This document shows, piece by piece, positions 1-64,000 of a stretch of 64,000 nucleotides of DNA. The stretch lies in NCBI GenBank assembly GCA_001799675.1, contig MGTX01000016.1, positions 9,876 to 73,875 on the forward strand. Direction: 5' to 3'. The position numbers and the translations under genes were made by a program. The DNA is from Elusimicrobia bacterium GWA2_66_18 (lineage in GTDB: Bacteria > Elusimicrobiota > Elusimicrobia > UBA1565 > UBA9628). Under the pieces are notes generated by a model. It ran no database searches and was not told the DNA's origin. It saw only the letters and a list, made by a program, of their open reading frames with translations. How positions within the stretch are numbered: the first letter of the stretch is position 1; each line of letters opens with the position of its first letter.

Positions 1-1835
1 CCGTCCAATATGCGGTCCTCAGTGTGCGTTGAGAAAGTGGAGTCCGCGGGCCAGTATCCGACCGGTGCGCGAGCATGCGTGTGGACGCCGAGTACGGGCG
101 CGAAGGCGCGTGTGAGCGGTTGGGCGTAGGACGATGCGGTGTATTGAGTTCGCGCCGAAGGCGCGAAGCCGCAACCCCAGGTGGCTCCGAGGGCGACGCG
201 GTCGCCAAGCAGGAGGAACCGCAGGAACGCCAGGGCGGCGGCGATGACGATGACGCAGGCGCCGATGAGTCCGATCAGCCGGGCGTTCGCGACAAAGCCG
301 GCTAACGCCAGGTGCGCCGCTTCCGGCGCCGAGCCGCAGACGACGGCGGCCGCCCTCTCGACAAGGCAGAGAGCGGGACCTGGCCAAAGGCCGATGAAGG
401 CGCAGAGCGCGGCCAGTGCCGCCATGGGAACGATCATCACGGGGCCTGGGTCATGGGCGGACCTGGCGGCTTCGGTTCTTGGAACGCCCAGGCAGAGGAT
501 CCCGTAGGCTTTCGTAAAGCAAGCCAGCGCCAGCCCGCCGATAAGCGCCAGCCCGCCGATCGAGGCAGCGGCAAGCCTTGCCTCGCCGACCGTCACGGCG
601 GAGGTTGACGCCATGTACACCAACCACTCGCTGACGAAGCCGTTGAGGGGCGGTATTCCCGAGATCGCCGCGGCCCCGACCAATGAGAGCGCCGAGGTCC
701 AAGGCATCGCTTTCAGCAGCCCTCCGCCCGCCTCGATCTCCCGCGTGCCGAGCGCTTGGTAGAAGGCTCCGCTGCCTAGGAAGAGAAGCGATTTGAACAG
801 GGCGTGGTTGAGCGTGTGCAGTATTGCCCCCGCGAAACCCAACAGCGCCAGCTCGGGCCTATGATGGGAAAGCCCGAGGCAGCCCAGCCCCAGCCCCAGC
901 GTGATGATTCCGATGTTCTCGACGCTGTGATAGGCCAGCAGGCGCTTTAAATCGTGCTGCGCGAGAGCGAAGAGGACGCCTCCGACCCCGGACACCACGC
1001 CGGCCACGATCAAGACGATCGCCCAAAAATCGGGAACGGAGCGCAGCATCCAGATCAACCGGAGAAATCCGTAAATCCCGACCTTGATGACGACGCCGGA
1101 CATGACGGCCGATACGTGGCTCGGAGCGGCTGGGTGCGCCTCCTGAAGCCAGATATGGAACGGCGCGATGCCGGCCTTCATGCCGAATCCGATCATGCCG
1201 AGCAGCAAGAGCACGACCGACCGGCTCTCTCCGGGAGGCATGATCGTTCTGATGCCCTCAAAATCCAGAGTCCCGGCGGCTTTGCCCAGGATCGAGAACA
1301 AGATGAAGAGGGCCAACGTGGCGGTATGGGTACACACGAAATAAAGGAAGCCCGCGCGCCGCACCTCGGCATGCTCGTCTTCGATGATGACGAGGAAGAA
1401 ACTGGCCAAAGCCATTAGTTCCCAGGCAAATAGAAATAGAATGGCATTTTGGGCGCAGACGACCGCGGCCATGGAAACCGTCAACAGAAGGAACAGCGGC
1501 CTTACCGATTTGCTTTGCGACAGACTGTCGGAACGACGAACGTAGGCTTCTCCGTAGATGCCGGCCAATAAGCAGACTCCGAGTACGGTCAGCAGGAAAA
1601 ATGCCGATAGGCCGTCAAGAGACAAGGCAAGGCGGGCTGAAGGCAAGGACCAGCTTCCGACGAATTCCAATGTCCCGGCTTGCATCCATACGCTGGCCAT
1701 GGCCGCCGCAATACCCGTTACGCAGCCGATAACCAGGGACGCCAAGGAGACCACGGCTGCGACCCTGGGCTGCTGGGCCGTCAGAGCGGAGACGGCAGCG
1801 CCGGCAAGAAGGATCGAGATCGAAACGGTCAGCAT
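1..1835 (-). CDS. Proton-translocating antiporter-like membrane subunit (NuoL/MnhD/HyfB family; hydrogenase-4 component B / formate hydrogenlyase subunit 3-like). Partial: the 3' end runs off the window start
   Basis: Manual minus-strand translation from the ATG at 1835..1833 gives MLTVSISILLAGAAVSA... (>600 aa, polytopic membrane protein). It contains the conserved block WLQEAHPAAPSHVSAVMSGVVIKVGIYGFLR typical of complex-I antiporter-like subunits. An in-frame TAA lies just upstream of the ATG. No stop occurs before position 1, so the ORF is absent from the supplied track. Confidence 0.75.
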   Translation of the reverse strand, partial: MLTVSISILLAGAAVSALTAQQPRVAAVVSLASLVIGCVTGIAAAMASVWMQAGTLEFVGSWSLPSARLALSLDGLSAFFLLTVLGVCLLAGIYGEAYVRRSDSLSQSKSVRPLFLLLTVSMAAVVCAQNAILFLFAWELMALASFFLVIIEDEHAEVRRAGFLYFVCTHTATLALFILFSILGKAAGTLDFEGIRTIMPPGESRSVVLLLLGMIGFGMKAGIAPFHIWLQEAHPAAPSHVSAVMSGVVIKVGIYGFLRLIWMLRSVPDFWAIVLIVAGVVSGVGGVLFALAQHDLKRLLAYHSVENIGIITLGLGLGCLGLSHHRPELALLGFAGAILHTLNHALFKSLLFLGSGAFYQALGTREIEAGGGLLKAMPWTSALSLVGAAAISGIPPLNGFVSEWLVYMASTSAVTVGEARLAAASIGGLALIGGLALACFTKAYGILCLGVPRTEAARSAHDPGPVMIVPMAALAALCAFIGLWPGPALCLVERAAAVVCGSAPEAAHLALAGFVANARLIGLIGACVIVIAAALAFLRFLLLGDRVALGATWGCGFAPSARTQYTASSYAQPLTRAFAPVLGVHTHARAPVGYWPADSTFSTHTEDRILD

Positions 1836-1850
1836 GCCGCGCCCGACATA

Positions 1851-2081
1851 TTAAGCTTGGCCCTGCGCTAGACAATCCAAGACGGCCAGTCTCAGGCCAT
1901 GTCCGATCTTTTCTTCGCCGATATGCACTTGCACTTGTTCGGGATAAGTGGCCACTTTGGCCAGAAGTGCATCGAAGAGAACGCTCTGGTGCTTGACCGC
2001 GGGATAACCGGCCGCCGCCTCGCTAACGGCCTCCTCGAAGAGGTCGTCCCCCAAGAATTCCGTCACGCGATAATTTTTCAT
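1851..2081 (-). CDS. Small hypothetical protein (76 aa), first gene of the minus-strand operon with the antiporter-like subunit
   Basis: ORF MKNYRVTEFLGDDLFEE... lies directly downstream of an AT-rich promoter-like stretch and 15 nt upstream of the antiporter gene. No recognisable motif. Confidence 0.4.
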   Translation of the reverse strand: MKNYRVTEFLGDDLFEEAVSEAAAGYPAVKHQSVLFDALLAKVATYPEQVQVHIGEEKIGHGLRLAVLDCLAQGQA

Positions 2082-2084
2082 TGC

Positions 2085-2160
2085 ACGGAACGATAATTAC
2101 AAGGTTAGCATTAATGCGGCTTAGCATCAATAGCTATAGGAGCATATTATCATATATATA
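2085..2160 (-). promoter_or_regulatory. AT-rich putative promoter region for the minus-strand operon 2081->1
   Basis: Sharp local AT-rich island (ttgcacggaacgataattacaaggttagcattaatg...tatcatatatata) in a 66% GC background, immediately 5' of the MKNYRVT ORF. Confidence 0.25.
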
Positions 2161-2455
2161 GCCTGCGCTGGATACTGCCGCGCCCGTGGAAAGCGCCGCC
2201 CCGCGAAGCGGGACTTGGACGGGCTGTTCGGATCAGTTCCTCGTGCTTGCGAGCCTCGCTCTCGATGAGGTCGCGCTCAGCCTGGCTCAGACGGTTACAG
2301 ACGCGCTTGGGCGTGCTGCTCTCGGCGATGAACGCCTTGATTCCTCGCGCTGCCAAGCGCCGCTTCCATCCGTAGTAGGTCGACGATGGTATCTCGAGTT
2401 CCCGTAGCCGTTGGACCAGCTTGGGCTCGCGCGATAGCTCCTCGACGAGCCTCAC
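2150..2455 (-). pseudogene. Transposase N-terminal (helix-turn-helix) fragment, IS3/IS481-like; truncated
   Basis: 101-aa ORF carrying LRELEIPSSTYYGWKRR, the typical HTH motif of IS transposase OrfA-type proteins. No catalytic domain follows. Confidence 0.5.
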
Positions 2456-2472
2456 CTTCTCCTTCGGGATAT

Positions 2473-2829
2473 GGACTTCAGATCGGGACGGTATTGGCTG
2501 ACGCCGGATACGGGACGGACACGTCGTTTCGAGATGAGATCACGAAGCTGGAACAGATGTATTGCGTGGGTATTCAGCCCGGGATCACCGTGTGGAGACC
2601 AGGTATGACGCCGCTACCGGCGAAGCCTCGTCAGCGGAGAGGACGTCCGCCGACGCTGTTGCAACGCGGTCCTGGGCATGAGCCGGTGAACGTCGGTGAG
2701 GGCGGCGCATCGCGACGAGCGCCGGCAGAAGATGCGAGACATTGCGGTACTGGATCTCTCGGAAGATTTTACGCGAGCTGCCTCGCTGCCCCTGCTGCGG
2801 GTTGGACGTGCGCCGTATTTGACACAGTA
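2473..2829 (+). pseudogene. IS701/IS4-like DDE transposase C-terminal fragment
   Basis: VLADAGYGTDTSFRDEITKLEQMYCVGIQ...RRGRPPTL resembles the conserved C-terminal (E-containing) block of IS701-family transposases. It has no N-terminal half and sits at the front of an artefactual 466-aa ORF. Confidence 0.45.
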
Positions 2830-2832
2830 AGA

Positions 2833-3732
2833 CTAGCGCCCCGGACTCTTGGCCGATACGGCCTTCCGGATAGCCGCGATGTGGGCCGGAGTCGTGCCGC
2901 AGCAGCCCCCGATGATGTTCGCCCCGGCCTCCAGGAGCGCTGCGACCTTCGAGGCCATCAGCTCCGGCGTCTCGCCGTAGACGGCCCTGCCGCCGCGCAT
3001 CTCGGGCATGCCCGCATTGGACTGGACGAGCAGGGGGATGCGGGTGGACCGGAGGAACTCCCGCGCGATCTCGACCATATTGTCTATGCCGTTGCCGCAG
3101 TTGGAGCCGACCACGTCGGCTCCGGCCTTGGCCAGGCCCTCGGCCGCCTGCGCGACCGATACCCCCATGATCGTCCTGTAGCCTTTCTTGGTGCGGTCGA
3201 AGGTCATGGTGGCCATGACCGGGACCCCGGGGGCCGCGGACTTCGAAGCCTCCACCGCCAGAACGGCCTCGCCGAGGTCCGTCATGGTCTCGACGCAGAC
3301 CACGTCGGCCCCCGCCGCGGCGGCCGCCTTGAGCTGCCGGCAGAAGGCTCGGCGAACCTCCTCCGGGTCGGCGTCGCCGTAGGGCTTGAGCATCCTGCCC
3401 GTGGGCCCGCAGGAGAACGAGACCAGGGCCTGGCCTCCCACGGCCCTGCGCACGGCCTCCACGGCCGACCGGTTGACCTCCTCGGTCCTGTCGTCGAGCC
3501 CGTACTGGGCGAGCTTCATGGGCGAGCCGCCGAAGGTGTTGGTCTGGACCAGGTCCGCTCCGGCCTCCAGGTAGAGCCGGGCGATCTCCTCGAGCACCAC
3601 GGGCCTCTCCAGGTTCACCGCTTCCGGGCAGTCCCCGGGCTTCAACCCCCGCTCCTGGAGCATGGTGCCCATGGCCCCGTCCGCGACCAGGACCTGCCCC
3701 GCGCGAAGCCTTTCGAGCAGCCCGGCCGTCAT
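2833..3732 (-). CDS. Methylcorrinoid:homocysteine methyltransferase-like protein (homocysteine-binding domain, PF02574-type; MetH N-terminal-module homolog)
   Basis: 299-aa C-terminal part of the 540-aa track ORF, starting at MTAGLLERL. Motifs GADLVQTNTFGGS and GGCCGTTPAHI match the Hcy-binding (zinc) domain of MetH/BHMT/MmuM. The low-complexity 240 aa upstream in the same ORF overlap the corrinoid gene and are not called. 4-nt ATGA overlap with the upstream gene. Confidence 0.75.
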   Translation of the reverse strand: MTAGLLERLRAGQVLVADGAMGTMLQERGLKPGDCPEAVNLERPVVLEEIARLYLEAGADLVQTNTFGGSPMKLAQYGLDDRTEEVNRSAVEAVRRAVGGQALVSFSCGPTGRMLKPYGDADPEEVRRAFCRQLKAAAAAGADVVCVETMTDLGEAVLAVEASKSAAPGVPVMATMTFDRTKKGYRTIMGVSVAQAAEGLAKAGADVVGSNCGNGIDNMVEIAREFLRSTRIPLLVQSNAGMPEMRGGRAVYGETPELMASKVAALLEAGANIIGGCCGTTPAHIAAIRKAVSAKSPGR

Positions 3733-4406
3733 CGCCCCACCGCGGCCTTGAGGCGGTCCACCGCGCTGGCCGCGTCGAAAGCGTAGAGGTCCGCCCCTAT
3801 CTGCCGGGCGTAGTCCTCGGAGACCGGAGCCCCCCCCACGATGACGCGCAGCTTCCCCGACAGCCCGCGCTTCTTGACCAGGTCCACGACGTCCTTCATG
3901 ACCGGCATGGTGGTCGTCAGCAGGGCGGACAGCCCCAGGAAGCCCGCCTCCTCCCGCACCGCGGCGTCCACGAACGCCTCCGGGATGATGTCCTTTCCCA
4001 GGTCCACGACGTCGAAGCCGGCGCCCTTGAGCATGATGCTGACGAGGTTCTTGCCGATGTCGTGAAGGTCGCCGTGCACCGTGCCCAGGACCACCTTGCC
4101 GATGTTCGGGACCCCTTCCTTGGCGAAATGAGGCTTGAGATGCTTCATGCCGGCGTTCATGGCCTTGGCCGAGAGCAGGACGTCGGGGAGGAACACCTCG
4201 TGCTCCCTGAACTTCACCCCCACCGCATTCATCCCGGCGATGAGGCCCTTGTCGAGGATGTCCCTGGCCTTCAGGCCCTGGCCGAGCGCCTCCCGGGTCA
4301 GTTCCGAGACCGTCTCTTCGTCCCCCTCTTCCAGCGACTGCACGATCGATGCGAGGATCTCCATCCTGCCTCCTAGCGGCGCCCCCGGCAGGTCCGGTGC
4401 GAGCAC
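3729..4406 (-). CDS. Corrinoid (cobalamin)-binding protein, MtgC/MtbC-like
   Basis: 225 aa. B12-binding cap followed by a Rossmann domain with the DxHxxG motif (VHGDLHDIGKNLV). Confidence 0.85.
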   Translation of the reverse strand: MLAPDLPGAPLGGRMEILASIVQSLEEGDEETVSELTREALGQGLKARDILDKGLIAGMNAVGVKFREHEVFLPDVLLSAKAMNAGMKHLKPHFAKEGVPNIGKVVLGTVHGDLHDIGKNLVSIMLKGAGFDVVDLGKDIIPEAFVDAAVREEAGFLGLSALLTTTMPVMKDVVDLVKKRGLSGKLRVIVGGAPVSEDYARQIGADLYAFDAASAVDRLKAAVGR

Positions 4407-5089
4407 CGGCCGCAGAAAGGGAACGCGTTCTTGAACTCGTGGATGCCCGGCTCACCGCAGACCAGCACCCCGGATACGGACTTGAGCGGCTCCATCAGGA
4501 GGCTCTTGCCGAGGGTCACGCCGATCACCTCGGGCTTGAGCAGGTCGAAGAGCCCCCGCTGGGCGCTGATGTGCCACCCGCAGTAGCCGGGGCTGTAGCG
4601 CAGGGTCCTGCGGCTCGAGGGGACCCTCCCTGCCGCGACCAAGGCCCCTCCGAAAGCCTCCTGGACCGCCTCGGCGCAGCGGTCGGCCGCGGCCGACGCG
4701 GCGGCGTCGAGCACGTAGCCCAGCACGAAATCGTCGGCCTCGAAGAGCTCTGCGATGCGGCGGCTGACCGGCCCGCCCAGGGTGATCGCGAACAGGGCCA
4801 TGGCCTGCGCATGGGGGTATATCCCGGCCAGGGGCGTCCGCACCTCGTTGAGGCCCGAGCCACGGAACACGCCGTCGAACTCCGGCATGGAGACCATCTG
4901 GTAGACGGCGGACGGCTCGCAGAGCCTGCCGAGGAGGTCCAGGGCCTTGTCCATGTAGGCGTCTAGCCTCGGGTCCGGCTCGATGTCCCCGGACATCCCC
5001 TGCAGAGCCAGGACCGCGGCCCTTTCCGGGCGGACGCTATCGGGCGAGAATCTCAGGATTTGCCGCATCGTCAAGTCTTCCAGCATCAT
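4373..5089 (-). CDS. MetH activation-domain-like protein (putative SAM-dependent reductive reactivation of the corrinoid protein)
   Basis: 238 aa. RYSPGYCGWHI resembles the RxxxGYxxC SAM-binding motif of the MetH reactivation domain. First gene of the minus-strand corrinoid operon. Confidence 0.5.
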   Translation of the reverse strand: MMLEDLTMRQILRFSPDSVRPERAAVLALQGMSGDIEPDPRLDAYMDKALDLLGRLCEPSAVYQMVSMPEFDGVFRGSGLNEVRTPLAGIYPHAQAMALFAITLGGPVSRRIAELFEADDFVLGYVLDAAASAAADRCAEAVQEAFGGALVAAGRVPSSRRTLRYSPGYCGWHISAQRGLFDLLKPEVIGVTLGKSLLMEPLKSVSGVLVCGEPGIHEFKNAFPFCGRCSHRTCRGRR

Positions 5090-5124
5090 TTTAGCTAAAA
5101 TGTCGCGTCATTAAGGAGGACTCA

Positions 5125-6573
5125 ATGGTCCCGGAAGTTCGCATTTTGAGCGACGAGGAAATCCGGACGCTTCACGGCGCCGCCCTGGATGTCCTCGCTA
5201 AGGTCGGCATCCGCTATGGAAGCAGGCGCTGCCTCGAACTCCTCGAGGCCGAAGGGCAGAAGGTCGACTACGGCTCGGGCATTGCCTGGATCCGCCCGGA
5301 CCTCGTCGAGCGCTGCATCAAATCGACCCCGCGCACCATCACCCTGGGGGGGCGCATCCCAAAGCACGACATGGTGCTCGACGGCTCCTGTCTGCGCGTC
5401 GCGACCAACGGGCAGGCCACCTTTGTGCAGGATCACCGCACGGGCAAGCGCCGCCGAGCATGCGTCCAGGATCTGCGCGATTCCACCCGCATGGGCCATC
5501 ACCTAGACGGCATCGATTACATCTGGCCGATGGTCGTGCCGTCCGATGTCCCCGGCGAGAGCCGAGGGCTGCACGAGATGTACCATTCGTTCGCCTGCTC
5601 GAGCAAGCACATCCAGCACGAGATCCAGGTTCCGGCGCACGTTCCGCTCGCGCTGGAAATGCTCGAGGTCCTGATGGGAAGCAAGGCGGAGGTCCGCCGC
5701 CGGCCTCCGTTCTCGGTCGTGTCGTGCACGGTGTCTCCTCTGCAGCACGAGCCGATGATGGCCGAGTTATCCATCGACCTTGCGCGCGCCGGGATCCCGA
5801 TCGCCGTCTGGCCGATGCCGCTGACCGGCGCGACGGCGCCGCTCAGCGTGCCGGCGACCTGCTTGATGAGCATCGTAGAGTTCCTCTCGGGCGTGGTGCT
5901 TTTCCAGTCGGCGGCGCCGGGCTGCCCGCTGATCTTCCCTTTCGGTCCGGAGATACTCGACATGCGGTCGGGGATGGCGGCCTGCGGCGGGCCGGAGATC
6001 CCGCTGTTCAATCTGATCCTAGGCCAGATGGCCAGGTACTACGATGTCCCGTCCATCGGCGTGGGGCTCAATTCGGACGGCAAGATCCCGGGGATCCAGG
6101 CGGCCTACGAATCGATGCAGACAGGATTGGGGGCGGCTCTCTCGGGGGCCGATCTGCTCGTAGGAGTCGGCGTGCTCGACGACAACAACACGATGTCGCT
6201 GACCCAGATGGTCATTGAGGCCGAGATGGCCCGGATGGTCAAGCGCGTGCGCAGCGGCGTGACGGTCAACAGCGCGACCCTGATGACCCACCTGATCGAA
6301 AAGGCGGGACCGGGGCAGGACTACCTCGGATTCAAGGAGACCCGCGATGGGCTGCGGCGAGGCGAGGTCTTCTTCCCGGGATTCGGCTACCGCAACAGCT
6401 ACGACCAGTTCTTCAAGGACGGCCGCGACGAGCTCGACGCGGCCCGAGCCGAGGTCGAGCGCCTGCTCGCCATGCCCGACCCGGACCCGCTCCCACCCGA
6501 GGTCGACAGCGAGCTCAGGCGCATCGTCGCCGCGGCCGACAAGGCATGCTCCGTGCCGGCGTCTCACCAATGA
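5125..6573 (+). CDS. MttB-superfamily substrate:corrinoid methyltransferase (non-pyrrolysine; quaternary amine/glycine-betaine-type MtgB-like)
   Basis: 482 aa. N-terminus RILSDEEIRTLHGAALDVLAKVGI is typical of trimethylamine methyltransferase family proteins. No in-frame amber codon. Divergently transcribed from the corrinoid protein operon. Confidence 0.8.
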   Translation: MVPEVRILSDEEIRTLHGAALDVLAKVGIRYGSRRCLELLEAEGQKVDYGSGIAWIRPDLVERCIKSTPRTITLGGRIPKHDMVLDGSCLRVATNGQATFVQDHRTGKRRRACVQDLRDSTRMGHHLDGIDYIWPMVVPSDVPGESRGLHEMYHSFACSSKHIQHEIQVPAHVPLALEMLEVLMGSKAEVRRRPPFSVVSCTVSPLQHEPMMAELSIDLARAGIPIAVWPMPLTGATAPLSVPATCLMSIVEFLSGVVLFQSAAPGCPLIFPFGPEILDMRSGMAACGGPEIPLFNLILGQMARYYDVPSIGVGLNSDGKIPGIQAAYESMQTGLGAALSGADLLVGVGVLDDNNTMSLTQMVIEAEMARMVKRVRSGVTVNSATLMTHLIEKAGPGQDYLGFKETRDGLRRGEVFFPGFGYRNSYDQFFKDGRDELDAARAEVERLLAMPDPDPLPPEVDSELRRIVAAADKACSVPASHQ

Positions 6574-6577
6574 CCGC

Positions 6578-7948
6578 ATGACCTCCGCGCGCCGGCGGCT
6601 GGGTTTTTTACCGCTCGTCGGGGTGGTCTTCTGTCTCTCCTCCTCGGGGCCGTTCGGCATCGAGGAGATGGTCGCCGCCTCCGGCCCCGGCCTGACCATC
6701 CTCATGCTGCTCGCCATTCCTCTGCTCTACGGCCTTCCGCTCGGCCTGGCTGTCGGAGAGATGAACGGCCGATTCCCGGTGGAGGGCGGCTACTACCGCT
6801 GGATACGCGCCGTGTTCGGCGATGTCTGGGGATTCCAGGCGGGGTGGGGCGCGTGGCTCGGGTCCTTCTTCGATGGAGCCGCTTACGCCGTGCTGGTGGC
6901 GGAGTATTTGCAGCCGCTCCTGCATATGACTCCGATGGCCGGAATCCTCGACGCCCACCCGTTCCTGGCGCGACAAGCGATCTGCCTCGGGGTGATAGGA
7001 TCCTGCACCCTGGCCAACTTGCGCGGCATCAAGCTGGTCGGCTGGTCGACCCTCGTCTTCATGATCTTCGTGATCAGCCCGTTCGTGGTGATGTGCGCCA
7101 TGGGGGCGACGCATTGGGAACATAATCCGATGCTCCCCATCAAACATCCCGACATCGGATGGGGACCGGCGCTCGGGATCGGCGCGATGCTCTGCATGTG
7201 GAACTACAGCGGCTACGAATCGCTGTCGACCGCTGCCGAGGAGATCGAGGATCCGCGGCGCAACTACTTCAAGGCGGTGCTTATCTCCATCTGCCTGTCA
7301 GTGCCGATCTATCTCTTGCCGATGCTGACGATGCTCGCCACGACTCCCGACTGGACCGCGCTCAAGGCGGGCGCCTACCCTGCAGCCGCCGGATTCATCG
7401 GAGGTCCGGCGCTTGGAGTGTGGGTCGGGCTGGCCGGGGCGGTCAGCAACCTGGCTCTCTTCAACGCCTACACGCTGGTCTACTCGCGCATCCCGTTCGC
7501 CATGGCCCAGGACGGCTTCCTGCCGAAAGCCCTGTGCCGCACTCATGCCAGGTTCGGGACCCCCTGGGTGTCGCTGCTGTTCGGGGCCGCCGTCTACTCC
7601 CTCCTGACGTTCCTCTCGTTCGCCGAGCTGATCGTCATGGAAGTGTGGCTCTTCTCAGTCATCTATATCCTGATCTATCTGGCCCTATGGGTCCTGCGCC
7701 GGCGCGAGGGCGGCGGCCCCCCCGCAGCCGCGCCGGGCGGCGAGGTCCGCTTCACTCTGCCCCTCGGCTCGCGCGGCATCTGGCTGGTGATCGGGCCGCC
7801 CATCCTGCTGATCCTGGCCGGCATGTTCGGCAGCGGACCGGAGTACATCCTCTTCGGCGGACTTGCGCTGGCGAGCGGCCCGGCGATCCTCGGGATCAGC
7901 CGCATCATTCGCAGGCTTCGCCGGGCCCGATCGACCGGCGCCGCCTGA
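6578..7948 (+). CDS. APC-superfamily amino acid/organocation permease
   Basis: About 12 predicted TM segments. Start chosen at MTSARRRLG (ATG 6578), 4 nt after the MttB stop. The track ORF beginning at 6347 overlaps mttB and is rejected. Placement suggests uptake of the MttB substrate. Confidence 0.7.
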   Translation: MTSARRRLGFLPLVGVVFCLSSSGPFGIEEMVAASGPGLTILMLLAIPLLYGLPLGLAVGEMNGRFPVEGGYYRWIRAVFGDVWGFQAGWGAWLGSFFDGAAYAVLVAEYLQPLLHMTPMAGILDAHPFLARQAICLGVIGSCTLANLRGIKLVGWSTLVFMIFVISPFVVMCAMGATHWEHNPMLPIKHPDIGWGPALGIGAMLCMWNYSGYESLSTAAEEIEDPRRNYFKAVLISICLSVPIYLLPMLTMLATTPDWTALKAGAYPAAAGFIGGPALGVWVGLAGAVSNLALFNAYTLVYSRIPFAMAQDGFLPKALCRTHARFGTPWVSLLFGAAVYSLLTFLSFAELIVMEVWLFSVIYILIYLALWVLRRREGGGPPAAAPGGEVRFTLPLGSRGIWLVIGPPILLILAGMFGSGPEYILFGGLALASGPAILGISRIIRRLRRARSTGAA

Positions 7949-8152
7949 CTGTTCGTGCTCGATGTCGGAGGCCGGACTTGACATCTTGACTACGCCGCGT
8001 TGGTTACAAACTTCTTGACGGCCTTCTCGCTTAACGGCCGTTTGCGCGGGGCGTCCGGGCGATGTTCCTATTTCAAGCCACCGGGACGGACGCCCGCGCC
8101 CGTAAAGTCCCGGACAAACCCGCCCTCGGCCGGCAGCATTTTCCGGATCATC

Positions 8153-8464
8153 TCACTGAGCCTCGCGTACCGGCGACCAAAAGGCGCTCACGATGATGAT
8201 CGGCACCCGGACGCCGCGCTCGGCAAGCTTGCCGCAGAACTGGTGTCCGTCCATCCGCGGCATCATCAAATCCAGCGCGATGAGATCGGGCTGGAATTGG
8301 TCCAGTATGGTGAGGGCGGTCAATCCGTCCGGGGCGCCCGCGACGTCAAAGCCCGCCGCGCTCATAGTGACTCGAAACAACTCTCGAAGCATCTCGTCAT
8401 CGTCGACGATGAGGATGCGCTGTTTGGGGGGCTCATCCCCGTCGCCGGGAAGAAAGTCGGTCAC
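8153..8464 (-). CDS. Single-domain response regulator (CheY-like receiver)
   Basis: ILIVDDDEMLRE...DLIALDLMMPRMDG receiver signature; 103 aa. Confidence 0.75.
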   Translation of the reverse strand: MTDFLPGDGDEPPKQRILIVDDDEMLRELFRVTMSAAGFDVAGAPDGLTALTILDQFQPDLIALDLMMPRMDGHQFCGKLAERGVRVPIIIVSAFWSPVREAQ

Positions 8465-8612
8465 CTTCCCAGTGTAGCCGTTTCCCGGTAAACATCCAGG
8501 AAATTTCCGGTGAACTTTGGCGGCATCGGGCGACCGGCTTGACCGACGCGACGGGAATTTTCGATACTCCTCACAGGATGAGGCCCGCGCTCGCGTCGGA
8601 CAGGAGGCGCTC

Positions 8613-9467
8613 GTGATCTTAACGCGCGCAGCGCTCGCGATCGTGCTCGGTATTTTTTGCGGCCGTTCTCACGCGGCTGATTGGATTTCCGCGCAGACCG
8701 TGGGAATCCTGGTATCGCAAAGCCGCGAACTCGCGCGTTTGCGCGCCGCCTATGTCCGCAAGCCTGCCGGCGAGGAACTTCTGACGCGCGCCGATGCGGC
8801 CTTTCACGCGGGTCACTATTGGGAGATGCGGCGACTGATCATTAAAGTTGTCGATCTCGATCCGCAGGACGATGCGACCCTGGGCACGCTGGCCTACATG
8901 ATATCCATGTATCGATCCGACGGAGACACGGCCGACGGCAAGGAAAACGTTCGCTACGCCGTGTCGGACTTCGCGGACCTGGGAGGACTCACGCACAAAG
9001 ACCTGCTGCAGGTCGTCATGGATCCGACCGAGGACCGTTTCGCCAAAGCGCGCGCCGTTCTCGATTGGGGAGAGCATTTCAATCGCGCGAATCCGGACTT
9101 CTATCTGGAATACGCAGAATATATCGGTTATGGGGCCGGCTCCTACCACAAAGCGCACGCGAACAACGACCGGGCCTTCGAGGAGTTTCGGGCGGGCGTC
9201 GATGCCTATCAAAAAGCCCTCAACCTGATTGGCGCCCGGCCGTCCCGGCAGGCCCGCAAACCGGAGATGATGCTTGTGCGCGACCAAGCCAACCTCTGTC
9301 TGCGCCTAATCGAGTTGATGCCGGAGCGAGGCGCTCCTTACCGTGCGCTCGCCGCAAGAAACTACCGCCGCATCCTGGCCTCGCCTCTGGCAGGCGACAG
9401 CCTTAAAGAGTCGGCTCGCCGCCATTTGACCGAACTCGGCGAGCCCGCGCCCGCCTTAAGCCGCTGA
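8613..9467 (+). CDS. Hypothetical secreted protein or lipoprotein
   Basis: Track ORF 8517..9467. A probable GTG start gives the signal peptide MILTRAALAIVLGIFCG (lipobox-like LGIFC). No conserved domain recognised. Confidence 0.4.
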   Translation: MILTRAALAIVLGIFCGRSHAADWISAQTVGILVSQSRELARLRAAYVRKPAGEELLTRADAAFHAGHYWEMRRLIIKVVDLDPQDDATLGTLAYMISMYRSDGDTADGKENVRYAVSDFADLGGLTHKDLLQVVMDPTEDRFAKARAVLDWGEHFNRANPDFYLEYAEYIGYGAGSYHKAHANNDRAFEEFRAGVDAYQKALNLIGARPSRQARKPEMMLVRDQANLCLRLIELMPERGAPYRALAARNYRRILASPLAGDSLKESARRHLTELGEPAPALSR

Positions 9468-10008
9468 GCCGACGAAACAGCCCATTTCCAGCGCTCATTT
9501 GCGCCGACAAAGTGTCCCGTTTAAGCTGATCTTGAACATTCCATAAATGGCTTTCATAGCACACTGCTCGCAGGTAAAGTCAGACGCCGATATCCTCTAG
9601 AACCCGATTTTCCTGATCCTCCCTTTCAAGCCGTGCCGGCAGATTCCCTGGACACGGCTGAGACAAAGGGCGCCGCTGATGTCGGTCGACGCGCGCAGTT
9701 TGGTGGCTTGGCAACCTCCCCTCAATACGCTTCGGGAGGCACGGCCCCACGTGTATTGTAATTTTTAATTATACCAGACAACTACTTCGGGCGAATTCAG
9801 CGAGTGTAATTCTTCAGCGCTTTCGGGAGTTTCCAGGGCCTATAATTCTGGCTCTCGGGAATTTACAACCACGCAAGGCTCGAAATCTCTCGAAATAGGT
9901 CTTTTGCCGGCACTCTTGCGACCCAAAGGCCCAGGTTGCCGTTAATAACCGGGCTCATACTGGAATGGACGGCGCTGTATGGGACGTAGACGCGCCTTAG
10001 AGGCCAGG

Positions 10009-10998
10009 ATGAAACAACGTGTTATTTGGCTGGTTCTTCTTTTCGGCGTGTGGAGAGTTCCGGCCTTCGCAAGTGAACAGAGCGCGATCAAGCGCCTCCA
10101 GGTTCTCGCCGCTGAGTACCCAGCGGCGCCGATGGTCGTCGTCAACCCCGCGCTATCCCGGAGAAGAGAGACTCCCGCTCCCAAAAGCGTAACCGTCCCA
10201 TTGCGATTCAACTACGGCTATTTCGGGGGCCCGAAATCCATGAACGTGCCCTGCGCGTTCAACGGCGGAGCCCGCAGGTCCTGTTTCCTCGACACCGGCT
10301 CGATGATTTCCGCCGTGCCCGAAGACGCGGAGTCCCTGGGCTATCCCAAGGTCGGCCGGTCGAGAATGCAGGCGGCATCCGGAACGCCGCTCTTGTTCGA
10401 CCTGGTCGCAACCGAGAAAGTCATGATTGGGGACGCCGCCATCCCCCTCGCGAGCATCGGACGGAGCGCCGCCATCACCCACCAAGAAGGGATGATCGGA
10501 AGCGACGCGCTGGCCGATCAGGTCGTGCTGTTCGATTTCGAGAAGAAGGTTCTGATCTTCTCGCCGGGCGGCGCGATTGGTCAAAAACTCGGCAAGGCCG
10601 GGATGGGCCGCAGCGACCTCGGCGACGCCCTGCTGATCATTCCCCTTTCCATTTCCTTGAACACCCTCAGCACGATGTGGGACACCGGCGTTATGAATCC
10701 GCTGACACTGCGACAGGAATGGATCGATCAACATTCCCAACTCTTCCGCTACAAATGGGACTCGACCGCCGGAATGGACGCGGCGGGACATATGATCCAG
10801 TCCAAATCCTACGAATTATTGGCTCCCCTAGACATCGGGCAGCTTTACGTCGCGCCGGGCCTCCTCGTCTATGGGGTTGATTTCCCGCCGGAATACGACT
10901 TCGATGCCATCCTGGGGTTCGATCTGCTCAAGCAGTGCAACTGGTTTTTCGATCTCCCGAATAGATCCTGGGCGGCATTTCTGCCCGCCCCCGATTAA
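10009..10998 (+). CDS. Secreted putative aspartic peptidase (two D-T-G motifs; pepsin/retropepsin-like clan AA)
   Basis: Signal peptide MKQRVIWLVLLFGVWRVPAFA. FLDTGSMISAV near the N-terminus and MWDTGVMNPL in the second half, each in a hydrophobic-hydrophobic-D-T-G context. Confidence 0.45.
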   Translation: MKQRVIWLVLLFGVWRVPAFASEQSAIKRLQVLAAEYPAAPMVVVNPALSRRRETPAPKSVTVPLRFNYGYFGGPKSMNVPCAFNGGARRSCFLDTGSMISAVPEDAESLGYPKVGRSRMQAASGTPLLFDLVATEKVMIGDAAIPLASIGRSAAITHQEGMIGSDALADQVVLFDFEKKVLIFSPGGAIGQKLGKAGMGRSDLGDALLIIPLSISLNTLSTMWDTGVMNPLTLRQEWIDQHSQLFRYKWDSTAGMDAAGHMIQSKSYELLAPLDIGQLYVAPGLLVYGVDFPPEYDFDAILGFDLLKQCNWFFDLPNRSWAAFLPAPD

Positions 10999-11241
10999 TG
11001 GGTGTCAGGATTCGGCGCAGGGGACTTCGGGTCGCCGACATCGCCTGCGGCGCCGGCCGCCACGCGCTGGCCTTGGCTCGGCGCCTTCAGGTTTCACGAA
11101 ATCCACACTTTCCGCCATTGGACCCATTTTGGGGTAGATCTCCTGTAGCCTTTTGGTCTTCCCCTCAGACCTATTCAGGATCAGGGCGTCCTGCGGTACA
11201 ATGTTCTCGTCTCGGCCATCCGCCGGAATGGAGGCACTCCG

Positions 11242-12996
11242 ATGCAGTCGCGAGCCCTGTTTTGCGTCAGCTTCTTCTCCTTCGTCGTGGCCGGTGTGCA
11301 GGCCTACGCCCAGGTCGTTGAGGCCCACTTCTTGCGCGCCGGCCGGGTCACCATCGTCCCTCAGATGACCGGCGTCGCAGGGATGCCGCCGATCGGCGGC
11401 ATAAACGCGAGCCTCGGCGTCTGCGCGATCTCGCAGACGCCGACTCTGCCGTCTCCGGTCGCGTATCAGGCGGCGGCCCTCGCGCCCGCGGCAGGCGGTC
11501 TGAAGACTCCCGCCGAGCAGTCGTTGCGCCTCAATGCCGTCTTCGAGTCCATCGTGCCCGCGCTGAATGCCCTCAAGGACCCCTCTCTCGACTCTTCCGG
11601 GGCCAAGGCCGCCGGCCAGATGCTAATGAATAAGCTCCTCGACACGAGCGAGCCTGGCGCGTCCGCCGTCCCAGGCGTCTACGCCGCTGCGCCGCCCTCC
11701 GGCAAGGGTTCGCGCTCGCAGTCCATGGTCTCTCAGGTCTCCTACGCCGAAGGCGTTTCGACGCGCCAGCGAGAGTTCTTCGACGAAACGCTGAGCCGCC
11801 GCAAGGCGGGTTGGAACCGCGGTTTCGCCCAGATGGGCGTCAAGCTTCAAGGGCGCGTCAAGCCCGTGCTGAGCGTCAAGGCCGCCGAGGACCGCATCCC
11901 GAAGATGGCCGCCGCCAGCGAGGTCCGATATATCGTCGAGTGGTCCCAGGGCGAGACGCGCCTTGGCGCGTTCAAGGTCACGATCCGCCTCAAGGACATG
12001 AAGCTCGTCTTCTCGCGTCTGTCGGCTCCGCCCGCCGCCGAAGATAAGCAAATCCGCATCCGCTTGCGCGGGACCGTCATCGCCGAGGCCTTCCCTATCG
12101 AAGTCGAAGTGACGCCGGCGATGATCGAGGAGTTCTTCGAGGCGCACGGCCTGCGCGTGCTCGGCAATCCTGAAAAGGCAACCTGGCTCGTCGCCGTCAC
12201 CGGAGAGGCTCGGGCCGACGCCGTCGCGCGAGAGCTCTCCGGCCAGGGACTGGCGCTGTACGCGACCCCCGTGAAGGGCGATATTCCCGAATCAAGCCAA
12301 CTCTGGGCGATGTTCAAGAAGAAGACCGTCGAGGACACGGGAGTCGTCGAGACGTCCGTCAACGAAGGCGCGATCTCCAAGACCCTGCGCGAGGCGGGCC
12401 TGCGCGTCCTCGAAACCGAACGCAACGGAACTTGGAAACTCGGGGCCTACGACGGCGTTCCCGCCGAAGCGGCCGCCGCCAAGCTCGCGTCCTCCGGCCT
12501 CGTACTCTACGCCGTGCCGCTGCGCTTCGAGGCGGCGCAAGACAGGCAGGTCGTCGTCGAGTTCAAGACGAAGGTCTTGGTCGACCTCAGCGGGGTGAAG
12601 GTCGAAGCCTCGGTGAGCGAGGACGACATCGCCCGCGTCTTGGCCGAGGGAGGCTTCACGGTCGTGGGCGACTACGGCGCGAACTCTTACCGCCTGCAGG
12701 CGCCGGCCGGGACGCGCAACCTCGACGCCCTCGCGGCCCTGCTCGCGACGAAACTCGTCAAGAAGGGCGTCGCGGTGGGGACGCTCGGCGACGAGCGCAT
12801 CCGCCGCGCCGCGCAGGACGCGGCCGACAGGAAGGGCCGCCCGTGGTCCGAGAGCGCATATTACGAGAACCTCTCCGCCGCGCGCACGAGCCTTGAACTC
12901 GCCGGAGCGACCCAGGCCCAGCTCGTGCTCTTCGACAAGCTGGCCGACGAGGCGCCGGCGCTCAACGGCGGCTTCAATCCCTGGTCGGGCGACTGA
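11242..12996 (+). CDS. Secreted hypothetical protein with about three internal ~90-aa repeats
   Basis: Signal peptide MQSRALFCVSFFSFVVAGVQAYA. Repeated modules GLRVLGNPEKATWLVAV.../GLRVLETERNGTWKLGAY.../GFTVVGDYGANSYRLQAP... Confidence 0.5.
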   Translation: MQSRALFCVSFFSFVVAGVQAYAQVVEAHFLRAGRVTIVPQMTGVAGMPPIGGINASLGVCAISQTPTLPSPVAYQAAALAPAAGGLKTPAEQSLRLNAVFESIVPALNALKDPSLDSSGAKAAGQMLMNKLLDTSEPGASAVPGVYAAAPPSGKGSRSQSMVSQVSYAEGVSTRQREFFDETLSRRKAGWNRGFAQMGVKLQGRVKPVLSVKAAEDRIPKMAAASEVRYIVEWSQGETRLGAFKVTIRLKDMKLVFSRLSAPPAAEDKQIRIRLRGTVIAEAFPIEVEVTPAMIEEFFEAHGLRVLGNPEKATWLVAVTGEARADAVARELSGQGLALYATPVKGDIPESSQLWAMFKKKTVEDTGVVETSVNEGAISKTLREAGLRVLETERNGTWKLGAYDGVPAEAAAAKLASSGLVLYAVPLRFEAAQDRQVVVEFKTKVLVDLSGVKVEASVSEDDIARVLAEGGFTVVGDYGANSYRLQAPAGTRNLDALAALLATKLVKKGVAVGTLGDERIRRAAQDAADRKGRPWSESAYYENLSAARTSLELAGATQAQLVLFDKLADEAPALNGGFNPWSGD

Positions 12997-13135
12997 AGGG
13001 GCGGCCCCGCGCGGGCAAGAGCATCTCGGCGTTGGCCCCAGCAACGGCGTTTTGGATATCGCCCGAGGACATGTCGAATATGCGCTTCGACGGCGGACGC
13101 ACCGGCCGCCACGAGCCCTCGAAGCTCGCTTATCA

Positions 13136-13223
13136 TGCTATAATGGCATTCAGGATTACGAACCCGTAACGAGAAACAGCGGGACCGCCCCTTGGGCGAG
13201 TCTAGCCCGGGGGTTCGGAGTTT
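13136..13223 (+). promoter_or_regulatory. Extended -10 promoter (TGcTATAAT at 13136..13144) plus conserved ~65-nt leader (copy 1) upstream of a small basic protein gene
   Basis: Core CGAACCCGTAACGAGAAAcagcGGGACCGcCCCTTGGGCGAGTCtAGCCCgGGGGTTcgGaGTTT (13159..13223) is repeated almost exactly 500 bp downstream (copy 2). The helices GAACCC/GGGTTC and GCCC-CTTG-GGC can be drawn. Confidence 0.5.
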
Positions 13224-13255
13224 CTAGAGTATCGTGGTTTGGAAAGGGGAATCAT

Positions 13256-13435
13256 ATGGGAGTAAAGAAAGCCGCCAGAAAGCCGGCCGAAGACGTTCGC
13301 AACCAGGGCGCCGCAGCGAAGGCCGCCCGAGCCCTGCGCGCGGAGAAGACCGCCGCTTACGACGTGAAGTACAAAGCCGACGCCCTCGCGCGCCGCGAGA
13401 AGCTGGCGGCAGACGCCGCCGCGCAACCGGTATAA
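13256..13435 (+). CDS. Small basic Ala/Lys-rich protein (59 aa), hypothetical
   Basis: MGVKKAARKPAEDVRNQGAAAKAARALRAEKTAAYDVKYKADALARREKLAADAAAQPV, with a strong SD (GGAAAGGGGAATCAT-ATG). The 180-aa track ORF that runs through the promoter/leader is rejected. Confidence 0.5.
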   Translation: MGVKKAARKPAEDVRNQGAAAKAARALRAEKTAAYDVKYKADALARREKLAADAAAQPV

Positions 13436-13635
13436 CCTTGAAAACCCACTTATACGAATTCAAATTCGACAAGAAGAATTTGAAGTGCCTCTGCGGTTGG
13501 GAGCGCACGCTGAAAACGGCGGAGATCCCTTTAATGTATAAGATTTTTGAGGAACACCGCGCTCAAGGGACCCTGCCCCCTCGGAAATGACGGCGTTCAG
13601 AGTGAACGATCAGCCGTCATTTGCCCGATTATCCG

Positions 13636-13733
13636 TGCTATAATCACTAAAGCGATTTCGAACCCGTAACGAGAAATGTCGGGACCGGCCCTTGGGCGAG
13701 TCAAGCCCAGGGGTTTCGTGTTTACGGGCGACC
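13636..13733 (+). promoter_or_regulatory. Extended -10 promoter (TGcTATAAT at 13636..13644) plus conserved leader (copy 2) upstream of the ABC-F gene
   Basis: Same element as 13136..13223, offset by exactly 500 nt. It follows a hairpin (TGACGGC...GCCGTCA-TTTG) at about 13588..13626. Confidence 0.5.
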
Positions 13734-13752
13734 GGAGCCGCCGCGAGAAACC

Positions 13753-15294
<1,542 letters not shown>

Positions 15295-15304
15295 GGCGCG
15301 CGCG

Positions 15305-15907
15305 TCAGCCCGCGAGCAGGGCGCAGACGTCCCGGCGCAATTCCTTCACCCCGATGCCGTCGAGCGAACTGACCCAGGCGAGGTCGTCCGCCTGGACCCC
15401 CGCCGCCTGCGCCACGCGCAGCTTCTGGGCGAGGGAACGCGAAGACTTGACCTGGTCGGCCTTCGTTGCGACGACGCGCCAGGGAAGGTTCTCCCCCTGC
15501 AGCCAGCGCAGCATGAGCAAGTCGAGCTTCGTGGGGCCCAGCTTGGCGTCGACTAGGACGAAGACCATGCGCAGGGCGGGCCGTCCGGCCAGGTAGCCCT
15601 CGACCATGGGCCCCCAGCCGGCGCGGGACGCGGCGGGCCCGCAGGCGAAGCCGTAGCCGGGCAAGTCCACCAGCCAGCGGTCCTTGGCGGCGAGGTAGAC
15701 GGTGATCGTGCGCGTGCAGCCCGGCGCGCCCGAGACCCGCGCGAGGTCCTTGCGGCAGAGGGCGTTGAGCAGGGTGCTCTTGCCCGCGTTCGAGCGTCCG
15801 ACGAAGGCGACCTCGGCGCCGCAGGCCGCGAGGCGGCGGGGGTCGCTCTCGCTCAGGAGGAAGCTCGCGCCATCAAGACAGAGGGGCCGCGCCATTGATT
15901 GCGTCAT
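15305..15907 (-). CDS. engB: Ribosome-biogenesis GTPase EngB/YsxC (YihA)
   Basis: GRSNAGKSTLLNAL G1 motif and DLPGYGF G3 motif; 200 aa. Confidence 0.8.
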   Translation of the reverse strand: MTQSMARPLCLDGASFLLSESDPRRLAACGAEVAFVGRSNAGKSTLLNALCRKDLARVSGAPGCTRTITVYLAAKDRWLVDLPGYGFACGPAASRAGWGPMVEGYLAGRPALRMVFVLVDAKLGPTKLDLLMLRWLQGENLPWRVVATKADQVKSSRSLAQKLRVAQAAGVQADDLAWVSSLDGIGVKELRRDVCALLAG

Positions 15908-15944
15908 TCTACCAGCTTTGGCCTCTCCGCGTCCGCGTCCGCAT

Positions 15945-17867
15945 TCATGATCGGTCCAGGATCTCCCTCACCCTCTGGGCGAGGACCTCCGGCGGGATCG
16001 GCTTCTGTAGTATATCGCCCTTCAAGACTTTGAGCGAATCGAGTTCGCGGTCGTCGATATAACCGGTGATGAAGGCCACCTTCAGGTCCGGACGCAGCCG
16101 GACGGCCCTGCGGGCCAGCTCGCCGCCGCCGATGCCGGGCATCACGACGTCCGTCAGAAGCAGATGGACGCGACTGCCCGCTTCCTTTAGGAAGGCAAGC
16201 GCTTCCTCGCCGCCGCAAGCGGACAAGACGCGATAGCCCCGCTCCCGAAGTATCCTCTCGTTGAGACGCAGGATCGCCTCGTCGTCCTCCACGATGAGGA
16301 TGGTCTCCCGGCCCCGAGCGGAGCCGGCGACCTGGCTGCGCGCCTCGAGCCGCGGCGGCGCCGCCTCGGCCATCGGCAGACAGATGGTGAAGGTCGTGCC
16401 TTGGCCGACGGCGCTGCGCGCGGCGACGTCGCCTCCCGCCTGAGAGACGATGCCGTAGACCGTCGATAAGCCCAGGCCCGTCCCCTTGCCCGGCGGCCGG
16501 GTCGTAAAGAACGGCTCGAAGAGGTGGGCGAGGACCTCGGCCGGCATGCCGCAGCCCGTGTCCGCGACCTCCAGGCGCACGCAGTCCGGCGCGGCGCAGG
16601 GACGGCGCCGGGGCAGGCAGTCCGCGCCCCCCTTCCAAATCTCCGTCTTCAAGATCAGCCGCCCCCCCTTCGGCATGGCTTCGCGAGCGTTGACGCACAA
16701 GTTCATGATCACCTGCTCCATCTGGCCGGGGTCCGCCCGGATGACGGCCGGCTCGGGGCAGAGGGAACTCTCCAGCTTAATGTCCTCGCTGATGAGACGG
16801 CGCAGCATCTTCTGGAGGTTTCGGATCAACTCGTTGAGGTCCAGGACCACGGGCTGGACCAACTCCTTGCGGCTGAAGATGAGCAGTTGGCGGGTCAGCG
16901 CCGCGGCGCGCGCGGCCGCGGCCGCGATCTCCGCCACGTCCGCGCGGCGGGGGTCCGTCTGGGTGAGGCCCTCCTGCAGGAAGCTGCAGTTGCCCATGAT
17001 CGTCATCAGGATGTTGTTGAAATCGTGAGCGATCCCGCCGGCGAGAATCCCGATGCTCTCCATCTTCTGCGCCTGCAAGAACTGGGCTTGAAGGCGCTTG
17101 CGCTCGGTGATGTCGCGGATGCTGCATTGAACCACGCCGGCGCCGTCGGCGGTGCAGGCGCCGCCGACGAACTCCACGTCGATGCGCCGGCCGTTCTTCG
17201 CCGTCAGAGGCAGGTCGTCGCGGCGGACGGGGGCAAGCCTCTTGAGATCCTGCAAGTCCGCCTTGGCGGCCTCCCAACCCTTGAACGCGTCGAGTTCCCA
17301 CGGCTTCTTGCCGAGGATCTCGCCGGGCTCATAGCCGAGCAGGGCCAGGAGGGAGGAGTTGGCGTCGAGGATCTCGCCGCTCGCCGCGTCCAGGATGAGG
17401 ATGCCGTCCTGGGACGACTCGAAGAGGCGCCGGTAGCGCCTCTCGGACTTCTTCACTGCCTCCTGCGCCGAGTTGCGCTCGCGGCGCAGCGCCGCCTCCC
17501 CGAGGGCGCGGGAGATCATCGACCCGAGGCTGACCAGCCGCGACTTCATCACGTAGGCGAAGGCTCCTTGGAGCATCGCCGCCACGGCCTGCTCCTCGCC
17601 GATGGCGCCCGAGACGAGGATGAAGGGGATGTCGAGACCCCGGTCCTTCAACAACCGCAGCGCGCTCATCCCGTCGAAGCGCGGGAGCCTGAAGTCGGCG
17701 AGGATCAGGTCCACCTCCGGCTTGAGGGCGGCGACGTAGTCGGCCTCGGACTCCACGATCAGGGGATCGACCGAGAAGCCCGCGCGCTTGAGCTCATGGA
17801 TCTCCAACTCCGCGTCCTGCGGATTGTCCTCAAGAATGACGACCTTCAGCGTGCCTTTCGTCTCCAT
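15945..17867 (-). CDS. Hybrid sensor histidine kinase (REC-PAS-HisKA-HATPase-REC)
   Basis: N-terminal receiver ([10 protein letters not shown]...LILADFRLP), PAS, H-box AHDFNNIL, ATPase G-boxes (DTGCGM, GTGLGLS), C-terminal receiver ([11 protein letters not shown]...[10 protein letters not shown]). Confidence 0.85.
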
Positions 17868-17873
17868 GGCGGG

Positions 17874-18320
17874 CTACGGCAAGGGCGGCTGGTTGATCAG
17901 GAGCCAATAGAGGCCCAACAGCCTGACGGCCTCCGAAAAATCCTCGAATTGGACGGGTTTGACGACATAGCTGTTGACTCCCAGCCGGTAGCTCTCGACG
18001 AGGTCTCTCTCCTCGCGCGAGGAAGTCAGCATCACGACGGGGATATCCCTCGTATTCGGGTCCGACTTGATGCGCCGCAGGACCTCTTTTCCGTCCACCT
18101 TCGGCAGATTGAGGTCGAGAATGACCAGCTTGGGCTTCAGGACGGCTCCCTCGGCCCGGGGGGCGCTCCCGCCGCCGAAGAGGCAATCCAGGGCCTCCTG
18201 ACCGTCGCGGGCGACCTGTATGTCGTTGGCGACGTGGTGTTTGCGCAGGACGCGGAGGGTCAACTCCTCGTCCTGCGCGTTATCCTCGACCAACAGGATA
18301 TCGACTGCATGCTGTTTCAT
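17874..18320 (-). CDS. Single-domain response regulator (receiver only)
   Basis: DILLVEDNAQDEEL...LVILDLNLPKVDG...VVMLTSS. Confidence 0.85.
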   Translation of the reverse strand: MKQHAVDILLVEDNAQDEELTLRVLRKHHVANDIQVARDGQEALDCLFGGGSAPRAEGAVLKPKLVILDLNLPKVDGKEVLRRIKSDPNTRDIPVVMLTSSREERDLVESYRLGVNSYVVKPVQFEDFSEAVRLLGLYWLLINQPPLP

Positions 18321-19669
18321 CTCTTCCTCCCGCCCAAGGTGAATAAGAACTCCGCTCCGCGATCCGGTTCGGCCCGCGCCCAGACCCGCCCCCCGTGACG
18401 CTCGACGACGCGCGCGACGATGGCCAGCCCCACCCCCGTCCCCTCGTACTCCTGCGCGGGATGGAGGCGCGAGAAGACCTTGAAGAGCTTGTCGGCGTGG
18501 CGCATGTCGAAGCCCACGCCGTTGTCCTTGACGCGGTAGACCGTCTCCCCCGCCTCGTCATGGGAGTCGATCTCGATGAGGGCTTGCGGCCGCGCGCGCG
18601 TGAACTTGAGCGCGTTGGACAGGAGATTGACCCAGACCTGCTTCAAGAGGACGAAGTCCCCCGCGCAAGGGGCGAGCTCTCCGACCTGGAAGCGCGCTTG
18701 GCGGCCCTGGCTCGGGAGATCCAGGCTCGCGATGGCCGCGCGCACGACCGCCTCCATGGAGACGGGGGAGTTGTCCATGTCCTGGCGGCTCAGCCGAGTG
18801 AAAGCGAGCAGATCATCGATGAGCCGGCCCATCGTCTGGGCGCTCTTGCGCACCAGGCCCAGGTAGCGCCGGCACTCCGGCTCCAGCTTCGGGGCGTAGT
18901 CCTCCATGAGGATCTGGGAGAAGCCGTCCATCGCGCGCAGGGGGGCGCGAAGATCGTGCGCGACGGAATAGGCGAACGCCTCCAACTCCTTGTTGACGCT
19001 CTCCACCAGGGCCGTCCGCGCCCGGACCCGCTCCTCGAGTTCGCCGTTAAGGCGGAGGACCTCATCCTGCACCCGTTTGCGCTCAGCCTCCAGCCGCCGG
19101 CGGTCCGTCAGGTCCCGGAGCACGATCACGAAGCCGCCGCTCTCCTTCTTCTCGTTGAGCATCGGCGAGAGAGTGAACTCGACGGGGAAGATCTCCCCGT
19201 TTTTCCTTTTGACTTCATACTCGAAGCGCAGGGGCCGCTCCTTCTCGAACGCCTCGCGAACGAACTCGCCGGCATGCAGATAATGTTCATGGTCGACATG
19301 GACTATCTCGGTGGACCGGTTCTTCATCTCCTCGACGGCGCACCCGAACATCGTGCCGGCGGCCGCATTGGCATCGACGATCCTCCGGTCCGGGGAAATG
19401 ATCATCACGCCGTCCATCTGAGCTTCGAAGACCGCCCGGAACCGGCCCTGGGATTGGCGGAGGGCCGCCATGCGGACCAGCAGATCGTCCCGCGCGGGCG
19501 CAACGACCCACGCGGAAATGAGCGGCGAGATGATCACCGTCAACGCAACGACGTCTATTGGAATCGCCCGCGTGCCGTGGATATCGAGAAGAGCGAAGAC
19601 GATCATCACCAGGGCTTCTGCAAGGACCACGATGACCAAGATGCGCAGGAAGGCGGCGCGCGGCTTCAT
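18317..19669 (-). CDS. Membrane-anchored PAS sensor histidine kinase
   Basis: Two N-terminal TM helices, PAS, H-box SVAHDLRAPLR, HATPase (VKDNGVGFD, GTGVGLA). ATGA overlap with the downstream RR. Confidence 0.85.
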   Translation of the reverse strand: MKPRAAFLRILVIVVLAEALVMIVFALLDIHGTRAIPIDVVALTVIISPLISAWVVAPARDDLLVRMAALRQSQGRFRAVFEAQMDGVMIISPDRRIVDANAAAGTMFGCAVEEMKNRSTEIVHVDHEHYLHAGEFVREAFEKERPLRFEYEVKRKNGEIFPVEFTLSPMLNEKKESGGFVIVLRDLTDRRRLEAERKRVQDEVLRLNGELEERVRARTALVESVNKELEAFAYSVAHDLRAPLRAMDGFSQILMEDYAPKLEPECRRYLGLVRKSAQTMGRLIDDLLAFTRLSRQDMDNSPVSMEAVVRAAIASLDLPSQGRQARFQVGELAPCAGDFVLLKQVWVNLLSNALKFTRARPQALIEIDSHDEAGETVYRVKDNGVGFDMRHADKLFKVFSRLHPAQEYEGTGVGLAIVARVVERHGGRVWARAEPDRGAEFLFTLGGRKR

Positions 19670-20781
19670 CGTCCGGCCCCCGTCGGGGAAGGCGACCGGA
19701 CGCCCAGGACCGCGGAGACCGCCACGGGCCGCTCGATCCCATGGAAGGTCATCATCCCGAGGTCTTGGAACTCGAACTCGTCTTGGATCGCGGCGCGGGT
19801 CTCCGGCCCCACCAGGATCTGCCCCGGCAGGGCGATCTTCTCCAGCCGTGCCGCCAGGTTGATCGGCGAGCCGATCACGCTGTATTCGGTCCGCTCCTTG
19901 CTTCCCAGGCAGCCCGCCACGACCTCTCCCGTGTTGATCCCGATGCCCAGGCCCAGGGGCCTGAGGCCTTTGAGCGCCCGCTGGCGACCCAGGATCTCCA
20001 TGGCCTGCTGGGTCTTCACCGCCGTACGGACCGCGGCCGCCTCGTGGCGTTCCAGACGGATCGGAGCGTCGAAGAGGGCCATCACTCCGTCGCCGAGGAA
20101 CTTATTGAGAATCCCCCCCTCCGCGCGGATCGCGTCCTGGAGGATGGTGAAGATCTCGTTCAAGTCGGAGGTCGCCTGCTCGGGGGGGACGGCGGCGGCG
20201 TAGGAGGTGAAGTCGCGCACGTCGGCGAAGAGGACGCTCACGCGGCGGCGCTCGCCCCGCATCCAGAAGTCCTCGGGATGGGTCATCGCCGCGCGCGCGA
20301 CCTCGGGCGTGGCGAACTGGCCGAAGATATCGCGCACGCGAGTCAGCACCGACAGCTCCAGATGCGCCCGGCGCAGCTCCGAGCGTAGCTCCTTCTCCCG
20401 GGCCAGCTCGGCGCAGAGGCGCCGCTTCTCGAGACAGCGATGGATCACCGAGCGCAGGTAGTCCTCGGACACGGGCTTGACCAGATAGTCGTAGGCCTCG
20501 CCCCTCATGCCTTCGATGGCGCTCTCCAGCCGGGGGTAGGCGGTCATGATGATGACGTCGGTGACACCCGAGGCGCGGAAGCGCCGCGTGACCTCGTTGC
20601 CGTCGATGGCGCCGGAGAGCATCAGGTCGGTCACCACGATGTCGAAGCCCTCCTCCAGGCGGGAGACCGCGTCCTCCCCCGAACTGACGGATTCGACCGC
20701 GTGGCCGCCGTTTGTCAGCATCCTGACGACCGCCGAGCGGACCGACTCGTCGTCCTCGACGACCAGTATCTTCGCCTTCAT
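19666..20781 (-). CDS. Response regulator with class III adenylate/guanylate cyclase output domain (REC-CYC)
   Basis: Receiver (ILVVEDDESVR...IVVTDLMLSG) followed by cyclase motifs VSVLFADVRDFTS and KFLGDGVMALF. Confidence 0.8.
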   Translation of the reverse strand: MKAKILVVEDDESVRSAVVRMLTNGGHAVESVSSGEDAVSRLEEGFDIVVTDLMLSGAIDGNEVTRRFRASGVTDVIIMTAYPRLESAIEGMRGEAYDYLVKPVSEDYLRSVIHRCLEKRRLCAELAREKELRSELRRAHLELSVLTRVRDIFGQFATPEVARAAMTHPEDFWMRGERRRVSVLFADVRDFTSYAAAVPPEQATSDLNEIFTILQDAIRAEGGILNKFLGDGVMALFDAPIRLERHEAAAVRTAVKTQQAMEILGRQRALKGLRPLGLGIGINTGEVVAGCLGSKERTEYSVIGSPINLAARLEKIALPGQILVGPETRAAIQDEFEFQDLGMMTFHGIERPVAVSAVLGVRSPSPTGAGR

Positions 20782-20786
20782 GGTCT

Positions 20787-21968
20787 TCAGCGCGACCCCG
20801 GCGCGCGGGAGCGGCGCTCCTTCCAGGCCTGCCGCAGAGGCTCCAGGGCCCGACGGAAGGCCGCGACGACCTTGGGATCGAACTGCCGGCCTCCCTCATT
20901 GAGGATGTAGCGCGCGCTCTCCTCGAAGCCCCAGGCGCGCTTGTAGGCCCTCTCGACGGTCAGCGCGTCGAGCACGTCGGCCACGGCGACGATGCGCGCC
21001 GCCGGCGGGATCTTCCCGCCCTTGAGGCCCCGGGGATAACCCCGGCCGTCGAAGCGCTCGTGGTGGGCCCAGGCGATCTCGGCGGCCAGGCGAAGGAGAG
21101 GGCTCTTCGCCTCGGAGAGAATCTCCCAGCCGAAGGAGGTGTGCCTTCTCATCTCCGAGGTCTCGGCGGCGGTCAAAGGGCCGGTCTTCAGCAGGACCGC
21201 GTCGCGGATGCCGACTTTGCCGATGTCGTGGAGGGGGCTGGCGCACTCGATGCTCTCGACCTCGCCGTCGGACAGGCCGAAGCCGCGCGCGATGAGCCTC
21301 GAGTAGCGGCCGATGGACCGCAGATGCGCCGCGGTGTCCTTCGCGTCGCGGTACTCGGCCGTGCGGGCCAGGCGCTGGATGGTCTCCACGTGGGAGTCGC
21401 GCAGCTCCTCGTAGAGACGCGCGCTCTCCACGGCCGCGGCGGCCAGGCCGGCGAGAATCCGCAAGAGGCCCTCGTCCTCGGCGTCGAAGTCCAGCCCCTG
21501 GCGCTTGTTGAGCGCCTGGAAGACGCCGAAGGTCCTCCCGGAGCGGTCTTTCAAGGGGACCGCCATGACGTTGCGCGTCTTGAAACCCGTGTGCCGATCG
21601 ACGGCCGGGTTGAAACGGGGATCGCGGTAAACGTCGGCGACGCGCACCGCCGCGCCGGCGGCGACGACGTGCCCGATGAGACCCTGCCCGAGGGGCAGGT
21701 GCAGGTCGCGGGCATCGAGACCCTGAGCCACCGGCGTCCAAAGCTCCCGCCTCGCCTCGTCGACGAGGAAGATGCTGCAGCGCGCGGCGCCCACGATGCG
21801 CCGCACCTCGTCGGCCAGCAGGGTCAGCAGGGGCCGAAGGCGCACCACGCCATGCAGCTTCTGACCGAACCTAACCAGCATCTGGTAGCGCTTCTCGACA
21901 CGATCGACGACAGCGGTTCGAGCCATGGCGCGCCCCCGTTGCGTGGATTCCATAATATAGCGACGCAA
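20787..21968 (-). CDS. GAF-domain HD-GYP phosphodiesterase
   Basis: N-terminal GAF domain, then HD...HHERFDGRGYP (HD-GYP signature); 393 aa. First gene of the minus-strand signalling operon. Confidence 0.85.
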   Translation of the reverse strand: MRRYIMESTQRGRAMARTAVVDRVEKRYQMLVRFGQKLHGVVRLRPLLTLLADEVRRIVGAARCSIFLVDEARRELWTPVAQGLDARDLHLPLGQGLIGHVVAAGAAVRVADVYRDPRFNPAVDRHTGFKTRNVMAVPLKDRSGRTFGVFQALNKRQGLDFDAEDEGLLRILAGLAAAAVESARLYEELRDSHVETIQRLARTAEYRDAKDTAAHLRSIGRYSRLIARGFGLSDGEVESIECASPLHDIGKVGIRDAVLLKTGPLTAAETSEMRRHTSFGWEILSEAKSPLLRLAAEIAWAHHERFDGRGYPRGLKGGKIPPAARIVAVADVLDALTVERAYKRAWGFEESARYILNEGGRQFDPKVVAAFRRALEPLRQAWKERRSRAPGSR

Positions 21969-22025
21969 CGATTATTCCGACAATCCGCTCGCCGCGAAGA
22001 TACCCCGCCTTCCGGAGCCGGGGCG

Positions 22026-22034
22026 TGCTATAAT
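22026..22034 (+). promoter_or_regulatory. Extended -10 promoter (TGcTATAAT) of cspA with an ~85-nt 5' UTR
   Basis: cgTGcTATAATt, the same motif as the two promoters at 13.1 and 13.6 kb. A long AT-richer leader precedes cspA, as is usual for cold-shock genes. Confidence 0.5.
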
Positions 22035-22113
22035 TACTTTAGGGGTCATTATTGACCCTCGCCACGCAAGACGTTCGTGAGCAAGACGTACAGACAAGAG
22101 GAATAAGAAACAA

Positions 22114-22317
22114 ATGGCTACGGGCAAAGTGAAGTGGTTCAACGACCAGAAGGGCTTCGGTTTCATCACGCCGGACGACGGGTCCAAGGACCTGTTCGTT
22201 CACCATTCGTCCATACTGGGCGATGGTTTCAAGACTCTGGCCGAGAACCAGGCCGTGGAGTTCGACGTTCAGCAGTCCGACAAGGGACCGCGCGCGGCTA
22301 ACGTCAGGAAACTCTGA
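22114..22317 (+). CDS. cspA: Cold-shock protein, CspA family
   Basis: [34 protein letters not shown] (RNP1/RNP2 motifs); 67 aa. Confidence 0.9.
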
Positions 22318-22333
22318 CCTACCGACGTTGAGA

Positions 22334-22792
22334 ATGGTCGCCCGCATCGCTTCGGCGATGCGGGCGATTCATTTCGGAGAATATCGCGTGCCTCCCACAG
22401 ACAGCTGGTCCGCCGCAAACGCCCGTCTCGCGCGCCTGGGAGTGCGCAAGACTGACCTCGAAGAGCGCTTCCACCGCGCCGGCGGCGCCGGGGGCCAGAA
22501 CGTCAACAAGGTGGAAACGGCCGTCGCCCTCCTCCACCGCCCCACCGGGGTCCGGGTGCGCTGCGCCGACGAGCGTTCCCAGGCCCAGAACCGCCTGCGA
22601 GCGCGCCTGCGTCTGGCCGAGAGGCTGGAGGCCCGCGTCCATGAGGAGCGGGCCCGCAGGCGCTCCGAGGCCGAGAAGGCGCGCCGGACCAAGCGCGGCC
22701 GCTCCCAGGCCTCCAAGACCCGCATGCTTGAAAACAAACGGCATCGCTCCGCCGTGAAAAGCAATCGCGGCCGCTTCCAGGCGGAGCAATGA
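22334..22792 (+). CDS. arfB: Alternative ribosome-rescue factor ArfB (YaeJ), a GGQ-motif peptidyl-tRNA hydrolase
   Basis: [21 protein letters not shown] motif plus a basic C-terminal tail ([31 protein letters not shown]). The start may instead be the second in-frame ATG at 22358. Confidence 0.75.
22339..22366 (+). terminator. Strong hairpin (12-bp perfect stem, UUCG tetraloop) after cspA
   Basis: cgcccgcatcgc-ttcg-gcgatgcgggcg followed by aUUcaUUUc. It overlaps the 5' end (codons 2-11) of the arfB ORF. Confidence 0.5.
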
Positions 22793-23745
22793 CCCTGCAC
22801 ATCTGCCAAACCGGCTACGAGACTTTTCTGGCGAAGGAATTATCCGCCCCCCCCGAGCGTTCCGGCCCCGGATGGGTGCTGGGGCCGGAGGGCAAGGGCG
22901 AGCTCTGCTTTGCTCACTTGTCCTTGCGTGCCCCCCAGGAGGTCCCGGGAAAGTCCGTCAACGCCCTGGCCGGAGCGGTGGCGGACTTTTTCACGACCTC
23001 GACCAAGGACGAACGCTTCGAAGGCCCCTGGCCTTTTTGCCTGGAATCGGCGGGACTTCCCGGGCTGGCGCGAAGGGCCAAGACCGTCGAGGAAGAGGTC
23101 TCGGCGAAGATCAAATCGAAGATGGCGAGGGTCGCCAAGCTGGCGGTCCCGGGCCGCCCCGCCCTCGGCTTGCGCCGCGGTTTGTTCGCTTACCTGCCCG
23201 ACTTCGACCATGTCCTCGTGACCCGGGAGGCCCTCGCCGGCGGACAGCGCCGCATGGCGGACGACCCCCAGGCCCCCTCGCGCTCGTATCTCAAGGTCGA
23301 GGAGGCCTACGGCCTCCTGGGCCGCGAGCCCGCCGCGGGCGAGACGGTGGCCGACCTGGGCGCCGCCCCCGGAGGCTGGAGCTACAGCGCGGCCCGCCGC
23401 GGGGCCCTCGTGACGGCGGTGGACAACGGGCCGCTCAAGGGCGCCGGCCTTCACCCCGGCGTCGCCCACCGCGCCGAGGACGCCTTCAAGTTCCGCCCCG
23501 AGAGCCCGATGGATTGGCTCTTCTGCGACATGCTGTCGGACCCGGAGCGCGTCATCGCCTTGGCCGACCGTTGGCTGGCCGAAGGCTGGTGCCGCCGCCT
23601 CATCGTGAACCTCAAGTTCGGCCGCCGCGACCCCCTGCGCCTGCTGGAGCAGGCGGGCGTCCTGCGGCGCCGCTGCGCCTTCCTCAAGGCCCGCCATCTC
23701 TTCCACGACCGCGAGGAGCTGACCCTGGCGGCGGAGAGGATCTAG
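22789..23745 (+). CDS. FtsJ/RlmM-like SAM-dependent rRNA 2'-O-methyltransferase
   Basis: [10 protein letters not shown]...[13 protein letters not shown] (SAM-binding motif I of the FtsJ/RlmM family). ATGA overlap with arfB. Confidence 0.55.
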
Positions 23746-25020
23746 TCAGGGTTTGCGGGACCGGCGCGGGGAGAAAGTCGGCTGGGGAAGCCCCGACACG
23801 GCGCGAAAGGCGTCCCGCGCGATGAGCAGCTCCTCGTTGGTCGCGATGACGTCGATCTTCACCCGCGAGCCGCTCTTCGATATCCTCCCCAACTGCCCCT
23901 TCTTGAGAGCGGCGTTGCGCGCCTCATCGAGGACGATGCCCAGGGGCTCGAGCCCCCGGCAGACGCGCTGGCGGATGACGGGAGAGTTCTCGCCGATGCC
24001 GCCCGAGAAGACCAGGGCGTCGGCCCCGCCCAGCTCGGCCAAGTAGGCGCCGATGCGGCGCCGCGCGCTCGCGCAGAACACGTCGATGGCCAGGCTCGCG
24101 CGGCGGTCGCCGTTCTCCTTCTCCTCCTCGAGGAGCTCGCGCATGTCGCTCGTCAGCCCCGAGAGGCCGAGCAGGCCCGACTGCTTGTTGAGCAGGGTGA
24201 TCATCTCGGGCAGGCTCAAGCCCTCCTTGTGGGAGAGGTACTCGATGACCGAGACGTCCACGTCCCCGGCCCGCGTGCCCATCACCATGCCCTCCAGCGG
24301 GGTGAATCCCATGCTGGTGTTGACGGATTCGCCGTTCTTGATCGCGCAGGCCGAGCAGCCGTTGCCCAGGTGAAGGGTGATGATGTTCACGTCCTCCTTG
24401 GCGATCTTGTTGAGGACGCGATAACGGTAGGCCAGGTAGCGGTGCGAGGTGCCGTGGAAGCCGTAGCGGCGGATCTTGTAGCGGCGGTAGAGGTGATAGG
24501 GGATGCCGTAAAGATAGGCGGTCTCGGGCATGGTGGCGTGGAAGGAGGTGTCGAAGACCGCCACCTGGGGCACGCCGCGCCCGAAGACCTCCCGAGCCGC
24601 GCGGATGCCCCGGACGTTGGCGGGGTTATGGAGGGGTGCGAGCTCTATGCAGTCCTCGATGCCCGCGAGAACCGCGTCGTCGATGAGCGTCGAGGCGCGG
24701 AACTTCTCGCCCCCGTGGACCACGCGGTGCCCGACGATGTGGATGTCGGCCATCGAGGTCACCCCCTCGATGCCGGACTCCGGGGAGATGACCCAGCGCA
24801 CGATGCGGTCCAGGGCCGAGCGATAGTCGCGCAAGGGCGCGTCTTCCTTGAGCGGCGGGCGGTCGGCCGCCTGGAAGGCGACGAGGGCCAGGCTGCCGAT
24901 GCGCTCGATCTGTCCCTTGGCCAGGCAACGGTCGCCGTCCCGGGCGATGAGCGCCGAGTCCGTCTGCACGACCTGGAACTTGATCGAGGACGAGCCCGAA
25001 TTGAGGACGAGTATGTTCAT
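23746..25020 (-). CDS. ackA: Acetate kinase
   Basis: [16 protein letters not shown]-terminus, [20 protein letters not shown] motifs; 424 aa. Confidence 0.9.
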
Positions 25021-25079
25021 GACAGAGAGAGGATAGTAAATCCCCTCGACGGAATCCCGCGCCGGTCAGGCACGCAGGA

Positions 25080-25087
25080 TGTATAAT
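25080..25087 (+). promoter_or_regulatory. Putative -10 promoter box (TGTATAAT) for the downstream membrane-protein gene
   Basis: ggaTGTATAATgac lies inside the first codons of the track ORF at 25079, so the ATG at 25127 is preferred as the gene start. Confidence 0.3.
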
Positions 25088-25126
25088 GACGGAAATGACC
25101 TGTCTGCCGCATCCGCTGAAAACGCC

Positions 25127-26839
25127 ATGGCCTTGAGCAGCGGTCCTCGTTTGGACGTCTTCGTCGAAGCCGCCCGCATCCTCAGCAGCGTGTGCTGGAT
25201 CGTCTGGATCCCCAGCAGCGCCGTGGTCATCGCCCGTGCCAGCCGCCGTATGTTCAGCCGGCTGTCCCACGCGCAGCGGGTGACGCTGGTCCTAGCGCCG
25301 GTCCCGGTCCTGGCGTTGGCTCGTTGGCTGCCTATGCATGTCTCGATCGACCCCGTCTTCTTATGCCATTGGCTAGAGCCGTGGAAAGGCATGTCCGGAA
25401 GGGTGCTCGTTGATTTGTTGGCCTCCTGGACGGCGAGTCCGGAGTTCACCTCGATCTGGATCGCGCGCGGTTTCTACCTCGCCGTCCCCTTCCTGGCTCT
25501 TGCCGTGTTGGGTTTGGAGGAGGAGCCGTCTCCTGTCGGCCGCGGCGGCGTCTTCATCCTGGCCCTGTTGCTGCTCGGAAACCCGATCATGGTTGTGGGC
25601 AGCATGTCGGTCCGGTACTTCTTCTTCGTGCCGGCGGCCATCGCGGTGATCCTGGTGTCAGGTCGTGAGTGGCTTGCCAAAGGCGGCAACGCGCCTTTCT
25701 GCGCCCTGGCCAGCAGCCTGATCCTCCTCGGCTGGAGCCGTCCGGAGATAGCTCCCGTGGCGGTCCTCTTGACGGGGCTGCTGGCCTGGCAGGCCTGGAG
25801 AGCGCCCCGGCTGATGGACCGCCGCGAGATGGGCGGCCTTCTCGCCACCGGACTGGCGCTGCTGGCCGTGTTCCCCGCGGAGTTGGGATACCTCGTCGCC
25901 CAATCCCGTATTGACTCCATCTCTCTCAAGGGCAACATCCTCGGGCAGCGACCGGTCTGGATGCTGCTGCCGCTCCTGGCCGAGAACGCCTTGCGAAATA
26001 TCCCATCGATTCTGGAGGAGCAGACGCTCATGACCGGCGGGCTCCTGCTCCTGGCTGCGGCTCGCATGGCCCAACTCGCGCGCCGACCCGTCGCAGAGAA
26101 CCCGGAGCAGTGGTGGTCCGCCGCGATTCTAGTCAGCTACCTTATGATCGGCGCGCCGCACTGCGAGGGTCTGGGGGCGGGTGGTGGAGTGGCCAAATAC
26201 GGGCTGGTGATCAACTTGCCCGTCTGGCACCTGGCCGCGGCCTTCCTTAAGGGGCAGGTCGGACGCGGACGCCGTCGGCTCGCCATCTTGACCGCCGCGG
26301 GGAGTCTGGTTCTCTCGACGCAGGGTATCGCGAGTTATTTCGGCGAGGACTCGGAGCGGCGCGAGGAAAACGCGTCCCGGGATCAGCTCTATTGGGAAGC
26401 CATCCCCGCTTTCGCGCGTCATTCCTGCCCGAGGGGCGAACCGCCCGCCTGCGTCGTTGTTGGCGCCGTCGGTGACCCGCGCAGCGAGAGGCCGTTCTCT
26501 CCCTTGATAGAAGACAAGACAGTGGTCGGCATGCTGCTCTCCTCCCACGGTTGCCGGGTCCCGAAGATTGCCGGCGCCGGCCCGGACTCCGAGCCGGCGC
26601 CGTCGGACGACCTTGCCGACCTGCTGTGTGGGCGGAGAGCGGCGTGCGGTCCGACCGGCGCAGTCTTTCCGGCGGATCGGGCGGTCATCGTCCATCACGG
26701 GCCCCAAGACGCCGGATTGCTGGACCGATTCCTGGAGAGGCAAGAGAACTGCGGCTGGCGCCGGAGCGAGAGTTGGGCCTATGCCACGACTTTAGAGCGT
26801 AGGGGCGCGGACAGCGCCTCGCGAAGAGGGAAGCCGTGA
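25127..26839 (+). CDS. Polytopic membrane protein, hypothetical (possibly a glycosyl/lipid-carrier-dependent transferase)
   Basis: More than 10 hydrophobic segments with a large C-terminal soluble part. Followed, with a 4-nt overlap, by sugar-nucleotide and GT2 genes. Confidence 0.5.
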   Translation: MALSSGPRLDVFVEAARILSSVCWIVWIPSSAVVIARASRRMFSRLSHAQRVTLVLAPVPVLALARWLPMHVSIDPVFLCHWLEPWKGMSGRVLVDLLASWTASPEFTSIWIARGFYLAVPFLALAVLGLEEEPSPVGRGGVFILALLLLGNPIMVVGSMSVRYFFFVPAAIAVILVSGREWLAKGGNAPFCALASSLILLGWSRPEIAPVAVLLTGLLAWQAWRAPRLMDRREMGGLLATGLALLAVFPAELGYLVAQSRIDSISLKGNILGQRPVWMLLPLLAENALRNIPSILEEQTLMTGGLLLLAAARMAQLARRPVAENPEQWWSAAILVSYLMIGAPHCEGLGAGGGVAKYGLVINLPVWHLAAAFLKGQVGRGRRRLAILTAAGSLVLSTQGIASYFGEDSERREENASRDQLYWEAIPAFARHSCPRGEPPACVVVGAVGDPRSERPFSPLIEDKTVVGMLLSSHGCRVPKIAGAGPDSEPAPSDDLADLLCGRRAACGPTGAVFPADRAVIVHHGPQDAGLLDRFLERQENCGWRRSESWAYATTLERRGADSASRRGKP

Positions 26840-28092
26840 ACATAGGGTTCTTCGGTCTGGGTAAACTGGGCCTGCCGACCGCTCTCGCCATCGAGTCCCG
26901 CGGCCATCGCGTCATCGGATATGACCCCGCGCCGGCAGTGGGCGAGAGCCTGTCCCGTCGCCGCATCCCCTATCAGGAAGAGGGCGTCGACGCGGCTTTG
27001 GCGCGCACACGCATCGAACTCGCTTTGGAGGACGAGGTCGTGAGTCGATGCGAACTGTTGTTCATCGCCATCCAGACTCCCCATGCTCCCGAGCATGAGG
27101 GGGTGACCCGCATGCTGGAATGCCCCTGCGATTTCGACTACTCGTTCCTCCGCGGCGGGATGACGCGGATCGCTGATGCGATCGAAAGGGCCGGGAGGGT
27201 CCGCATCGTGGTCGTAGTCTCGACGGTCCTGCCCGGGACGATCCGGCGGGAGATGCTGCCGTTGCTCGGGGAGCACGCGCGGCTCTGCTACAATCCGTCC
27301 TTCATCGCCATGGGAACGGTGATGCGGAACTTCCTGAGCCCGGAATTCGTGCTCCTCGGGGCCGACGAGAAGGGCGCGGCGTCCGAGGTCGCAGAGTTCT
27401 ATCGAACGATCCACGATGCTCCGATCCACCGGACCAGCATCGAGAGCGCGGAGCTCATCAAGGTCCTCTATAACACCTTTCTCTCCACCAAGATCGCCTT
27501 CGCCAACACGGCGATGGAGCTCTGCCATAAGATACCGGGCGCGACGGTCGACGACGTGACCGCCGGTCTGTCGCTCGGGACCCAGCGCATCCTTTCGCCC
27601 CGCTACCTCAGCGGCGGAATGGGGGACGGCGGCGGCTGCCATCCGCGCGACAACATCGCGCTGCGGCACCTGGCGCAGCGGCTGAGCCTCTCGTTCGACT
27701 GGTTCGACGCGGTCATGCGGCAGCGGGAGCGTCACACCGAGTGGCTGGCGTCGCTGATCGAGCGGCACGCCGCAGGGCGCGGGGTGTGCATCCTCGGGAA
27801 GGCTTTTAAGGCGGGCTCGAACCTGACCGCGGGCAGCCCGGCGATCCTGTTGCGCAATGTGCTTGTCGAACACGGGCATGAGGTCGTCATGTGGGATCCC
27901 CATGTCGACGCCGGGGAGGCGCCTCCGGCGGGGTCATCCCGCTGCTATTTCGTGGGGACGCGCCATGCCGAGTTCCGGTCCTTTCCGTTCATCAAGGGCT
28001 CGGTGGTCCTCGACCCGTGGCGTTACATCCTGCCGCAGGACGGGGTGGAGGTGATCCCCATAGGCATCGGTCCGTCCGTGGGGACGGCCTAG
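26836..28092 (+). CDS. Nucleotide-sugar 6-dehydrogenase family protein (UDP-glucose/GDP-mannose dehydrogenase-like)
   Basis: N-terminal NAD fold IGFFGLGKLGLPTA and catalytic Cys block GGMGDGGGCHPRD; 418 aa. Confidence 0.7.
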   Translation: MNIGFFGLGKLGLPTALAIESRGHRVIGYDPAPAVGESLSRRRIPYQEEGVDAALARTRIELALEDEVVSRCELLFIAIQTPHAPEHEGVTRMLECPCDFDYSFLRGGMTRIADAIERAGRVRIVVVVSTVLPGTIRREMLPLLGEHARLCYNPSFIAMGTVMRNFLSPEFVLLGADEKGAASEVAEFYRTIHDAPIHRTSIESAELIKVLYNTFLSTKIAFANTAMELCHKIPGATVDDVTAGLSLGTQRILSPRYLSGGMGDGGGCHPRDNIALRHLAQRLSLSFDWFDAVMRQRERHTEWLASLIERHAAGRGVCILGKAFKAGSNLTAGSPAILLRNVLVEHGHEVVMWDPHVDAGEAPPAGSSRCYFVGTRHAEFRSFPFIKGSVVLDPWRYILPQDGVEVIPIGIGPSVGTA

Positions 28093-28109
28093 GCCGTCAG
28101 GCCCCGAAA

Positions 28110-28880
28110 ATGCCCGGGCAACCGAACGGAGTCGCAGTCAACCTGCCGGTCCTCAACGAACGCGCAGCTCTTGAGATCGTGGTGCCCGCGATCATCCGGC
28201 AGCTCTGCGGCCGTCGACACACGCTCTGCGCCGTCGACGGTGGCTCGACGGACGGGACGGTCGAATTCCTGCGCGGCCTGGCTCAGGCCGGGGAGTCGAT
28301 CATCGTGATCGAGCGGCCCCGGCCGGGCCGGGGCTGCCAGCGCGGCGATGCTTCGCGGGCCGGGCTGGCCTGGCTCCTTGACCATACCGACCACGAGATC
28401 TTCGTGGATATCGACGGCGACGATTCTCAGCCTCCGGAGGAACTGGCTTCCGGCATCGCCATCCTCGAGTCGCCGGGCTGCGATGTGGTCATCGCGTCGA
28501 AATATGTTCGGGGTGCGGCCGTAACCGGGAGGCCGGTCGGTCGGCGGCTTGTCAGTCTCTTCTACAACGCGCTGGTCCGCGCGCTGGCAGGGACGGGACT
28601 GCGAGACCACAGCAACACCTACCGCTTCTACACGCGCCGGGCAGCCCGGCTGGCCATGCAGATCGACGCGCAGCACACGGGGCCGCTCTTCATGCTGGAG
28701 ATGCTGTTGCATTGGGTCTGCCAAGGGCTGAGCATCGTGGAGGTCCCGACTCGCTATCGGCCCCGGATCGGGGGGGAATCGAAGGTAGCCCTCGGGGACT
28801 TCGCCCTCGGCCTGTGGGGCGCGTTGCGGCTGGCGCGAAGGGCGCGGCTGCGTGGCTCTTCCATGGCGGGACGCTCCTGA
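28110..28880 (+). CDS. Family 2 glycosyltransferase (dolichyl-phosphate-mannose synthase-like)
   Basis: DGGSTDGT and DIDGDDS motifs. Start taken at ATG 28110 inside track ORF 27891..28880. The 3' end overlaps the convergent radical-SAM gene by ~127 nt. Confidence 0.65.
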   Translation: MPGQPNGVAVNLPVLNERAALEIVVPAIIRQLCGRRHTLCAVDGGSTDGTVEFLRGLAQAGESIIVIERPRPGRGCQRGDASRAGLAWLLDHTDHEIFVDIDGDDSQPPEELASGIAILESPGCDVVIASKYVRGAAVTGRPVGRRLVSLFYNALVRALAGTGLRDHSNTYRFYTRRAARLAMQIDAQHTGPLFMLEMLLHWVCQGLSIVEVPTRYRPRIGGESKVALGDFALGLWGALRLARRARLRGSSMAGRS

Positions 28881-30205
28881 CATTCGGCTGCCCGGCCGGC
28901 AGCGCTCGACCTCCTTCCAGAGTCATCGACCGGCGCCCGCAACGCTCCCAGACCAAAAAGGCGGGCATACGGCGCTGGAACGCCTAGGCAGCGACTGTCA
29001 TAGGGGCAGCGCCTGCAGGCTGGGTGTTTGGCGCGCCCGACCAAGCCGGCCTCCTCAGAGAAGTCCTCGGCGTAGCGCACCCGCTCCTGGGGCAGAGCCC
29101 GCTCCATCGCGTGACGCTGCGGATCATCCAGGAGGCAGGGCGGGAAGCCGCTCTCGCCGCCGAACGACGATACGCGCAGCCCCCACCGCAGGCAACGCTC
29201 GACCCCCCGGCGCAAAAACGGCGCCGCCCGGCCCAAATCAATCGCCCAAGTCGGAACCTTCAGGTGGCCGGCCTCGTTCATCATGGAGAAATAAACCTCC
29301 AGACGTCGATTCTTCGGCAAGCCGGCCCCCAAACCACCCAGGAAATCCGCCAGACCGGGAAGATGGCGGTAATTCCAGGCATTGACGACCACGTTCACCG
29401 TGACATCGAAATCGGCGCCGCCCCCTCGCGCCCTGACCAGTCGAACCAATCCCTCGACGGCGCGCCGATACTGGCCGCTGGTAGCCGTGATCCGATCATA
29501 CACCTGGGGCTTGTGCGAATGAAAAGAGACCAGATAATTGGCGACCCCGAGTTCCGTCAATCCCTTGATAAACCCCGACTTTGAAAGGAGGGCCCCGTTG
29601 GTCTGCAGGCCGATGCGCCGGAACCCCCTCTTGCGCGCAGCCTCTAAAATCCGAGGCAATCTTGGGTCCAGAGTCGGCTCGCCGCCCGAGATCGTCAACT
29701 GGCCGCGGAAATTGGGCTGGCGGGCCAGCGCCTCCAGTTTCCCTTCGATATCGGCCCAATCCGCGCCGCGGCCAGTCAGCGGCACGAAACAAAAAGGGCA
29801 GCGCTGGTTGCACGCCGACGTAACCCTCAACAACGATTGCGGACCTTCCTTGCCGAAATGCTTTTCCGCCAAGGCGGCGTCCGCCATCGCGACGGCGGGT
29901 CGCATGCGAAACGTTTCCACAAACAAAAGGAGCTCGCAAGCAAGCTCCGCCAAGCCCGCTTTCTCCGCGCTCCGCAGACGAGCCCCTGAACGCAACCGCG
30001 TCTGAAACCGGACGGACGGGGTGAGTGATCCGGCGCCATCGACAGAAAATTGCGGACTTAGATAAAAAAGAACTCGGGTCTCCGATGTCCTTCTCACTGA
30101 AAACCGCAGCAATCGCCCCGTCCCTTGTTTGTCGAGAACCCAATCATAACGGCGCAGAACGCCGCGCAGACCGGCAGAAACGATTTTTCTAGAACCCGAC
30201 GACAT
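28754..30205 (-). CDS. Radical SAM enzyme with SPASM/twitch-type Cys-rich C-terminal extension (rSAM-1)
   Basis: CNQRCPFC (CX3CX2C), SGGEPTL GGE motif and C-terminal CRRCPYDSRC. Start placed at the internal Met (MSSGSRK), giving a 17-nt overlap with the upstream gene; the track ORF extends to 30337. Confidence 0.7.
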   Translation of the reverse strand: MSSGSRKIVSAGLRGVLRRYDWVLDKQGTGRLLRFSVRRTSETRVLFYLSPQFSVDGAGSLTPSVRFQTRLRSGARLRSAEKAGLAELACELLLFVETFRMRPAVAMADAALAEKHFGKEGPQSLLRVTSACNQRCPFCFVPLTGRGADWADIEGKLEALARQPNFRGQLTISGGEPTLDPRLPRILEAARKRGFRRIGLQTNGALLSKSGFIKGLTELGVANYLVSFHSHKPQVYDRITATSGQYRRAVEGLVRLVRARGGGADFDVTVNVVVNAWNYRHLPGLADFLGGLGAGLPKNRRLEVYFSMMNEAGHLKVPTWAIDLGRAAPFLRRGVERCLRWGLRVSSFGGESGFPPCLLDDPQRHAMERALPQERVRYAEDFSEEAGLVGRAKHPACRRCPYDSRCLGVPAPYARLFGLGALRAPVDDSGRRSSAAGRAAECQERPAMEEPRSRALRASRNAPHRPRAKSPRATFDSPPIRGR

Positions 30206-32381
30206 TCTGCATATCCTTCCGCCATCTCCACGACGGCGAGGCGGCTTTAAGAGCGGCCACGCGGTCGCGTCGCGCCTCAGCGGTCCTACCGAGGGACTGC
30301 TGGGCATTGGCGCGCGCGGCCAGTACATCAGCCGCAAGATTCGGCCTATCCGGCTTGAACGTAAGCATGCGGTCGTAGCAGGAGATCGCTTCCAAACCGC
30401 GGCCCGATAAGTTCAGTATGGCTCCCAGGCTCAGCCAAGCCGAGATATTATTCCAATCGTACCTGATCGCCTTTCGGAATGCACCTTCCGCCTCGCTTCT
30501 ACGACCGGCGCTATAGAGAGAGATGCCCCAAATCACTGAGAGCTCAGCCTGCTGACGCAGCCACCCAACATGAACGCCGGACGGCTTGCCGGAACGATCT
30601 TCGTAGTAACCCCAGGGAGGCAGCAGATCCGGCGCATGGAGCCTCATATTGAGCGCGGCCCTTTGACTCAGCGGCGGGGGCCAGGAAAGAAGCAGAATCT
30701 CCATTTCGGCGTTCGTTCGGAGCACGGCAGCTCTGTTCAACTCACGCGTGCCGGCACGACCGGGACGCTGGACATCATTTCCTTCGAGACGGCGCCATTT
30801 TTCGAGTTGTTGACGGGCTTGCTTAACCTGATCCTTGGACAAATGGCACAAGATCGCCACGCGAAGCATTTCGTCCGGCCGCACGATCGCGGCCGGCTCC
30901 GGGAAGATGTCGGACTCCCGGCAATCCGCGCTATTGATTGCGTTGGCGGACGCAAGCAGCAAGGCCGCGCCGCGATTCCCGGGATCGAGCGCGACGCAAC
31001 GCCGCAAGGCCGTCGCCGCGTCGCGCGGGTTGTTTTGAGAAAGCAGATTCCGCCCCTGGTAACCCCATAACCACGACTCCGTCGGATGCAGGCGCAGCTC
31101 GCGCGCGAGAGCATCGGGAGCGGATGCGCGCGCCGGAAAAAGAGCGCAAAGCGCCAGGGCGAGAGAAACGACGACAACGACCGGCCCGCCGAACATGACG
31201 AACCATCTTCTCGGCCACAGAGAGCACGCCCCCGCGGGAGAGAATTTAATCAAGCCCGCCGCGGGAAGAACAGCCAGGACGGGCAAGATCGGAAATAGAT
31301 ATCTTCGCTCGATCGGGATGAGGAAATGCATGCCGCAGTAATAGGCCGCCAAACCCAGCAGAGAGCGCACAACCGGATCGCGCCAGCCGAGAGCCGCTCC
31401 GACGATCGTCGACGCAAACAGAATCGGAGACCACAACAGGACATGATGAATTCTCTTAAGAACGGAATGGAGATACCTCAGGGGATGCGCAAGCACCCAT
31501 ACGACGGCCGCCCGCAACGGCGCATCTTCCGAAGTGGCCCCGATGAGAGATCTCGCGTCCTCCAACACGGGCCCCGAGACCACCCCGGCCGCGCCGGCCA
31601 TGATGTTCGCATCCGCGCGTTTATTCTCCAGGAAAAGGAAATGATCTTGAACCCGGGAATTCAGATAGCCCCAAGGGAAGAGAACGATGAAAGGAATCCC
31701 CATGAGCAGCGCCGCCGTTCGAACCGCCTTCCGCCGCTCTTTGGCGCGAAGCATCTCCCATCCGGCGCACAAAGCCGGGTAAAAGAGGAGCGGGGAGAGC
31801 GTCGCCAGACTTATTCCCATCGACAATCCAAGGGCTTGGGTCGCCGTCCGGTTTTCGGTTTTAGCTCTCCAAGCCGCCGCAAATCCCACAAGGGCGATCG
31901 TCGCTTGGTAGAACCATCGATCCCCGAAAAAACCTTCCCAGGAACCCCCGAAAGAACTCGCAAAGAAACAATAGGCGCCCACGGCAAAGACTCCGCCAAG
32001 CCCTCCGGCCACGAAACGTCCCATGCCCGCGACGAGCGCGACCGTCAGGCCCAAAGCCGCCGCGGGAAACGCCAGTCCGCCTCTGCCTCGGTTTGGATGG
32101 CAGACCAACGCGTTGGATACGCTGTACGCGGGCATGCTCCATGAAAGCCGACGGTGCGGCAACCCATGAAGCAGGGCTTCCCCGGCCTCGACGTTTGCGT
32201 CATGGTCCTCCGCGCAATAAGCATCGCGCGAATAGGACGCCGCCGCATCCTTCAACACCATCGACAAACGAACGATGCCGAATGCAGCCGCGGCGATGAA
32301 TACGACCGCGACCCAACGATGGCCGCTCCTCGAATCGGAAACAGCCTGGATGGGCAGCCTCATGATCGACCCGCCATCCAT
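30189..32381 (-). CDS. Polytopic membrane protein with C-terminal TPR repeats
   Basis: About 12 TM helices in the first 420 aa, then TPR-like repeats. Resembles PMT/ArnT-type membrane enzymes fused to TPR. Confidence 0.55.
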   Translation of the reverse strand: MDGGSIMRLPIQAVSDSRSGHRWVAVVFIAAAAFGIVRLSMVLKDAAASYSRDAYCAEDHDANVEAGEALLHGLPHRRLSWSMPAYSVSNALVCHPNRGRGGLAFPAAALGLTVALVAGMGRFVAGGLGGVFAVGAYCFFASSFGGSWEGFFGDRWFYQATIALVGFAAAWRAKTENRTATQALGLSMGISLATLSPLLFYPALCAGWEMLRAKERRKAVRTAALLMGIPFIVLFPWGYLNSRVQDHFLFLENKRADANIMAGAAGVVSGPVLEDARSLIGATSEDAPLRAAVVWVLAHPLRYLHSVLKRIHHVLLWSPILFASTIVGAALGWRDPVVRSLLGLAAYYCGMHFLIPIERRYLFPILPVLAVLPAAGLIKFSPAGACSLWPRRWFVMFGGPVVVVVSLALALCALFPARASAPDALARELRLHPTESWLWGYQGRNLLSQNNPRDAATALRRCVALDPGNRGAALLLASANAINSADCRESDIFPEPAAIVRPDEMLRVAILCHLSKDQVKQARQQLEKWRRLEGNDVQRPGRAGTRELNRAAVLRTNAEMEILLLSWPPPLSQRAALNMRLHAPDLLPPWGYYEDRSGKPSGVHVGWLRQQAELSVIWGISLYSAGRRSEAEGAFRKAIRYDWNNISAWLSLGAILNLSGRGLEAISCYDRMLTFKPDRPNLAADVLAARANAQQSLGRTAEARRDRVAALKAASPSWRWRKDMQNVVGF

Positions 32382-34147
32382 ATCCTCCGCACGTAAGACT
32401 CCGAACGCCTGATGCCCTTGGCCATCTCCAATCCGGCCGTCAGAATTTTCCGCATCTCGGCGGGTCCAAAGGAGGAGCCCCGCGGCAACCCCAACTCGCC
32501 GCCGATAAAGGCAGTCACTTCCCGAGGGATAGCCGAAAAATCGGCCGCCAAGCCCTTCCCGTCGCGAATCAGAGCGCGGTTAAAATACGCCCAGAGGTTG
32601 TCGGGGGCCGACGCGATCACATGGTCAAGGTCCCGTATGCTCTCGTCATGCCGACCCATCACCCGGTAGACCTCGCCCCTCCATGCGCGCGCCTCGAAAT
32701 CCTTCGGGTCCAACTCGACGGCTAGATCGAGGTCCGCGAGCGCCTCATCGCGCCGCCCGAGTTTCCAAAGCGTCGCCCCGCGCCAGCCGTAGATGAAAGT
32801 CTGCGCCCCGAGCGCAACCGCCTCGTCAAGCATCTCCAGGGCCTTCTTGTACTCCCCCAGCCACAGGAATATCTCGCCGTTCCAGGTCAACACCTCCCGT
32901 CGGACGGTCGCGTCGCCGACCTTCCGGGCCCGCTCGAACTCGCGCAAGGCCTGCTCCTTATCGCCCTTGGCCAGGTAGGCCTCGGCCATGCGGCAGCGGA
33001 CCCACCAATGAGAGGGCGCGTGCCTGAGAATCCGCCGGGAGATCGCGATGGCTCCGTCGAAGTCCAGCATGCCGAGCTTGACTAAAATGCAGGACTGGCT
33101 CATCCATGAGTATCGAGGCGAGCCCGAGTCCTCGATGCTCTCATATTCGGCCATCGCCTCCTCGTCGCAGCCGCTGTCTCCAAGGAGGATGGCCCGATAA
33201 TAGGCGAACCAGCGGGAGAATTTTCCACCCTTGCTCGCGGCGCGGATGCGGCGGAGTTCCTCAGCGATGAAGCGATCCTCGACCACGGCCCGGCGGATCT
33301 CCCGCCACCACGGCCACATGAGCTGTCCGGGAGACTGAAAGCCTCCGAGTTGATCGAGCATCGCCTCGCCCAGACGGAAAGCGGCTCGATATTTCCTCGC
33401 GCACATGAGGGCGGAGAATATCTGGGGCCACTCGAGGACGAGCTTATCGGAGTGACCGGCCCGCGCCAGGCAGCCCAACAGCGCCCGTTCTACGGCGGGC
33501 GCGTAGCGCCCGAGCGCGATGAGCTCAAGAAGCGCCTCGATGCGGGAGTTTTCCGCCCCCTCCGCCCCGGCCCCGAACGCCGGGATGAGCGCCTCCTCCG
33601 CCGCCTTGAGCCGGCCCCTTGCGATCAGCACTTCCGTAAGCAGGATGCGAGCGCCCGGCTGCGGGACGACGCTGAGCACGGCGCGCATCGCCGCCTCGAT
33701 GCGATCTAGATTCTCGCCGTTTTGGATCACCCTCTCCACGAAAACGCGCCGGTACATATTAAATTCCATGAGTGCGTACAGACTCTTGCCCGCGTCCTCG
33801 CTGAAACCGCCGCGCAGTATAATGTCGCAGAGGAGATTGAGTTTACCTTCCGCCTGCGCCACCGTTTCCTTCAACACCTCGTAAGCCTCCGCCGAGCGGC
33901 CCGTCTTCTCTAGAAACCGGGAGAGTTCCACTCGCGGCAGCGGCGATGCGGGCTTAACGTCCAGGGCCTTACGGAAAACATTCTCGGCCTGCTCCAAACG
34001 CCCCCGGTTCTCCGCGATGCGCCCCAGCCAGATGAATACCTCCAAGACCGAGGTTCCGGCGGCCGCGGAGCGCCGCAAGGCCAGCGCTGCCTCCTTATGG
34101 CGTCCGGCCAGGACCAGAAGCTCGATCTCCGAAGGATCTCCATTCAT
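32360..34147 (-). CDS. TPR-repeat protein
   Basis: More than 10 tandem TPR units. Start at the second Met (ATG 34147), which gives an ATGA overlap with the upstream rSAM gene. Confidence 0.6.
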   Translation of the reverse strand: MNGDPSEIELLVLAGRHKEAALALRRSAAAGTSVLEVFIWLGRIAENRGRLEQAENVFRKALDVKPASPLPRVELSRFLEKTGRSAEAYEVLKETVAQAEGKLNLLCDIILRGGFSEDAGKSLYALMEFNMYRRVFVERVIQNGENLDRIEAAMRAVLSVVPQPGARILLTEVLIARGRLKAAEEALIPAFGAGAEGAENSRIEALLELIALGRYAPAVERALLGCLARAGHSDKLVLEWPQIFSALMCARKYRAAFRLGEAMLDQLGGFQSPGQLMWPWWREIRRAVVEDRFIAEELRRIRAASKGGKFSRWFAYYRAILLGDSGCDEEAMAEYESIEDSGSPRYSWMSQSCILVKLGMLDFDGAIAISRRILRHAPSHWWVRCRMAEAYLAKGDKEQALREFERARKVGDATVRREVLTWNGEIFLWLGEYKKALEMLDEAVALGAQTFIYGWRGATLWKLGRRDEALADLDLAVELDPKDFEARAWRGEVYRVMGRHDESIRDLDHVIASAPDNLWAYFNRALIRDGKGLAADFSAIPREVTAFIGGELGLPRGSSFGPAEMRKILTAGLEMAKGIRRSESYVRRIWMAGRS

Positions 34148-35208
34148 AATGGCGATAATTCCTCGAGCCCATAGAGATCCGCGTAAGTTTTCCACACCCC
34201 CTCGCAACGGTTACGGAAACGGCAACGAGCGCATTGCGGCGCGGCCGTCTTGAGGACGTTCTTCTTGACCTCCTGCCAGACGAATCGGTCCTGCATCGGC
34301 CCCTTCTTGGTGGCCATGCTCACATCGTTGGCTGGATCGAAGAGAGCTTCGTCGAGGTATTTCGCCGCCAGGAAGTCGCCCAGGCGGCCCGAGACGCCGG
34401 CCAACGTCAAAGCGCATCGCGGTACGCCGCCGAAGGACAGATGCCGGCCAAGCCTCTTCTCATTGAGCAGCATGATCCGAACGATCTCCGGCATGGCCTC
34501 CTTGAAGGAGGGAGTCCATGCCCGTTCGTTGCGAACGGCGCCTTGGGGCCAGATGTAATTAAAACGAATGTCGTCCAAGCCCAAGTCTCCAAAGAAGGCG
34601 ATGTATTTCTCCATCTCCCTCATAGTCGGGCGGCACAGGACCGGATTGAGCGAGATATTGTCCCTCAGACGCCCGTCACGCCTCAGGGCGAGAAGGTTTT
34701 TGACCGCCATGACCTTGCGGGAAAGATTGCCTGGAACACCCGTGATGAGCCCGTCCTCGACCTCGGGGCGGTGACTGTGGATGGAAAGGGTCGCGCGGGT
34801 GAGGCCGGCCTCGACGAGCCTGCGGCAGAAATCGGCGTCCGAGAGGCGCGTTGCGTTCGTGCAGATGGCGATGCGCTCGTAGCCGATGCCGCGAGCGCAA
34901 GCGATGCTTTCGATAATGTGCGGGTAAACGGTCGGTTCCCCCCCTAAAAAACCGGCGGCGCGGCAGCCCTTCTCGTAAAAGTGGCGGAGCTCCTCGCGAA
35001 CCCTCTCCGGGCTCGCCCAATCCTCCTGCTGATCGCGGTTGGCGCCGCTCATGCAGAATACGCAGAGGTTGTTGCAACGAGTGCCCAGGTGGACCTCGAT
35101 CCTTCGCAACTCGCCGAAAACCGCCGCCCGATTCGCTTTGTCGGAAGGAATCACCGCTCGGTCCCCTCCGGATGGATCAAAAGGGCGACGTCGGAGACGG
35201 ACTTCCAA
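34144..35208 (-). CDS. Radical SAM enzyme with SPASM/twitch-like C-terminus (rSAM-2)
   Basis: LGTRCNNLCVFC (CX3CX2C), FLGGEPT, C-terminal CARCRFRNRCEG; 354 aa. Confidence 0.8.
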   Translation of the reverse strand: MEVRLRRRPFDPSGGDRAVIPSDKANRAAVFGELRRIEVHLGTRCNNLCVFCMSGANRDQQEDWASPERVREELRHFYEKGCRAAGFLGGEPTVYPHIIESIACARGIGYERIAICTNATRLSDADFCRRLVEAGLTRATLSIHSHRPEVEDGLITGVPGNLSRKVMAVKNLLALRRDGRLRDNISLNPVLCRPTMREMEKYIAFFGDLGLDDIRFNYIWPQGAVRNERAWTPSFKEAMPEIVRIMLLNEKRLGRHLSFGGVPRCALTLAGVSGRLGDFLAAKYLDEALFDPANDVSMATKKGPMQDRFVWQEVKKNVLKTAAPQCARCRFRNRCEGVWKTYADLYGLEELSPL

Positions 35209-36848
35209 TGGATGCGCCGCAAGGCCTTCATCCAGCTTCCGGCCGGCAATGTACGCACCTCGTTGGCATAGGGAAACTTGGACTTGGGAACCTTGGTCAT
35301 GTCAAAGAAAAGGCTGATGCTCCGATCAGCGTCAAGCTTCGCGACGGACCGCAAGCATTCCTCGATCGAACTCTTGTTGAGAAAAACAACGACCGGCTCA
35401 TCCTTGCGCAGCAGAGCGTCGCGCAGCCGTTCGACGTCAGCGGCCACGAAAAAAATAAACCGAAACGATTTCGTCTTTGGCTCAAGCATCCAGTCGTAGC
35501 CGCTCAAAGACAGCAAGGTCGTCAGGGCCGAAGCGCCGGCCAGCGGCGTGATCTCGACCCCTCGGGACCGAACCTCGCGCACCAGCCAACCGCCGGGATC
35601 GGAAAAGCATGGGGCGCCGCCGGAAGAGATAACCCCCGCATCTTCTCGACGCAGGACTTCGAAAACCCGTTTTAAGAAGCCCTCATCGCGACGGATCGGG
35701 ATCGTCAGGAACTCTTTGTCGGAGCAATCGAGGCGCAATATCTCGCTCATCTGAGAACAAGCCTCGTCCGCGTCTTCCGCGAAAAAGACGCGAAGGCGGC
35801 GCGCCGCGCGCAGGGTATTGAGCGTCACGTCGCCTCGATCTCCTATGTGCCACGGAATCAGAACCAGCGCGCGTGCTTTTGTCGGAAGCTTGGCGCCCGA
35901 CGAGGCTTGGCTGGTCGGCGGCATAAATTCCCTCCATCCTCTTCTTTCGACATAACCTCTAAAGACGCCCTCGCAGCCGTCCGACCAGGGGCAGACGCGG
36001 CAAGGTTCGCCCTTCATTTTCTCACGACGCACATCGCAATAAATATTCCTCTCAGAACCTTCATTGGAGGCCTGGAAAACGTCCTTATTCAAGCGCGGGC
36101 AGACCGCCCGTGCATGCCGCGGCAGGACGCAGGGGGGCACGTCGATCACGGAATGGTTGATTCCCCGCGTCCGGCCGCGGTCGAGTCCCTTCGAAAGAGG
36201 ATCGGCTATGTCGGCAAAATGAGGAACGATCAGATCGAAGGCGTCCGACATGTAGCCTTGTATCCTGGGGAAATAAAGATTGTGCCGCTGCACTCCTTGG
36301 TCGGCGACGAAATCCATGATGTGGTCAAGGCGCGCGGCCGTTAACGGAGTCATGACCGTATTGATGGAAAACTGACAGGCGGCCTTCTTCTCCTCCATGA
36401 GGCGGAGGACGTTCGCTATGGCGGCGACCTTATTCTTGAAGCTGGCGGGATTACGCGTAATGGCCGCTTCCGCCTCGCTCGAATCGCTATGCAGCGAGAT
36501 CGTCAGTTTATTGATGCCGCTGTCAAGAAACAGGGCCGCCTTCCCATCATTCGCGAAGACCTGCCCATTGGTAACGAGATGAATCATGTGAAAACCCAGG
36601 CCGCGGGCATGCTGGAATATCTTGACGGCATCGGCACGCAGCGTGAATTCCTTGGAACTGATTTCCAAACCGTCGTACCCTTGATGCCGAGACTCGTCAA
36701 GTTTCCGCATGATCTGCCGGGTGGTCAAGACGGGGAGATCTCCCAGAACGTCGCCGCAGAATATGCACTGATTACAACAACGGTTGGAGAGGGAGAGATC
36801 TAGGACCTTCACTGCTGCAATGACTGCGAAGGAAGGGATCTGCTTCAT
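35151..36848 (-). CDS. Fusion protein: radical SAM/SPASM domain plus tetrapyrrole-methylase-superfamily (RsmI/CobA-like) domain
   Basis: Starts at MKQIPSF (ATG 36848..36846), after discarding 114 low-complexity codons of the track ORF. N-terminal CCNQCIFC and SPASM-like CRVCPWSDGCEG. C-terminal ~230 aa with LIPWHIGDRGDVTLNTLRAARRLRVFFAEDADE...SSGGAPCFSDPG...ITPLAGASAL, matching the TP_methylase fold. Confidence 0.7.
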   Translation of the reverse strand: MKQIPSFAVIAAVKVLDLSLSNRCCNQCIFCGDVLGDLPVLTTRQIMRKLDESRHQGYDGLEISSKEFTLRADAVKIFQHARGLGFHMIHLVTNGQVFANDGKAALFLDSGINKLTISLHSDSSEAEAAITRNPASFKNKVAAIANVLRLMEEKKAACQFSINTVMTPLTAARLDHIMDFVADQGVQRHNLYFPRIQGYMSDAFDLIVPHFADIADPLSKGLDRGRTRGINHSVIDVPPCVLPRHARAVCPRLNKDVFQASNEGSERNIYCDVRREKMKGEPCRVCPWSDGCEGVFRGYVERRGWREFMPPTSQASSGAKLPTKARALVLIPWHIGDRGDVTLNTLRAARRLRVFFAEDADEACSQMSEILRLDCSDKEFLTIPIRRDEGFLKRVFEVLRREDAGVISSGGAPCFSDPGGWLVREVRSRGVEITPLAGASALTTLLSLSGYDWMLEPKTKSFRFIFFVAADVERLRDALLRKDEPVVVFLNKSSIEECLRSVAKLDADRSISLFFDMTKVPKSKFPYANEVRTLPAGSWMKALRRIHWKSVSDVALLIHPEGTER

Positions 36849-36864
36849 CGTGCCGCCGGCTCGT

Positions 36865-38142
36865 CTATTCAATTGAGCCACGCCACCTTCGGCACGCGGA
36901 CAGTTCGCCGGCCATTCGGTCCACGAAAGCCAGGAATCCGTTGAAGCCCAGGAAGGGCCTCTCATAGAGGGCGTGCTGGCGGTAGCTGGGGAATCCGAAC
37001 TCCAGGGTCGCGGCCGCCGTCGACAGGCCATCCTGCTCGTGCCAGGAGGAGACGAAGAGGTCCAGGGACGATTGAAGCAGCCGGGACACTTCCTCCGACT
37101 GAGTGAACGGCTCGTAAAGGACGACGCCGTCCTCGCGCACCCCGCCGTGAGCCCGTCGACCCCGTACGATTGTGCCGGCAACCGAAACACCGAGGTCCTC
37201 GGCGATGTCGAGAAAACCGTCCGCCAGGTAAGGATCGCCCATGAAGGCCATCCGCCGGTGAAGGAAGAGATGAGGCACGATCTTCTGCAGGCGCGGCATC
37301 AGGCGAGACAGCTCTTGGTCGATGAAGTCCTCCGCCTGCGCCGAGCGTCCCGTCGCCTCGGCCACGGCGCGCAGGAATCCGAGCGTCTTAGGGATGCCGA
37401 AGGGAAGTTCGGCCTCGACGAGCCGCGCGCCGGTCGTCTGAGCCAGACGCCGCGCGGCGGCGCGGCCGTACGGTAAAGAGACGATGACCTCGGCCTGCGA
37501 GGCTTTCTTGAGGTCGGCGGCGTTCCTGCCTTCGAGCCAAATCGAGGCCGTCTTCAGTCCCAGAGCCCCCAACAGCCGTCGGATCTCGACGAGGTTGGCG
37601 GCATGGTCGCCCTCGTTGCGATCCATGAAATAGCCGACGACGGCGGCGCAGCCGGAGCGGCGGCTTCCTTGCGCGACTCCCAGCCCGCGGGCAAGGCTGT
37701 TCAACGTCTGCGCGTAGCCGTCAAGCCAGTCTCCGACCAGCGAGTCCGGCGGGATGTCGATGGCCGGCTTCCTGAGGCGCCCGCCGGAGGGGCGGAGCAG
37801 ACGGCCGTAATCGACTCCGGTGATCGAGCACATCGGCAGGGCCGTCACCAGGACGAGACCTGAGTCGTCGATGCCGTCAAGCGTTTTGAGCTGACGCCGG
37901 ATGACGTCGTCGTGCTCCTTGACGACTCCGCGCGAACAAACATTGGTGAAGGCCACGCGGTGACGTCCATTGGAGCGCAAAAGAGTGGAGTTCAAGTCAT
38001 GACGGCCGTGGATAAAATGGGCCTTATAAAGCGTGCAGTCGGGACCGTCGACCAAGACGTACGCGTCTCGAATGGCGTTGACGGCGAGATAAACTCCGAG
38101 AAGGGTAGGGTAATTCATCGGGCGTCCGGAATTGGCGGCCAT
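36865..38142 (-). CDS. Nitrogenase component-1-like protein, NifK/NifN/BchB-like (set A)
   Basis: 425 aa. N-terminal LLGVYLAVNAIRDAYVLVDGPDC block typical of the Oxidored_nitro family. Paralogous to 42368..43651 and 47171..48394. Confidence 0.6.
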   Translation of the reverse strand: MAANSGRPMNYPTLLGVYLAVNAIRDAYVLVDGPDCTLYKAHFIHGRHDLNSTLLRSNGRHRVAFTNVCSRGVVKEHDDVIRRQLKTLDGIDDSGLVLVTALPMCSITGVDYGRLLRPSGGRLRKPAIDIPPDSLVGDWLDGYAQTLNSLARGLGVAQGSRRSGCAAVVGYFMDRNEGDHAANLVEIRRLLGALGLKTASIWLEGRNAADLKKASQAEVIVSLPYGRAAARRLAQTTGARLVEAELPFGIPKTLGFLRAVAEATGRSAQAEDFIDQELSRLMPRLQKIVPHLFLHRRMAFMGDPYLADGFLDIAEDLGVSVAGTIVRGRRAHGGVREDGVVLYEPFTQSEEVSRLLQSSLDLFVSSWHEQDGLSTAAATLEFGFPSYRQHALYERPFLGFNGFLAFVDRMAGELSACRRWRGSIE

Positions 38143-40443
38143 TTAATCCGCTCCCACGTAACGCGCGTAGCGCCGATGAAACGGCCACCGGCAAATCCGG
38201 TTGAGACTCTCGAGCGTGCGCAGCGCCCCCACGGCGCCCATCTCGAAGAGATCGAGCGAGAATTGGGATTTCCCGGCCCGCGCCAGCCTCGGGTCGGACG
38301 CATACTCCGAATAGACCGCCTCGAAACGGCCGCCCGCCAGCAGCGCCTCGAGATGCTCGGGGGTCTTGAAGAACGACAAGTGGGGAGACTCTCGTCCCGC
38401 TTGGCCGTAACACAGAACGTGGACCGCGAACCCCATCTCCCTGAGCAGGCGCAACAGCGGGATTCCCCACATCTGGGACGCGTCGGTCAGCCGTCCCGCG
38501 TGATGAGAGTCCACGACGAAGGCCAAGGCATGGCCGTTGGCCTCCCGCCGAGCGCGGTCCCAATCGCCGGATATCTCCCCGAAGGACTTCTCGAAAGCCG
38601 CGCGGACTTGGCGTTGGCGTCCGAACTCGCCGGCGACTCCCTTGAGCCAGGTCTTCGTCGCCTCCGGGCCGTAGGGCGCGGCGAGTCTCAGAGAACGGAT
38701 CGGCATCGGCGCGAAGAACTCGCGATAGGTCTCTTCGTAGGCGCCGTTCGGGTAGAGGACCTGGACCGGCGCCGCGAGGTAGCTCCGGGCGGCGTCCAAA
38801 TTCAGGAACGGCATCACGCGCGCTCGGACCTCCACGCCGGCCGCCTCCAGCAGGCGCACGACTTCCAGAAGGCTCCGGTTTTCCGGGAAACCCACCAGAT
38901 TGATTGCGCGCCTGCGCCGCCTGACCTTGGCAAAGGAAGGACTGTCGCGCATCTTCTTGAACAACTCAAGCCCCACGTCGGTGCATCCGCCGTTCTCGGC
39001 CGGATTCGAGTAAACGATGGGGACCTTCGTGCGCTCCTGCCAGCGCGCCGCCACCGCCGTCGCGTCGTCGCCGATCACCGTCGGGATGCAGGTCGAATGG
39101 ACGACGATCGCATCCGCACCGTCATGGCTCACCGCTTGGCCGAGGGCCTCGTCGAGCTTGCGGCCCCCGCCGTGGATGACGTCGATGTCCCTCAGGTCCG
39201 TCATGATCTCGCCGCCCGGCTCCTCGCCCGGCTCTTCGCCCGACTCTCCGCCCGGCGCGCAACCGGCATCCTGGCGCGGCCATGGAAACTTAAAGAAGGA
39301 CGGCAGGCTCGCGTCGTAGTAATCCGGAGTGGAGTAGGCGCATTCCAGATCCTGATGCCGGACGTCGATCGTAGCGGCCCTTATCTCCAAATGCCTCTTG
39401 GCGTGACGGCGAGTCTCGAAATCGCAGAAAAAGCGACGCCACTGATCCTCACTCCCCCAGACCTGGGAATTCTGGCCCGGATTGTTGTCCCAAAGAGACG
39501 CCTGCCAGGATAAATCCGCCTCGACATCCGGCCCCCTCTCCGGTCTTTGTTCCCCTGAGCGCCGCTCAACCGGTTGAGGGAGCGACGAAACGGACGGGCG
39601 CTCCGACGGCGCCTGAGGAACGTCGATGAAAGCTCTCCGGGACGACTCATGGAACTGCTCGTCTGTAATAGGAGAGGGGACCTTCGCGGTGGTACGGTCG
39701 AATTTCCACAGTTCCTGCGCCAGCAAACTTACGCGTCGCGACATCTCAGCGTCGGGGGCGTGTTCGACAAGGGTCCGGCGCCGATACTCCGCCTCACGGA
39801 CGGCGGCCTCTCGAGTAAAAAAAGAGAGGACCTTCGTCCCGATCAGCGCCGCCAGGCGCTCGACGGCCTTGATATCGGCCCCCGGGTCGCGGAGATTGGC
39901 GACCAGACCGCAGAGGGCGACGCCGTTGGCGCTGTAATTGCGGATGGCGCGGGCGATATTGTTTGCCGCATAGAGGGCCATGAGCTCTTCGGACGTCACG
40001 ATGACGACCTTGTCGGCAAATCCTTGCCGCAGCGGGGCCGCGAACCCCCCGCAGACGACGTCTCCCAGGACGTCGAAGAGCGCAACGTCATAGCGGTCCT
40101 CCCGCAGGATTCCCGCCCCCTCCAACAGTTCGATCATGCGCGAGATTCCTCTCCCCGCGCAGCCGATGCCTGGTTCCGGCCCCCCCGCCTCGATGCAGTC
40201 GACGCCCAGCCTGCCTCGCACCAGAATCTGGGAAAGATCTGATCCACGCGAGTCCATGAAGGCCGACTGCTCGACGACGGTGCGGATGGGTTTGCCGTCC
40301 GTCAGAGCGACGGTCGTGTCGTGCTTGGGATCGCACCCGACGAGGAGGACCCGCTTCCCCTGCCGGGCATAAACGGCCGCGAGGTTGGCCGACAGCGTGG
40401 ACTTGCCGATGCCGCCCTTGCCGAAGATCGTTATCCGTTGCAT
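38143..40443 (-). CDS. Fusion of NifH/BchL-like ATPase with a NifD/NifE/BchN-like component-1 domain (set A)
   Basis: N-terminal FGKGGIGKST, CDPKHD, GIGCAGRGI (cluster Cys) and DVLGDVVCGGFAAP (cluster Cys). An acidic/Gly-rich linker follows, then a ~420-aa domain with the IVVHSTCIPTVIGDD block paralogous to the standalone NifD-like genes; 766 aa. Confidence 0.8.
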   Translation of the reverse strand: MQRITIFGKGGIGKSTLSANLAAVYARQGKRVLLVGCDPKHDTTVALTDGKPIRTVVEQSAFMDSRGSDLSQILVRGRLGVDCIEAGGPEPGIGCAGRGISRMIELLEGAGILREDRYDVALFDVLGDVVCGGFAAPLRQGFADKVVIVTSEELMALYAANNIARAIRNYSANGVALCGLVANLRDPGADIKAVERLAALIGTKVLSFFTREAAVREAEYRRRTLVEHAPDAEMSRRVSLLAQELWKFDRTTAKVPSPITDEQFHESSRRAFIDVPQAPSERPSVSSLPQPVERRSGEQRPERGPDVEADLSWQASLWDNNPGQNSQVWGSEDQWRRFFCDFETRRHAKRHLEIRAATIDVRHQDLECAYSTPDYYDASLPSFFKFPWPRQDAGCAPGGESGEEPGEEPGGEIMTDLRDIDVIHGGGRKLDEALGQAVSHDGADAIVVHSTCIPTVIGDDATAVAARWQERTKVPIVYSNPAENGGCTDVGLELFKKMRDSPSFAKVRRRRRAINLVGFPENRSLLEVVRLLEAAGVEVRARVMPFLNLDAARSYLAAPVQVLYPNGAYEETYREFFAPMPIRSLRLAAPYGPEATKTWLKGVAGEFGRQRQVRAAFEKSFGEISGDWDRARREANGHALAFVVDSHHAGRLTDASQMWGIPLLRLLREMGFAVHVLCYGQAGRESPHLSFFKTPEHLEALLAGGRFEAVYSEYASDPRLARAGKSQFSLDLFEMGAVGALRTLESLNRICRWPFHRRYARYVGAD

Positions 40444-40454
40444 GTCTCCCCCTC

Positions 40455-42371
40455 TTAGTGACGACGTGGCGGGACGCGGGAGGCGCGTTCTTTCGCTTCC
40501 GAAATCTGCCGGCCGCTCATCCGGGAACCCAACGTCTCCATGGACCGGCGGGCCTTCTCATGCCCTTGCGCCGAAGCGAGGAGGTACCACTTGTAGGCTT
40601 CCACGTGGTCTTGAGGCACGCCGCCTCCGGACTCGCAGAGAAAACCCAACGCCGCCTGGGCGTCCATGCTGCCTTGCTCGGCGGCTTTTCTGTACCAGAA
40701 AAAGGCGCTGGCTTCGTCCTTCGCGACGCCCTGGCCTCCCGCGTACATGAACCCCAGATTGTTTTGAGCTCGGGCGTCCCCGCGACCTCCGGCCTTGTGG
40801 TACCATCGCGCCGCTTTGGCGTAATCGCGCGTCACGCCGTCGCCGTTGTAATAGATGTTCCCCGCGTTGAACTGGGCCTCGGTCTTCCCCGCCCGGGCGG
40901 CCCCCAGGAACCACTTCAGAGCCTTGCCATAATCCCTCCGGTCGTAATACATGACCCCCAGATTGTTCTGCGCGTCGATATCGCCTTGAGCGGCGGCCTT
41001 GTTGTACCAAACGATGGCCTTGGAGGAATCCTGCCTCACCCCCCGGCCGAAACTGTACATCTCTCCAAGTCGGTATTGAGCGAGGGGGTCGCCCTTCGTG
41101 GCGGCTGAAAAAAACGATTCGAGAACCTGTTCGTATCGACCGTTCTTGTAAGCGGCGTCGGCCTCCCCAAGAGTGGCGGCCCAAGAGGTCCCTGCTGCGC
41201 AGACGACCGCGATCAAAAGGATCGCAATCCTGCGGAATGCGCGGAGCCCCTTTGGGACGGGGATCATCGCCGCGAAGCCCTTCTCGCGGATCTCCCGCAC
41301 GCTCATCCCGCCGCAGCGCGCCTCCAGGGCGCAACCACGGCATTGCGACGCCTTCAGGAAGTAACGGGACTCGATGTAGAACCGGGCGAAGGAGAAGATG
41401 TCGGGCTTCTTGCCGAAACGGAAGGGCTCCGCCTTCCCCTCCGGGCGCAGGCAGAGAGGGCCGACCTTGGCCGGCAGGCGGCCGTCCTTGACGCACAGAG
41501 CGAGGTCGCTGCAGAAATCCCGGAGGAAACAATGCCGGCAGGCGTCTCCGGAGCAGCTGGGATATCTCCCCGCATTGAGGTAGCGCGCGAAGATGCGCCG
41601 GCGGCCGCGGACCTCATCGAGGATCTTCGCCGGCGGCTGGATGAGGGATTCAAAATCCTCCAGATGCTCGGGCCTCAGGCGGTTGGTCCAGATGTGCAGA
41701 TCGGGACGGCGGCTGAGCTCGAGCGCGCGATGGAGGCGCGCCAGGTTCTCCGGCCGGGAGAAGTCGCAATGGAGCTCCGAACGGTTCTTCCAGGCATCGC
41801 CGAAGGGGACCAGGGCCAGCAAGTCGAACTCCCCGACTCCCAGGCCGATGCAGAAGTCGAGATGCTCGCGCAGGACAGGCAGGTTCAGCTTGTTGATGAC
41901 GACATCCACGCTCACGATAAGCCCCGGAGTGGCTACCGCAGCCCGCAGGCCCGAGAGCGCCTGGACGAAAGATCCGGGGACCTGAGTCAACCGGTCATGC
42001 AGGGCGGGCGTGTTGCCGTGCAAGGAGAAGGTGACCTCCTTTAAGCCCGCCGCGACGGCCCTCTTGAGGAAATCGGGATAGCAGAACCTGCGGCCGTTGG
42101 TAATCGTCTGGATATGAGTGTAGCCCAGTTCGCGCGCCAGCTCCACGATCTCGATAAACTCGGGGTGGATGGTGGCTTCGCCGCCGCTGAGCACCACGCG
42201 GCGCAGCCCCTGTTTGAGGCCGGTGAGCAGGGATCTCCTCAGGGACGCGAGCGGGACGACGCCTCCGGTCTGCGCGAAACGGTCCAGGCAGAAGATGCAG
42301 CGCTGGTTGCAGTACCGGGTGAGCCGGACCCAGTGCCGTTTTTCGTAAGCGCCTTCTCCGTTGTCGCTCAT
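40455..42371 (-). CDS. Radical SAM/SPASM enzyme fused to a TM helix and C-terminal Sel1-like repeats
   Basis: Starts at MSDNGEGAY (ATG 42371..42369). RYCNQRCIFC, SGGEAT, and SPASM-like CRHCFLRDFC and CRGCALEARCGG. Then a hydrophobic helix (IAILLIAVVCAAGTSWA) and about seven Sel1 repeats (AQYRLGEMYSFGRGV...). Confidence 0.75.
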   Translation of the reverse strand: MSDNGEGAYEKRHWVRLTRYCNQRCIFCLDRFAQTGGVVPLASLRRSLLTGLKQGLRRVVLSGGEATIHPEFIEIVELARELGYTHIQTITNGRRFCYPDFLKRAVAAGLKEVTFSLHGNTPALHDRLTQVPGSFVQALSGLRAAVATPGLIVSVDVVINKLNLPVLREHLDFCIGLGVGEFDLLALVPFGDAWKNRSELHCDFSRPENLARLHRALELSRRPDLHIWTNRLRPEHLEDFESLIQPPAKILDEVRGRRRIFARYLNAGRYPSCSGDACRHCFLRDFCSDLALCVKDGRLPAKVGPLCLRPEGKAEPFRFGKKPDIFSFARFYIESRYFLKASQCRGCALEARCGGMSVREIREKGFAAMIPVPKGLRAFRRIAILLIAVVCAAGTSWAATLGEADAAYKNGRYEQVLESFFSAATKGDPLAQYRLGEMYSFGRGVRQDSSKAIVWYNKAAAQGDIDAQNNLGVMYYDRRDYGKALKWFLGAARAGKTEAQFNAGNIYYNGDGVTRDYAKAARWYHKAGGRGDARAQNNLGFMYAGGQGVAKDEASAFFWYRKAAEQGSMDAQAALGFLCESGGGVPQDHVEAYKWYLLASAQGHEKARRSMETLGSRMSGRQISEAKERASRVPPRRH

Positions 42372-43651
42372 GCGCCTTCCGCCTGCGCCGCTTGCTCGGC
42401 CACGGAAGGCGGCTGTTCCTGGTTCATGCCCCGCGAGACCTCGTTGGCCACGCGCGACAGGAAGCCCAAGGCGCCCTGAAATCCCAGGAACGGCTCGTCG
42501 CGCAGGAAGTGAGTGTCTTCCGAGGGATATCCGAACTCCAGCCACTTCGGACCGCGGTGGACCTGGGAGAAGGCAAACGCGCTGCCGACGATAAGATCCG
42601 CCCCTCCCTCCCGGCGCGCGAGTTCGCCCCATCGCTCGCGGATCTCGCTGGGAAGCGGTTCGAAGATCGTGCCCGGGCGGCGCTCCAGGGACTGTCTCTG
42701 GGCCTCAGGAAGATGATAGGCCCCTCCGATCACGATCGTGCCCGCGATCCTCCCTCCCAGGTCCTCGATCTGTTCGGCGAAGCAGAGCGCGTAATGAGGG
42801 TCGCCGGAAAAGGCGAAAGTCCGGTTCAAGAAGACGTGGGGCACGCTCCACGCCAGGCGAGGCGCCACTTCGTCGAGCTCGGCGGCGATGAAGGCCTGCG
42901 CCTGATCCTCGCGGCCGAACTCCCGGCCGAGGAGATCGACGAAGCGCCGGGTCGCCTCCAGGCCGAACGGCAGACCCGCCTCGATGAGTCGCGCGCCCAG
43001 GCGTTTCGACAGGATCTTCGCGGCCTTGCGGCCGTAGGGCATCGAGACGACGGCTGCGGCCCGGCGCACGTCGCGCAGACGTTCGTAGGGCCGGCCGGAC
43101 AGCCAAATCGAGACGGGCTCCAGGCCCAACGCCCGGACGATCCGCTCGAGTTCCTTGAGGTTGCCCAGATGGTCGCCTTCATTGCGGTCCATCAAATAGC
43201 CCACGAGGGCGACGTTCCGGGACTTCGGCTTGGCGCCCGAAAGGTCCATGCCGGCCGCCATCGCCTCCATGATCGAAGCGTAGCCGTCCAGCCAATCGCC
43301 CGACACGGCGGAACGCCGCGGCATGGTGAAGGAGGGCTTGTCGGACCCGGCCAGGGCCTCGCGTAGGATGCGGTCGTAATCCGTGCCGACGATGGAGCAC
43401 ATCGGCATCGAGCCCATGAAGACCACGCCGCAGTCGGGAAAGGCCGCCATGCGCCGCAAGGAGGCGGCGATGTCGCCTTCGCAGTCCCCGGCGATGTTGA
43501 AGACGTTGACCCCCGTGTGCTGAATCCGGTGGCGGCTGTCGCAGGACAAGAGCGTCGAGAAGAGATCGTGACGGCCGTGGATGTGCGCGGCCTTGTCGAA
43601 AATGCAGCTGGGACCGTCGCCCAAAAAGAATGCGTCCGGAACGGCGTTCAA
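42368..43651 (-). CDS. Nitrogenase component-1-like protein, NifK/NifN-like (set B)
   Basis: 427 aa, paralog of 36865..38142 (shared blocks WLDGYA, MDRNEGDH, ERPFLGF). Confidence 0.6.
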   Translation of the reverse strand: MNAVPDAFFLGDGPSCIFDKAAHIHGRHDLFSTLLSCDSRHRIQHTGVNVFNIAGDCEGDIAASLRRMAAFPDCGVVFMGSMPMCSIVGTDYDRILREALAGSDKPSFTMPRRSAVSGDWLDGYASIMEAMAAGMDLSGAKPKSRNVALVGYLMDRNEGDHLGNLKELERIVRALGLEPVSIWLSGRPYERLRDVRRAAAVVSMPYGRKAAKILSKRLGARLIEAGLPFGLEATRRFVDLLGREFGREDQAQAFIAAELDEVAPRLAWSVPHVFLNRTFAFSGDPHYALCFAEQIEDLGGRIAGTIVIGGAYHLPEAQRQSLERRPGTIFEPLPSEIRERWGELARREGGADLIVGSAFAFSQVHRGPKWLEFGYPSEDTHFLRDEPFLGFQGALGFLSRVANEVSRGMNQEQPPSVAEQAAQAEGA

Positions 43652-43700
43652 GGCGAGATACGCTCCCTGGAGATAGGGGATGTTGATGCGGACTCCGATC

Positions 43701-45392
43701 CTATGCGATATAGCTGACTCCGCGCGGCCCGGCCAGATGGGAGGCGTAGCGACGGAAGAACGGCAGACGGCAGATGGAGAGGAGTTTCTGGAAAGTCCGC
43801 ATCGCGCCGCCTAGGCCCATCTCGAAATCCTTGCTGGCGAAGCGCGCCTTGCCGGCCCTCATGACGCGCCAGTCGAAGACGACGTCCGAGTAGACGGCGC
43901 GAAAGCCCCCCTCGCGCAGGGCCCGCTCCAGCTCCCAAGGAGTTCTGAAGATCGTCACGCGCGCGTCCTCGAGTCCGGCCGGGAGCTTGGGTCCGGCGCC
44001 GTGGAGGTCGTAGAAAAGGATGTCGACGGCGAACCCCATCTCCCGCGCCATCTTCGCCAGAGGCGCGCCGTGCCCGTAACGCAAGGTCATCAGGCGCGGC
44101 AAGGTCGCCTCCGAGGCGACGAAGGCGAGGCTGTAGCCCGACGCCTCCTTTTTCATCGCTTCCCAGGCGGGCAGAAAATTCACGGTCGCCTCGGCCCAGG
44201 CCGCGGCGAACTCAGGCTCCCTGCCGGCGGCGACGGCGATGCCCCTCAGGCACTCGCGCGTCCCCTCGACGCCGTAGGGAGCGCGCACGGAGATGACCGG
44301 GCGGGAGGTCTGAGCCAGGATCTCATGGACCTTGGTCGGGTAAGAACTCCGCTCGCAGAAGATCTGCCAGACCGCCTTGGGCAGGTCGTCGAGGACGGAG
44401 AGGCTGACGTCGGGCAGAACGCAGATGTTGGTCTTGAGGCCGAGCTTCTTCAAGAAGGGGAGAAGCTCGGAGTCGCGATAGCTGGGCGGGAAATGGAAGA
44501 GGTTGACGGCCAGGGCGTCGGCCGGCGCGTCGAAGAAGCCGGGACGTCCCAACAAGGCGCGGAAATGCTCCCCGAAGTTGTCGTTCTCGTCGCGGTCCTT
44601 CTGGCTCCAGCGCACCGAGGTTCCTCCGACCTCAGCCTCGCAGCGCCGCGCCAATCCCTGGAAGTCCTCTCCCATGATGATGGGCGTGCACAGATGGGTG
44701 AAGAGGAGGTAGTTCCCGGTCTTGGCTCGCTTGCGGACCTCGGCCACCAGGGCGTCGGCCCTCTCGCCGGTGCCCATGATCATGTCGCGTTCGGCGAGTT
44801 CGGTCACGATGGAGGAATCACGGCCGTCGCCGCTCGACCCGCTCTCGCTCTCCTGGGGCCAATCCAGGAAGGTCCACTTTTTGAAGCTGCGATGAGGCCG
44901 AGCATAATAGCACTCGAGATCGGCATACTCGATGTTCACCGTATGCGGGTCGGAACACGAGGGCACTCCCAACAGAACCTCGAAGTCCTGGTCCGCGTAG
45001 AAGTTGCGCCAGCCAGCCTCCAGAAGTCCGATGGGCTGGCCGATGCAGGGGACCTTGACGCGGTCGCCGTCCTGGCCGGGCACGACGTCTTCGACGAAGG
45101 ACCGGGGATCCTCCTCGAGCATGCGGGCGACGCTCTCGAAACGGCGGGATCCGAGCCGCGCGGCCGCGACTTCGAGGAACTTCATGACGGCCGTTCCGGC
45201 GTCGCCTTCCGCTCTCAACGAAAGACCGGGTGCCGAAAGCTGCGCCCCGGGCGCGTTGCGGGGCAGGAGATGGAAGACCAGGCGATGATCGCCGTGGCGC
45301 AGACGCAGGCAGATGTTCTCCTTGCCCAGCCCGCAAAGCCCTTCCAGCCGCCATCCCTTCCGCGGGGCCTTGAGGCCCAGCAGGGCCCCCAT
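43701..45392 (-). CDS. Nitrogenase component-1-like protein, NifD/NifE-like (set B)
   Basis: Paralogous to the C-terminal domain of the 38143..40443 fusion (LFTHLCTPIIMGED vs IVVHSTCIPTVIGDD; C-terminal FEMG...ICRLPFFRRYA). Start uncertain: the track ORF runs to 45887, but that region overlaps the upstream nifH-like gene. Confidence 0.6.
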   Translation of the reverse strand: MGALLGLKAPRKGWRLEGLCGLGKENICLRLRHGDHRLVFHLLPRNAPGAQLSAPGLSLRAEGDAGTAVMKFLEVAAARLGSRRFESVARMLEEDPRSFVEDVVPGQDGDRVKVPCIGQPIGLLEAGWRNFYADQDFEVLLGVPSCSDPHTVNIEYADLECYYARPHRSFKKWTFLDWPQESESGSSGDGRDSSIVTELAERDMIMGTGERADALVAEVRKRAKTGNYLLFTHLCTPIIMGEDFQGLARRCEAEVGGTSVRWSQKDRDENDNFGEHFRALLGRPGFFDAPADALAVNLFHFPPSYRDSELLPFLKKLGLKTNICVLPDVSLSVLDDLPKAVWQIFCERSSYPTKVHEILAQTSRPVISVRAPYGVEGTRECLRGIAVAAGREPEFAAAWAEATVNFLPAWEAMKKEASGYSLAFVASEATLPRLMTLRYGHGAPLAKMAREMGFAVDILFYDLHGAGPKLPAGLEDARVTIFRTPWELERALREGGFRAVYSDVVFDWRVMRAGKARFASKDFEMGLGGAMRTFQKLLSICRLPFFRRYASHLAGPRGVSYIA

Positions 45393-45466
45393 CGACGCCA
45401 GCGCCCGCGGACCCGCCGAGATGTGCCGAACCGTCGGCGGGACCTTCGCTTCTCGTCCAGGGATCT

Positions 45467-46297
45467 TCACCACGGCTGGTAGAACCGGCGGTCGTCCATC
45501 GGCGTCGGAACGGGGCAATCCTGCTTGCGAATGGCGAGGATCTTCGCGGCGAGCGCTTTGATGCTCTTGGCGAACGGCGACTTGGGAGCGCGCTCTACGA
45601 CGGTGTTCTTGCGGGCGAACTCCGCCTCGCGCACGGCCGGGTCGCGCGGCACGAACTCCAGGATGCGCGTGCCGAGGATCTTGGCGAAACGCTCGATGCG
45701 CCCGCGTTCCACCTTGCCGTCCTTGAGGTTGGCCACCAGGCCCGCGAGATAAACCCCGTTCGAAGCGTAGGTCTTGACCGACTTGGCGATGTTGTTGGCG
45801 GCGTAGAGCGCCATCAGCTCCTCTGAGACCACGATCACGATCTTCTCCGCGAAGCCCTTGCGCAGAGGCGCGGCGAAGCCTCCGCACACCACGTCTCCGA
45901 GGACGTCGAAGACCCGGGCGTCATAGCCCCCCTCCTTCAGGACTCCCAGGTCCTGGAGCGCTTCGAGCATCAGGGAGATCCCGCGCCCCGCGCAGCCCAC
46001 CCCCGGCTCCGGCCCGCCGGCCTCGACGCAGTCGATGCCGAGGCGGCCCTTGACCATGAGGTCGGAAGTCTTGAGTTCTCCATGATCGCGCACGCCGAAG
46101 ATGCGGGCGTACTTCTCCATGAAGGTCTCTATGAGCTCGCCATCAACGAGTCCCAGCGTGGAATCATGCTTGGGGTCGCAGCCGACATGGAGCACCTTGA
46201 GGCCCTGGAGGGCGTAGATCGAGCTCAGGTTCGAGGAGATGGTCGACTTGCCGATTCCGCCCTTGCCGAAGACGACGATGTTGTTCTGCATGCTCAC
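45467..46297 (-). CDS. NifH/BchL-family Fe-protein-like ATPase (copy 2)
   Basis: FGKGGIGKST, CDPKHDST, GVGCAGRGI, DVLGDVVCGGFAAP; 276 aa. Confidence 0.85.
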   Translation of the reverse strand: MSMQNNIVVFGKGGIGKSTISSNLSSIYALQGLKVLHVGCDPKHDSTLGLVDGELIETFMEKYARIFGVRDHGELKTSDLMVKGRLGIDCVEAGGPEPGVGCAGRGISLMLEALQDLGVLKEGGYDARVFDVLGDVVCGGFAAPLRKGFAEKIVIVVSEELMALYAANNIAKSVKTYASNGVYLAGLVANLKDGKVERGRIERFAKILGTRILEFVPRDPAVREAEFARKNTVVERAPKSPFAKSIKALAAKILAIRKQDCPVPTPMDDRRFYQPW

Positions 46298-47166
46298 GCG
46301 CGATTCCTTTTCTTGCCGGCGCAGACCGGGCCCGGCCGAGAGACCCGGTTCTCGCGCACGAACGACTGGAACTCCTCGCTCGACATCGGGCGAACCTTCG
46401 CACCGGGGACCGCGCCGCGACGCGCGGCGATGGACGCCGCCAGCGCGGCGAAACGCCCCGCGGCCCGCTTGCCCGGCTTATGATCGAAGACCGTCACGCC
46501 GTCTTCTTCCGCGTCGAGGATGGCCGGATCGCGCAGCATGACGGCCGCGATGGGCACGCCCAGGCGCGCGGCGAAGGCCTCGAGGACCTCCCGCCTCGCG
46601 TCGTTCTGACGCAGGTTGAAGATGATGCCCCCCACCGAGACGCCCTGGAGGTACGGCTCGGCCGCCACGCGCACGATGTTGTTGGCCGCGAACAGGGACG
46701 CCGTCTCTTCAGAGGAGACGATGTAGACGTCGCGGCCGAAGCCGAAGCGCAGAGGCGCGACGAACCCGCCGCAGACGAGATCTCCTAGGACGTCGAAGAT
46801 GAGGGTGTCGTAGCCGCTGAGCTCGCGCGCGTGCTCCTCGAGGTACTGGCACAGCGTGGCCACGCTGCGCCCTCCGCAGCCCTGACCCGGCTGAGGACCT
46901 CCGGTCTCGAGGATGTCAAGTCCGGGACGGCTGCGCACCGCCAGTTCCTGGAAGCGATATCCTTTGAGTCCGGTCACCATATCCACGATGGTCGGCGGGC
47001 GCTTGCCGCCGAGCAGGCGCAGGGAGGTGTCGGCCTTGGGATCGCAGCCCAGCAGGAGGACTTTGCGCCCCTCTCGGGCGAAACACATCGCCAAGTGGGC
47101 GCACATGGTGGACTTGCCTACCCCGCCCTTGCCGTAGACGACGAGCGTCATTGGACCAGTCCTCAT
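46294..47166 (-). CDS. NifH/BchL-family Fe-protein-like ATPase (copy 3, more divergent)
   Basis: YGKGGVGKST, CDPKADTS, GQGCGGRSV, DVLGDLVCGGFVAP; 290 aa; 4-nt overlap with copy 2. Confidence 0.85.
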   Translation of the reverse strand: MRTGPMTLVVYGKGGVGKSTMCAHLAMCFAREGRKVLLLGCDPKADTSLRLLGGKRPPTIVDMVTGLKGYRFQELAVRSRPGLDILETGGPQPGQGCGGRSVATLCQYLEEHARELSGYDTLIFDVLGDLVCGGFVAPLRFGFGRDVYIVSSEETASLFAANNIVRVAAEPYLQGVSVGGIIFNLRQNDARREVLEAFAARLGVPIAAVMLRDPAILDAEEDGVTVFDHKPGKRAAGRFAALAASIAARRGAVPGAKVRPMSSEEFQSFVRENRVSRPGPVCAGKKRNRA

Positions 47167-47170
47167 GGCC

Positions 47171-48394
47171 TCACCGTCCTGCGCCCGCCGCTTCGCCGTG
47201 GAGCACCGCGGCGCAAAGCCGGTCCACGAGATGACGCAAGCCCGCGTACCCCAGGAACGGCCGCTCGTAGACCGGATGCTCCAGATAGTTTGGATAGCCC
47301 ATCGGCACGTGGAGCAAGTCGCTCTGGAAAAAACGGGCCGTGGGCGCCAGGCACAGCACGCGCTCGGATCCGGACGCCGACTGCGCGCCGCTCGCAGAGA
47401 GATCGCGCAGTCCCAGATCGACGCTGAGTTCGCGCAGGCGAGCCTCCATTTGCGAGTCCTCCTGAAGGATCAGGACGCCGCGGCCTGCAAGGAGGCGCAA
47501 GACGTGGGCCTCGGTATCGCGCACAGCGGCGGCGCTCTCCGCCTTGATGAAGGCCTTCGCGCGCGCCCGCCGCCCGACGCGGGCGGCGATCTTGAGCAGG
47601 AAGTCCTCGGTAGCCGACAGGCCCAAAGGAAGGTCGACCTCGCAGAGGGATACTCCCAGCCTGCGCGCCACGATGCGGGCCGCCTCGCGCGCGTAAGGCA
47701 TCGAGACCACCAGACCGGCGCGCTCCGCCGCCTCCAGTTCCGCGCGGCCGCCGCCGGAAAGCCAGACGGAAGTCACGCGCAGGCCGATAGCGCCCAGCAG
47801 GCGCTTGAGCTCCCGCAGGTTGCCGGCCGCGTCGGGTTCATCGCGGTCCTGAAGGTGCCCCACGATTGCCACCGCGTCCTGCCTGCCTCGTCCGGGACGC
47901 AGAGTCACCGCCTCGGCCAGGGCCGCGCAGGTCAGCGCGTAGCCGTCGAGCCAGGTTCCGCCCAGCGAGCGCGACGGGACATGACAGACCAGCGCGGAGG
48001 TCGCCCCGGCATGGCGCCGCGAGATCTCCTTCAGCGGGAAGCCCACCAGTTCGTGGAAGTCGAAGGCGGTCGAGAGCACGATGCCCGCGTCGGGCTGGGC
48101 GCAGACGTCGGCGAAGATCCTCTCGACGAGGCCGGACCGGTCCGCGGAAAGGCTCTGGACCTCCTCGCGCTGGATCTGGCCGGTATGCACGACGCGCCGG
48201 TATCCGATTGGAGGCAGAAGGCGGCAGCGGAGGTTGTGGCAATACTGCATCTCCGCCTTGGTGAAGACGCAGTAGGGACCGTCCACGATGAGATAGGAGT
48301 CGGAGATCGCGTCGACGGCGACATAGACGCCGTTGAGGAAAGGCAGCCGCAGGATGTCGTCCTTGGGTGCGACGGGAGCGATCATGCCTGCCAT
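47171..48394 (-). CDS. Nitrogenase component-1-like protein, NifK/NifN-like (set C)
   Basis: LPFLNGVYVAVDAISDSYLIVDGPYC N-terminal block. Start ambiguous (48394 or 48439). Confidence 0.6.
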   Translation of the reverse strand: MAGMIAPVAPKDDILRLPFLNGVYVAVDAISDSYLIVDGPYCVFTKAEMQYCHNLRCRLLPPIGYRRVVHTGQIQREEVQSLSADRSGLVERIFADVCAQPDAGIVLSTAFDFHELVGFPLKEISRRHAGATSALVCHVPSRSLGGTWLDGYALTCAALAEAVTLRPGRGRQDAVAIVGHLQDRDEPDAAGNLRELKRLLGAIGLRVTSVWLSGGGRAELEAAERAGLVVSMPYAREAARIVARRLGVSLCEVDLPLGLSATEDFLLKIAARVGRRARAKAFIKAESAAAVRDTEAHVLRLLAGRGVLILQEDSQMEARLRELSVDLGLRDLSASGAQSASGSERVLCLAPTARFFQSDLLHVPMGYPNYLEHPVYERPFLGYAGLRHLVDRLCAAVLHGEAAGAGR

Positions 48395-50112
48395 GGCTTC
48401 AGATACGCACGATGACGCGGGAAAGGACGCGCCTCGCACTTCGTCAGAAGACGTCTGCCGGTCCGGAGCAGGCCATCAAGACCGGGCTCGAAAACCTGCT
48501 CGGTGAAGCCCGGAAGAGCATGAGCCTCCAGGCGCGGATCATGATTGAAGTGGGAGAAAACCAGATCGATGCCCCGGCCCAGAGCGCGGTCGAGTTCGTC
48601 GCGCGAGGAGAAGGAGTCGAACTCGATGGTCCCCTGCCCGCTGGCCGTTTTGGGACGGCGCAACGACCGTGCGCGCCCCCCATCCTCGGCGCTCCAGACC
48701 AGGCAGCGGACGTTGAACCCCAGGTCGCAGAGCAGTCCCGCCACGGAGAACCCGAAAATACTCCCCACGGAGGCGAAGAGCCCGATGTCGATCCGGTCGC
48801 CGATGAGAGCGACGGTGCGGCGGCGACATTCGCGCCCCAAGGCGGCGAAAGCGTCCGCGCGCTCCTCCTGGGCGCTCTCGAACACGCGCGCGTCCCCCTC
48901 CAGGCCGAGGACGGAACTCACGCGCTCGAGCCAGCCCCGGGTCCCGCAATGACCGTAGGGCGGGTGGTAGCGCACCACGCGCAGGCCGCGGCGCAGAAAG
49001 ACCCCGTCTTCGATCTTCTCCCAACCGACCGGGTTGAGCCAGACGACGGCGCCGGCCGCGCCCATCGCGGGAGCCTTGTCGAAGTCGAGATTGGGGAAGA
49101 GCGTGCCGACCACGCGCAGGCCAAGCGCCTCGCAGAGCGCTCCCGCCTCGCGGCCCGCCGCCGCCGTGGGCACGCCCGCCAGCAGAACCGCCCGCGGATC
49201 GACCTTGGCGGAGGACCGTGTGCCGGCGATCATCTTCTCAATCATGTCCTCGTAGGCCGGACCGGGAGCGTGGGTCTTTGAGGTCCATAACACCGGCACG
49301 CCCAGTTCACCCTCGATGCGGTCGATAAACGGCTTCGGATTGTCGCCGATGAGTTCCGGCAGGCAGGTGGTTTTCAGATGGATGAAGGCCGGCTTCTCGT
49401 CGCGCGCCACCCGCTCGAGGGTCCGCCCCAGGATCTCCTGGGTGCGCCCGCCCACGACGTCCGCCTCGGTGATGGAGGTGTCCACGTAACCGTAGTCCCC
49501 GTCGGATCGCACGCGATTGTCGTCGGCGAACAGCCTCAGGAGGCCGATGGCGAGGAGCGGATTATTGAGGCGGCACTCGAGCGTGGCATGACTGACCTGG
49601 AAATAGCGGGCGCCGAAACTGACTTCCTGTTCCAGGAACCGCGCCTGGGGATAGACGAACTTCCAGAAATCCGGAGAGTGGTCGACTCGGCGGTAGTAGG
49701 TCTCGAAGCGCGACGCAACGCAGCTGCCCTGAGGATCGCTGTAGAGCAGACTGTCGCGTTTGAGCCGGGCGAGGAGGTCGGCGAATCGCGTCGCGGACGC
49801 TCCCTCGGCCATCGTCCGAACCAAGAGGAGCTCCTCTTGCGAGAGTTCTTCGCTCGGCGCCCGGGACGAGAACAGAAGCCCTCCCGTCCGATCCAGCTTG
49901 ATGCTCCACTCCAGACGCCGCGGCCCCTTGACCAGGGAGAACTCGACTTCCAGGCCCTTCAGCGCGGCCTTCTCCAGTTCCCAATCGAAGGGAGGCCCTC
50001 CGATGAGGCCCGAAAAATATTCCAGACCATCCTTGCCGAGACGGTGACGCGGCGAACGAGGTTCGTCGTCGCGCTTGCGCCGTCCTTCTGCGACCGCGGA
50101 ACCCTGCATCAT
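48382..50112 (-). CDS. Nitrogenase component-1-like protein, NifD/NifE-like (set C)
   Basis: 576 aa. IHLKTTCLPELIGDN block; paralog of the NifD-like domains above. Confidence 0.6.
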   Translation of the reverse strand: MMQGSAVAEGRRKRDDEPRSPRHRLGKDGLEYFSGLIGGPPFDWELEKAALKGLEVEFSLVKGPRRLEWSIKLDRTGGLLFSSRAPSEELSQEELLLVRTMAEGASATRFADLLARLKRDSLLYSDPQGSCVASRFETYYRRVDHSPDFWKFVYPQARFLEQEVSFGARYFQVSHATLECRLNNPLLAIGLLRLFADDNRVRSDGDYGYVDTSITEADVVGGRTQEILGRTLERVARDEKPAFIHLKTTCLPELIGDNPKPFIDRIEGELGVPVLWTSKTHAPGPAYEDMIEKMIAGTRSSAKVDPRAVLLAGVPTAAAGREAGALCEALGLRVVGTLFPNLDFDKAPAMGAAGAVVWLNPVGWEKIEDGVFLRRGLRVVRYHPPYGHCGTRGWLERVSSVLGLEGDARVFESAQEERADAFAALGRECRRRTVALIGDRIDIGLFASVGSIFGFSVAGLLCDLGFNVRCLVWSAEDGGRARSLRRPKTASGQGTIEFDSFSSRDELDRALGRGIDLVFSHFNHDPRLEAHALPGFTEQVFEPGLDGLLRTGRRLLTKCEARPFPRHRAYLKPWQA

Positions 50113-50189
50113 CCCAATAACGCCGGACGCCTATCCGAAACGTCCGCTCGCGAGGTCCCGTAATGGACTCGGAAAACCATAATTGTCGA

Positions 50190-50215
50190 ATGATAGCATT
50201 ATAAAGACTGCGGGA
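50190..50215 (-). promoter_or_regulatory. Putative -10 element (TATAAT on the minus strand at 50203..50198) upstream of the nitrogenase-like gene block
   Basis: Only AT-rich patch in the 148-nt gap between the methyltransferase gene and the NifD-like gene. Reverse complement reads TCTTTATAATG. Confidence 0.3.
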
Positions 50216-50260
50216 TGCCGGCTCAGAGAGCACGGAGTGCGCATCGACCGCCTGGCCCGC

Positions 50261-50887
50261 CTAGGCCGCCGGCTCTTTCCTGAAGACCAGGAAGAATCCG
50301 GGAACAGGATATTCGGAGGTTGCGCTCCCGCCTGAAGGGATGGCGAGGTCTTGATAGCGCCCGGAAAACCCGGCGTCAAGAAGCAGCTCGATCGTTTCCT
50401 TCTTGCCGCAGCTGCCGCTTATCAGCCGGTCCTGGTAATAGATGAGACGGCCCCCTGTTCCCAACATCCGCAGTATCTCCCGCGCATAGCGCGATGCGAC
50501 GCCCATGTCCCCTTTAGATTCGAACCTGAGCGAATTGATCATGATGATCAGATCCAGATCGCCGAAGGAATCCATGCCCGTCGCATAATCGCTTCTGGCC
50601 CTTTTCACTCTGATGTTATCGATGTGATTATTCCGGGCATATCTTCTCAGATGCTCCACCCAACGCACACGGCTATCCGTTGCGTGAACAAAACCTTTTT
50701 TTCCAACCAAGCCCGCGATCTTGACCGCGAAATATCCGGCTCCCGCTCCGATATCCGCCACTTTCATGCCCGGCTTCACAGCCATTGTTTTCAATTGGAG
50801 CCTGGCATCGGCAGAGCGATCCCTCACGCGATCCTCAGTCAACTGCCAGCCGGCATAATGGGGTCGGCGCTTAAGCGATTTGAGCAC
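50261..50887 (-). CDS. Class I SAM-dependent methyltransferase
   Basis: Motif I VADIGAGAGYFA; 208 aa; GTG start overlapping the upstream stop by 1 nt. Confidence 0.7.
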   Translation of the reverse strand: MLKSLKRRPHYAGWQLTEDRVRDRSADARLQLKTMAVKPGMKVADIGAGAGYFAVKIAGLVGKKGFVHATDSRVRWVEHLRRYARNNHIDNIRVKRARSDYATGMDSFGDLDLIIMINSLRFESKGDMGVASRYAREILRMLGTGGRLIYYQDRLISGSCGKKETIELLLDAGFSGRYQDLAIPSGGSATSEYPVPGFFLVFRKEPAA

Positions 50888-52935
50888 TATTGATCACCTA
50901 ACTCTGCGTGCCTGGGCTGGCTCGGTTTGCCCAGACACGCCATCAAGGCCGCCAACGCAGCGGCCTGCGCCCGGGTGCGAAGGGGTGTCTCGCTCGAGTA
51001 GCCGAAAGCGAGGTCGCCGACGGCCTTGTAGTACCGTGCGGCGCCTTGCAGCGGCTCGATGTTCACGATGAGAGCATCTTCTCCATCGTGAAGCGGCAAT
51101 CGTCGTGCGAGAGTCACGACCACCAAACGGCCCGGGCTCGGCTCGATGGAAGTGACGACAAAATCGGCGAGTCCTATATGAGAACCCGCTTGAGACAGCT
51201 GCGTTCGCACGCGTTCGGCGAGATCTGCGCTGGGAGAAGCGAGCGCTGCGCGACGCCTGCCCGCATCCGCGCAGCGCCGTTCCAGGCGATCGAAGGTTTC
51301 CCGGATGAGTTCCTTTTTTTTCCATGGCGGGAGCGTGGTCTTCATCAGATGGACGAGTTCGGCGGCGAACAGATCAGGACGCTTCGTGTCCAGCCCATGG
51401 CCGTCCACGAATTCCTTGAGCCAAGCATAGAGCGCGTCTCCCGAAAACACAGCATCCGGCATGACGCCGCGCAACGAGACGGCGCATACACGCACGATGA
51501 TGCCGCACGCGACGGCCGCATGACAATCCTTAAAGCGCCACGGCAGAAGCCCTGGGCGCGAGCGGAAGTCGGCCATCATGCCGTACGTCATCGCGACATC
51601 GTCGTAGCGCCTGCATACGATGCCGCCCTCATGCAGCGCCAATGCGGTGATCGGGGCTTCCTTGTGCAACTCGAGCGCCGAATAGAGCCAAGGCGCATTA
51701 GGACTGAATCCTCTGCTGATTCCTTCGTTGATCGTGATCTCGATGTCTTCCAGGGTCGTCCAAGGCGTGAAGGCGATGTAGCCCAGGGGCTGCGCGTAGT
51801 CGAAGCAAGCGGGATAGGCCGCCTTGAGACGGTCCGCCAGTTCCAAGCCCTGATCGATCTGTTGTGCGGTGACGCCCTTATTAAAACGAGCGTTCTCTCG
51901 CGGCGAGAAATGCTCGATGCCCATGCGGAAGAGGTTCAGCCGATGGCCGTATTTCTCGAGCTGGGGGAGCAATCTTTCAATATCGGCGCCGGCCCTCAAA
52001 AAGTCGTCTATTCGGGGCGCGAAAAAAAAATTCGAGGCGGGCAGGTCCAGTCCCATGATCATCTCGAAGAATTCGGCGATGCGCCTGAAGATACGGATGT
52101 CGCGCATGTTGAAACGGCCGCAATTGCGGCCTTGGGCGGCGGCGGTGCGGATGACCGCCGCGAACTGGGTGCGCGCGAGTTCGATGGGATCGGTCTGCAT
52201 CGAGCTCATGGCCGGATGGGTCGACGAGCAAAACGCGCAGCCTTTCCGGCGATCGCAGGCTGAAAGGTCGACGCCGCGATAAAGCGGGTTGCGGCTAAGG
52301 TCGGCGCGGTAATCGCAGGAGACGCCGCCGAGGATGGCCAGGAAAGGGCCGCACTCCCGAGCCTGCGGGTTCATCATGACCGCGTCGTAAATCGGCTCGA
52401 CCGCGCCTACGAAATAGCGGTCTTCGCGCCGCGGCAGACCCAGCCATTGCGACAGCCAGTCGGTCTGAAAGAAACGGAGAATGGGGATGTCCCGTTGGGA
52501 GATCGATTTTCCCCCAGACGCCTCCTTGCTCCAGCCTTCATGCTCCGCGATGAGATCGCACGCGGTCCGCTTCCCGGCTCGGGATTGGCGGTCATCCTCA
52601 GCGGACACGAGAAACTCGCCGCGCGGAACGGCCGTCTTCAAGAGTCGAAGCAGCTCCGGGCTCAGCGCCTCATTGATGAGGATATGCGTCGGAGCCCACT
52701 CGGCGAGGCGCCTCGCCAATTCGTCTTTGTCGCTTCGTCCGAGGACGGGCTTGTTCCAGACCTCGGTCGGGCTTTTCTTGAGCCCTTCGAAGCGGGCCCC
52801 CACGCACAACCAACGGGCTGCGATGCCGCCGCTTTCGGCAAAGCCTTTGTAGAAAGGGAAAAAGTCCGCCCACTCATTCCTCAAAGGCGAAGCGGCTACG
52901 AACTCGAGCAACAAAAGGCGCCTAGTGCCTATCAT
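50887..52935 (-). CDS. Large radical-SAM-like protein with non-canonical C-x23-C-x2-C motif (paralog 1 of 4)
   Basis: Conserved blocks GGVSCDYRADLSRNPLYRGVDL...GCAFC, GIEHFSPRENARFNKGVT (resembles the rSAM G-x-E-S/F-S...N-K-G motif), FTPWTTLED, PWRFKD. N-terminal Rossmann-like (possibly B12-binding-like) region. Start at the second Met. Confidence 0.55.
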   Translation of the reverse strand: MIGTRRLLLLEFVAASPLRNEWADFFPFYKGFAESGGIAARWLCVGARFEGLKKSPTEVWNKPVLGRSDKDELARRLAEWAPTHILINEALSPELLRLLKTAVPRGEFLVSAEDDRQSRAGKRTACDLIAEHEGWSKEASGGKSISQRDIPILRFFQTDWLSQWLGLPRREDRYFVGAVEPIYDAVMMNPQARECGPFLAILGGVSCDYRADLSRNPLYRGVDLSACDRRKGCAFCSSTHPAMSSMQTDPIELARTQFAAVIRTAAAQGRNCGRFNMRDIRIFRRIAEFFEMIMGLDLPASNFFFAPRIDDFLRAGADIERLLPQLEKYGHRLNLFRMGIEHFSPRENARFNKGVTAQQIDQGLELADRLKAAYPACFDYAQPLGYIAFTPWTTLEDIEITINEGISRGFSPNAPWLYSALELHKEAPITALALHEGGIVCRRYDDVAMTYGMMADFRSRPGLLPWRFKDCHAAVACGIIVRVCAVSLRGVMPDAVFSGDALYAWLKEFVDGHGLDTKRPDLFAAELVHLMKTTLPPWKKKELIRETFDRLERRCADAGRRRAALASPSADLAERVRTQLSQAGSHIGLADFVVTSIEPSPGRLVVVTLARRLPLHDGEDALIVNIEPLQGAARYYKAVGDLAFGYSSETPLRTRAQAAALAALMACLGKPSQPRHAELGDQ

Positions 52936-53025
52936 CCCATCTCCGCGGTGTCGCATCCGCCTTCCTGAAAAACGTCCGATCAACGGTCCCCTGCGCCCGT
53001 GAATATTTCTCAGCGCTGCACATGA

Positions 53026-54543
53026 TTATTTCCGTCGGGCGCTGCGAAGGAGATCGAGCAATTCGAGCGCCGAGCTGGTTGTGGGATGGCGCTTGATGGT
53101 CTCGATGGCTTCTCGGAAGAGTGGCAGCGGGTCGAATGGCCCCGGCGGCGACTCCTTGATGAAGGCATCTGCCGCCAGTTTCTCAGGGTCATCTGCCGGG
53201 ATGTTGAATCGGTCGGATGACAGTCTGCGCGCGAGACGCCACAGGATCGCGACTTCCGAGTGAGCGAAGCGCCAGGGGATTTCGTTGCGGTCTGCGTCGT
53301 TATTGCAGCCGGCGTTGTAGAAAATGCTCTCGCTCTCCTTGACCAAGAGGCCGTCTTGCTCGGCAAGGAGCGTAATGGGGACATCCCGGAAGAGCATCAA
53401 TCGCCGGCTGAGCGCGAAGGCGCGGTCGATCAAGCGGCAGCGCTCGATATTGTCGAGGTTGATGCGCAGGTCCTCCGGCGTTGTCCAGGGGGTGAAGAGA
53501 ATCATGCCCAATCCTCCAAACGGCAAGCGGAACTGCGCGGGCCAGCGCGCGTTGGTATCGATCAGGAAGGCGGTTGCTTCATGGACCTGCTCCGCCGTGA
53601 TTCCTTTGTGCAAGCGCCTATTTTCATCCGGTGAAAAATTCTCCACGCTCAGACCGTTGATGCGTAATGCCGCGCCATTTTCGGCCAGCAACGGCAGGCA
53701 GCGCTCAATGACTCTACGCGCATTGAGCAATTCATCCAACCGCAGCATGAAATTAAGCTCGACTCCGCAGACTCCGCGCTGGACCAGAGCGCGGACGAGT
53801 TCCTCAAAGCGTCTCCAGAGTTCGAAGCCGCACAAATTGATGCGTTTTTCGACGCCCGGCGTTGGCCGCTGACGGCAGACCGACTCAATCTGCTTCACCG
53901 CAAAGGCCACCGAGTTCTCAATGTTCCAATGGGAGCTCCTTAAATCGGGCATCGCGCAAAAGGAGCAGCCCATGCTCACCGACGGAAGCTGGAGGCGTCG
54001 GTAGAAAGGATTGCGGGCGACGGGCGCGCGGTAAGAGCAGCGAGAGCCGCCCACAACCTCGATCACCGGGTTGATCGCCCATAAGGCTTGGTTGAGGATC
54101 TTGCGGCGGTAGATCGGCTGGATCCTGTCGAGCAGGCGGGCATCATCGAGCACGGAGCCCCGAGCCTCCGGGATGCGATGCCGGACGTAGTCGGCGATAT
54201 CTGGAAGGTCCTCGGTCAGGGCCCAGTAGACGAGACGTGCGCCAGGGACGACCGCCGAGATGTCGGATAGCTGTTTTTTGGGCAGGCGTGCGTTGAGCAC
54301 GACAACCTGAGGCTTGCGGCGGGCCGCCTCGGCGAGCAAGAGCCTGAGATCTCGTGGCGTCAAGGTATATCGGAGGGTAGGGGCATAGCGCACTCCAAGC
54401 ACGCACCAGTAAGCTCGCCGCCCCAGCAGACGACTCAGTCCCATCAAGAATGGATAGGCGCTAGTCCGGGCATTTTGCATGACGGCATCGGTCAGCAAAT
54501 CAACGAGCATCCAGCAGGAAGAATCAATGGTGTTCGAACTCAT
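53026..54543 (-). CDS. Radical-SAM-like protein with non-canonical Cys motif (paralog 2)
   Basis: GGSRCSYRAPVARNPFYRRL...GCSFC, GLSVENFSPDENRRLHKGIT, FTPWTTPED, PWRFAHSE; 505 aa. Confidence 0.55.
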   Translation of the reverse strand: MSSNTIDSSCWMLVDLLTDAVMQNARTSAYPFLMGLSRLLGRRAYWCVLGVRYAPTLRYTLTPRDLRLLLAEAARRKPQVVVLNARLPKKQLSDISAVVPGARLVYWALTEDLPDIADYVRHRIPEARGSVLDDARLLDRIQPIYRRKILNQALWAINPVIEVVGGSRCSYRAPVARNPFYRRLQLPSVSMGCSFCAMPDLRSSHWNIENSVAFAVKQIESVCRQRPTPGVEKRINLCGFELWRRFEELVRALVQRGVCGVELNFMLRLDELLNARRVIERCLPLLAENGAALRINGLSVENFSPDENRRLHKGITAEQVHEATAFLIDTNARWPAQFRLPFGGLGMILFTPWTTPEDLRINLDNIERCRLIDRAFALSRRLMLFRDVPITLLAEQDGLLVKESESIFYNAGCNNDADRNEIPWRFAHSEVAILWRLARRLSSDRFNIPADDPEKLAADAFIKESPPGPFDPLPLFREAIETIKRHPTTSSALELLDLLRSARRK

Positions 54544-54644
54544 AAGAGCATGAGAAAAAAAGCATATCCGCGTCGATCTTTCAAAAGAAATTATAGATCA
54601 TATGAAAGCGTTCGTCGGGGAAAAGGGACCCGGCTGAGTTATGG

Positions 54645-55535
54645 TTGTCGGGAGAACCCTGGAGTGATAATATGTCCGACAGGGATCGGATCGGAGGGCT
54701 GGTGCCCAAAGTTACTGTTGTTTTTAAGGAGCTCGGGTGCGGTTTTAAATGTCCCTTCTGTGATGTTTGGGCCAATGATGCCAGTGACGCTCCGCCTGAT
54801 TTAACCGAACTCTCTGATGCGGTGCAGACACTCCTAGAGGGACAGAAGCAGCAAGATGTTCTTGAGTGTGTCCTGAGCGGTCCGGAGCCGCTGGCTTCAC
54901 CGGTATTTTTTAAGGTGCTGGCGGCGGCGCGAAGGTTGGGGTATGCGAATATCCGTCTTAATACGAATGGGATACGACTAGCCGATAGAGCGTTAACCCA
55001 GCAGTTGGCTCGCTGCGGGATCCGGGGTGTCGACATCCCTGTCTATGGAAGCAATGCCAAGCTGCATGACCGAATGACTGGAATGGCGGGAAGTTTTATC
55101 CTGCTCATGAAGGCAATAGATAATTTGAGGAACTGCCCAGGGATTCGAATTGAGGTTGTGCATACCGTCATCCTAAAACAGAATCTCCGTGATCTTTCGA
55201 AGTTGTGCGCTCGGACCAAGGATCTTGGGCTGCCGAAGTTGGAGATTTGGATGCCTTTTGCTCGCCCGTCGGCCAACGAGCTGAGTAGGCTGCGAGACAT
55301 TTGTCCATCTTTGACAGATGTCGGGAAGGCCTTGCGACGAATTCCATCGGAATTCTATCGATTTCTCGGGATGCCTCTCTGTCTATGTCCACCACAGGTC
55401 CCACTGGGAGTCTCTCTCCGCGGGTTCCAATATGCGCGGAAATGCCAAGGTTGCACGATGCGTGCCGCATGCGTTGGTGTTCGTGAGAGTTACTTACTGC
55501 TTTATGGAGACAAAGAGCTCCGTCCCTTTCGCTAG
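54645..55535 (+). CDS. Small radical SAM enzyme (rSAM-5), paralogous to the SPASM/twitch rSAMs. Locally low GC, with a degenerate GGE motif
   Basis: CGFKCPFC (CX3CX2C). SGPEP replaces the SGGEP SAM-binding motif. C-terminal CQGCTMRAAC. The gene sits in a ~1-kb GC trough (about 52% vs 66%). Confidence 0.65.
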   Translation: MSGEPWSDNMSDRDRIGGLVPKVTVVFKELGCGFKCPFCDVWANDASDAPPDLTELSDAVQTLLEGQKQQDVLECVLSGPEPLASPVFFKVLAAARRLGYANIRLNTNGIRLADRALTQQLARCGIRGVDIPVYGSNAKLHDRMTGMAGSFILLMKAIDNLRNCPGIRIEVVHTVILKQNLRDLSKLCARTKDLGLPKLEIWMPFARPSANELSRLRDICPSLTDVGKALRRIPSEFYRFLGMPLCLCPPQVPLGVSLRGFQYARKCQGCTMRAACVGVRESYLLLYGDKELRPFR

Positions 55536-55612
55536 AGGCGCGGTAGAGTCCGACGATCGGGCGCTGCCGGCTCAGAGGCCGCGCCGTCGTCTCGATTGAG
55601 GGGGCTTGGCCC

Positions 55613-55912
55613 TTGCGCGTGAGTGCGCCGATAACCTTGAATGAGATGCGCTCGCTGTTGATCGAGCGGCCGACGGGGTCCCGGTCGCCGAATAGATTCG
55701 CGACGACGGCCGGCCCCAACAACGAAGCAGGAGAAATTGCGCGCAGAAACTCGGGTCTTGAATTATTCCGGGAGCTGGAGCTCGCCGGGAAAATGGGCGC
55801 GCGCTGCGTCGACGGCCTGTCCGAGAGCGACGTCACGCCGCTGAAGGCTTGGCCGGCGAGCCGGGGCGCGGCGGAGCACATCCACGCGCAGGAGGTCCTG
55901 TGCGGAAGATGA
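55613..55912 (+). CDS. Hypothetical 99-aa protein, translationally coupled (ATGA) to the downstream SGNH hydrolase gene
   Basis: ORF MRVSAPITLNEMRSLLIERPTGS...; its stop overlaps the ATG at 55909. No domain recognised. Confidence 0.3.
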   Translation: MRVSAPITLNEMRSLLIERPTGSRSPNRFATTAGPNNEAGEIARRNSGLELFRELELAGKMGARCVDGLSESDVTPLKAWPASRGAAEHIHAQEVLCGR

Positions 55913-57000
55913 CGCCGCTCGCCAGACTCGTCGCGGCGGGCGACCTCGCGCTCTCGGCCCTGGCCGCCTTTTTCGGGCTTCGCTTCCTCGTGATCGCGGT
56001 CTTTTTGGGCTCGATGACTGAGGGCCGCCTCCCGGCGGCGGGCTTCGTCCTCCTCACGGCGACGCCCTTCGCCTTGGCGGCGGCCTCCGTCGTTCTGCTC
56101 ATGGCCCAAGGCGTGTCGAGGACCAAGATTCTGGGGACCTGCGGGTCGTTCGGGGCGATCGGTCTTGCGCTCGCCCTATGGCCGGCCATGATTATGACCA
56201 ACCCGAATGATTTGGGGCTGGCCTCGCAAGGCGCAAATATCAGCTATGAGTTTGACTTTTCGCGCGACGCCAACAAGGATAACTACCCGCTGTGTCGCTA
56301 CCGGAACAACAGCCTCGGCTACCGTGATGAGGAACCGCCCGTCGCGCTCAAGAAGGGGGAGCGGCGAATACTGCTTGTCGGCGACTCGTACATCTGGGGC
56401 GACGGCATCCCCGTCAATGAGGAAACCCTTGCCTACCTTCTGCGTGCTGAGCTGGCACGGCTGGCGCCCGGGCGCTTCAGCGTGATGAGCGCGGCCTATC
56501 CCGGACTAGGGTTTTACGGCTACGGCCGGTTGATCGACGTGCTCTGCGCGCGCTACGACCCGGAGGTCGTCGTGGTGGGCTCTCTGGGCGAAAGCGACTG
56601 CGATCCCTTCGATGCCCAGTATCTGCTGGACCATCTTCCGCGTCTCTGGCTCGTCCGCAACCTGGTGCTGAACCTCGGGGCGGCTCAATATCTGCATGAG
56701 GCGTCGGTAAGCCGCTTCTCGCCGATATGGACCAGCGCCGAAAACCGGGAATACTTCGCGGCGTTGACGCGCGACTTTTCGCTGAAGGCGCTCGAGCGGG
56801 GTTATCGCCTGATGTTCCTGTCCTACTTCCCTCACCCGTCGCTGCCGGAAGGCATCGAGACGCTGGATCTGCCCGAGGACCTGCGCTACCCGTGGCATGC
56901 CAGCGACCTTTGGTACGCCAAGGACTTCCATCCCAAGACGAAGCTCAATCGCATCCTGGCAAAAATGATCGCCGAGAAGATCATCCAGAAGGGGCTCTAA
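55909..57000 (+). CDS. Membrane-anchored SGNH/GDSL-family hydrolase
   Basis: Three N-terminal TM helices, then LLVGDSYIWGDG (GDS-x block I). Confidence 0.6.
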   Translation: MTPLARLVAAGDLALSALAAFFGLRFLVIAVFLGSMTEGRLPAAGFVLLTATPFALAAASVVLLMAQGVSRTKILGTCGSFGAIGLALALWPAMIMTNPNDLGLASQGANISYEFDFSRDANKDNYPLCRYRNNSLGYRDEEPPVALKKGERRILLVGDSYIWGDGIPVNEETLAYLLRAELARLAPGRFSVMSAAYPGLGFYGYGRLIDVLCARYDPEVVVVGSLGESDCDPFDAQYLLDHLPRLWLVRNLVLNLGAAQYLHEASVSRFSPIWTSAENREYFAALTRDFSLKALERGYRLMFLSYFPHPSLPEGIETLDLPEDLRYPWHASDLWYAKDFHPKTKLNRILAKMIAEKIIQKGL

Positions 57001-57036
57001 TGCAAAAGATTTTAGTATATTACCTATACTTTACCA

Positions 57037-59982
57037 ATGAACCGGGACGAAGGCATCGTGCTCATCGAGTTCGTCGCCCTGGGACGATTTAATGTCGCCG
57101 GCGAATTCCCGTTCATCCACGCCTGGCTGAAACACAGCTTGCATATTCCCGTCTTGTGGGTGCGTTTCGCGCTCAATCCTGATGTGCGTTTCGGCAGCCG
57201 CGAAAGCGGAATCAGCTTAAAAACCGCCGATATGGGAGCCCTCCTCAAACTGGTCCGCAATTGCGCAGCAAGACGAGCGCTTTTTAACTTTCAGCCGTCG
57301 GCGTCTCTATGGCGGAAGTTCCAGTCGGAGCATCCGCGGGTCGATGGCCGTTTTTTCTCAAGTGGGAATGCGGCGCAAGACGGGAGAGGATCGAAACGTC
57401 TGCGGCCTCTGCGGCAGGACGGCCAAACGTTGGTGCGCTGGCTGGGTCTTAAAACCGAAGAAGTGAAATCCTCCTATATGGCGGAAAAGCCCGATTTTGG
57501 CTTCATCGCGGGAAACCGTGAAGCTCGGATGATGCAGCCACTGGCGTTCGTCCACGGCGGACAGGAGTGCGTCTATCGCAAGAGTGTCGTTGGCAACCCG
57601 GCCTACGCGGGCGTCGACCTCACGGGCGCTAGGACCGAGGGATGCGCTTTCTGCGTCAGCGGGGCCGGCGTCGGCGCCGACCAACCTCGCCGCGCTCCAA
57701 CCGTCGAGGACGCGTTGCGTCAGATCGATGCATTCTTCCGCACGTATCCACTGCACGACGTCCGTTCGCGCCCTAGGCTGAGGATGTCGGGGCAACAGCT
57801 GCTCCTTGAGGTCGAAACGCTGACCGCACGCATGTCTCAACTCGATTTTCCCCCCTGCGACCTGCTGTTTGACGCGCGCATAGACTACCTGCTGAAGTTA
57901 AAGGACCGATTAGCGGGGTCGGCCAAGCGCCTGAAGGGCACCGGCCACAAAGTCCATATCTGTCTTGTCGGATTGGAGAATTTTTCGTTCTCCGAGCTTC
58001 AACGGATGAACAAGGGAATCACCCCGGCCCAGAGCCTTGCCGCGATCCGCATTCTGCGAGACATTGAACGAGCCTACCCGGAAGAATTCGGCTTTGAGGA
58101 ACACGGCGGTCTTTCGACTATTTTTTTTACGCCCTGGACCACGCTCGATGACCTGGCTCTGAACTTCTCCATCGTAAGCCATTTCCGACTCGAGAGCCTA
58201 TGCGGAAAGAGACTGACGTCACGGGTCCGGCTCTACGATGGGTTGCCTCTGACGGCTCTCGCCCGGCACGACGGGCTCATCGTCAACCGCTATGACGACG
58301 CAACGTTCGACACGGCACGGCTTAATTTCTACCCCGATGAGATCAAATGGAGATTCAAACATCCGGAGGTGTCGCAGATCAATCGGATCACGCTGCGCAT
58401 GGACGTCAATCCGGCCCTTGAGTCAGACCCCTTGTATGCGCGCGTGCAATCATGGCTCAAGACGACGATCGCCGCCGGCGCCTCTCAGGCGCAGTGCATC
58501 GTGGACCTCGTCGGCCGCGCGCTGTCGCACCGCGGCCCCGTCACAGCCGAGGCGCTGCTGGAGCCGCCGGCAGAGAAACCGCCATTGGAATTGTCGAATC
58601 TTTCGATGCCGGATATAGAACCCACGAAAAGCCTTCTCCTGAAGCTGAAGTTACAGCGCGCCGGCTTCGCCAGCGTCAGTCGTCTGGAGCACCTGGATCC
58701 CGAGTCGGCCGAACGGCTTGGCCGGCAACTGAGAGAGAAAGGCGGCGAGGTCATCGTCGTGCCGCGGCGCCAAGGAGACGCCTCCAAAAAAACGTGGGAT
58801 GTTTTTTTCGGCCCGCGCTCCGGCGATGTGGCGGAGGCGGCCCGTTTAACGAACGTGCAATACGCCTCAGCGAGTAATACTAAGACGAGCGCCGCCAAGC
58901 GGCGCATTGGGGAGTTGTACGGCTATCCTAAGTGTTGCGCCCGAGCCTTCGCCTCGTTTCGTTGTTCCTCGCCTTACTTGAACGAGTGGATGATCCTGCT
59001 TCGTCGCTGCGAACATCCGGGGCCGATCGACCCGCTCCTCAATCCATTTTCCGGTCACGTCATCTATGTCCCCTGTTCGGTGCGCTGCCAAACGAGCATC
59101 CGGCGCTCCCGAGAGCTCCTCAAACTGTCCTCCCGCGCGTCTCATGACCCCGTGAAGGCCTCGCTTAAACATCCCTTTTTATTTCTCCTCGACCGGATCG
59201 GGGAATATGTCGAGTTGATCCCGCAGGGAGCGGTGAGCGGGAGTTTTGATTTTATAGCCGGGGTCATTAAAGGGCATGATCCAGAGCTTCTCGCCCTGGC
59301 CGGGGGCGGGACAATCACCATCGCCGAAGGGATCATCGTTGTCCACCGCGATGGCGTGCGGGTGGCAAGCTTTATAATGCGGGCGGCGGTCTGGTGGCAT
59401 CAGCAGGCCTTCGACTTTGAGTTCTGGCGCGAGTGTTCCGCGGAAATTCTTGAGCGTCTTCCCGAGACGACGCGCCCCTCGGAAACCGTTGAGCCGGTTT
59501 CCAGGCCTCCCGCAAAGCCTCCCCCCCAAGCCGCTGAAGCGAAAAAAGAGAAGCCTCCCGCGCCGCAGAAGACGACGGCCGCAGTCGACACAGCTTGGCG
59601 CCTATTTCTGGCCGACTTGGATGCCCAGTTTCACCGCAGCCAGCACAGCCCCTGCCGAAGCCGTTATGACGGAGAGATTCTGTCCGTGTCTTTGGGGAAC
59701 AAGAGTTTGCCCCTGTTCCCGGTCTCGAAGGATTCGCCCTGCAGCGCCTACTATGCGCAGACCCCCAACTTTTACATCTGCATCCGCGGCAAGAGCAAGA
59801 TGTCGGATTCAGAGCAGCGCCATCTGCGGATCTATCTGGAGATGCTGTCTCAACGTGATGAGCTGCTCAAAGTCCTCCTCCGTTCCGCAAAAATTTCGGG
59901 CGCACATTCCGCCAAAATCCGCCTCACCCGAGCGGCGCAACCCGGCCCTCCCCGAACGCGGATGCCTCCAGAGCGTTCCTGA
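57037..59982 (+). CDS. Radical-SAM-like protein with non-canonical Cys motif (paralog 3; 981 aa with a Cys-rich C-terminal extension)
   Basis: GGQECVYRKSVVGNPAYAGVDL...GCAFC, GLENFSFSELQRMNKGIT, FTPWTTLDD, KWRFKHPE. Extra C-terminal ~450 aa including YGYPKCCARAF...CSVRC. Confidence 0.55.
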   Translation: MNRDEGIVLIEFVALGRFNVAGEFPFIHAWLKHSLHIPVLWVRFALNPDVRFGSRESGISLKTADMGALLKLVRNCAARRALFNFQPSASLWRKFQSEHPRVDGRFFSSGNAAQDGRGSKRLRPLRQDGQTLVRWLGLKTEEVKSSYMAEKPDFGFIAGNREARMMQPLAFVHGGQECVYRKSVVGNPAYAGVDLTGARTEGCAFCVSGAGVGADQPRRAPTVEDALRQIDAFFRTYPLHDVRSRPRLRMSGQQLLLEVETLTARMSQLDFPPCDLLFDARIDYLLKLKDRLAGSAKRLKGTGHKVHICLVGLENFSFSELQRMNKGITPAQSLAAIRILRDIERAYPEEFGFEEHGGLSTIFFTPWTTLDDLALNFSIVSHFRLESLCGKRLTSRVRLYDGLPLTALARHDGLIVNRYDDATFDTARLNFYPDEIKWRFKHPEVSQINRITLRMDVNPALESDPLYARVQSWLKTTIAAGASQAQCIVDLVGRALSHRGPVTAEALLEPPAEKPPLELSNLSMPDIEPTKSLLLKLKLQRAGFASVSRLEHLDPESAERLGRQLREKGGEVIVVPRRQGDASKKTWDVFFGPRSGDVAEAARLTNVQYASASNTKTSAAKRRIGELYGYPKCCARAFASFRCSSPYLNEWMILLRRCEHPGPIDPLLNPFSGHVIYVPCSVRCQTSIRRSRELLKLSSRASHDPVKASLKHPFLFLLDRIGEYVELIPQGAVSGSFDFIAGVIKGHDPELLALAGGGTITIAEGIIVVHRDGVRVASFIMRAAVWWHQQAFDFEFWRECSAEILERLPETTRPSETVEPVSRPPAKPPPQAAEAKKEKPPAPQKTTAAVDTAWRLFLADLDAQFHRSQHSPCRSRYDGEILSVSLGNKSLPLFPVSKDSPCSAYYAQTPNFYICIRGKSKMSDSEQRHLRIYLEMLSQRDELLKVLLRSAKISGAHSAKIRLTRAAQPGPPRTRMPPERS

Positions 59983-60004
59983 GTCGCCGGGAGAAAACAA
60001 CGAC

Positions 60005-61993
60005 ATGCGCCTGATGCTGATCGAATTCTTTCGAGGAGCTCTCCGCCGCAACGAGCGGAGCATGATCTTCCCGTTCCTCAAGGGACTGGCGCGGGAGCGC
60101 GGCTTCAAGACGCTCTGGCTCTGCTACGGGGGAGACATGGCGCATCAGGACGGCGCCGCCGTGGGACGCACGCTCTTCGCCGCGCTGCCGGACGAGGACC
60201 TTCGTTCGCTCGCCCGGCGCCTGGAGCGATTTCGCCCCAGCCACGTGGTGACCAGCGACCGCATGAGCCGCGGGGCGACGGAAATCCTAGCGTCGCGCAC
60301 GCCGCCGCCTAAGCATCTCGTCATGCCGCTGACAGACGAACTGCCGGGAGGCTACGATCAGCGCGGCGACTTCGCCCATTGCGGCTGGTTTCTCGACTGG
60401 CTGGGCTGCGGTGATCCTGCGGCCTCTCGGCGCTACATCGCCGAGCATCCCGCCCCCGATTACTCCGCCGTGCTGGCCAACAAGGCTGCGCGCCGCGCTA
60501 AGCCGCAGATCACTATCGTCAGCGGGACGCTGTGCGCGTATCGGCGCACTTTGGCGGGCAACCCGTATTTCGAAGACGTAAACCTCGGCGGGGAGGCTCA
60601 TCGAGGATGTTCATTCTGCTTGTGCTCGACCATCCCCCCCGTCACGGCGCCGCAAACGCCGATTCTACCCCTCATAGAGACCCAGTTCCGAAGGATATTG
60701 CAGACCGCCGGCAAGGCCGGCCGGAACAAGGGTCGCTACGAGTTCTTCGACATCCGCGCGTTCTGGAAGTTCGACGAGCTCTTTCAGCTCCTCCTGCGCC
60801 TGAAGGTGCCTCCGTCGATATTCCTCTTCAATCCCCGCATCGACGACGTCCTTCGCCAGCGCGTCCGCATCGAGCGCGTCCTGCCGGCGCTGGCGAAAGC
60901 CGGCCATCAGGTCCGGATGCTGAGCATGGGCGTGGAAAACTTTTCCGAGAACGAAAACGCGCGCTTCAACAAGAGGATCGTCCTGGAGCAGGTGGATGAG
61001 TTCCTCGCCATGACGAAGGAATGGGAGAGCGCCTATCCCGGCGTCTTCCGGCCCTTCAAAGCGGGAAACGCCGCCGCCGAACTCGGGTTCATCCTGTTCA
61101 CCCCTTGGACGACTCTCGCCGACGTCCGCGTCAACCTGGACGCCGCGACCTCCCGAGGCTTCCCCAACTGCGGCTACTGGCTGTATTCGATCCTGCTCCT
61201 CGATTCCGCGACTCCCATATTCCACTTGGCGGAGAAGGAAGGGGACGTGCTGACAGACCGGTTCCCGGACCCCGGTCAGTTTTACGGATTGTTCAAGAAC
61301 GAAGGGCAACTCGAGGATGTGCGCCCCTGGCGCTTCAAGGACGCGAAAGTCGCGGATTATTTCGCCCTGCTTGTGCGCGTCTGCGCCGCCGAGCGTGAGG
61401 GGAAAGACTGCGCCCATTTCCGCGACGACCCTGTTTTCTCCCTGGCCGAGCGCCTCTACCGTGAGGCGAACGAACCCCCTGCCGCCGCGACCAAACCGCT
61501 GCAGATCGCATTCTCCCTGCTCGAACTGATGGAAACGGCGCGCCCGCCTTTCTGCCGCGAGACGCTTCTCCAGGAGGCCGTCGCCCGCGCGGCGGCGCTC
61601 ACGGCGGCGCGGCGCGCGGCGTCCGCGCCTCCGCCCCCGCTCTCCGTCAGGGGCAAAGCCATCGAGCGCGTCGTGGACCTGCTGCGCGCCGCCCGCCCCG
61701 GGATGTTCGCCGGCATGGAGTTCGAGTCAGTCCGGGAAGTCGTCCTGCGGGGCTCGCGCAGCATTCTTCTCACCTTATCGATGTCCGGCCGGAAGCTGGT
61801 CGTGGCTCTACGGGACGCGCGTTCCCATAAGCCGTGTTTTCTCCGGTCGCGCCGATTCCGGGCCTCTTATCTTAAGGATTCGCCCACCCCCTCGCCACGC
61901 GAGCGCCAGCAACTAGCGCAGCTCCTCCGTCTCCTCGACGCCGGCGTCAGTCGCCGAGAATCTCCTCGGGCAGGCGGCCGAACTTCGTCTTGA
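60005..61993 (+). CDS. Radical-SAM-like protein with non-canonical Cys motif (paralog 4)
   Basis: Start at MRLMLIEFF (ATG 60005), which aligns with the N-termini of the other paralogs. SGTLCAYRRTLAGNPYFEDVNL...GCSFC, GVENFSENENARFNKRIV, FTPWTTLAD, PWRFKD. The track ORF from 59417 is an upstream artefactual extension. Confidence 0.55.
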   Translation: MRLMLIEFFRGALRRNERSMIFPFLKGLARERGFKTLWLCYGGDMAHQDGAAVGRTLFAALPDEDLRSLARRLERFRPSHVVTSDRMSRGATEILASRTPPPKHLVMPLTDELPGGYDQRGDFAHCGWFLDWLGCGDPAASRRYIAEHPAPDYSAVLANKAARRAKPQITIVSGTLCAYRRTLAGNPYFEDVNLGGEAHRGCSFCLCSTIPPVTAPQTPILPLIETQFRRILQTAGKAGRNKGRYEFFDIRAFWKFDELFQLLLRLKVPPSIFLFNPRIDDVLRQRVRIERVLPALAKAGHQVRMLSMGVENFSENENARFNKRIVLEQVDEFLAMTKEWESAYPGVFRPFKAGNAAAELGFILFTPWTTLADVRVNLDAATSRGFPNCGYWLYSILLLDSATPIFHLAEKEGDVLTDRFPDPGQFYGLFKNEGQLEDVRPWRFKDAKVADYFALLVRVCAAEREGKDCAHFRDDPVFSLAERLYREANEPPAAATKPLQIAFSLLELMETARPPFCRETLLQEAVARAAALTAARRAASAPPPPLSVRGKAIERVVDLLRAARPGMFAGMEFESVREVVLRGSRSILLTLSMSGRKLVVALRDARSHKPCFLRSRRFRASYLKDSPTPSPRERQQLAQLLRLLDAGVSRRESPRAGGRTSS

Positions 61994-62085
61994 ACCAGCG
62001 CAGGCAACATTCACGAACGCATATGTTACCATGAACTCCCAATGGACATCGCCCACGGCCGATGATCGCTCGCACGCCGGAAAAG

Positions 62086-64000
62086 TTTGTTTTTTTTCGG
62101 TAAGGGTGGGAGCGGCAAGTCGACCCTTTCGTCGAACCTGAGCGCGATTTACGCCCGCTCCGGCTTGAGCGTCTTGCATGTCGGCTGCGACCCCAAGCGC
62201 GACTCGACCGTCCTGCTCGTCGAGCGCCCCAAAGCCAGGACGATCCTGACCCCGCGGGGAGAATATCTCGGGATCGCTCCGGCATCGGAGTTCCTGATGC
62301 GCAGCCGTCTCGGGCTGGACTGCATCGAGGCCGGCGGACCTGAGCCGGGAGTCGGGTGCGCGGGCCGGGGAATCAGCAAGATGATCGAGGTCCTCCAGCG
62401 GGATCGAATCATCGAACGCGGGGGCTATGAGATCGTCGTCTTTGACGTGCTGGGAGACGTGGTCTGCGGCGGCTTCGCCGCGCCCCTGCGCCTCGGGTTC
62501 GGCGAAAAAGTCGTGATCGTCGTAAGCGAGGAGGCGATGTCGCTTTACGCCGCCAACAACATCGCGCATGCGGTCCGCAACTACGCGTCCAACGGCGTCG
62601 GACTCTGCGGTCTCCTCGCCAATCTCCGCGACCCCGCCGCCGACATCGGACTCATCGAGCGCTTCGCGCGCCGCATCGGCACCACGCTTGTTGGAGTCGT
62701 GAGCCGTGATCTCGCCTTCCGCGAAGCGGAATACCGCGAGCGCTGCCTGACGGAGATCGCGCCGCGCTCGAAAGCCCTGCGAAATCTAGAGAGGATCGCC
62801 AAGCGACTGCGGACCTCGGATCGACGCAAGCTCACGGCACCGACGCCCTTAACTGAATCCGAATTCTACGAAGCAAGCCGCCGCCGCTTCACCTTCAATG
62901 GGCGACGGCGTCCGGTCCCCGCGGTGTCCGTTGCGGCTCCGACCCCCGGCGGGACGGCCGGCCCGCCCGCAGAGCCTGCGCCTACGCGACCCGAGCGCCC
63001 GGCCGGGCCTCCAGGCACGCCAACGCCGGCGGCAGAGGAAGGCGCGGCGTCGGGCCGGCCCCCTCCCTATAGCCGCTGGATGATGTGGACGTGGGGCGTG
63101 GACGAGCAGTGGCGCCAATTCTTCGCGAACCCGGAGCTTGAACTCCTTTCGGCAAAACCGCTCTTGCGCAATGTCGCCTACGTCGTGCAGAAGGAGTTGG
63201 AGTGTTTCTTCGTCGAGGCGCGAACCGACGATGGAAGCGCGAATTTTTTCAACCACCCCTGGCCCGATCATTGCTCGGCCGGCCTGCCCCTTGCCTCCGA
63301 ACTCAGGCAGCTCGGCTGCCGCCAGATCGTATCCGACATCAAGGACGGTGAGATCATCCTCGGCGGCGCCCGAAAGCTGGAAACGGTCATGTCCGGCCTC
63401 GTCCGGGAACCGGGCGCGACCGAGTTGACGGTATTCCTCACCTCGTGCCCCGCGGTCGTCATTGGCGACGATAATGCCTCGGTCATCGAGCGCTTCCGTC
63501 TCCGGTCGGGCCTCCCCACCCTCTTCCCCGATCGCGATGCGGACCAGCACACGGACCTGCTGGGGGACCTCTTCACGCTCGCGTGCAAAAGAGGCCGACC
63601 GGCCTCTAAACCGGAGGGCCCCCGCCTCAACCTCGTCGGCTTCCCCCGGGACCGCACCCTCGTCGAGCTGACCCGGCTGCTCGGCGACCTGGGAATTACG
63701 GTCAACAGCTGCCTGCTTCCCGAGTTCGACCTCGAGAGCATCTCCCGCTATCGGGACGCCGATCTCCAGGTCGTGAGGCCTCACCGCGCCTACGAGGGGG
63801 TCCAGGCGGAGATCCTCGATAAACTCGCGATCCCGACGCTCCTCATCGAGCCCCCCTACGGGATGGGAGGCGCCCGCCGTTGGTTGAGCGAGATCGCGAA
63901 GTTTTTCGATCTCCAAAACCGCTGCGAGGAACTCTGGGCCGAGCGATGGTCGGGATCTCGGCAAAGGTGGGAGGCGCTGAGGCGTCGAGCGTGCGACCAC
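62086..64000 (+). CDS. Fourth NifH-like ATPase fused to a NifD-like domain (second HD fusion). Partial: continues beyond the window end
   Basis: Manual translation: (TTG)FFFGKGGSGKSTLSSNL...CDPKRDST...GVGCAGRGI...DVLGDVVCGGFAAP, then a Pro/Ala-rich linker and a WMMWTWGVDEQWRQFF block paralogous to the 38143..40443 linker/NifD domain. No ATG in frame; the start is either TTG 62086 or the ATG at 62061 after a shift within the T8 homopolymer. Confidence 0.7.

What the first reader, a model, noticed from the sequence alone, without database searches (positions are those of the whole stretch)
38143..40443. NifH-like Fe-protein fused in cis to a NifD-like catalytic-component domain (two independent copies)
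In all characterised nitrogenase-like systems the ATP-dependent reductase (NifH/BchL/BchX/CfbC) is a separate homodimer that docks transiently on the catalytic component. Here a full NifH-like domain, with an intact P-loop and both [4Fe-4S] Cys ligands, is covalently joined through an acidic Gly/Glu/Pro linker to a NifD-like domain. The same architecture recurs at 62086->end. A cis-fusion implies fixed stoichiometry and a different docking geometry, and it is a useful signature for finding homologous loci.
Basis: seen in the sequence. Interest (0 to 1): 0.75.

Follow-up and report, generated by a model that had tools for sequence, protein, structure and literature searches.

The report
Natural NifH–NifD-like fusion, Group VI
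A real, conserved gene in an uncultured Elusimicrobia genome joins the ATP-driven electron-donor protein of a nitrogenase-like enzyme to one catalytic subunit by a floppy tether; the arrangement is common in this uncharacterised enzyme family and was briefly noted in 2012, so it is useful rather than new.

Summary
The ORF 38143..40443 (-) is an uninterrupted 766-aa protein. It has a complete NifH-type domain (res 1-272), a disordered Pro/Ser/Arg/Glu-rich linker of about 54 aa (273-326), and a NifD/NifE-like domain (327-766). A NifK/N-like gene follows directly. It is not an assembly artefact. The same sequence occurs in at least 5 assemblies, and more than 110 distinct fused homologs exist, from 80% down to 35% identity.

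The acidic Gly/Glu/Pro stretch (res about 389-413) is a lineage-variable loop inside the D-like domain.

The second copy (62087->end) is real. It carries a 5' homopolymer frameshift, and just beyond the window its partner gene is broken.

The locus is a Group VI nitrogenase-like cluster (Méheust 2020) with four H/D/K systems and many radical-SAM genes. Its substrate is unknown.

[quoted passage not shown] I also found them in Methanosarcina, Bathyarchaeia, Methanomassiliicoccaceae and Peptococcaceae. No fused system has been characterised.

The most likely mechanism is a tethered Fe-protein domain that dimerises and docks conventionally, giving one H2 dimer per (HD)2K2.

Verdict: new member of a known kind, moderate interest.

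The parts
38143..40443 (-). F1: single ORF of 766 aa, a NifH-like domain fused to a NifD/E-like domain. Strong SD (GAGGGGGAG) precedes the ATG at 40443.
39628..40443 (-). NifH-type ATP-dependent reductase domain (res 1-272). Contains the P-loop, switch I and II, the [4Fe-4S] ligands Cys95 and Cys131, the docking residue Arg98, and the canonical C-terminal P.P...F motif.
   Evidence: Foldseek TM 0.85-0.91 to Fe proteins
39466..39627 (-). True inter-domain linker (res 273-326). It is Pro/Ser/Gln/Glu/Arg-rich, variable in length and sequence among homologs, and predicted to be disordered.
   Evidence: (pLDDT <50 at 276-305 and 317-330)
38146..39465 (-). NifD/NifE-like catalytic-component domain (res 327-766). 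Invariant Cys368 (H....C motif) and Cys452 (aligns to NifD Cys154); Cys339 is variable. Pro565 sits at the position of the FeMo-co ligand Cys275.
39205..39279 (-). Acidic Gly/Glu/Pro insert (res 389-413) inside the D-like domain. It is a lineage-variable, disordered loop.
36865..38142 (-). K1: NifK/N-like partner of 425 aa. Its ATG directly abuts the F1 TAA. Cys36 is invariant among K homologs.
62087..64000 (+). F2: second H-D fusion (768 aa in full, cut by the window end). It is a paralog of F1 with 57% identity in H and about 30-32% in D.
62062..62097 (+). 5' lesion of F2. The ATG at 62062 opens MIARTPEKFVFFR*, out of frame with F2. One T fewer in the T8 run (62090-62097) would restore an N-terminus matching ortholog P0077.
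45467..46297 (-). H3: free-standing NifH-like gene of 276 aa. Its stop overlaps the start of D3 (GTGA).
43701..45470 (-). D3: unfused D-like gene of 589 aa with an N-terminal extension of about 150 aa. It represents the split state of the same H-D pair type.
42368..43651 (-). K3: K-like partner of D3.
46294..50112 (-). Fourth system: D-like X5 (48382..50112), K-like X4 (47171..48439) and NifH-like H4 (46294..47166).
28754..37190 (-). Accessory genes downstream of K1. These are radical SAM fused to an RsmI-like methylase (within 35151..37190; the true start is probably after 36865), radical SAM (34144..35208), two TPR proteins, and radical SAM (28754..30337).
40455..42632 (-). Radical SAM protein with Sel1 repeats, immediately upstream of F1.

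Best explanation
F1 is a natural single-chain version of two components of a Group VI nitrogenase-like (NFL) enzyme. It combines a fully competent NifH-type ATPase/[4Fe-4S] reductase domain with the alpha-like (NifD/NifE-like) subunit of the catalytic component. The two are joined by a flexible tether of about 54 residues. The NifK/N-like subunit K1 is co-translated from the next gene.

Proposed mechanism:
- Shown: the domain content, the intact motifs, the disordered tether, and the conserved gene order.
- Inferred: two HD chains and two K chains form an (HD)2K2 core.
- Inferred: the two tethered H domains dimerise around one bridging [4Fe-4S] cluster (Cys95 and Cys131 from each).
- Inferred: the dimer binds MgATP and docks in the conventional Fe-protein manner on a D/K interface.
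- Inferred: it passes an electron to a simple inter-subunit Fe-S cluster. The ligands would be D Cys368 and Cys452 (plus Cys339 in F1) and K Cys36, which is a NifEN/DPOR-like 3+1 pattern and not a P-cluster plus FeMo-co.
- Inferred: the electron then goes on to an unknown organic substrate made by the surrounding radical-SAM enzymes. The literature proposes a tetrapyrrole; this window gives no specific support for that.

Tethering raises the local concentration of the reductase. It also fixes the ratio at one H2 dimer per D2K2, which matches the 1:1 complex seen for nitrogenase during turnover.

The state is evolutionarily labile. The same cluster holds a split version (H3/D3, with a GTGA overlap), and fused and split forms alternate across clades.
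For: - The ORF is continuous and both Pfam domains are present.
- The H-domain catalytic, cluster and docking residues are invariant over 23 homologs down to 35% identity. The H-domain fold matches Fe proteins at TM 0.85-0.91.
- The linker and the acidic insert are the only long low-confidence segments of the AlphaFold model. Linker length across 108 fused homologs has a minimum of 45 aa and a median of 62.5 aa.
- A K-like gene directly follows the fused gene here and in L001, L002, L003, L005 and L007.
- Cys452 aligns to NifD Cys154, and NifD Cys275 aligns to a near-invariant Pro. Only one Cys is invariant in K.
- All matches to the NifH, CfbC, BchL, BchX, NifD and NifE equivalog models fall below their curated cut-offs.
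- Close homologs come from the Elusimicrobia genomes on which Group VI was defined, such as GWA2_69_24 and RBG_16_66_12. The neighbourhood is rich in radical-SAM genes.
- Fused and unfused states are interleaved in an H-domain tree. Of the best 150 D-domain representatives, 20 are fused.
- PDB 7ut9 is a 1:1 FeP:MoFeP complex captured during turnover (title).
Against: - There is no biochemical or structural data for any fused NFL.
- The oligomeric state, H-domain dimerisation and docking were not modelled. Only a monomer was predicted, with pTM 0.54, so the relative orientation of the domains is undefined.
- One H2 per D2K2 is half the occupancy possible in classical 2:1 complexes.
- The equivalences of Cys368 to Cys88 and Cys339 to Cys62 rest on motif and spacing, not on an alignment.
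- The substrate is unknown. The 'TP_methylase' domain in the cluster is RsmI-like, and no tetrapyrrole pathway gene lies in the window.
- The second copy appears to be decaying in this genome, so the fused form is not under uniform selection.
Confidence: 0.6

Rival explanations
1. The fusion is an assembly, sequencing or gene-calling artefact, for example a lost stop or a frameshift between adjacent nifH-like and nifD-like genes.
For: Adjacent H3 and D3 in the same window differ from a fusion only by a 1-nt frame offset (GTGA overlap). This shows how easily such an artefact could arise. One Myxococcales MAG (L003) has H and D in different frames.
Against: - The sequence is identical in at least 5 assemblies from NCBI, ENA and JGI.
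- More than 110 distinct fused homologs at 35-80% identity all keep one frame through a linker that varies in length and sequence.
- GC3 stays at coding level.
Confidence: 0.01
2. The fused H domain is not the catalytic electron donor. Instead it is a built-in maturase or insertase, or the whole HD/K unit is a NifEN-like scaffold. In that case the free NifH-like proteins H3 and H4 would do the catalytic reduction.
For: - The best curated-model match of the D domain is NifE (TIGR01283, E 7e-15) rather than NifD (E 8e-6).
- Dos Santos 2012 described such fusions as nifH-nifE-like plus nifN-like.
- NifH is known to act with NifEN in cofactor maturation (established knowledge).
- Two free NifH-like genes lie in the cluster.
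Against: - The gene count is 4 H to 4 D/K pairs, so each pair has its own H and none is spare.
- No NifB or FeMo-co ligands are present, so there is no complex cofactor to mature (PMC13474568).
- The NifE match is far below its cut-off (54 versus 505 bits).
Confidence: 0.15
3. The tethered H domain pairs with a free NifH-like protomer (H3 or H4), or with an H domain from another tetramer. This would give heterodimeric reductases or higher-order filaments, rather than an intramolecular H2 within one (HD)2K2.
For: - H3 is 54% identical to the F1 H domain, with the same cluster ligands.
- H3 and H4 are adjacent genes.
- There is only one H per D/K, so the partner has to come from another chain in any case.
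Against: - The fused clades (F1-type 72 of 79, F2-type 25 of 25) are conserved as fusions in genomes whose clusters differ in their content of free H.
- There is no direct evidence either way.
Confidence: 0.15
4. The fusion is a neutral by-product of tight operon packing (loss of a stop between translationally coupled genes), and tethering has no functional consequence.
For: - Fused and split states are scattered across clades.
- Independent fusions occur in archaea and Firmicutes.
- Only 20 of the 150 best D-domain representatives are fused.
- F2 is decaying here.
Against: - Two whole clades keep the fusion down to about 35% identity.
- Linker length never falls below about 45 aa, which suggests selection on a working tether.
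Confidence: 0.09

Closest known systems
Group VI nitrogenase-like (NFL) systems of groundwater Elusimicrobia, Gracilibacteria and Myxococcales (Méheust et al. 2020, ISME J / bioRxiv 10.1101/765248; reviewed in PMC13474568 section 7)
   Same: - Same organisms: homologs come from GWA2_69_24, RBG_16_66_12 and GWF2_62_30.
- Several H/D/K copies per genome.
- The NifH-like part keeps the ATP-binding motifs and Cys97/Cys132.
- The D and K proteins are highly divergent, with few P-cluster cysteines and no FeMo-co ligands.
- Many adjacent radical-SAM genes.
- The function is unknown.
   Different: The texts and supplement legends I could search do not mention that many Group VI H and D genes are one ORF. 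The tetrapyrrole hypothesis finds no specific support in this window.
[quoted passage not shown] 2012, BMC Genomics 13:162, 'data not shown'; 'fused nifH/nifE' in Ca. Methanomassiliicoccus intestinalis, Borrel 2014)
   Same: Identical architecture and gene order: an H-D/E fusion followed by K/N. I confirmed examples in Methanosarcina sp. KYL-1 (797 aa), Peptococcaceae (741 aa), Bathyarchaeia (731 aa) and Methanomassiliicoccaceae (706 aa).
   Different: - Those proteins have a canonical, full-length Oxidored_nitro match (E 1e-59 to 1e-75, against 2e-27 here).
- Their H domains form a separate clade near the root of my tree, so they probably arose from independent fusion events.
- Those fusions are also uncharacterised.
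Nitrogenase Fe protein/MoFe protein and NifH/NifEN
   Same: - Fe-protein fold and all nucleotide, cluster and docking residues.
- The Cys154-equivalent ligand and the H....C motif in D.
- The alpha/beta-type gene pair.
   Different: - H and D are covalently joined.
- All matches fall below the equivalog cut-offs.
- The Cys275 position holds Pro.
- There are no NifB, NifE or NifN accessory genes in the window.
DPOR (BchL/ChlL + BchNB), COR (BchXYZ) and CfbCD
   Same: These are ATP-dependent NifH-like reductases paired with a NifDK-like component that carries a simple inter-subunit [4Fe-4S] cluster. The 3+1 ligand pattern resembles DPOR and NifEN.
   Different: - Their reductase is a separate homodimer.
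- Sequence matches are weak and below cut-off (BchL 195 versus 345 bits; CfbC 274 versus 402 bits).
- Their substrate is known; here it is not.

Membership tests
NifH/Fe-protein-type reductase domain (Pfam PF00142) | Walker A GKGGxGKS, switch I (DPKxD), switch II (DxxGDVVCGGF) | tested here: met
   Invariant in the 23-sequence alignment. Pfam E 1e-79 against a gathering cut-off of 25 bits.
NifH/Fe-protein-type reductase domain (Pfam PF00142) | Two Cys per protomer that bridge a [4Fe-4S] cluster (Av Cys97 and Cys132) | tested here: met
   Cys95 and Cys131 are invariant. The match to Av NifH covers res 1-266.
NifH/Fe-protein-type reductase domain (Pfam PF00142) | Homodimer carrying a redox-active cluster; ATP-dependent electron transfer | not testable with these tools
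   Needs biochemistry or multimer modelling.
Nitrogenase component-1 type subunit (Pfam PF00148), NifD/E-like | Domain match above the gathering score; Cys154-equivalent ligand in the C.P..IGDD motif | tested here: met
   96 bits against a cut-off of 28.6. STC452IPTVIGDD aligns to SECPIGLIGDD of real NifD and to NTCVPALIGDD of NifE.
True nitrogenase (Nif/Vnf/Anf HDK) | FeMo-co ligand Cys275 in the alpha subunit | tested here: not met
   In the profile alignment to four NifD sequences, Cys275 aligns to Pro565, which is conserved in at least 90% of sequences.
True nitrogenase (Nif/Vnf/Anf HDK) | Scores above the NCBIfam equivalog cut-offs for nifH, nifD and nifK | tested here: not met
   nifH 279 versus 394 bits; nifD 25 versus 654 bits.
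DPOR / COR / CfbCD | Scores above the equivalog cut-offs (BchL, BchX, CfbC, BchN, BchB) | tested here: not met
   BchL 195 versus 345 bits; BchX 170 versus 331; CfbC 274 versus 402; K1 to BchB 37 versus 490.
Group VI NFL (Méheust 2020) | Close full-length homologs in the Elusimicrobia lineage IV/V genomes on which the group was defined | tested here: met
   P0060 (GWA2_69_24, 45% identity, 99% coverage), P0039 (RBG_16_66_12) and P0055 (RIFCSPLOWO2_12_FULL_59_9). The paper names GWA2_69_24.
Group VI NFL (Méheust 2020) | Several nifH/D/K-like copies next to many radical-SAM genes, with no NifB/E/N accessory genes | tested here: met
   There are 4 H, 4 D and 3 K genes (plus K2 beyond the window) and at least 6 radical-SAM genes in 28-64 kb. 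The absence of NifB was checked only within the window.
Group VI NFL (Méheust 2020) | NifH branches outside groups I-V, as sister to group V | tested here: inconclusive
   My NJ tree separates these H domains from canonical NifH, but it holds no group IV or V references.
Previously noted nifH–nifE-like fusions (Dos Santos 2012) | Single ORF with H followed by D/E, then a K/N-like gene | tested here: met
Previously noted nifH–nifE-like fusions (Dos Santos 2012) | Common descent with the archaeal and Firmicutes fusions | tested here: inconclusive
   The H domains of L039, L062 and L076 form a separate clade from the F1 and F2 clades in a crude NJ tree without support values.

The most novel reading that the evidence does not exclude
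Tethering could be a mechanistic adaptation. On this reading an obligate (HD)2K2 machine has a single internal Fe-protein dimer that swings between the two catalytic halves (alternating sites), or the H domains dimerise between tetramers to build filaments. Four such paralogous reductases, together with at least 8 radical-SAM enzymes, would then build a highly reduced cofactor or natural product of a kind not yet known, not necessarily a tetrapyrrole.
Probability: 0.15. Interest if true: 0.75.

Novelty: new member of a known kind. Interest (0 to 1): 0.42.

Why it matters
In every studied member of the nitrogenase superfamily, the transient and ATP-gated docking of the Fe protein is the hardest step to study. 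A natural single-chain reductase–catalytic subunit offers three things: a fixed 1:1:1 stoichiometry, a built-in high local concentration, and a ready construct for cryo-EM of docking states.

The fused clades also give a clean sequence signature for Group VI NFL clusters. I found fused genes in cultured strains (Pseudenhygromyxa sp. WMMC2535 and Methanosarcina sp. KYL-1), where the unknown chemistry could be tackled genetically.

The finding does not reveal a new kind of system.

Tried and rejected
1. Artefact hypothesis: rejected on multiple assemblies and more than 110 fused homologs.
2. Acidic G/E/P stretch as the linker: rejected by the alignment and by the unfused paralog D3.
3. The approximately 150-aa N-terminal extension of unfused D3 as a homolog of the long (150-180 aa) inter-domain regions of some fused proteins: BLAST found it only in unfused D3-like proteins.
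4. The genome-contig scan was swamped by ordinary nifH genes, because both search patterns were NifH motifs. Only about 10 of the 80 loci were informative.
5. The Foldseek search of the whole model returned only Fe-protein hits in the first 50, so it gave no view of the D domain.
6. NCBIfam and Pfam scans of the accessory genes gave only generic radical-SAM, TPR and Sel1 matches below cut-off. They give no substrate clue. The TP_methylase domain is RsmI-like, not a tetrapyrrole methylase.
7. Literature searches for a characterised natural NifH–NifD fusion found none.
8. The ISME J version (PMC7785019) is not held, so its figures, including Fig. S6, which may draw the fused genes, could not be inspected.
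Full report
**Observation**

The minus-strand ORF 38143..40443 translates into 766 residues without a stop. Pfam places Fer4_NifH at residues 2-265 (E 1e-79) and Oxidored_nitro at 414-682 (E 2e-27). A strong Shine-Dalgarno sequence (GAGGGGGAG) precedes the ATG. The TAA stop is followed directly by the ATG of a 425-aa Oxidored_nitro protein, K1 (36865..38142). A second fused gene starts at 62087 on the plus strand and runs off the window. Other assemblies show that it is 768 aa long.

**Not an artefact**

- The window is identical over 16,964 nt to GCA_003485795.1 (DNHR01000005).
- The same genes are present in GCA_001799875.1, in two ENA assemblies and in a JGI metagenome.
- The protein is 100% identical to an NCBI entry from an Elusimicrobia MAG.
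- The 120 best database matches are almost all proteins of 750-1100 aa that carry both Pfam domains. They range from 80% down to about 31% identity. Most come from Elusimicrobia, but they also include Pseudenhygromyxa sp. WMMC2535 and a Deltaproteobacteria MAG.

**Where the junction really is**

I aligned 23 fused proteins.

- The NifH part is highly conserved. It ends with the canonical C-terminal P.P...F....F motif near residue 272.
- A segment variable in length and sequence follows, at residues 273-326 in F1. Its sequence is IDVPQAPSERPSVSSLPQPVERRSGEQRPERGPDVEADLSWQASLWDNNPGQNS.
- The D-like domain then starts with a conserved W..QWR.F block and the invariant E367-C368.
It is absent from many homologs. 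It has a counterpart (ESESGSSGDGRDSS) at the same place in the unfused paralog D3.
- The AlphaFold2 model (mean pLDDT 77.6, pTM 0.54) is confident for both domains. Confidence is below 50 at 276-305, 317-330 and 375-409, which correspond to the linker and the acidic loop.
- Across 108 fused homologs the inter-domain spacer is never shorter than 45 residues, and the median is 62.5. Smaller classes cluster near 150-180 and 250-340 residues.

**Domain competence**

The H domain keeps every functional residue I could check:
- GKGGIGKS (P-loop);
- CDPKHD (switch I);
- Cys95 and Arg98, equivalent to Av Cys97 and Arg100;
- DVLGDVVC131GGF (switch II);
- Arg139.

The modelled H domain superposes on solved Fe proteins with a target-normalised TM-score of 0.85-0.91.

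For the D-like domain:
- STC452IPTVIGDD aligns to the Cys154 motif of NifD and NifE.
- The H363....C368 motif matches HGPVGC88 by pattern and spacing. This is an inference, not an alignment.
- Cys339 is present in F1 but replaced in the F2 class.
- The FeMo-co ligand Cys275 of real NifD aligns to a near-invariant Pro.

Among K-like partners only Cys36 is invariant. This points to a simple inter-subunit Fe-S cluster in a NifEN/DPOR-like 3+1 pattern. It agrees with what the 2026 review says of Group VI. Every match to a curated NCBIfam model (nifH, CfbC, BchL, BchX, nifE, nifD, BchB, BchN) falls below its cut-off.

**Context**

The window holds four H/D/K systems:
- X5 (D-like), X4 (K-like) and H4;
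- H3, D3 and K3;
- F1 and K1;
- F2, whose partner K2 lies beyond the window.

They are embedded among at least six radical-SAM genes, TPR and Sel1 proteins and a methyltransferase. H3 and D3 overlap by GTGA. GC3 shows that D3 is coding from that start. D3 is therefore the split state of the same type of pair and carries its own N-terminal extension of about 150 aa.

This matches the 'Group VI' nitrogenase paralogs of groundwater Elusimicrobia. Those have several H/D/K copies, many radical-SAM neighbours and no NifB, and they were proposed to reduce a tetrapyrrole (Méheust 2020; review). I found no tetrapyrrole-specific gene in the window. The TP_methylase domain fused to a radical-SAM gene is RsmI-like.

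**How common and how old is the fusion**

- A search with the D domain alone against 1.84 billion representatives gave 717 relatives, 266 of them at E<=1e-30.
- Of the best 150, 20 carry NifH motifs. Most of the rest are unfused proteins of 570-630 aa with an N-terminal extension.
- I built a crude NJ tree of 248 H domains, without support values and with a sample biased by my queries. It shows an F1-type clade (72 of 79 fused), an F2-type clade (25 of 25 fused), an H3-type clade (63 of 71 unfused) and a clade of 330-385-aa H proteins with a C-terminal tail.
- The fused proteins of Methanosarcina sp. KYL-1, Methanomassiliicoccaceae and Peptococcaceae form a separate clade near the root, and the Bathyarchaeia fusion branches separately near them.
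- Fusion or fission therefore seems to have happened several times.

**Literature**

Dos Santos et al. [quoted passage not shown] They excluded these NifHD/E fusions from their trees. Borrel 2014 labels a 'fused nifH/nifE' gene. Neither the Méheust text and supplement legends nor the 2026 Chemical Reviews article mentions a fusion. No characterised fused system turned up.

**Mechanism**

Shown: the domain content, the intact motifs, the disordered tether of at least 45 aa, and the conserved HD-then-K order.

Inferred:
- An (HD)2K2 assembly forms, in which the two tethered H domains make one [4Fe-4S]-bridged dimer.
- That dimer docks conventionally on a D/K face and, on ATP hydrolysis, passes electrons to an inter-subunit Fe-S cluster and then to an unknown substrate.
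- One H2 per D2K2 resembles the 1:1 complex captured for nitrogenase during turnover (PDB 7ut9, title).
- A 'different docking geometry' is not indicated.

Rivals considered: a maturase or scaffold role, H pairing with free H3 or H4 or between tetramers, and a neutral fusion.

**Second copy**

F2 starts at a TTG that leaves only three residues before the P-loop. An upstream ATG (62062) opens MIARTPEKFVFFR* in another frame. That peptide matches the N-terminus of ortholog P0077 (MISRTPEKLVFFGKGG). One T fewer in the T8 run at 62090-62097 would restore it. The T8 run is identical in five assemblies.

Beyond the window, F2 lacks about 13 residues near its C-terminus relative to P0077. K2 has an in-frame stop followed by a frameshift. 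System 2 is probably decaying in this genome, although its orthologs (71-73% identity) are intact.

**Verdict**

The fusion is real and conserved, and it is mechanistically suggestive. It belongs to a described though uncharacterised family, and the architecture has been noted before. I rate it a new member of a known kind, with an interest score of about 0.4.

Noticed in passing
window 62062..62097 (+): The 5' end of the second fusion gene looks frameshifted. The ATG at 62062 opens MIARTPEKFVFFR*, which matches the N-terminus of ortholog P0077. A T8 run (62090-62097) puts it out of frame with the rest of F2, leaving a TTG start only 3 residues before the P-loop. The T8 run is identical in 5 assemblies, so it is a real mutation, possibly rescued by the TTG start or by slippage.
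   Followed up: partly
L081:17350-18671 (same genome, just beyond the window end; window equivalent about 64386..65707): K2, the partner of the second fusion, has an in-frame stop after residue 310. Its conserved C-terminal block (MEFGFPSFFHHAL...) continues in another frame. F2 also lacks about 13 residues near its C-terminus relative to P0077. System 2 appears to be turning into a pseudogene.
   Followed up: partly
window 43701..45470 (-) and 48382..50112 (-): The unfused D-like proteins (D3 and X5) carry an N-terminal extension of about 150-200 aa with no Pfam or NCBIfam match. Most unfused relatives (570-630 aa) have the same extension, and it is absent from the fused proteins. Its role is unknown; it might replace the tethered H domain as a docking aid.
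   Followed up: partly
proteins P0313-P0370, e.g. Byssovorax sp. P0368: There is a large clade of free-standing NifH-like proteins of 340-375 aa with a C-terminal tail of about 80-90 aa. The fused Pseudenhygromyxa protein P0097 falls in the same clade. The tail may be a remnant or a precursor of the tether.
   Followed up: no
window 45467..47166 (-): Two NifH-like genes (H4 and H3, 42% identical) lie back to back with overlapping stop and start. They belong to the two flanking D/K pairs, so the operon reads D-K-H-H-D-K.
   Followed up: partly
window 35151..37190 (-): A radical-SAM domain is fused to a PF00590 'tetrapyrrole methylase' domain whose best curated match is RsmI (16S rRNA 2'-O-methyltransferase), not a tetrapyrrole methylase. 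The listed ORF start overlaps K1, so the true start is probably downstream of 36865.
   Followed up: partly
L081:21591-22946 (beyond the window): The cluster continues with more radical-SAM genes and an 1181-aa protein that combines carbamoyltransferase (Carbam_trans_N/C, TsaD-like), ferredoxin and radical-SAM domains. This hints at a complex small-molecule product.
   Followed up: no
window 3729..7948: A corrinoid-dependent methyltransferase set (MttB-family methyltransferase, B12-binding protein, Met_synt_B12-like activation domain) sits next to an amino-acid permease. A DDE transposase fragment lies at 2386..3786. These appear unrelated to the NFL cluster.
   Followed up: no
L039:9995-12388 (Methanosarcina sp. 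KYL-1), L006:10001-12196 (Bathyarchaeia), L062:9697-11817, L076:3046-5271: Fused NifH + full-length Oxidored_nitro ORFs occur in archaea and in a Peptococcaceae MAG. In L039 and L062 a 433-aa ORF follows the fusion directly, and the L039 one was confirmed as a K/N-like Oxidored_nitro protein. Methanosarcina sp. KYL-1 appears to be a cultured strain and so a possible experimental system.
   Followed up: partly

Follow-up and report, generated by a model that had tools for sequence, protein, structure and literature searches.

The window, the whole stretch of DNA analysed here, comprises 64,000 nucleotides of contig MGTX01000016.1 from Elusimicrobia bacterium GWA2_66_18 and carries several sets of nitrogenase-like genes together with many radical SAM (rSAM) genes (Table 1). 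Pfam searches confirmed the minus-strand order D_C-K_C-H3-H2-D_B-K_B, followed by an rSAM gene and an H-D fusion with K_A, which a preliminary description of this DNA had proposed. Oxidored_nitro matches (E 2e-16 to 4e-39) were found in the open reading frames at 48382-50112, 47171-48439, 43701-45887, 42368-43651, 38143-40443 and 36865-38142, and Fer4_NifH matches (E 5e-62 to 2e-81) in those at 46294-47166 and 45467-46297 and in the N-terminal half of 38143-40443. With a fourth H-D fusion found by tblastn on the plus strand, the window holds four H, four D and three K sequences, the number counted before. Three modules are complete, namely (H3, D_C, K_C), (H2, D_B, K_B) and (H-D fusion A, K_A). 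The window end cuts through a fourth, and beyond it there is at least one further DK pair, of the D_B type. In the window and its extensions, the DK sets outnumber the H genes. The H/D/K triads are translationally coupled by overlapping stop and start codons and form one operon of roughly 26 kb with HxsC-like rSAM genes; at its downstream end the genes overlap or abut, and both S1 and S2 are HxsC-like. The interval 28.7-62 kb contains at least nine genes of rSAM or rSAM-like type. Profile searches with Pfam and NCBIfam gave no match to the NifB or NifEN families in the window and extensions, and searches of the window revealed neither chelatase nor uroporphyrinogen or corrin genes.

Table 1. 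Genes and gene groups of the nitrogenase-like region (positions within the window).
Feature	Position	Strand	Description
S2, TPR protein, polytopic membrane-TPR protein, S1	28754..35208	-	S1 and S2 rSAM; Pfam; downstream end of the operon
S3-TPm	35151..36848	-	HxsC-like radical SAM + RsmI-like methyltransferase domain; Pfam Radical_SAM, TP_methylase
K_A	36865..38142	-	NifK-like, 425 aa; Oxidored_nitro E 4e-39
HD_A	38143..40443	-	One 766-aa protein: NifH-like + roughly 60-aa linker + NifD-like; Fer4_NifH E 1e-79, Oxidored_nitro E 2e-27
S4	40455..42371	-	HxsC-like radical SAM + transmembrane segment + Sel1 repeats; Pfam Radical_SAM, Sel1
K_B	42368..43690	-	NifK-like; Oxidored_nitro E 1e-33; annotated TTG start 43651
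D_B	43701..45470	-	NifD-like + family-specific N-terminal domain; 589 aa from GTG at 45470; Oxidored_nitro
H2	45467..46297	-	NifH-like ATPase; Fer4_NifH E 2e-81; partner of D_B/K_B
H3	46294..47166	-	NifH-like ATPase; Fer4_NifH E 5e-62; adjoins partners D_C/K_C
K_C	47171..48394	-	NifK-like, about 407 aa; Oxidored_nitro E 7e-28
D_C	48382..50112	-	NifD-like, 576 aa, roughly 150-aa family-specific N-terminal domain; Oxidored_nitro E 1e-24
R1, R2	50887..54543	-	Two of four paralogous radical-SAM-like proteins with Rossmann-type N-domain
R3, R4	57037-61993	+	The other two of the same R paralogs
HD_4	62087..64000 (tblastn match from 62081)	+	Fourth H-D fusion, truncated by the window end; full length 768 aa

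The region belongs to a Group VI nitrogenase-like (NFL, 'Nfl') supercluster. This membership is indicated by exact matches to GWC2_65_9, a genome scored as Group VI in the defining paper: K_A has an exact match on contig MGUH01000008.1 of GCA_001799875.1 (GWC2_65_9), and D_B is identical to 'A2X40_04040 [Elusimicrobia bacterium GWC2_65_9]'. In that genome, several Group VI nitrogenase paralogs were recorded beside many rSAM genes, and the gene cluster itself and its multi-copy layout in the lineage are already published (Meheust et al. 2020). The window does not differ in kind from the Group VI NflHDK of groundwater Elusimicrobia, Myxococcales and Gracilibacteria (Meheust et al. 2020; Chem Rev 2026, section 7), with which it shares several H/D/K copies, many rSAM neighbours, both cluster cysteines of H, very divergent D and K proteins and the lack of NifB. 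Group VI has no characterised member, its organisms are uncultured, and 'tetrapyrrole' is the only functional hint (Chem Rev 2026). What is new here is the orthology at the level of modules, the ligand signature of each set, the H-D fusions, the N-terminal domain of D and the operonic link with hxsDBA.

All four H copies kept GKGGxGKST, CDPKxD, GCxGR and DVLGDxVCGGF, that is, Walker A, switch I/II and the two [4Fe-4S] cysteines (Av Cys97 and Cys132). H3 is the most divergent copy and retains the P-loop, the switch motifs and both cluster cysteines; compared with PDB entries, it is nearer to NifH (2e-50) than to BchL (3e-36). The difference in the cluster loop that had been noticed at first sight is real, with G(I/V)GCAGRGIS in HA, H2 and H4 and GQGCGGRSVA in H3, and the latter loop is kept in the H3 orthologues of loci L058 and L061. 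The GTG start of H2 overlaps the stop of H3, and its own stop overlaps the start of D_B; in other loci having both genes, the H2-type gene also stands immediately before D_B. The fusion of the HD_A type occurs in six independent assemblies and in more than 20 other genomes, and the full HD_4 gene is present with K_4 in loci L083-L085. K_4 is split in assemblies.

The modules are old paralogs that have been inherited as units. Identities between paralogs are 39-56 % for H, 21-30 % for D (40 % between HD_A and HD_4) and 33-42 % for K, so the divergence claimed at the outset holds, far under the 95 % limit that had been set for recent copies. In neighbour-joining trees calculated separately for H, D and K with 20 bootstrap replicates, the proteins fell into congruent clades, (HA,DA,KA), (H2,DB,KB), (H3,DC,KC) and (H4,D4,K4), with bootstrap values of 15-20/20 for the H clades and 20/20 for DB, DC, KC and K4. 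Every H/D/K clade has orthologues in other genomes, and synteny maps show several sets retained together across genomes. A recent duplication or an assembly artefact was rejected on the basis of the identities and of the six independent assemblies. The preliminary interpretation thus stands in its first part, which saw old, diverged and co-inherited modules rather than recent amplification; its analogy with the tetrapyrrole reductases DPOR and COR is weakened by the operons of relatives described below.

The D and K proteins are far from NifD and NifK, and their PDB profile matches reach only E 1e-18 to 1e-28. Ligands were assigned by motif alignment, not from structure. In D, the cysteines of 'HxDLEC' and 'TCxPxxIGDD' are 95-98 % conserved, and the latter motif aligns to 'C-P-x-x-IGDD' of nitrogenase alpha in the PDB alignments; in the D_C clade, the corresponding cysteines of 'TLEC' and 'TTC-PELIGD' are present in five of five members. 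D_A has an extra upstream cysteine ('WRRFFC') that is conserved in 22 sequences and, from its spacing alone, may occupy position C62, whereas D_B, D_C and D_4 hold only two of the three cysteines of the DPOR-type set. K_B has two conserved cysteines, K_A has Cys36, Cys69 and Cys105, and K_C keeps the invariant cysteine of 'DGPYC' with the second replaced by histidine in all four clade members. The conserved core is therefore two cysteines in D plus two in K, and each clade has its own signature of putative ligands and loop. We place the invariant K cysteine of 'DGPxC' at what we take to be the BchB motif 'HGPQGD'. Neither of the two patterns that the preliminary description had named for checking was found: the DPOR type of three cysteines plus aspartate is absent, as K has a cysteine and not an aspartate at the position of BchB Asp36, and the full six-cysteine P-cluster set, which marks nitrogenase proper (Nif/Vnf/Anf), is absent from D and K. 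Nitrogenase assembly genes are likewise absent from the window. The FeMo-co ligands (Av NifD Cys275 and His442) are absent in Group VI (Chem Rev 2026), and centres of the P-cluster and FeMo-co types are probably lacking here. To judge from the conserved motifs, each H would be an ATP-dependent homodimeric [4Fe-4S] electron donor and each DK pair would hold one simple inter-subunit Fe-S cluster, with two predicted cysteine ligands from D (three in set A) and two from K (cysteine plus histidine in set C).

Among rSAM families, HxsC4/HxsC are the best matches of the small rSAM proteins in the window, with scores of 60-120 bits where the cut-offs are 268 and 500. The best NCBIfam rSAM matches of S4 are also HxsC4/HxsC, well under the cut-offs, and its orthologues in the hxs-linked operons of loci L212 and L213 reach 500-517 bits. 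The methylase half of S3-TPm has RsmI as its best match (TIGR00096, 9e-18), and CobA/SirA-type families were absent among its matches. The TP_methylase domain was rejected as evidence for tetrapyrroles because it is RsmI-like.

In several lineages, sets orthologous to those of the window share an operon with hxsD-hxsB-hxsA, in which hxsA encodes a (His-Gly/Ala-Ser)n precursor peptide with 12-50 H(G/A/S)S repeats. In the closest relative (82 % identity), hxsD-hxsB-hxsA, five rSAM genes and then H2-D_B run in one direction. In L212 and L213, hxsD-hxsB-hxsA is followed by a B12-binding protein, rSAM genes (S4 and S7 orthologues), a protein of 400-418 aa and then an HD fusion with K; the 400-418-aa proteins of the two loci are homologous, and that of L213 matches Peptidase_A24. 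In L086, HxsB (476 bits versus a cut-off of 370) and an HxsD-like protein adjoin a K_A-type gene. Full-length HxsB was found in L024/L086 (one Myxococcales sequence, two loci), L036, L038, L049, L057, L064 and L067, HxsD in six distinct loci, (HGS)n precursors in five NFL loci, and HxsA with His-Xaa-Ser repeats in L211, L212, L213, L036, L049, L056, L057 and L067. Further HxsB and NFL matches fell on contigs of equal size (29702, 33365, 35119, 61075, 131410 and 170176), the last three being the contigs of L211-L213. Literature searches found no prior link of nitrogenase-like enzymes to RiPP or Hxs; the 2026 Chem Rev review does not use the words 'fusion', 'fused' or 'His-Xaa-Ser', and searches of Meheust et al. 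2020 gave no mention of fusions or Hxs.

Taken as a whole, we lean slightly towards the explanation that this Group VI region consists of old co-inherited modules with simple Fe-S clusters, which serve as specialised reductases of an HXS-type pathway. The hxsDBA operons of relatives, the HxsC-like rSAM proteins and the RsmI-like methylase favour a peptide scaffold over a tetrapyrrole. In the proposed scheme, the substrate would be a ribosomal precursor with 12-50 His-(Gly/Ala/Ser)-Ser repeats at its end; radical SAM enzymes would modify it, and the unsaturated products would be reduced by the NFL modules. That Group VI enzymes in general tailor peptides or proteins, reducing unsaturated or heterocyclic structures made by rSAM enzymes in (His-Gly/Ala-Ser)n HXS precursors, here with several modules in series, is a tentative proposal that we rate a little short of even. 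From gene context, the chance seems about equal either way that the modules are not isoenzymes and act at different steps or positions of one expanded HXS-type pathway; set A, present in minimal operons, would be the core module and sets B, C and 4 would be additions specific to Elusimicrobia. The coupling of three sets in one operon fits one shared pathway, and the sets may perform successive, distinct reductions on one scaffold, as the preliminary description had supposed.

Some observations count against the HXS reading. The HxsC matches are far below the curated cut-offs, and neither the window nor about 40 kb of extensions contains hxsA, hxsB or hxsD. Searches by regular expression, leader HMM and leader motif found no HxS-repeat frame or HxsA leader in the window, L083, L088 or L089. 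The 88-99-aa reading frame at 55613-55912 was rejected as a precursor, since it is not repetitive. An (HGS)n DNA pattern was used to choose 80 metagenome loci, and none of them carried NFL genes within flanks of roughly 5 kb; the link is therefore one-sided, and NFL would be a minority accessory of such systems. We know of no chemistry that yields an NFL-reducible bond in HxsA, and the NFL substrates known to us are all small molecules. The excess of DK sets over H genes counts against the whole explanation.

Synthesis of a tetrapyrrole cofactor, in which the DK sets reduce different porphyrinoid double bonds and rSAM enzymes tailor the side chains, was proposed in Meheust et al. 2020 and in the 2026 Chem Rev review. 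DPOR (BchLNB) and COR (BchXYZ) resemble the sets of the window in having an ATP-dependent NifH-like donor and a heterotetrameric NifDK-like part, and they also are paralogous sets acting successively on one scaffold. CfbCD, the Ni-sirohydrochlorin a,c-diamide reductive cyclase of F430 synthesis, is likewise an NFL enzyme of cofactor synthesis, and its persistent H-D complex (Chem Rev 2026) is comparable in effect to the covalent H-D fusions found here. All three use a simple [4Fe-4S] cluster. The proposal is also supported by a domain of the TP_methylase fold and by rSAM proteins of the B12-binding type, and NirJ/AhbC/AhbD appear among the weak rSAM matches. However, BchB has Asp36 where K has cysteine, CfbD is homomeric without K whereas every set here has a distinct K, and the D and K proteins are nearer to nitrogenase/NifE than to DPOR. 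The methylase domain is not CobA/SirA-like, chlorophyll or tetrapyrrole genes are not nearby, chelatase, uroporphyrinogen and corrin genes included, and the B12-binding domains, being where class B rSAM enzymes bind a cofactor, are no evidence on the substrate. What the operons of relatives encode is a precursor peptide together with HxsB/HxsD, joined in L213 by a protein of the Peptidase_A24 family, and we regard tetrapyrrole synthesis as unlikely.

It is quite unlikely, too, that some DK sets are scaffolds or maturases like NifEN, assembling a cluster or holding an intermediate for another set. NifEN is a NifDK paralog whose simple [4Fe-4S] cluster sits between the subunits, and it is among the best PDB sequence matches for D, of which the profiles match NifE strongly (E 2e-26); the larger number of DK than H, the change of cysteine to histidine in K_C and the split K_4 would also suit this role. 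But NifB, NifEN and similar genes of FeMo-co synthesis were not seen in the window, and sets B and C are each coupled to an H gene of their own. The sets might also be isoenzymes for a single reaction, each used under other conditions or with another electron donor, like Nif, Vnf and Anf, given that one domain architecture is used throughout and all H copies have the full catalytic motifs. This is very improbable, because the sets are coupled in one operon without separate regulation, D identity is only 21-30 %, several sets are kept together across genomes, and the ligand sets and N-terminal architectures (fused H versus special domain) differ.

The specialised reductases of an HXS-type pathway that we favour would extend the known system considerably. 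Classical HXS (HxsABCD; Haft and Basu 2011; PMC13128918) has four genes, five HxS repeats and a peptidoglycan-binding HxsA and occurs almost only in Pseudomonadota, whereas the NFL-linked loci have 12-50 repeats, 5-12 rSAM genes and added NFL reductases. The window itself shares with it only HxsC-like rSAM proteins (TIGR03977, under the cut-off), without HxsA, HxsB (TIGR03978) or HxsD (TIGR03976), and HxsB, HxsD and the precursor occur in the orthologous operons of relatives. HxsA has been shown experimentally to be an rSAM substrate in E. coli, where HXS has an antiphage role (Nat Commun 2026, PMC13128918). If our explanation is true, this would be the first nitrogenase-family enzyme acting on a peptide, the tetrapyrrole assignment of Group VI would be overturned, and ATP-driven low-potential reduction of the nitrogenase type would extend to the maturation of peptide natural products or effectors and to an antiphage-linked system. 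The window would then represent a natural series of specialised reductases, and comparing its modules may reveal the evolution of partner specificity (H fused or free) and of cluster tuning (cysteine or histidine ligand). In the compact operons of L212 and L213, hxsA is the candidate gene for the substrate and is accompanied by its maturases and a single H-D fusion plus K.

The N-terminal domains of D_B and D_C are homologous (hhalign 82 %, E 1e-5). That of D_B is rare, with only 30 clusters among 1.84e9 proteins, and its AF2 model (pLDDT 87) gave no fold match in PDB. The idea that these domains and the C-terminal tails of the R proteins are one domain was rejected as there was no BLAST match, and a relationship to HxsD or the small HxsD-like protein was rejected with hhalign probabilities of 0.1-0.2 %. 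The public gene call for D_C is equal in length to ours. For D_B, annotated as 563 aa from 45392, the start is most likely the GTG overlapping the H2 stop. Homology of K_B extends upstream of its annotated start to about 43690, where no upstream ATG, GTG or TTG is present and an ATC after a GGAG is a possible candidate start.

The window holds four NifH-like (H), four NifD-like (D) and three NifK-like (K) copies, the tally of the preliminary description; the fourth H-D fusion is supplied by tblastn with the nitrogenase-like (NFL) proteins of the window. Its minus-strand gene order also stands, and the Pfam domains agree with it. The copies make up set A (HD_A, K_A), set B (H2, D_B, K_B), set C (H3, D_C, K_C) and set 4 (HD_4, with its K_4 beyond the window end). 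Pairwise identity is 39-56 % among the H copies, 33-42 % among the K copies and 21-30 % among the D copies, reaching 40 % for HD_A against HD_4. These low values exclude a recent duplication or an assembly collapse. The difference noticed in the cluster loop is genuine, with GQGCGGRSVA in H3 and its orthologues versus G(I/V)GCAGRGIS in the other H copies.

Nitrogenase-like genes and accessory features of the window
Feature	Position	Strand	Content and evidence
D_C	48382-50112	-	Oxidored_nitro (Pfam)
K_C	ORF 47171-48439	-	Oxidored_nitro (Pfam)
H3	46294-47166	-	Fer4_NifH (Pfam)
H2	45467-46297	-	Fer4_NifH (Pfam)
D_B	ORF 43701-45887	-	Oxidored_nitro (Pfam)
K_B	42368-43651	-	Oxidored_nitro (Pfam)
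HD_A	38143-40443	-	One 766-aa protein; Fer4_NifH and Oxidored_nitro in same ORF (Pfam)
K_A	36865-38142	-	Oxidored_nitro (Pfam)
HD_4	62081 to window end	+	Fourth H-D fusion; tblastn with window NFL proteins
R1-R4	50887-54543; 57037-61993	-; +	Radical SAM-like paralogs
S4	40455-42371	-	Radical SAM fusion
TPR proteins	30189-34207	-	One polytopic membrane, one soluble
SGNH-like block protein	55849-57000	+	Membrane-anchored
Methyltransferase module	3729-6573

The comparison loci comprised 76 from GTDB species genomes, obtained with a K profile, and extra loci obtained by exact-protein look-up. Among the fetched loci, the order D_C-K_C-H3-H2-D_B-K_B recurs in two from Elusimicrobia (L058, L061) and D_C-K_C-H3 in another (L051), while H2-D_B-K_B-(S4)-HD_A-K_A, with S4 a radical SAM (rSAM) gene, is found in L007, L009 and L021; L012 has the same genes as the latter, but with H2 after K_B. 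Most loci of Myxococcota, Bradymonadales and Nannocystaceae contain a single set only. Neighbour-joining trees gave congruent H, D and K clades, (HA, DA, KA), (H2, DB, KB), (H3, DC, KC) and (H4, D4, K4), with the window copies in separate clades; bootstrap values were 15-20/20 for the H clades and 20/20 for DB, DC, KC and K4, and the outer boundaries of the large A and B clades were unstable. Given the recurring synteny and the congruent clades, the claim of an ancient duplication holds, and the sets were inherited together as modules.

Past the window end, in L083-L085 (17107-18671), K_4 is split into a 310-aa ORF and then a 74-aa ORF that represents the conserved K C-terminus (EFGFPSFFHHAL...). 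A frameshift, a pseudogene or an error of assembly may explain the split. In L088, L089 and L090 the cluster runs for tens of kb past the window and includes one or two additional DK pairs of D_B type that lack an H gene. These three loci also hold two fusions of carbamoyltransferase, radical SAM and ferredoxin-like domains (~1170-1180 aa), and DDE/rve transposases lie around the extra DK pairs.

In sets A and 4, H is joined to D by a linker of ~60 residues, a fusion shared by all assemblies and by over 20 other genomes. D_B and D_C, which are not fused to H, bear instead an N-terminal domain of ~120 aa. These two domains are homologous (hhalign 82 %, E 1e-5); among 1.84 billion proteins the domain is confined to 30 sequence clusters, almost all made up of D-type proteins of 560-605 aa. 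In the public annotation D_B begins with the ATG at 45392 (563 aa), and its orthologues begin ~26 residues earlier ('RH(I/V)(S/T)AGPxALA'). D_B likely starts with a GTG at 45470 that overlaps the stop of H2 (GTGA), for a predicted length of 589 aa; the H2 start in turn overlaps the H3 stop. For K_B (43600-43810, minus strand), homology to K_A and K_C reaches ~13 codons upstream of the annotated TTG start (43651), an extension with no in-frame ATG, GTG or TTG, and the true start may be an ATC preceded by GGAG just past the D_B stop.

All H copies retain the P-loop, the switch regions and both [4Fe-4S] cysteines. In D, the cysteines of 'HxDLEC' and 'TCxPxxIGDD' are each 95-98 % conserved. The motif (H at -5, end of the first strand) leads us to equate the former with the 'HGPxGC' cysteine of NifD; the latter aligns in HMMER with the 'C-P-x-x-IGDD' cysteine of nitrogenase-type alpha subunits and NifE. 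Close to the C-terminus of D lies a third cysteine, in 'ICRxPF', conserved at 85 %. K has an invariant 'DGPxC' and usually another cysteine, in 'PMCSITG'. The putative ligands, assigned from motif alignment and reference motifs rather than structures, are two cysteines in both D and K of sets B and 4, and in set C two cysteines in D and one cysteine plus a histidine (4/4) in K; set A has an extra cysteine 28 residues upstream in D ('WRRFFC', 22 sequences) and another in K (C69). The preliminary description had left a choice between a 3-Cys+Asp pattern and a P-cluster pattern; neither the former nor the full six-Cys form of the latter was found. For the D and K profiles, hits to nitrogenase-type proteins and NifE (E 1e-28 to 1e-17) are stronger than those to DPOR (1e-13 to 1e-8), and H3 matches NifH (2e-50) better than BchL (3e-36).

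An identical copy of K_A is present on contig MGUH01000008.1 of GCA_001799875.1 and in five further independent Rifle groundwater assemblies, and D_B is the NCBI protein 'A2X40_04040 [Elusimicrobia bacterium GWC2_65_9]'. The 'Group VI' nitrogenase paralogs were defined in exactly this genome set (Meheust et al. 2020), and in the supplementary tables of that study GWC2_65_9 appears as GCA_001799875 and counts among the genomes positive for the Group VI paralog. The system is thus an already catalogued Group VI member and, as an object, known. Its value lies in a new, testable link to the maturation of HxS-repeat peptides.

S1-S5 are five small rSAM proteins, mutual paralogs, whose top rSAM-family NCBIfam matches are HxsC4/HxsC of the His-Xaa-Ser (HXS) system, far under the cut-off. 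The HXS context was pursued because of these matches. In the Myxococcales locus L086, where K is 59 % identical to K_A, the genes adjoining K encode a bona fide HxsB, which scores 476 bits against a cut-off of 370, together with a protein like HxsD, a fusion of HxsC type and the RsmI-like methylase that the window also has. Five of the NFL loci encode (HGS)n peptides, as a six-frame scan of every locus showed, and iterative searches located HxsD in six distinct loci and HxsB, at full length, in L024/L086 (a single Myxococcales sequence present in both), L036, L038, L049, L057, L064 and L067; these finds span Elusimicrobia and Myxococcota. Further HxsB matches were on contigs exactly equal in size to NFL-match contigs. 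In GCA_044450905.1, the closest sequenced relative of the window (proteins ~82 % identical), hxsD, hxsB, a 107-aa precursor ('MGKDIIPKIKKDLTRFLTSEEGKILKKD...SHGSHASHGSHGSHGSHGSHGSHASHGSHGSHGSW'), five rSAM genes, H2 and D_B are tightly packed in the same direction. Two unrelated metagenome contigs (L212, L213) have a more compact arrangement: hxsD, hxsB and an hxsA of 25-30 repeats come first, then a gene for a B12-binding protein and rSAM genes, among them clear orthologues of S4 (500 bits) and S7 (435 bits), then the gene of a 400-418-aa protein, one further rSAM, an H-D fusion and K, in that order. The homologous 390-418-aa protein of these operons (L213 16700-17902, L212 16780-18036; L211, the closest relative, 7076-8251) is 35-41 % identical between loci, and the L213 copy only matches Pfam Peptidase_A24 (prepilin-type); if a protease, this family is a candidate leader-processing enzyme. 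In E. coli, HxsA is a demonstrated substrate of HxsB/C/D, acquires a +8 Da (+C -4H) modification inside an HxS repeat, and belongs to a system that stops phage DNA entry (PMC13128918). That paper does not mention NFL, the 2026 NFL review does not mention HXS, and the literature searched yielded no link between the two.

We give a peptide scaffold, as the substrate of the NFL pathway in the window, nearly an even chance. To our knowledge, all characterised NFL enzymes act on small molecules, and we know of no chemistry that would offer an NFL-reducible bond in such a peptide; both count against the peptide. In the window, part of a 96 %-complete MAG, and in ~40 kb of flanks from sister assemblies, hxsA, hxsB and hxsD are absent, and orthologues of S4, S7, S2, X270, HD_A and K_A are present. 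Among 80 metagenome loci picked by the (HGS)n DNA pattern, HxsB, HxsD and S-type rSAM genes are often present and NFL genes occur in none within ~5 kb, so NFL modules go with only a minority of (HGS)n systems. L120, L121, L132 and L153 hold 'extended' HXS systems: their (HGS)n precursors are long, their HxsC-like rSAM genes number 4-5 (types S2, S4, S6 and S7, plus X270 in L153), and the fetched flanks have no NFL genes. Such systems are common in metagenomes. A published survey places 99.7 % of HXS systems in Pseudomonadota.

A tetrapyrrole substrate, the role proposed for Group VI, appears unlikely. The 'TP_methylase' domain fused to the rSAM S3 matches RsmI best (9e-18), a 2'-O-ribose methylase, with no CobA/SirA-type family among its matches, and the window lacks chelatase and uroporphyrinogen genes; the accessory genes do not suggest tetrapyrroles. 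Isoenzyme or scaffold roles for the sets are rated lower. From R2 (54543) to S1 (28754), 17 genes abut or overlap, so the three sets are expressed together, and this argues for one pathway rather than alternative enzymes. The earlier interpretation finds partial support: the modules are shown to be old, specialised and co-expressed, while the successive reductions and the DPOR/COR-like substrate remain proposals.

Several other proteins accompany the sets. In R1-R4 an invariant Cx22-24CxxC replaces CxxxCxxC, and FTPWTT and WRF motifs are also present; R3 matches DUF483 weakly, and homologues were seen in NFL loci only. S4 is joined through a hydrophobic, probably membrane-spanning segment to at least four Sel1 repeats. 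This architecture suggests that a catalytic domain in the cytoplasm is tethered to a protein-binding domain outside it. The operon also encodes two TPR proteins, one soluble and the other a polytopic membrane protein whose TPRs are C-terminal; these and the protein with the SGNH-like 'LLVGDSYIWGDG' block, which has no Pfam match, point to envelope or protein-binding roles. The methyltransferase module is unrelated and consists of a B12-binding corrinoid protein, a Met_synt_B12 activation-domain-like protein (weak Pfam match) and an MttB-family methyltransferase, followed by an amino-acid permease gene. According to the 2026 review, Group VI is confined to uncultured organisms. A single H, D, K set is present in L065, on a 6.97-Mb contig (JBLWFJ010000001.1) of the seemingly isolate-quality genome of 'Nannocystaceae bacterium ST9', which could make Group VI accessible in culture.
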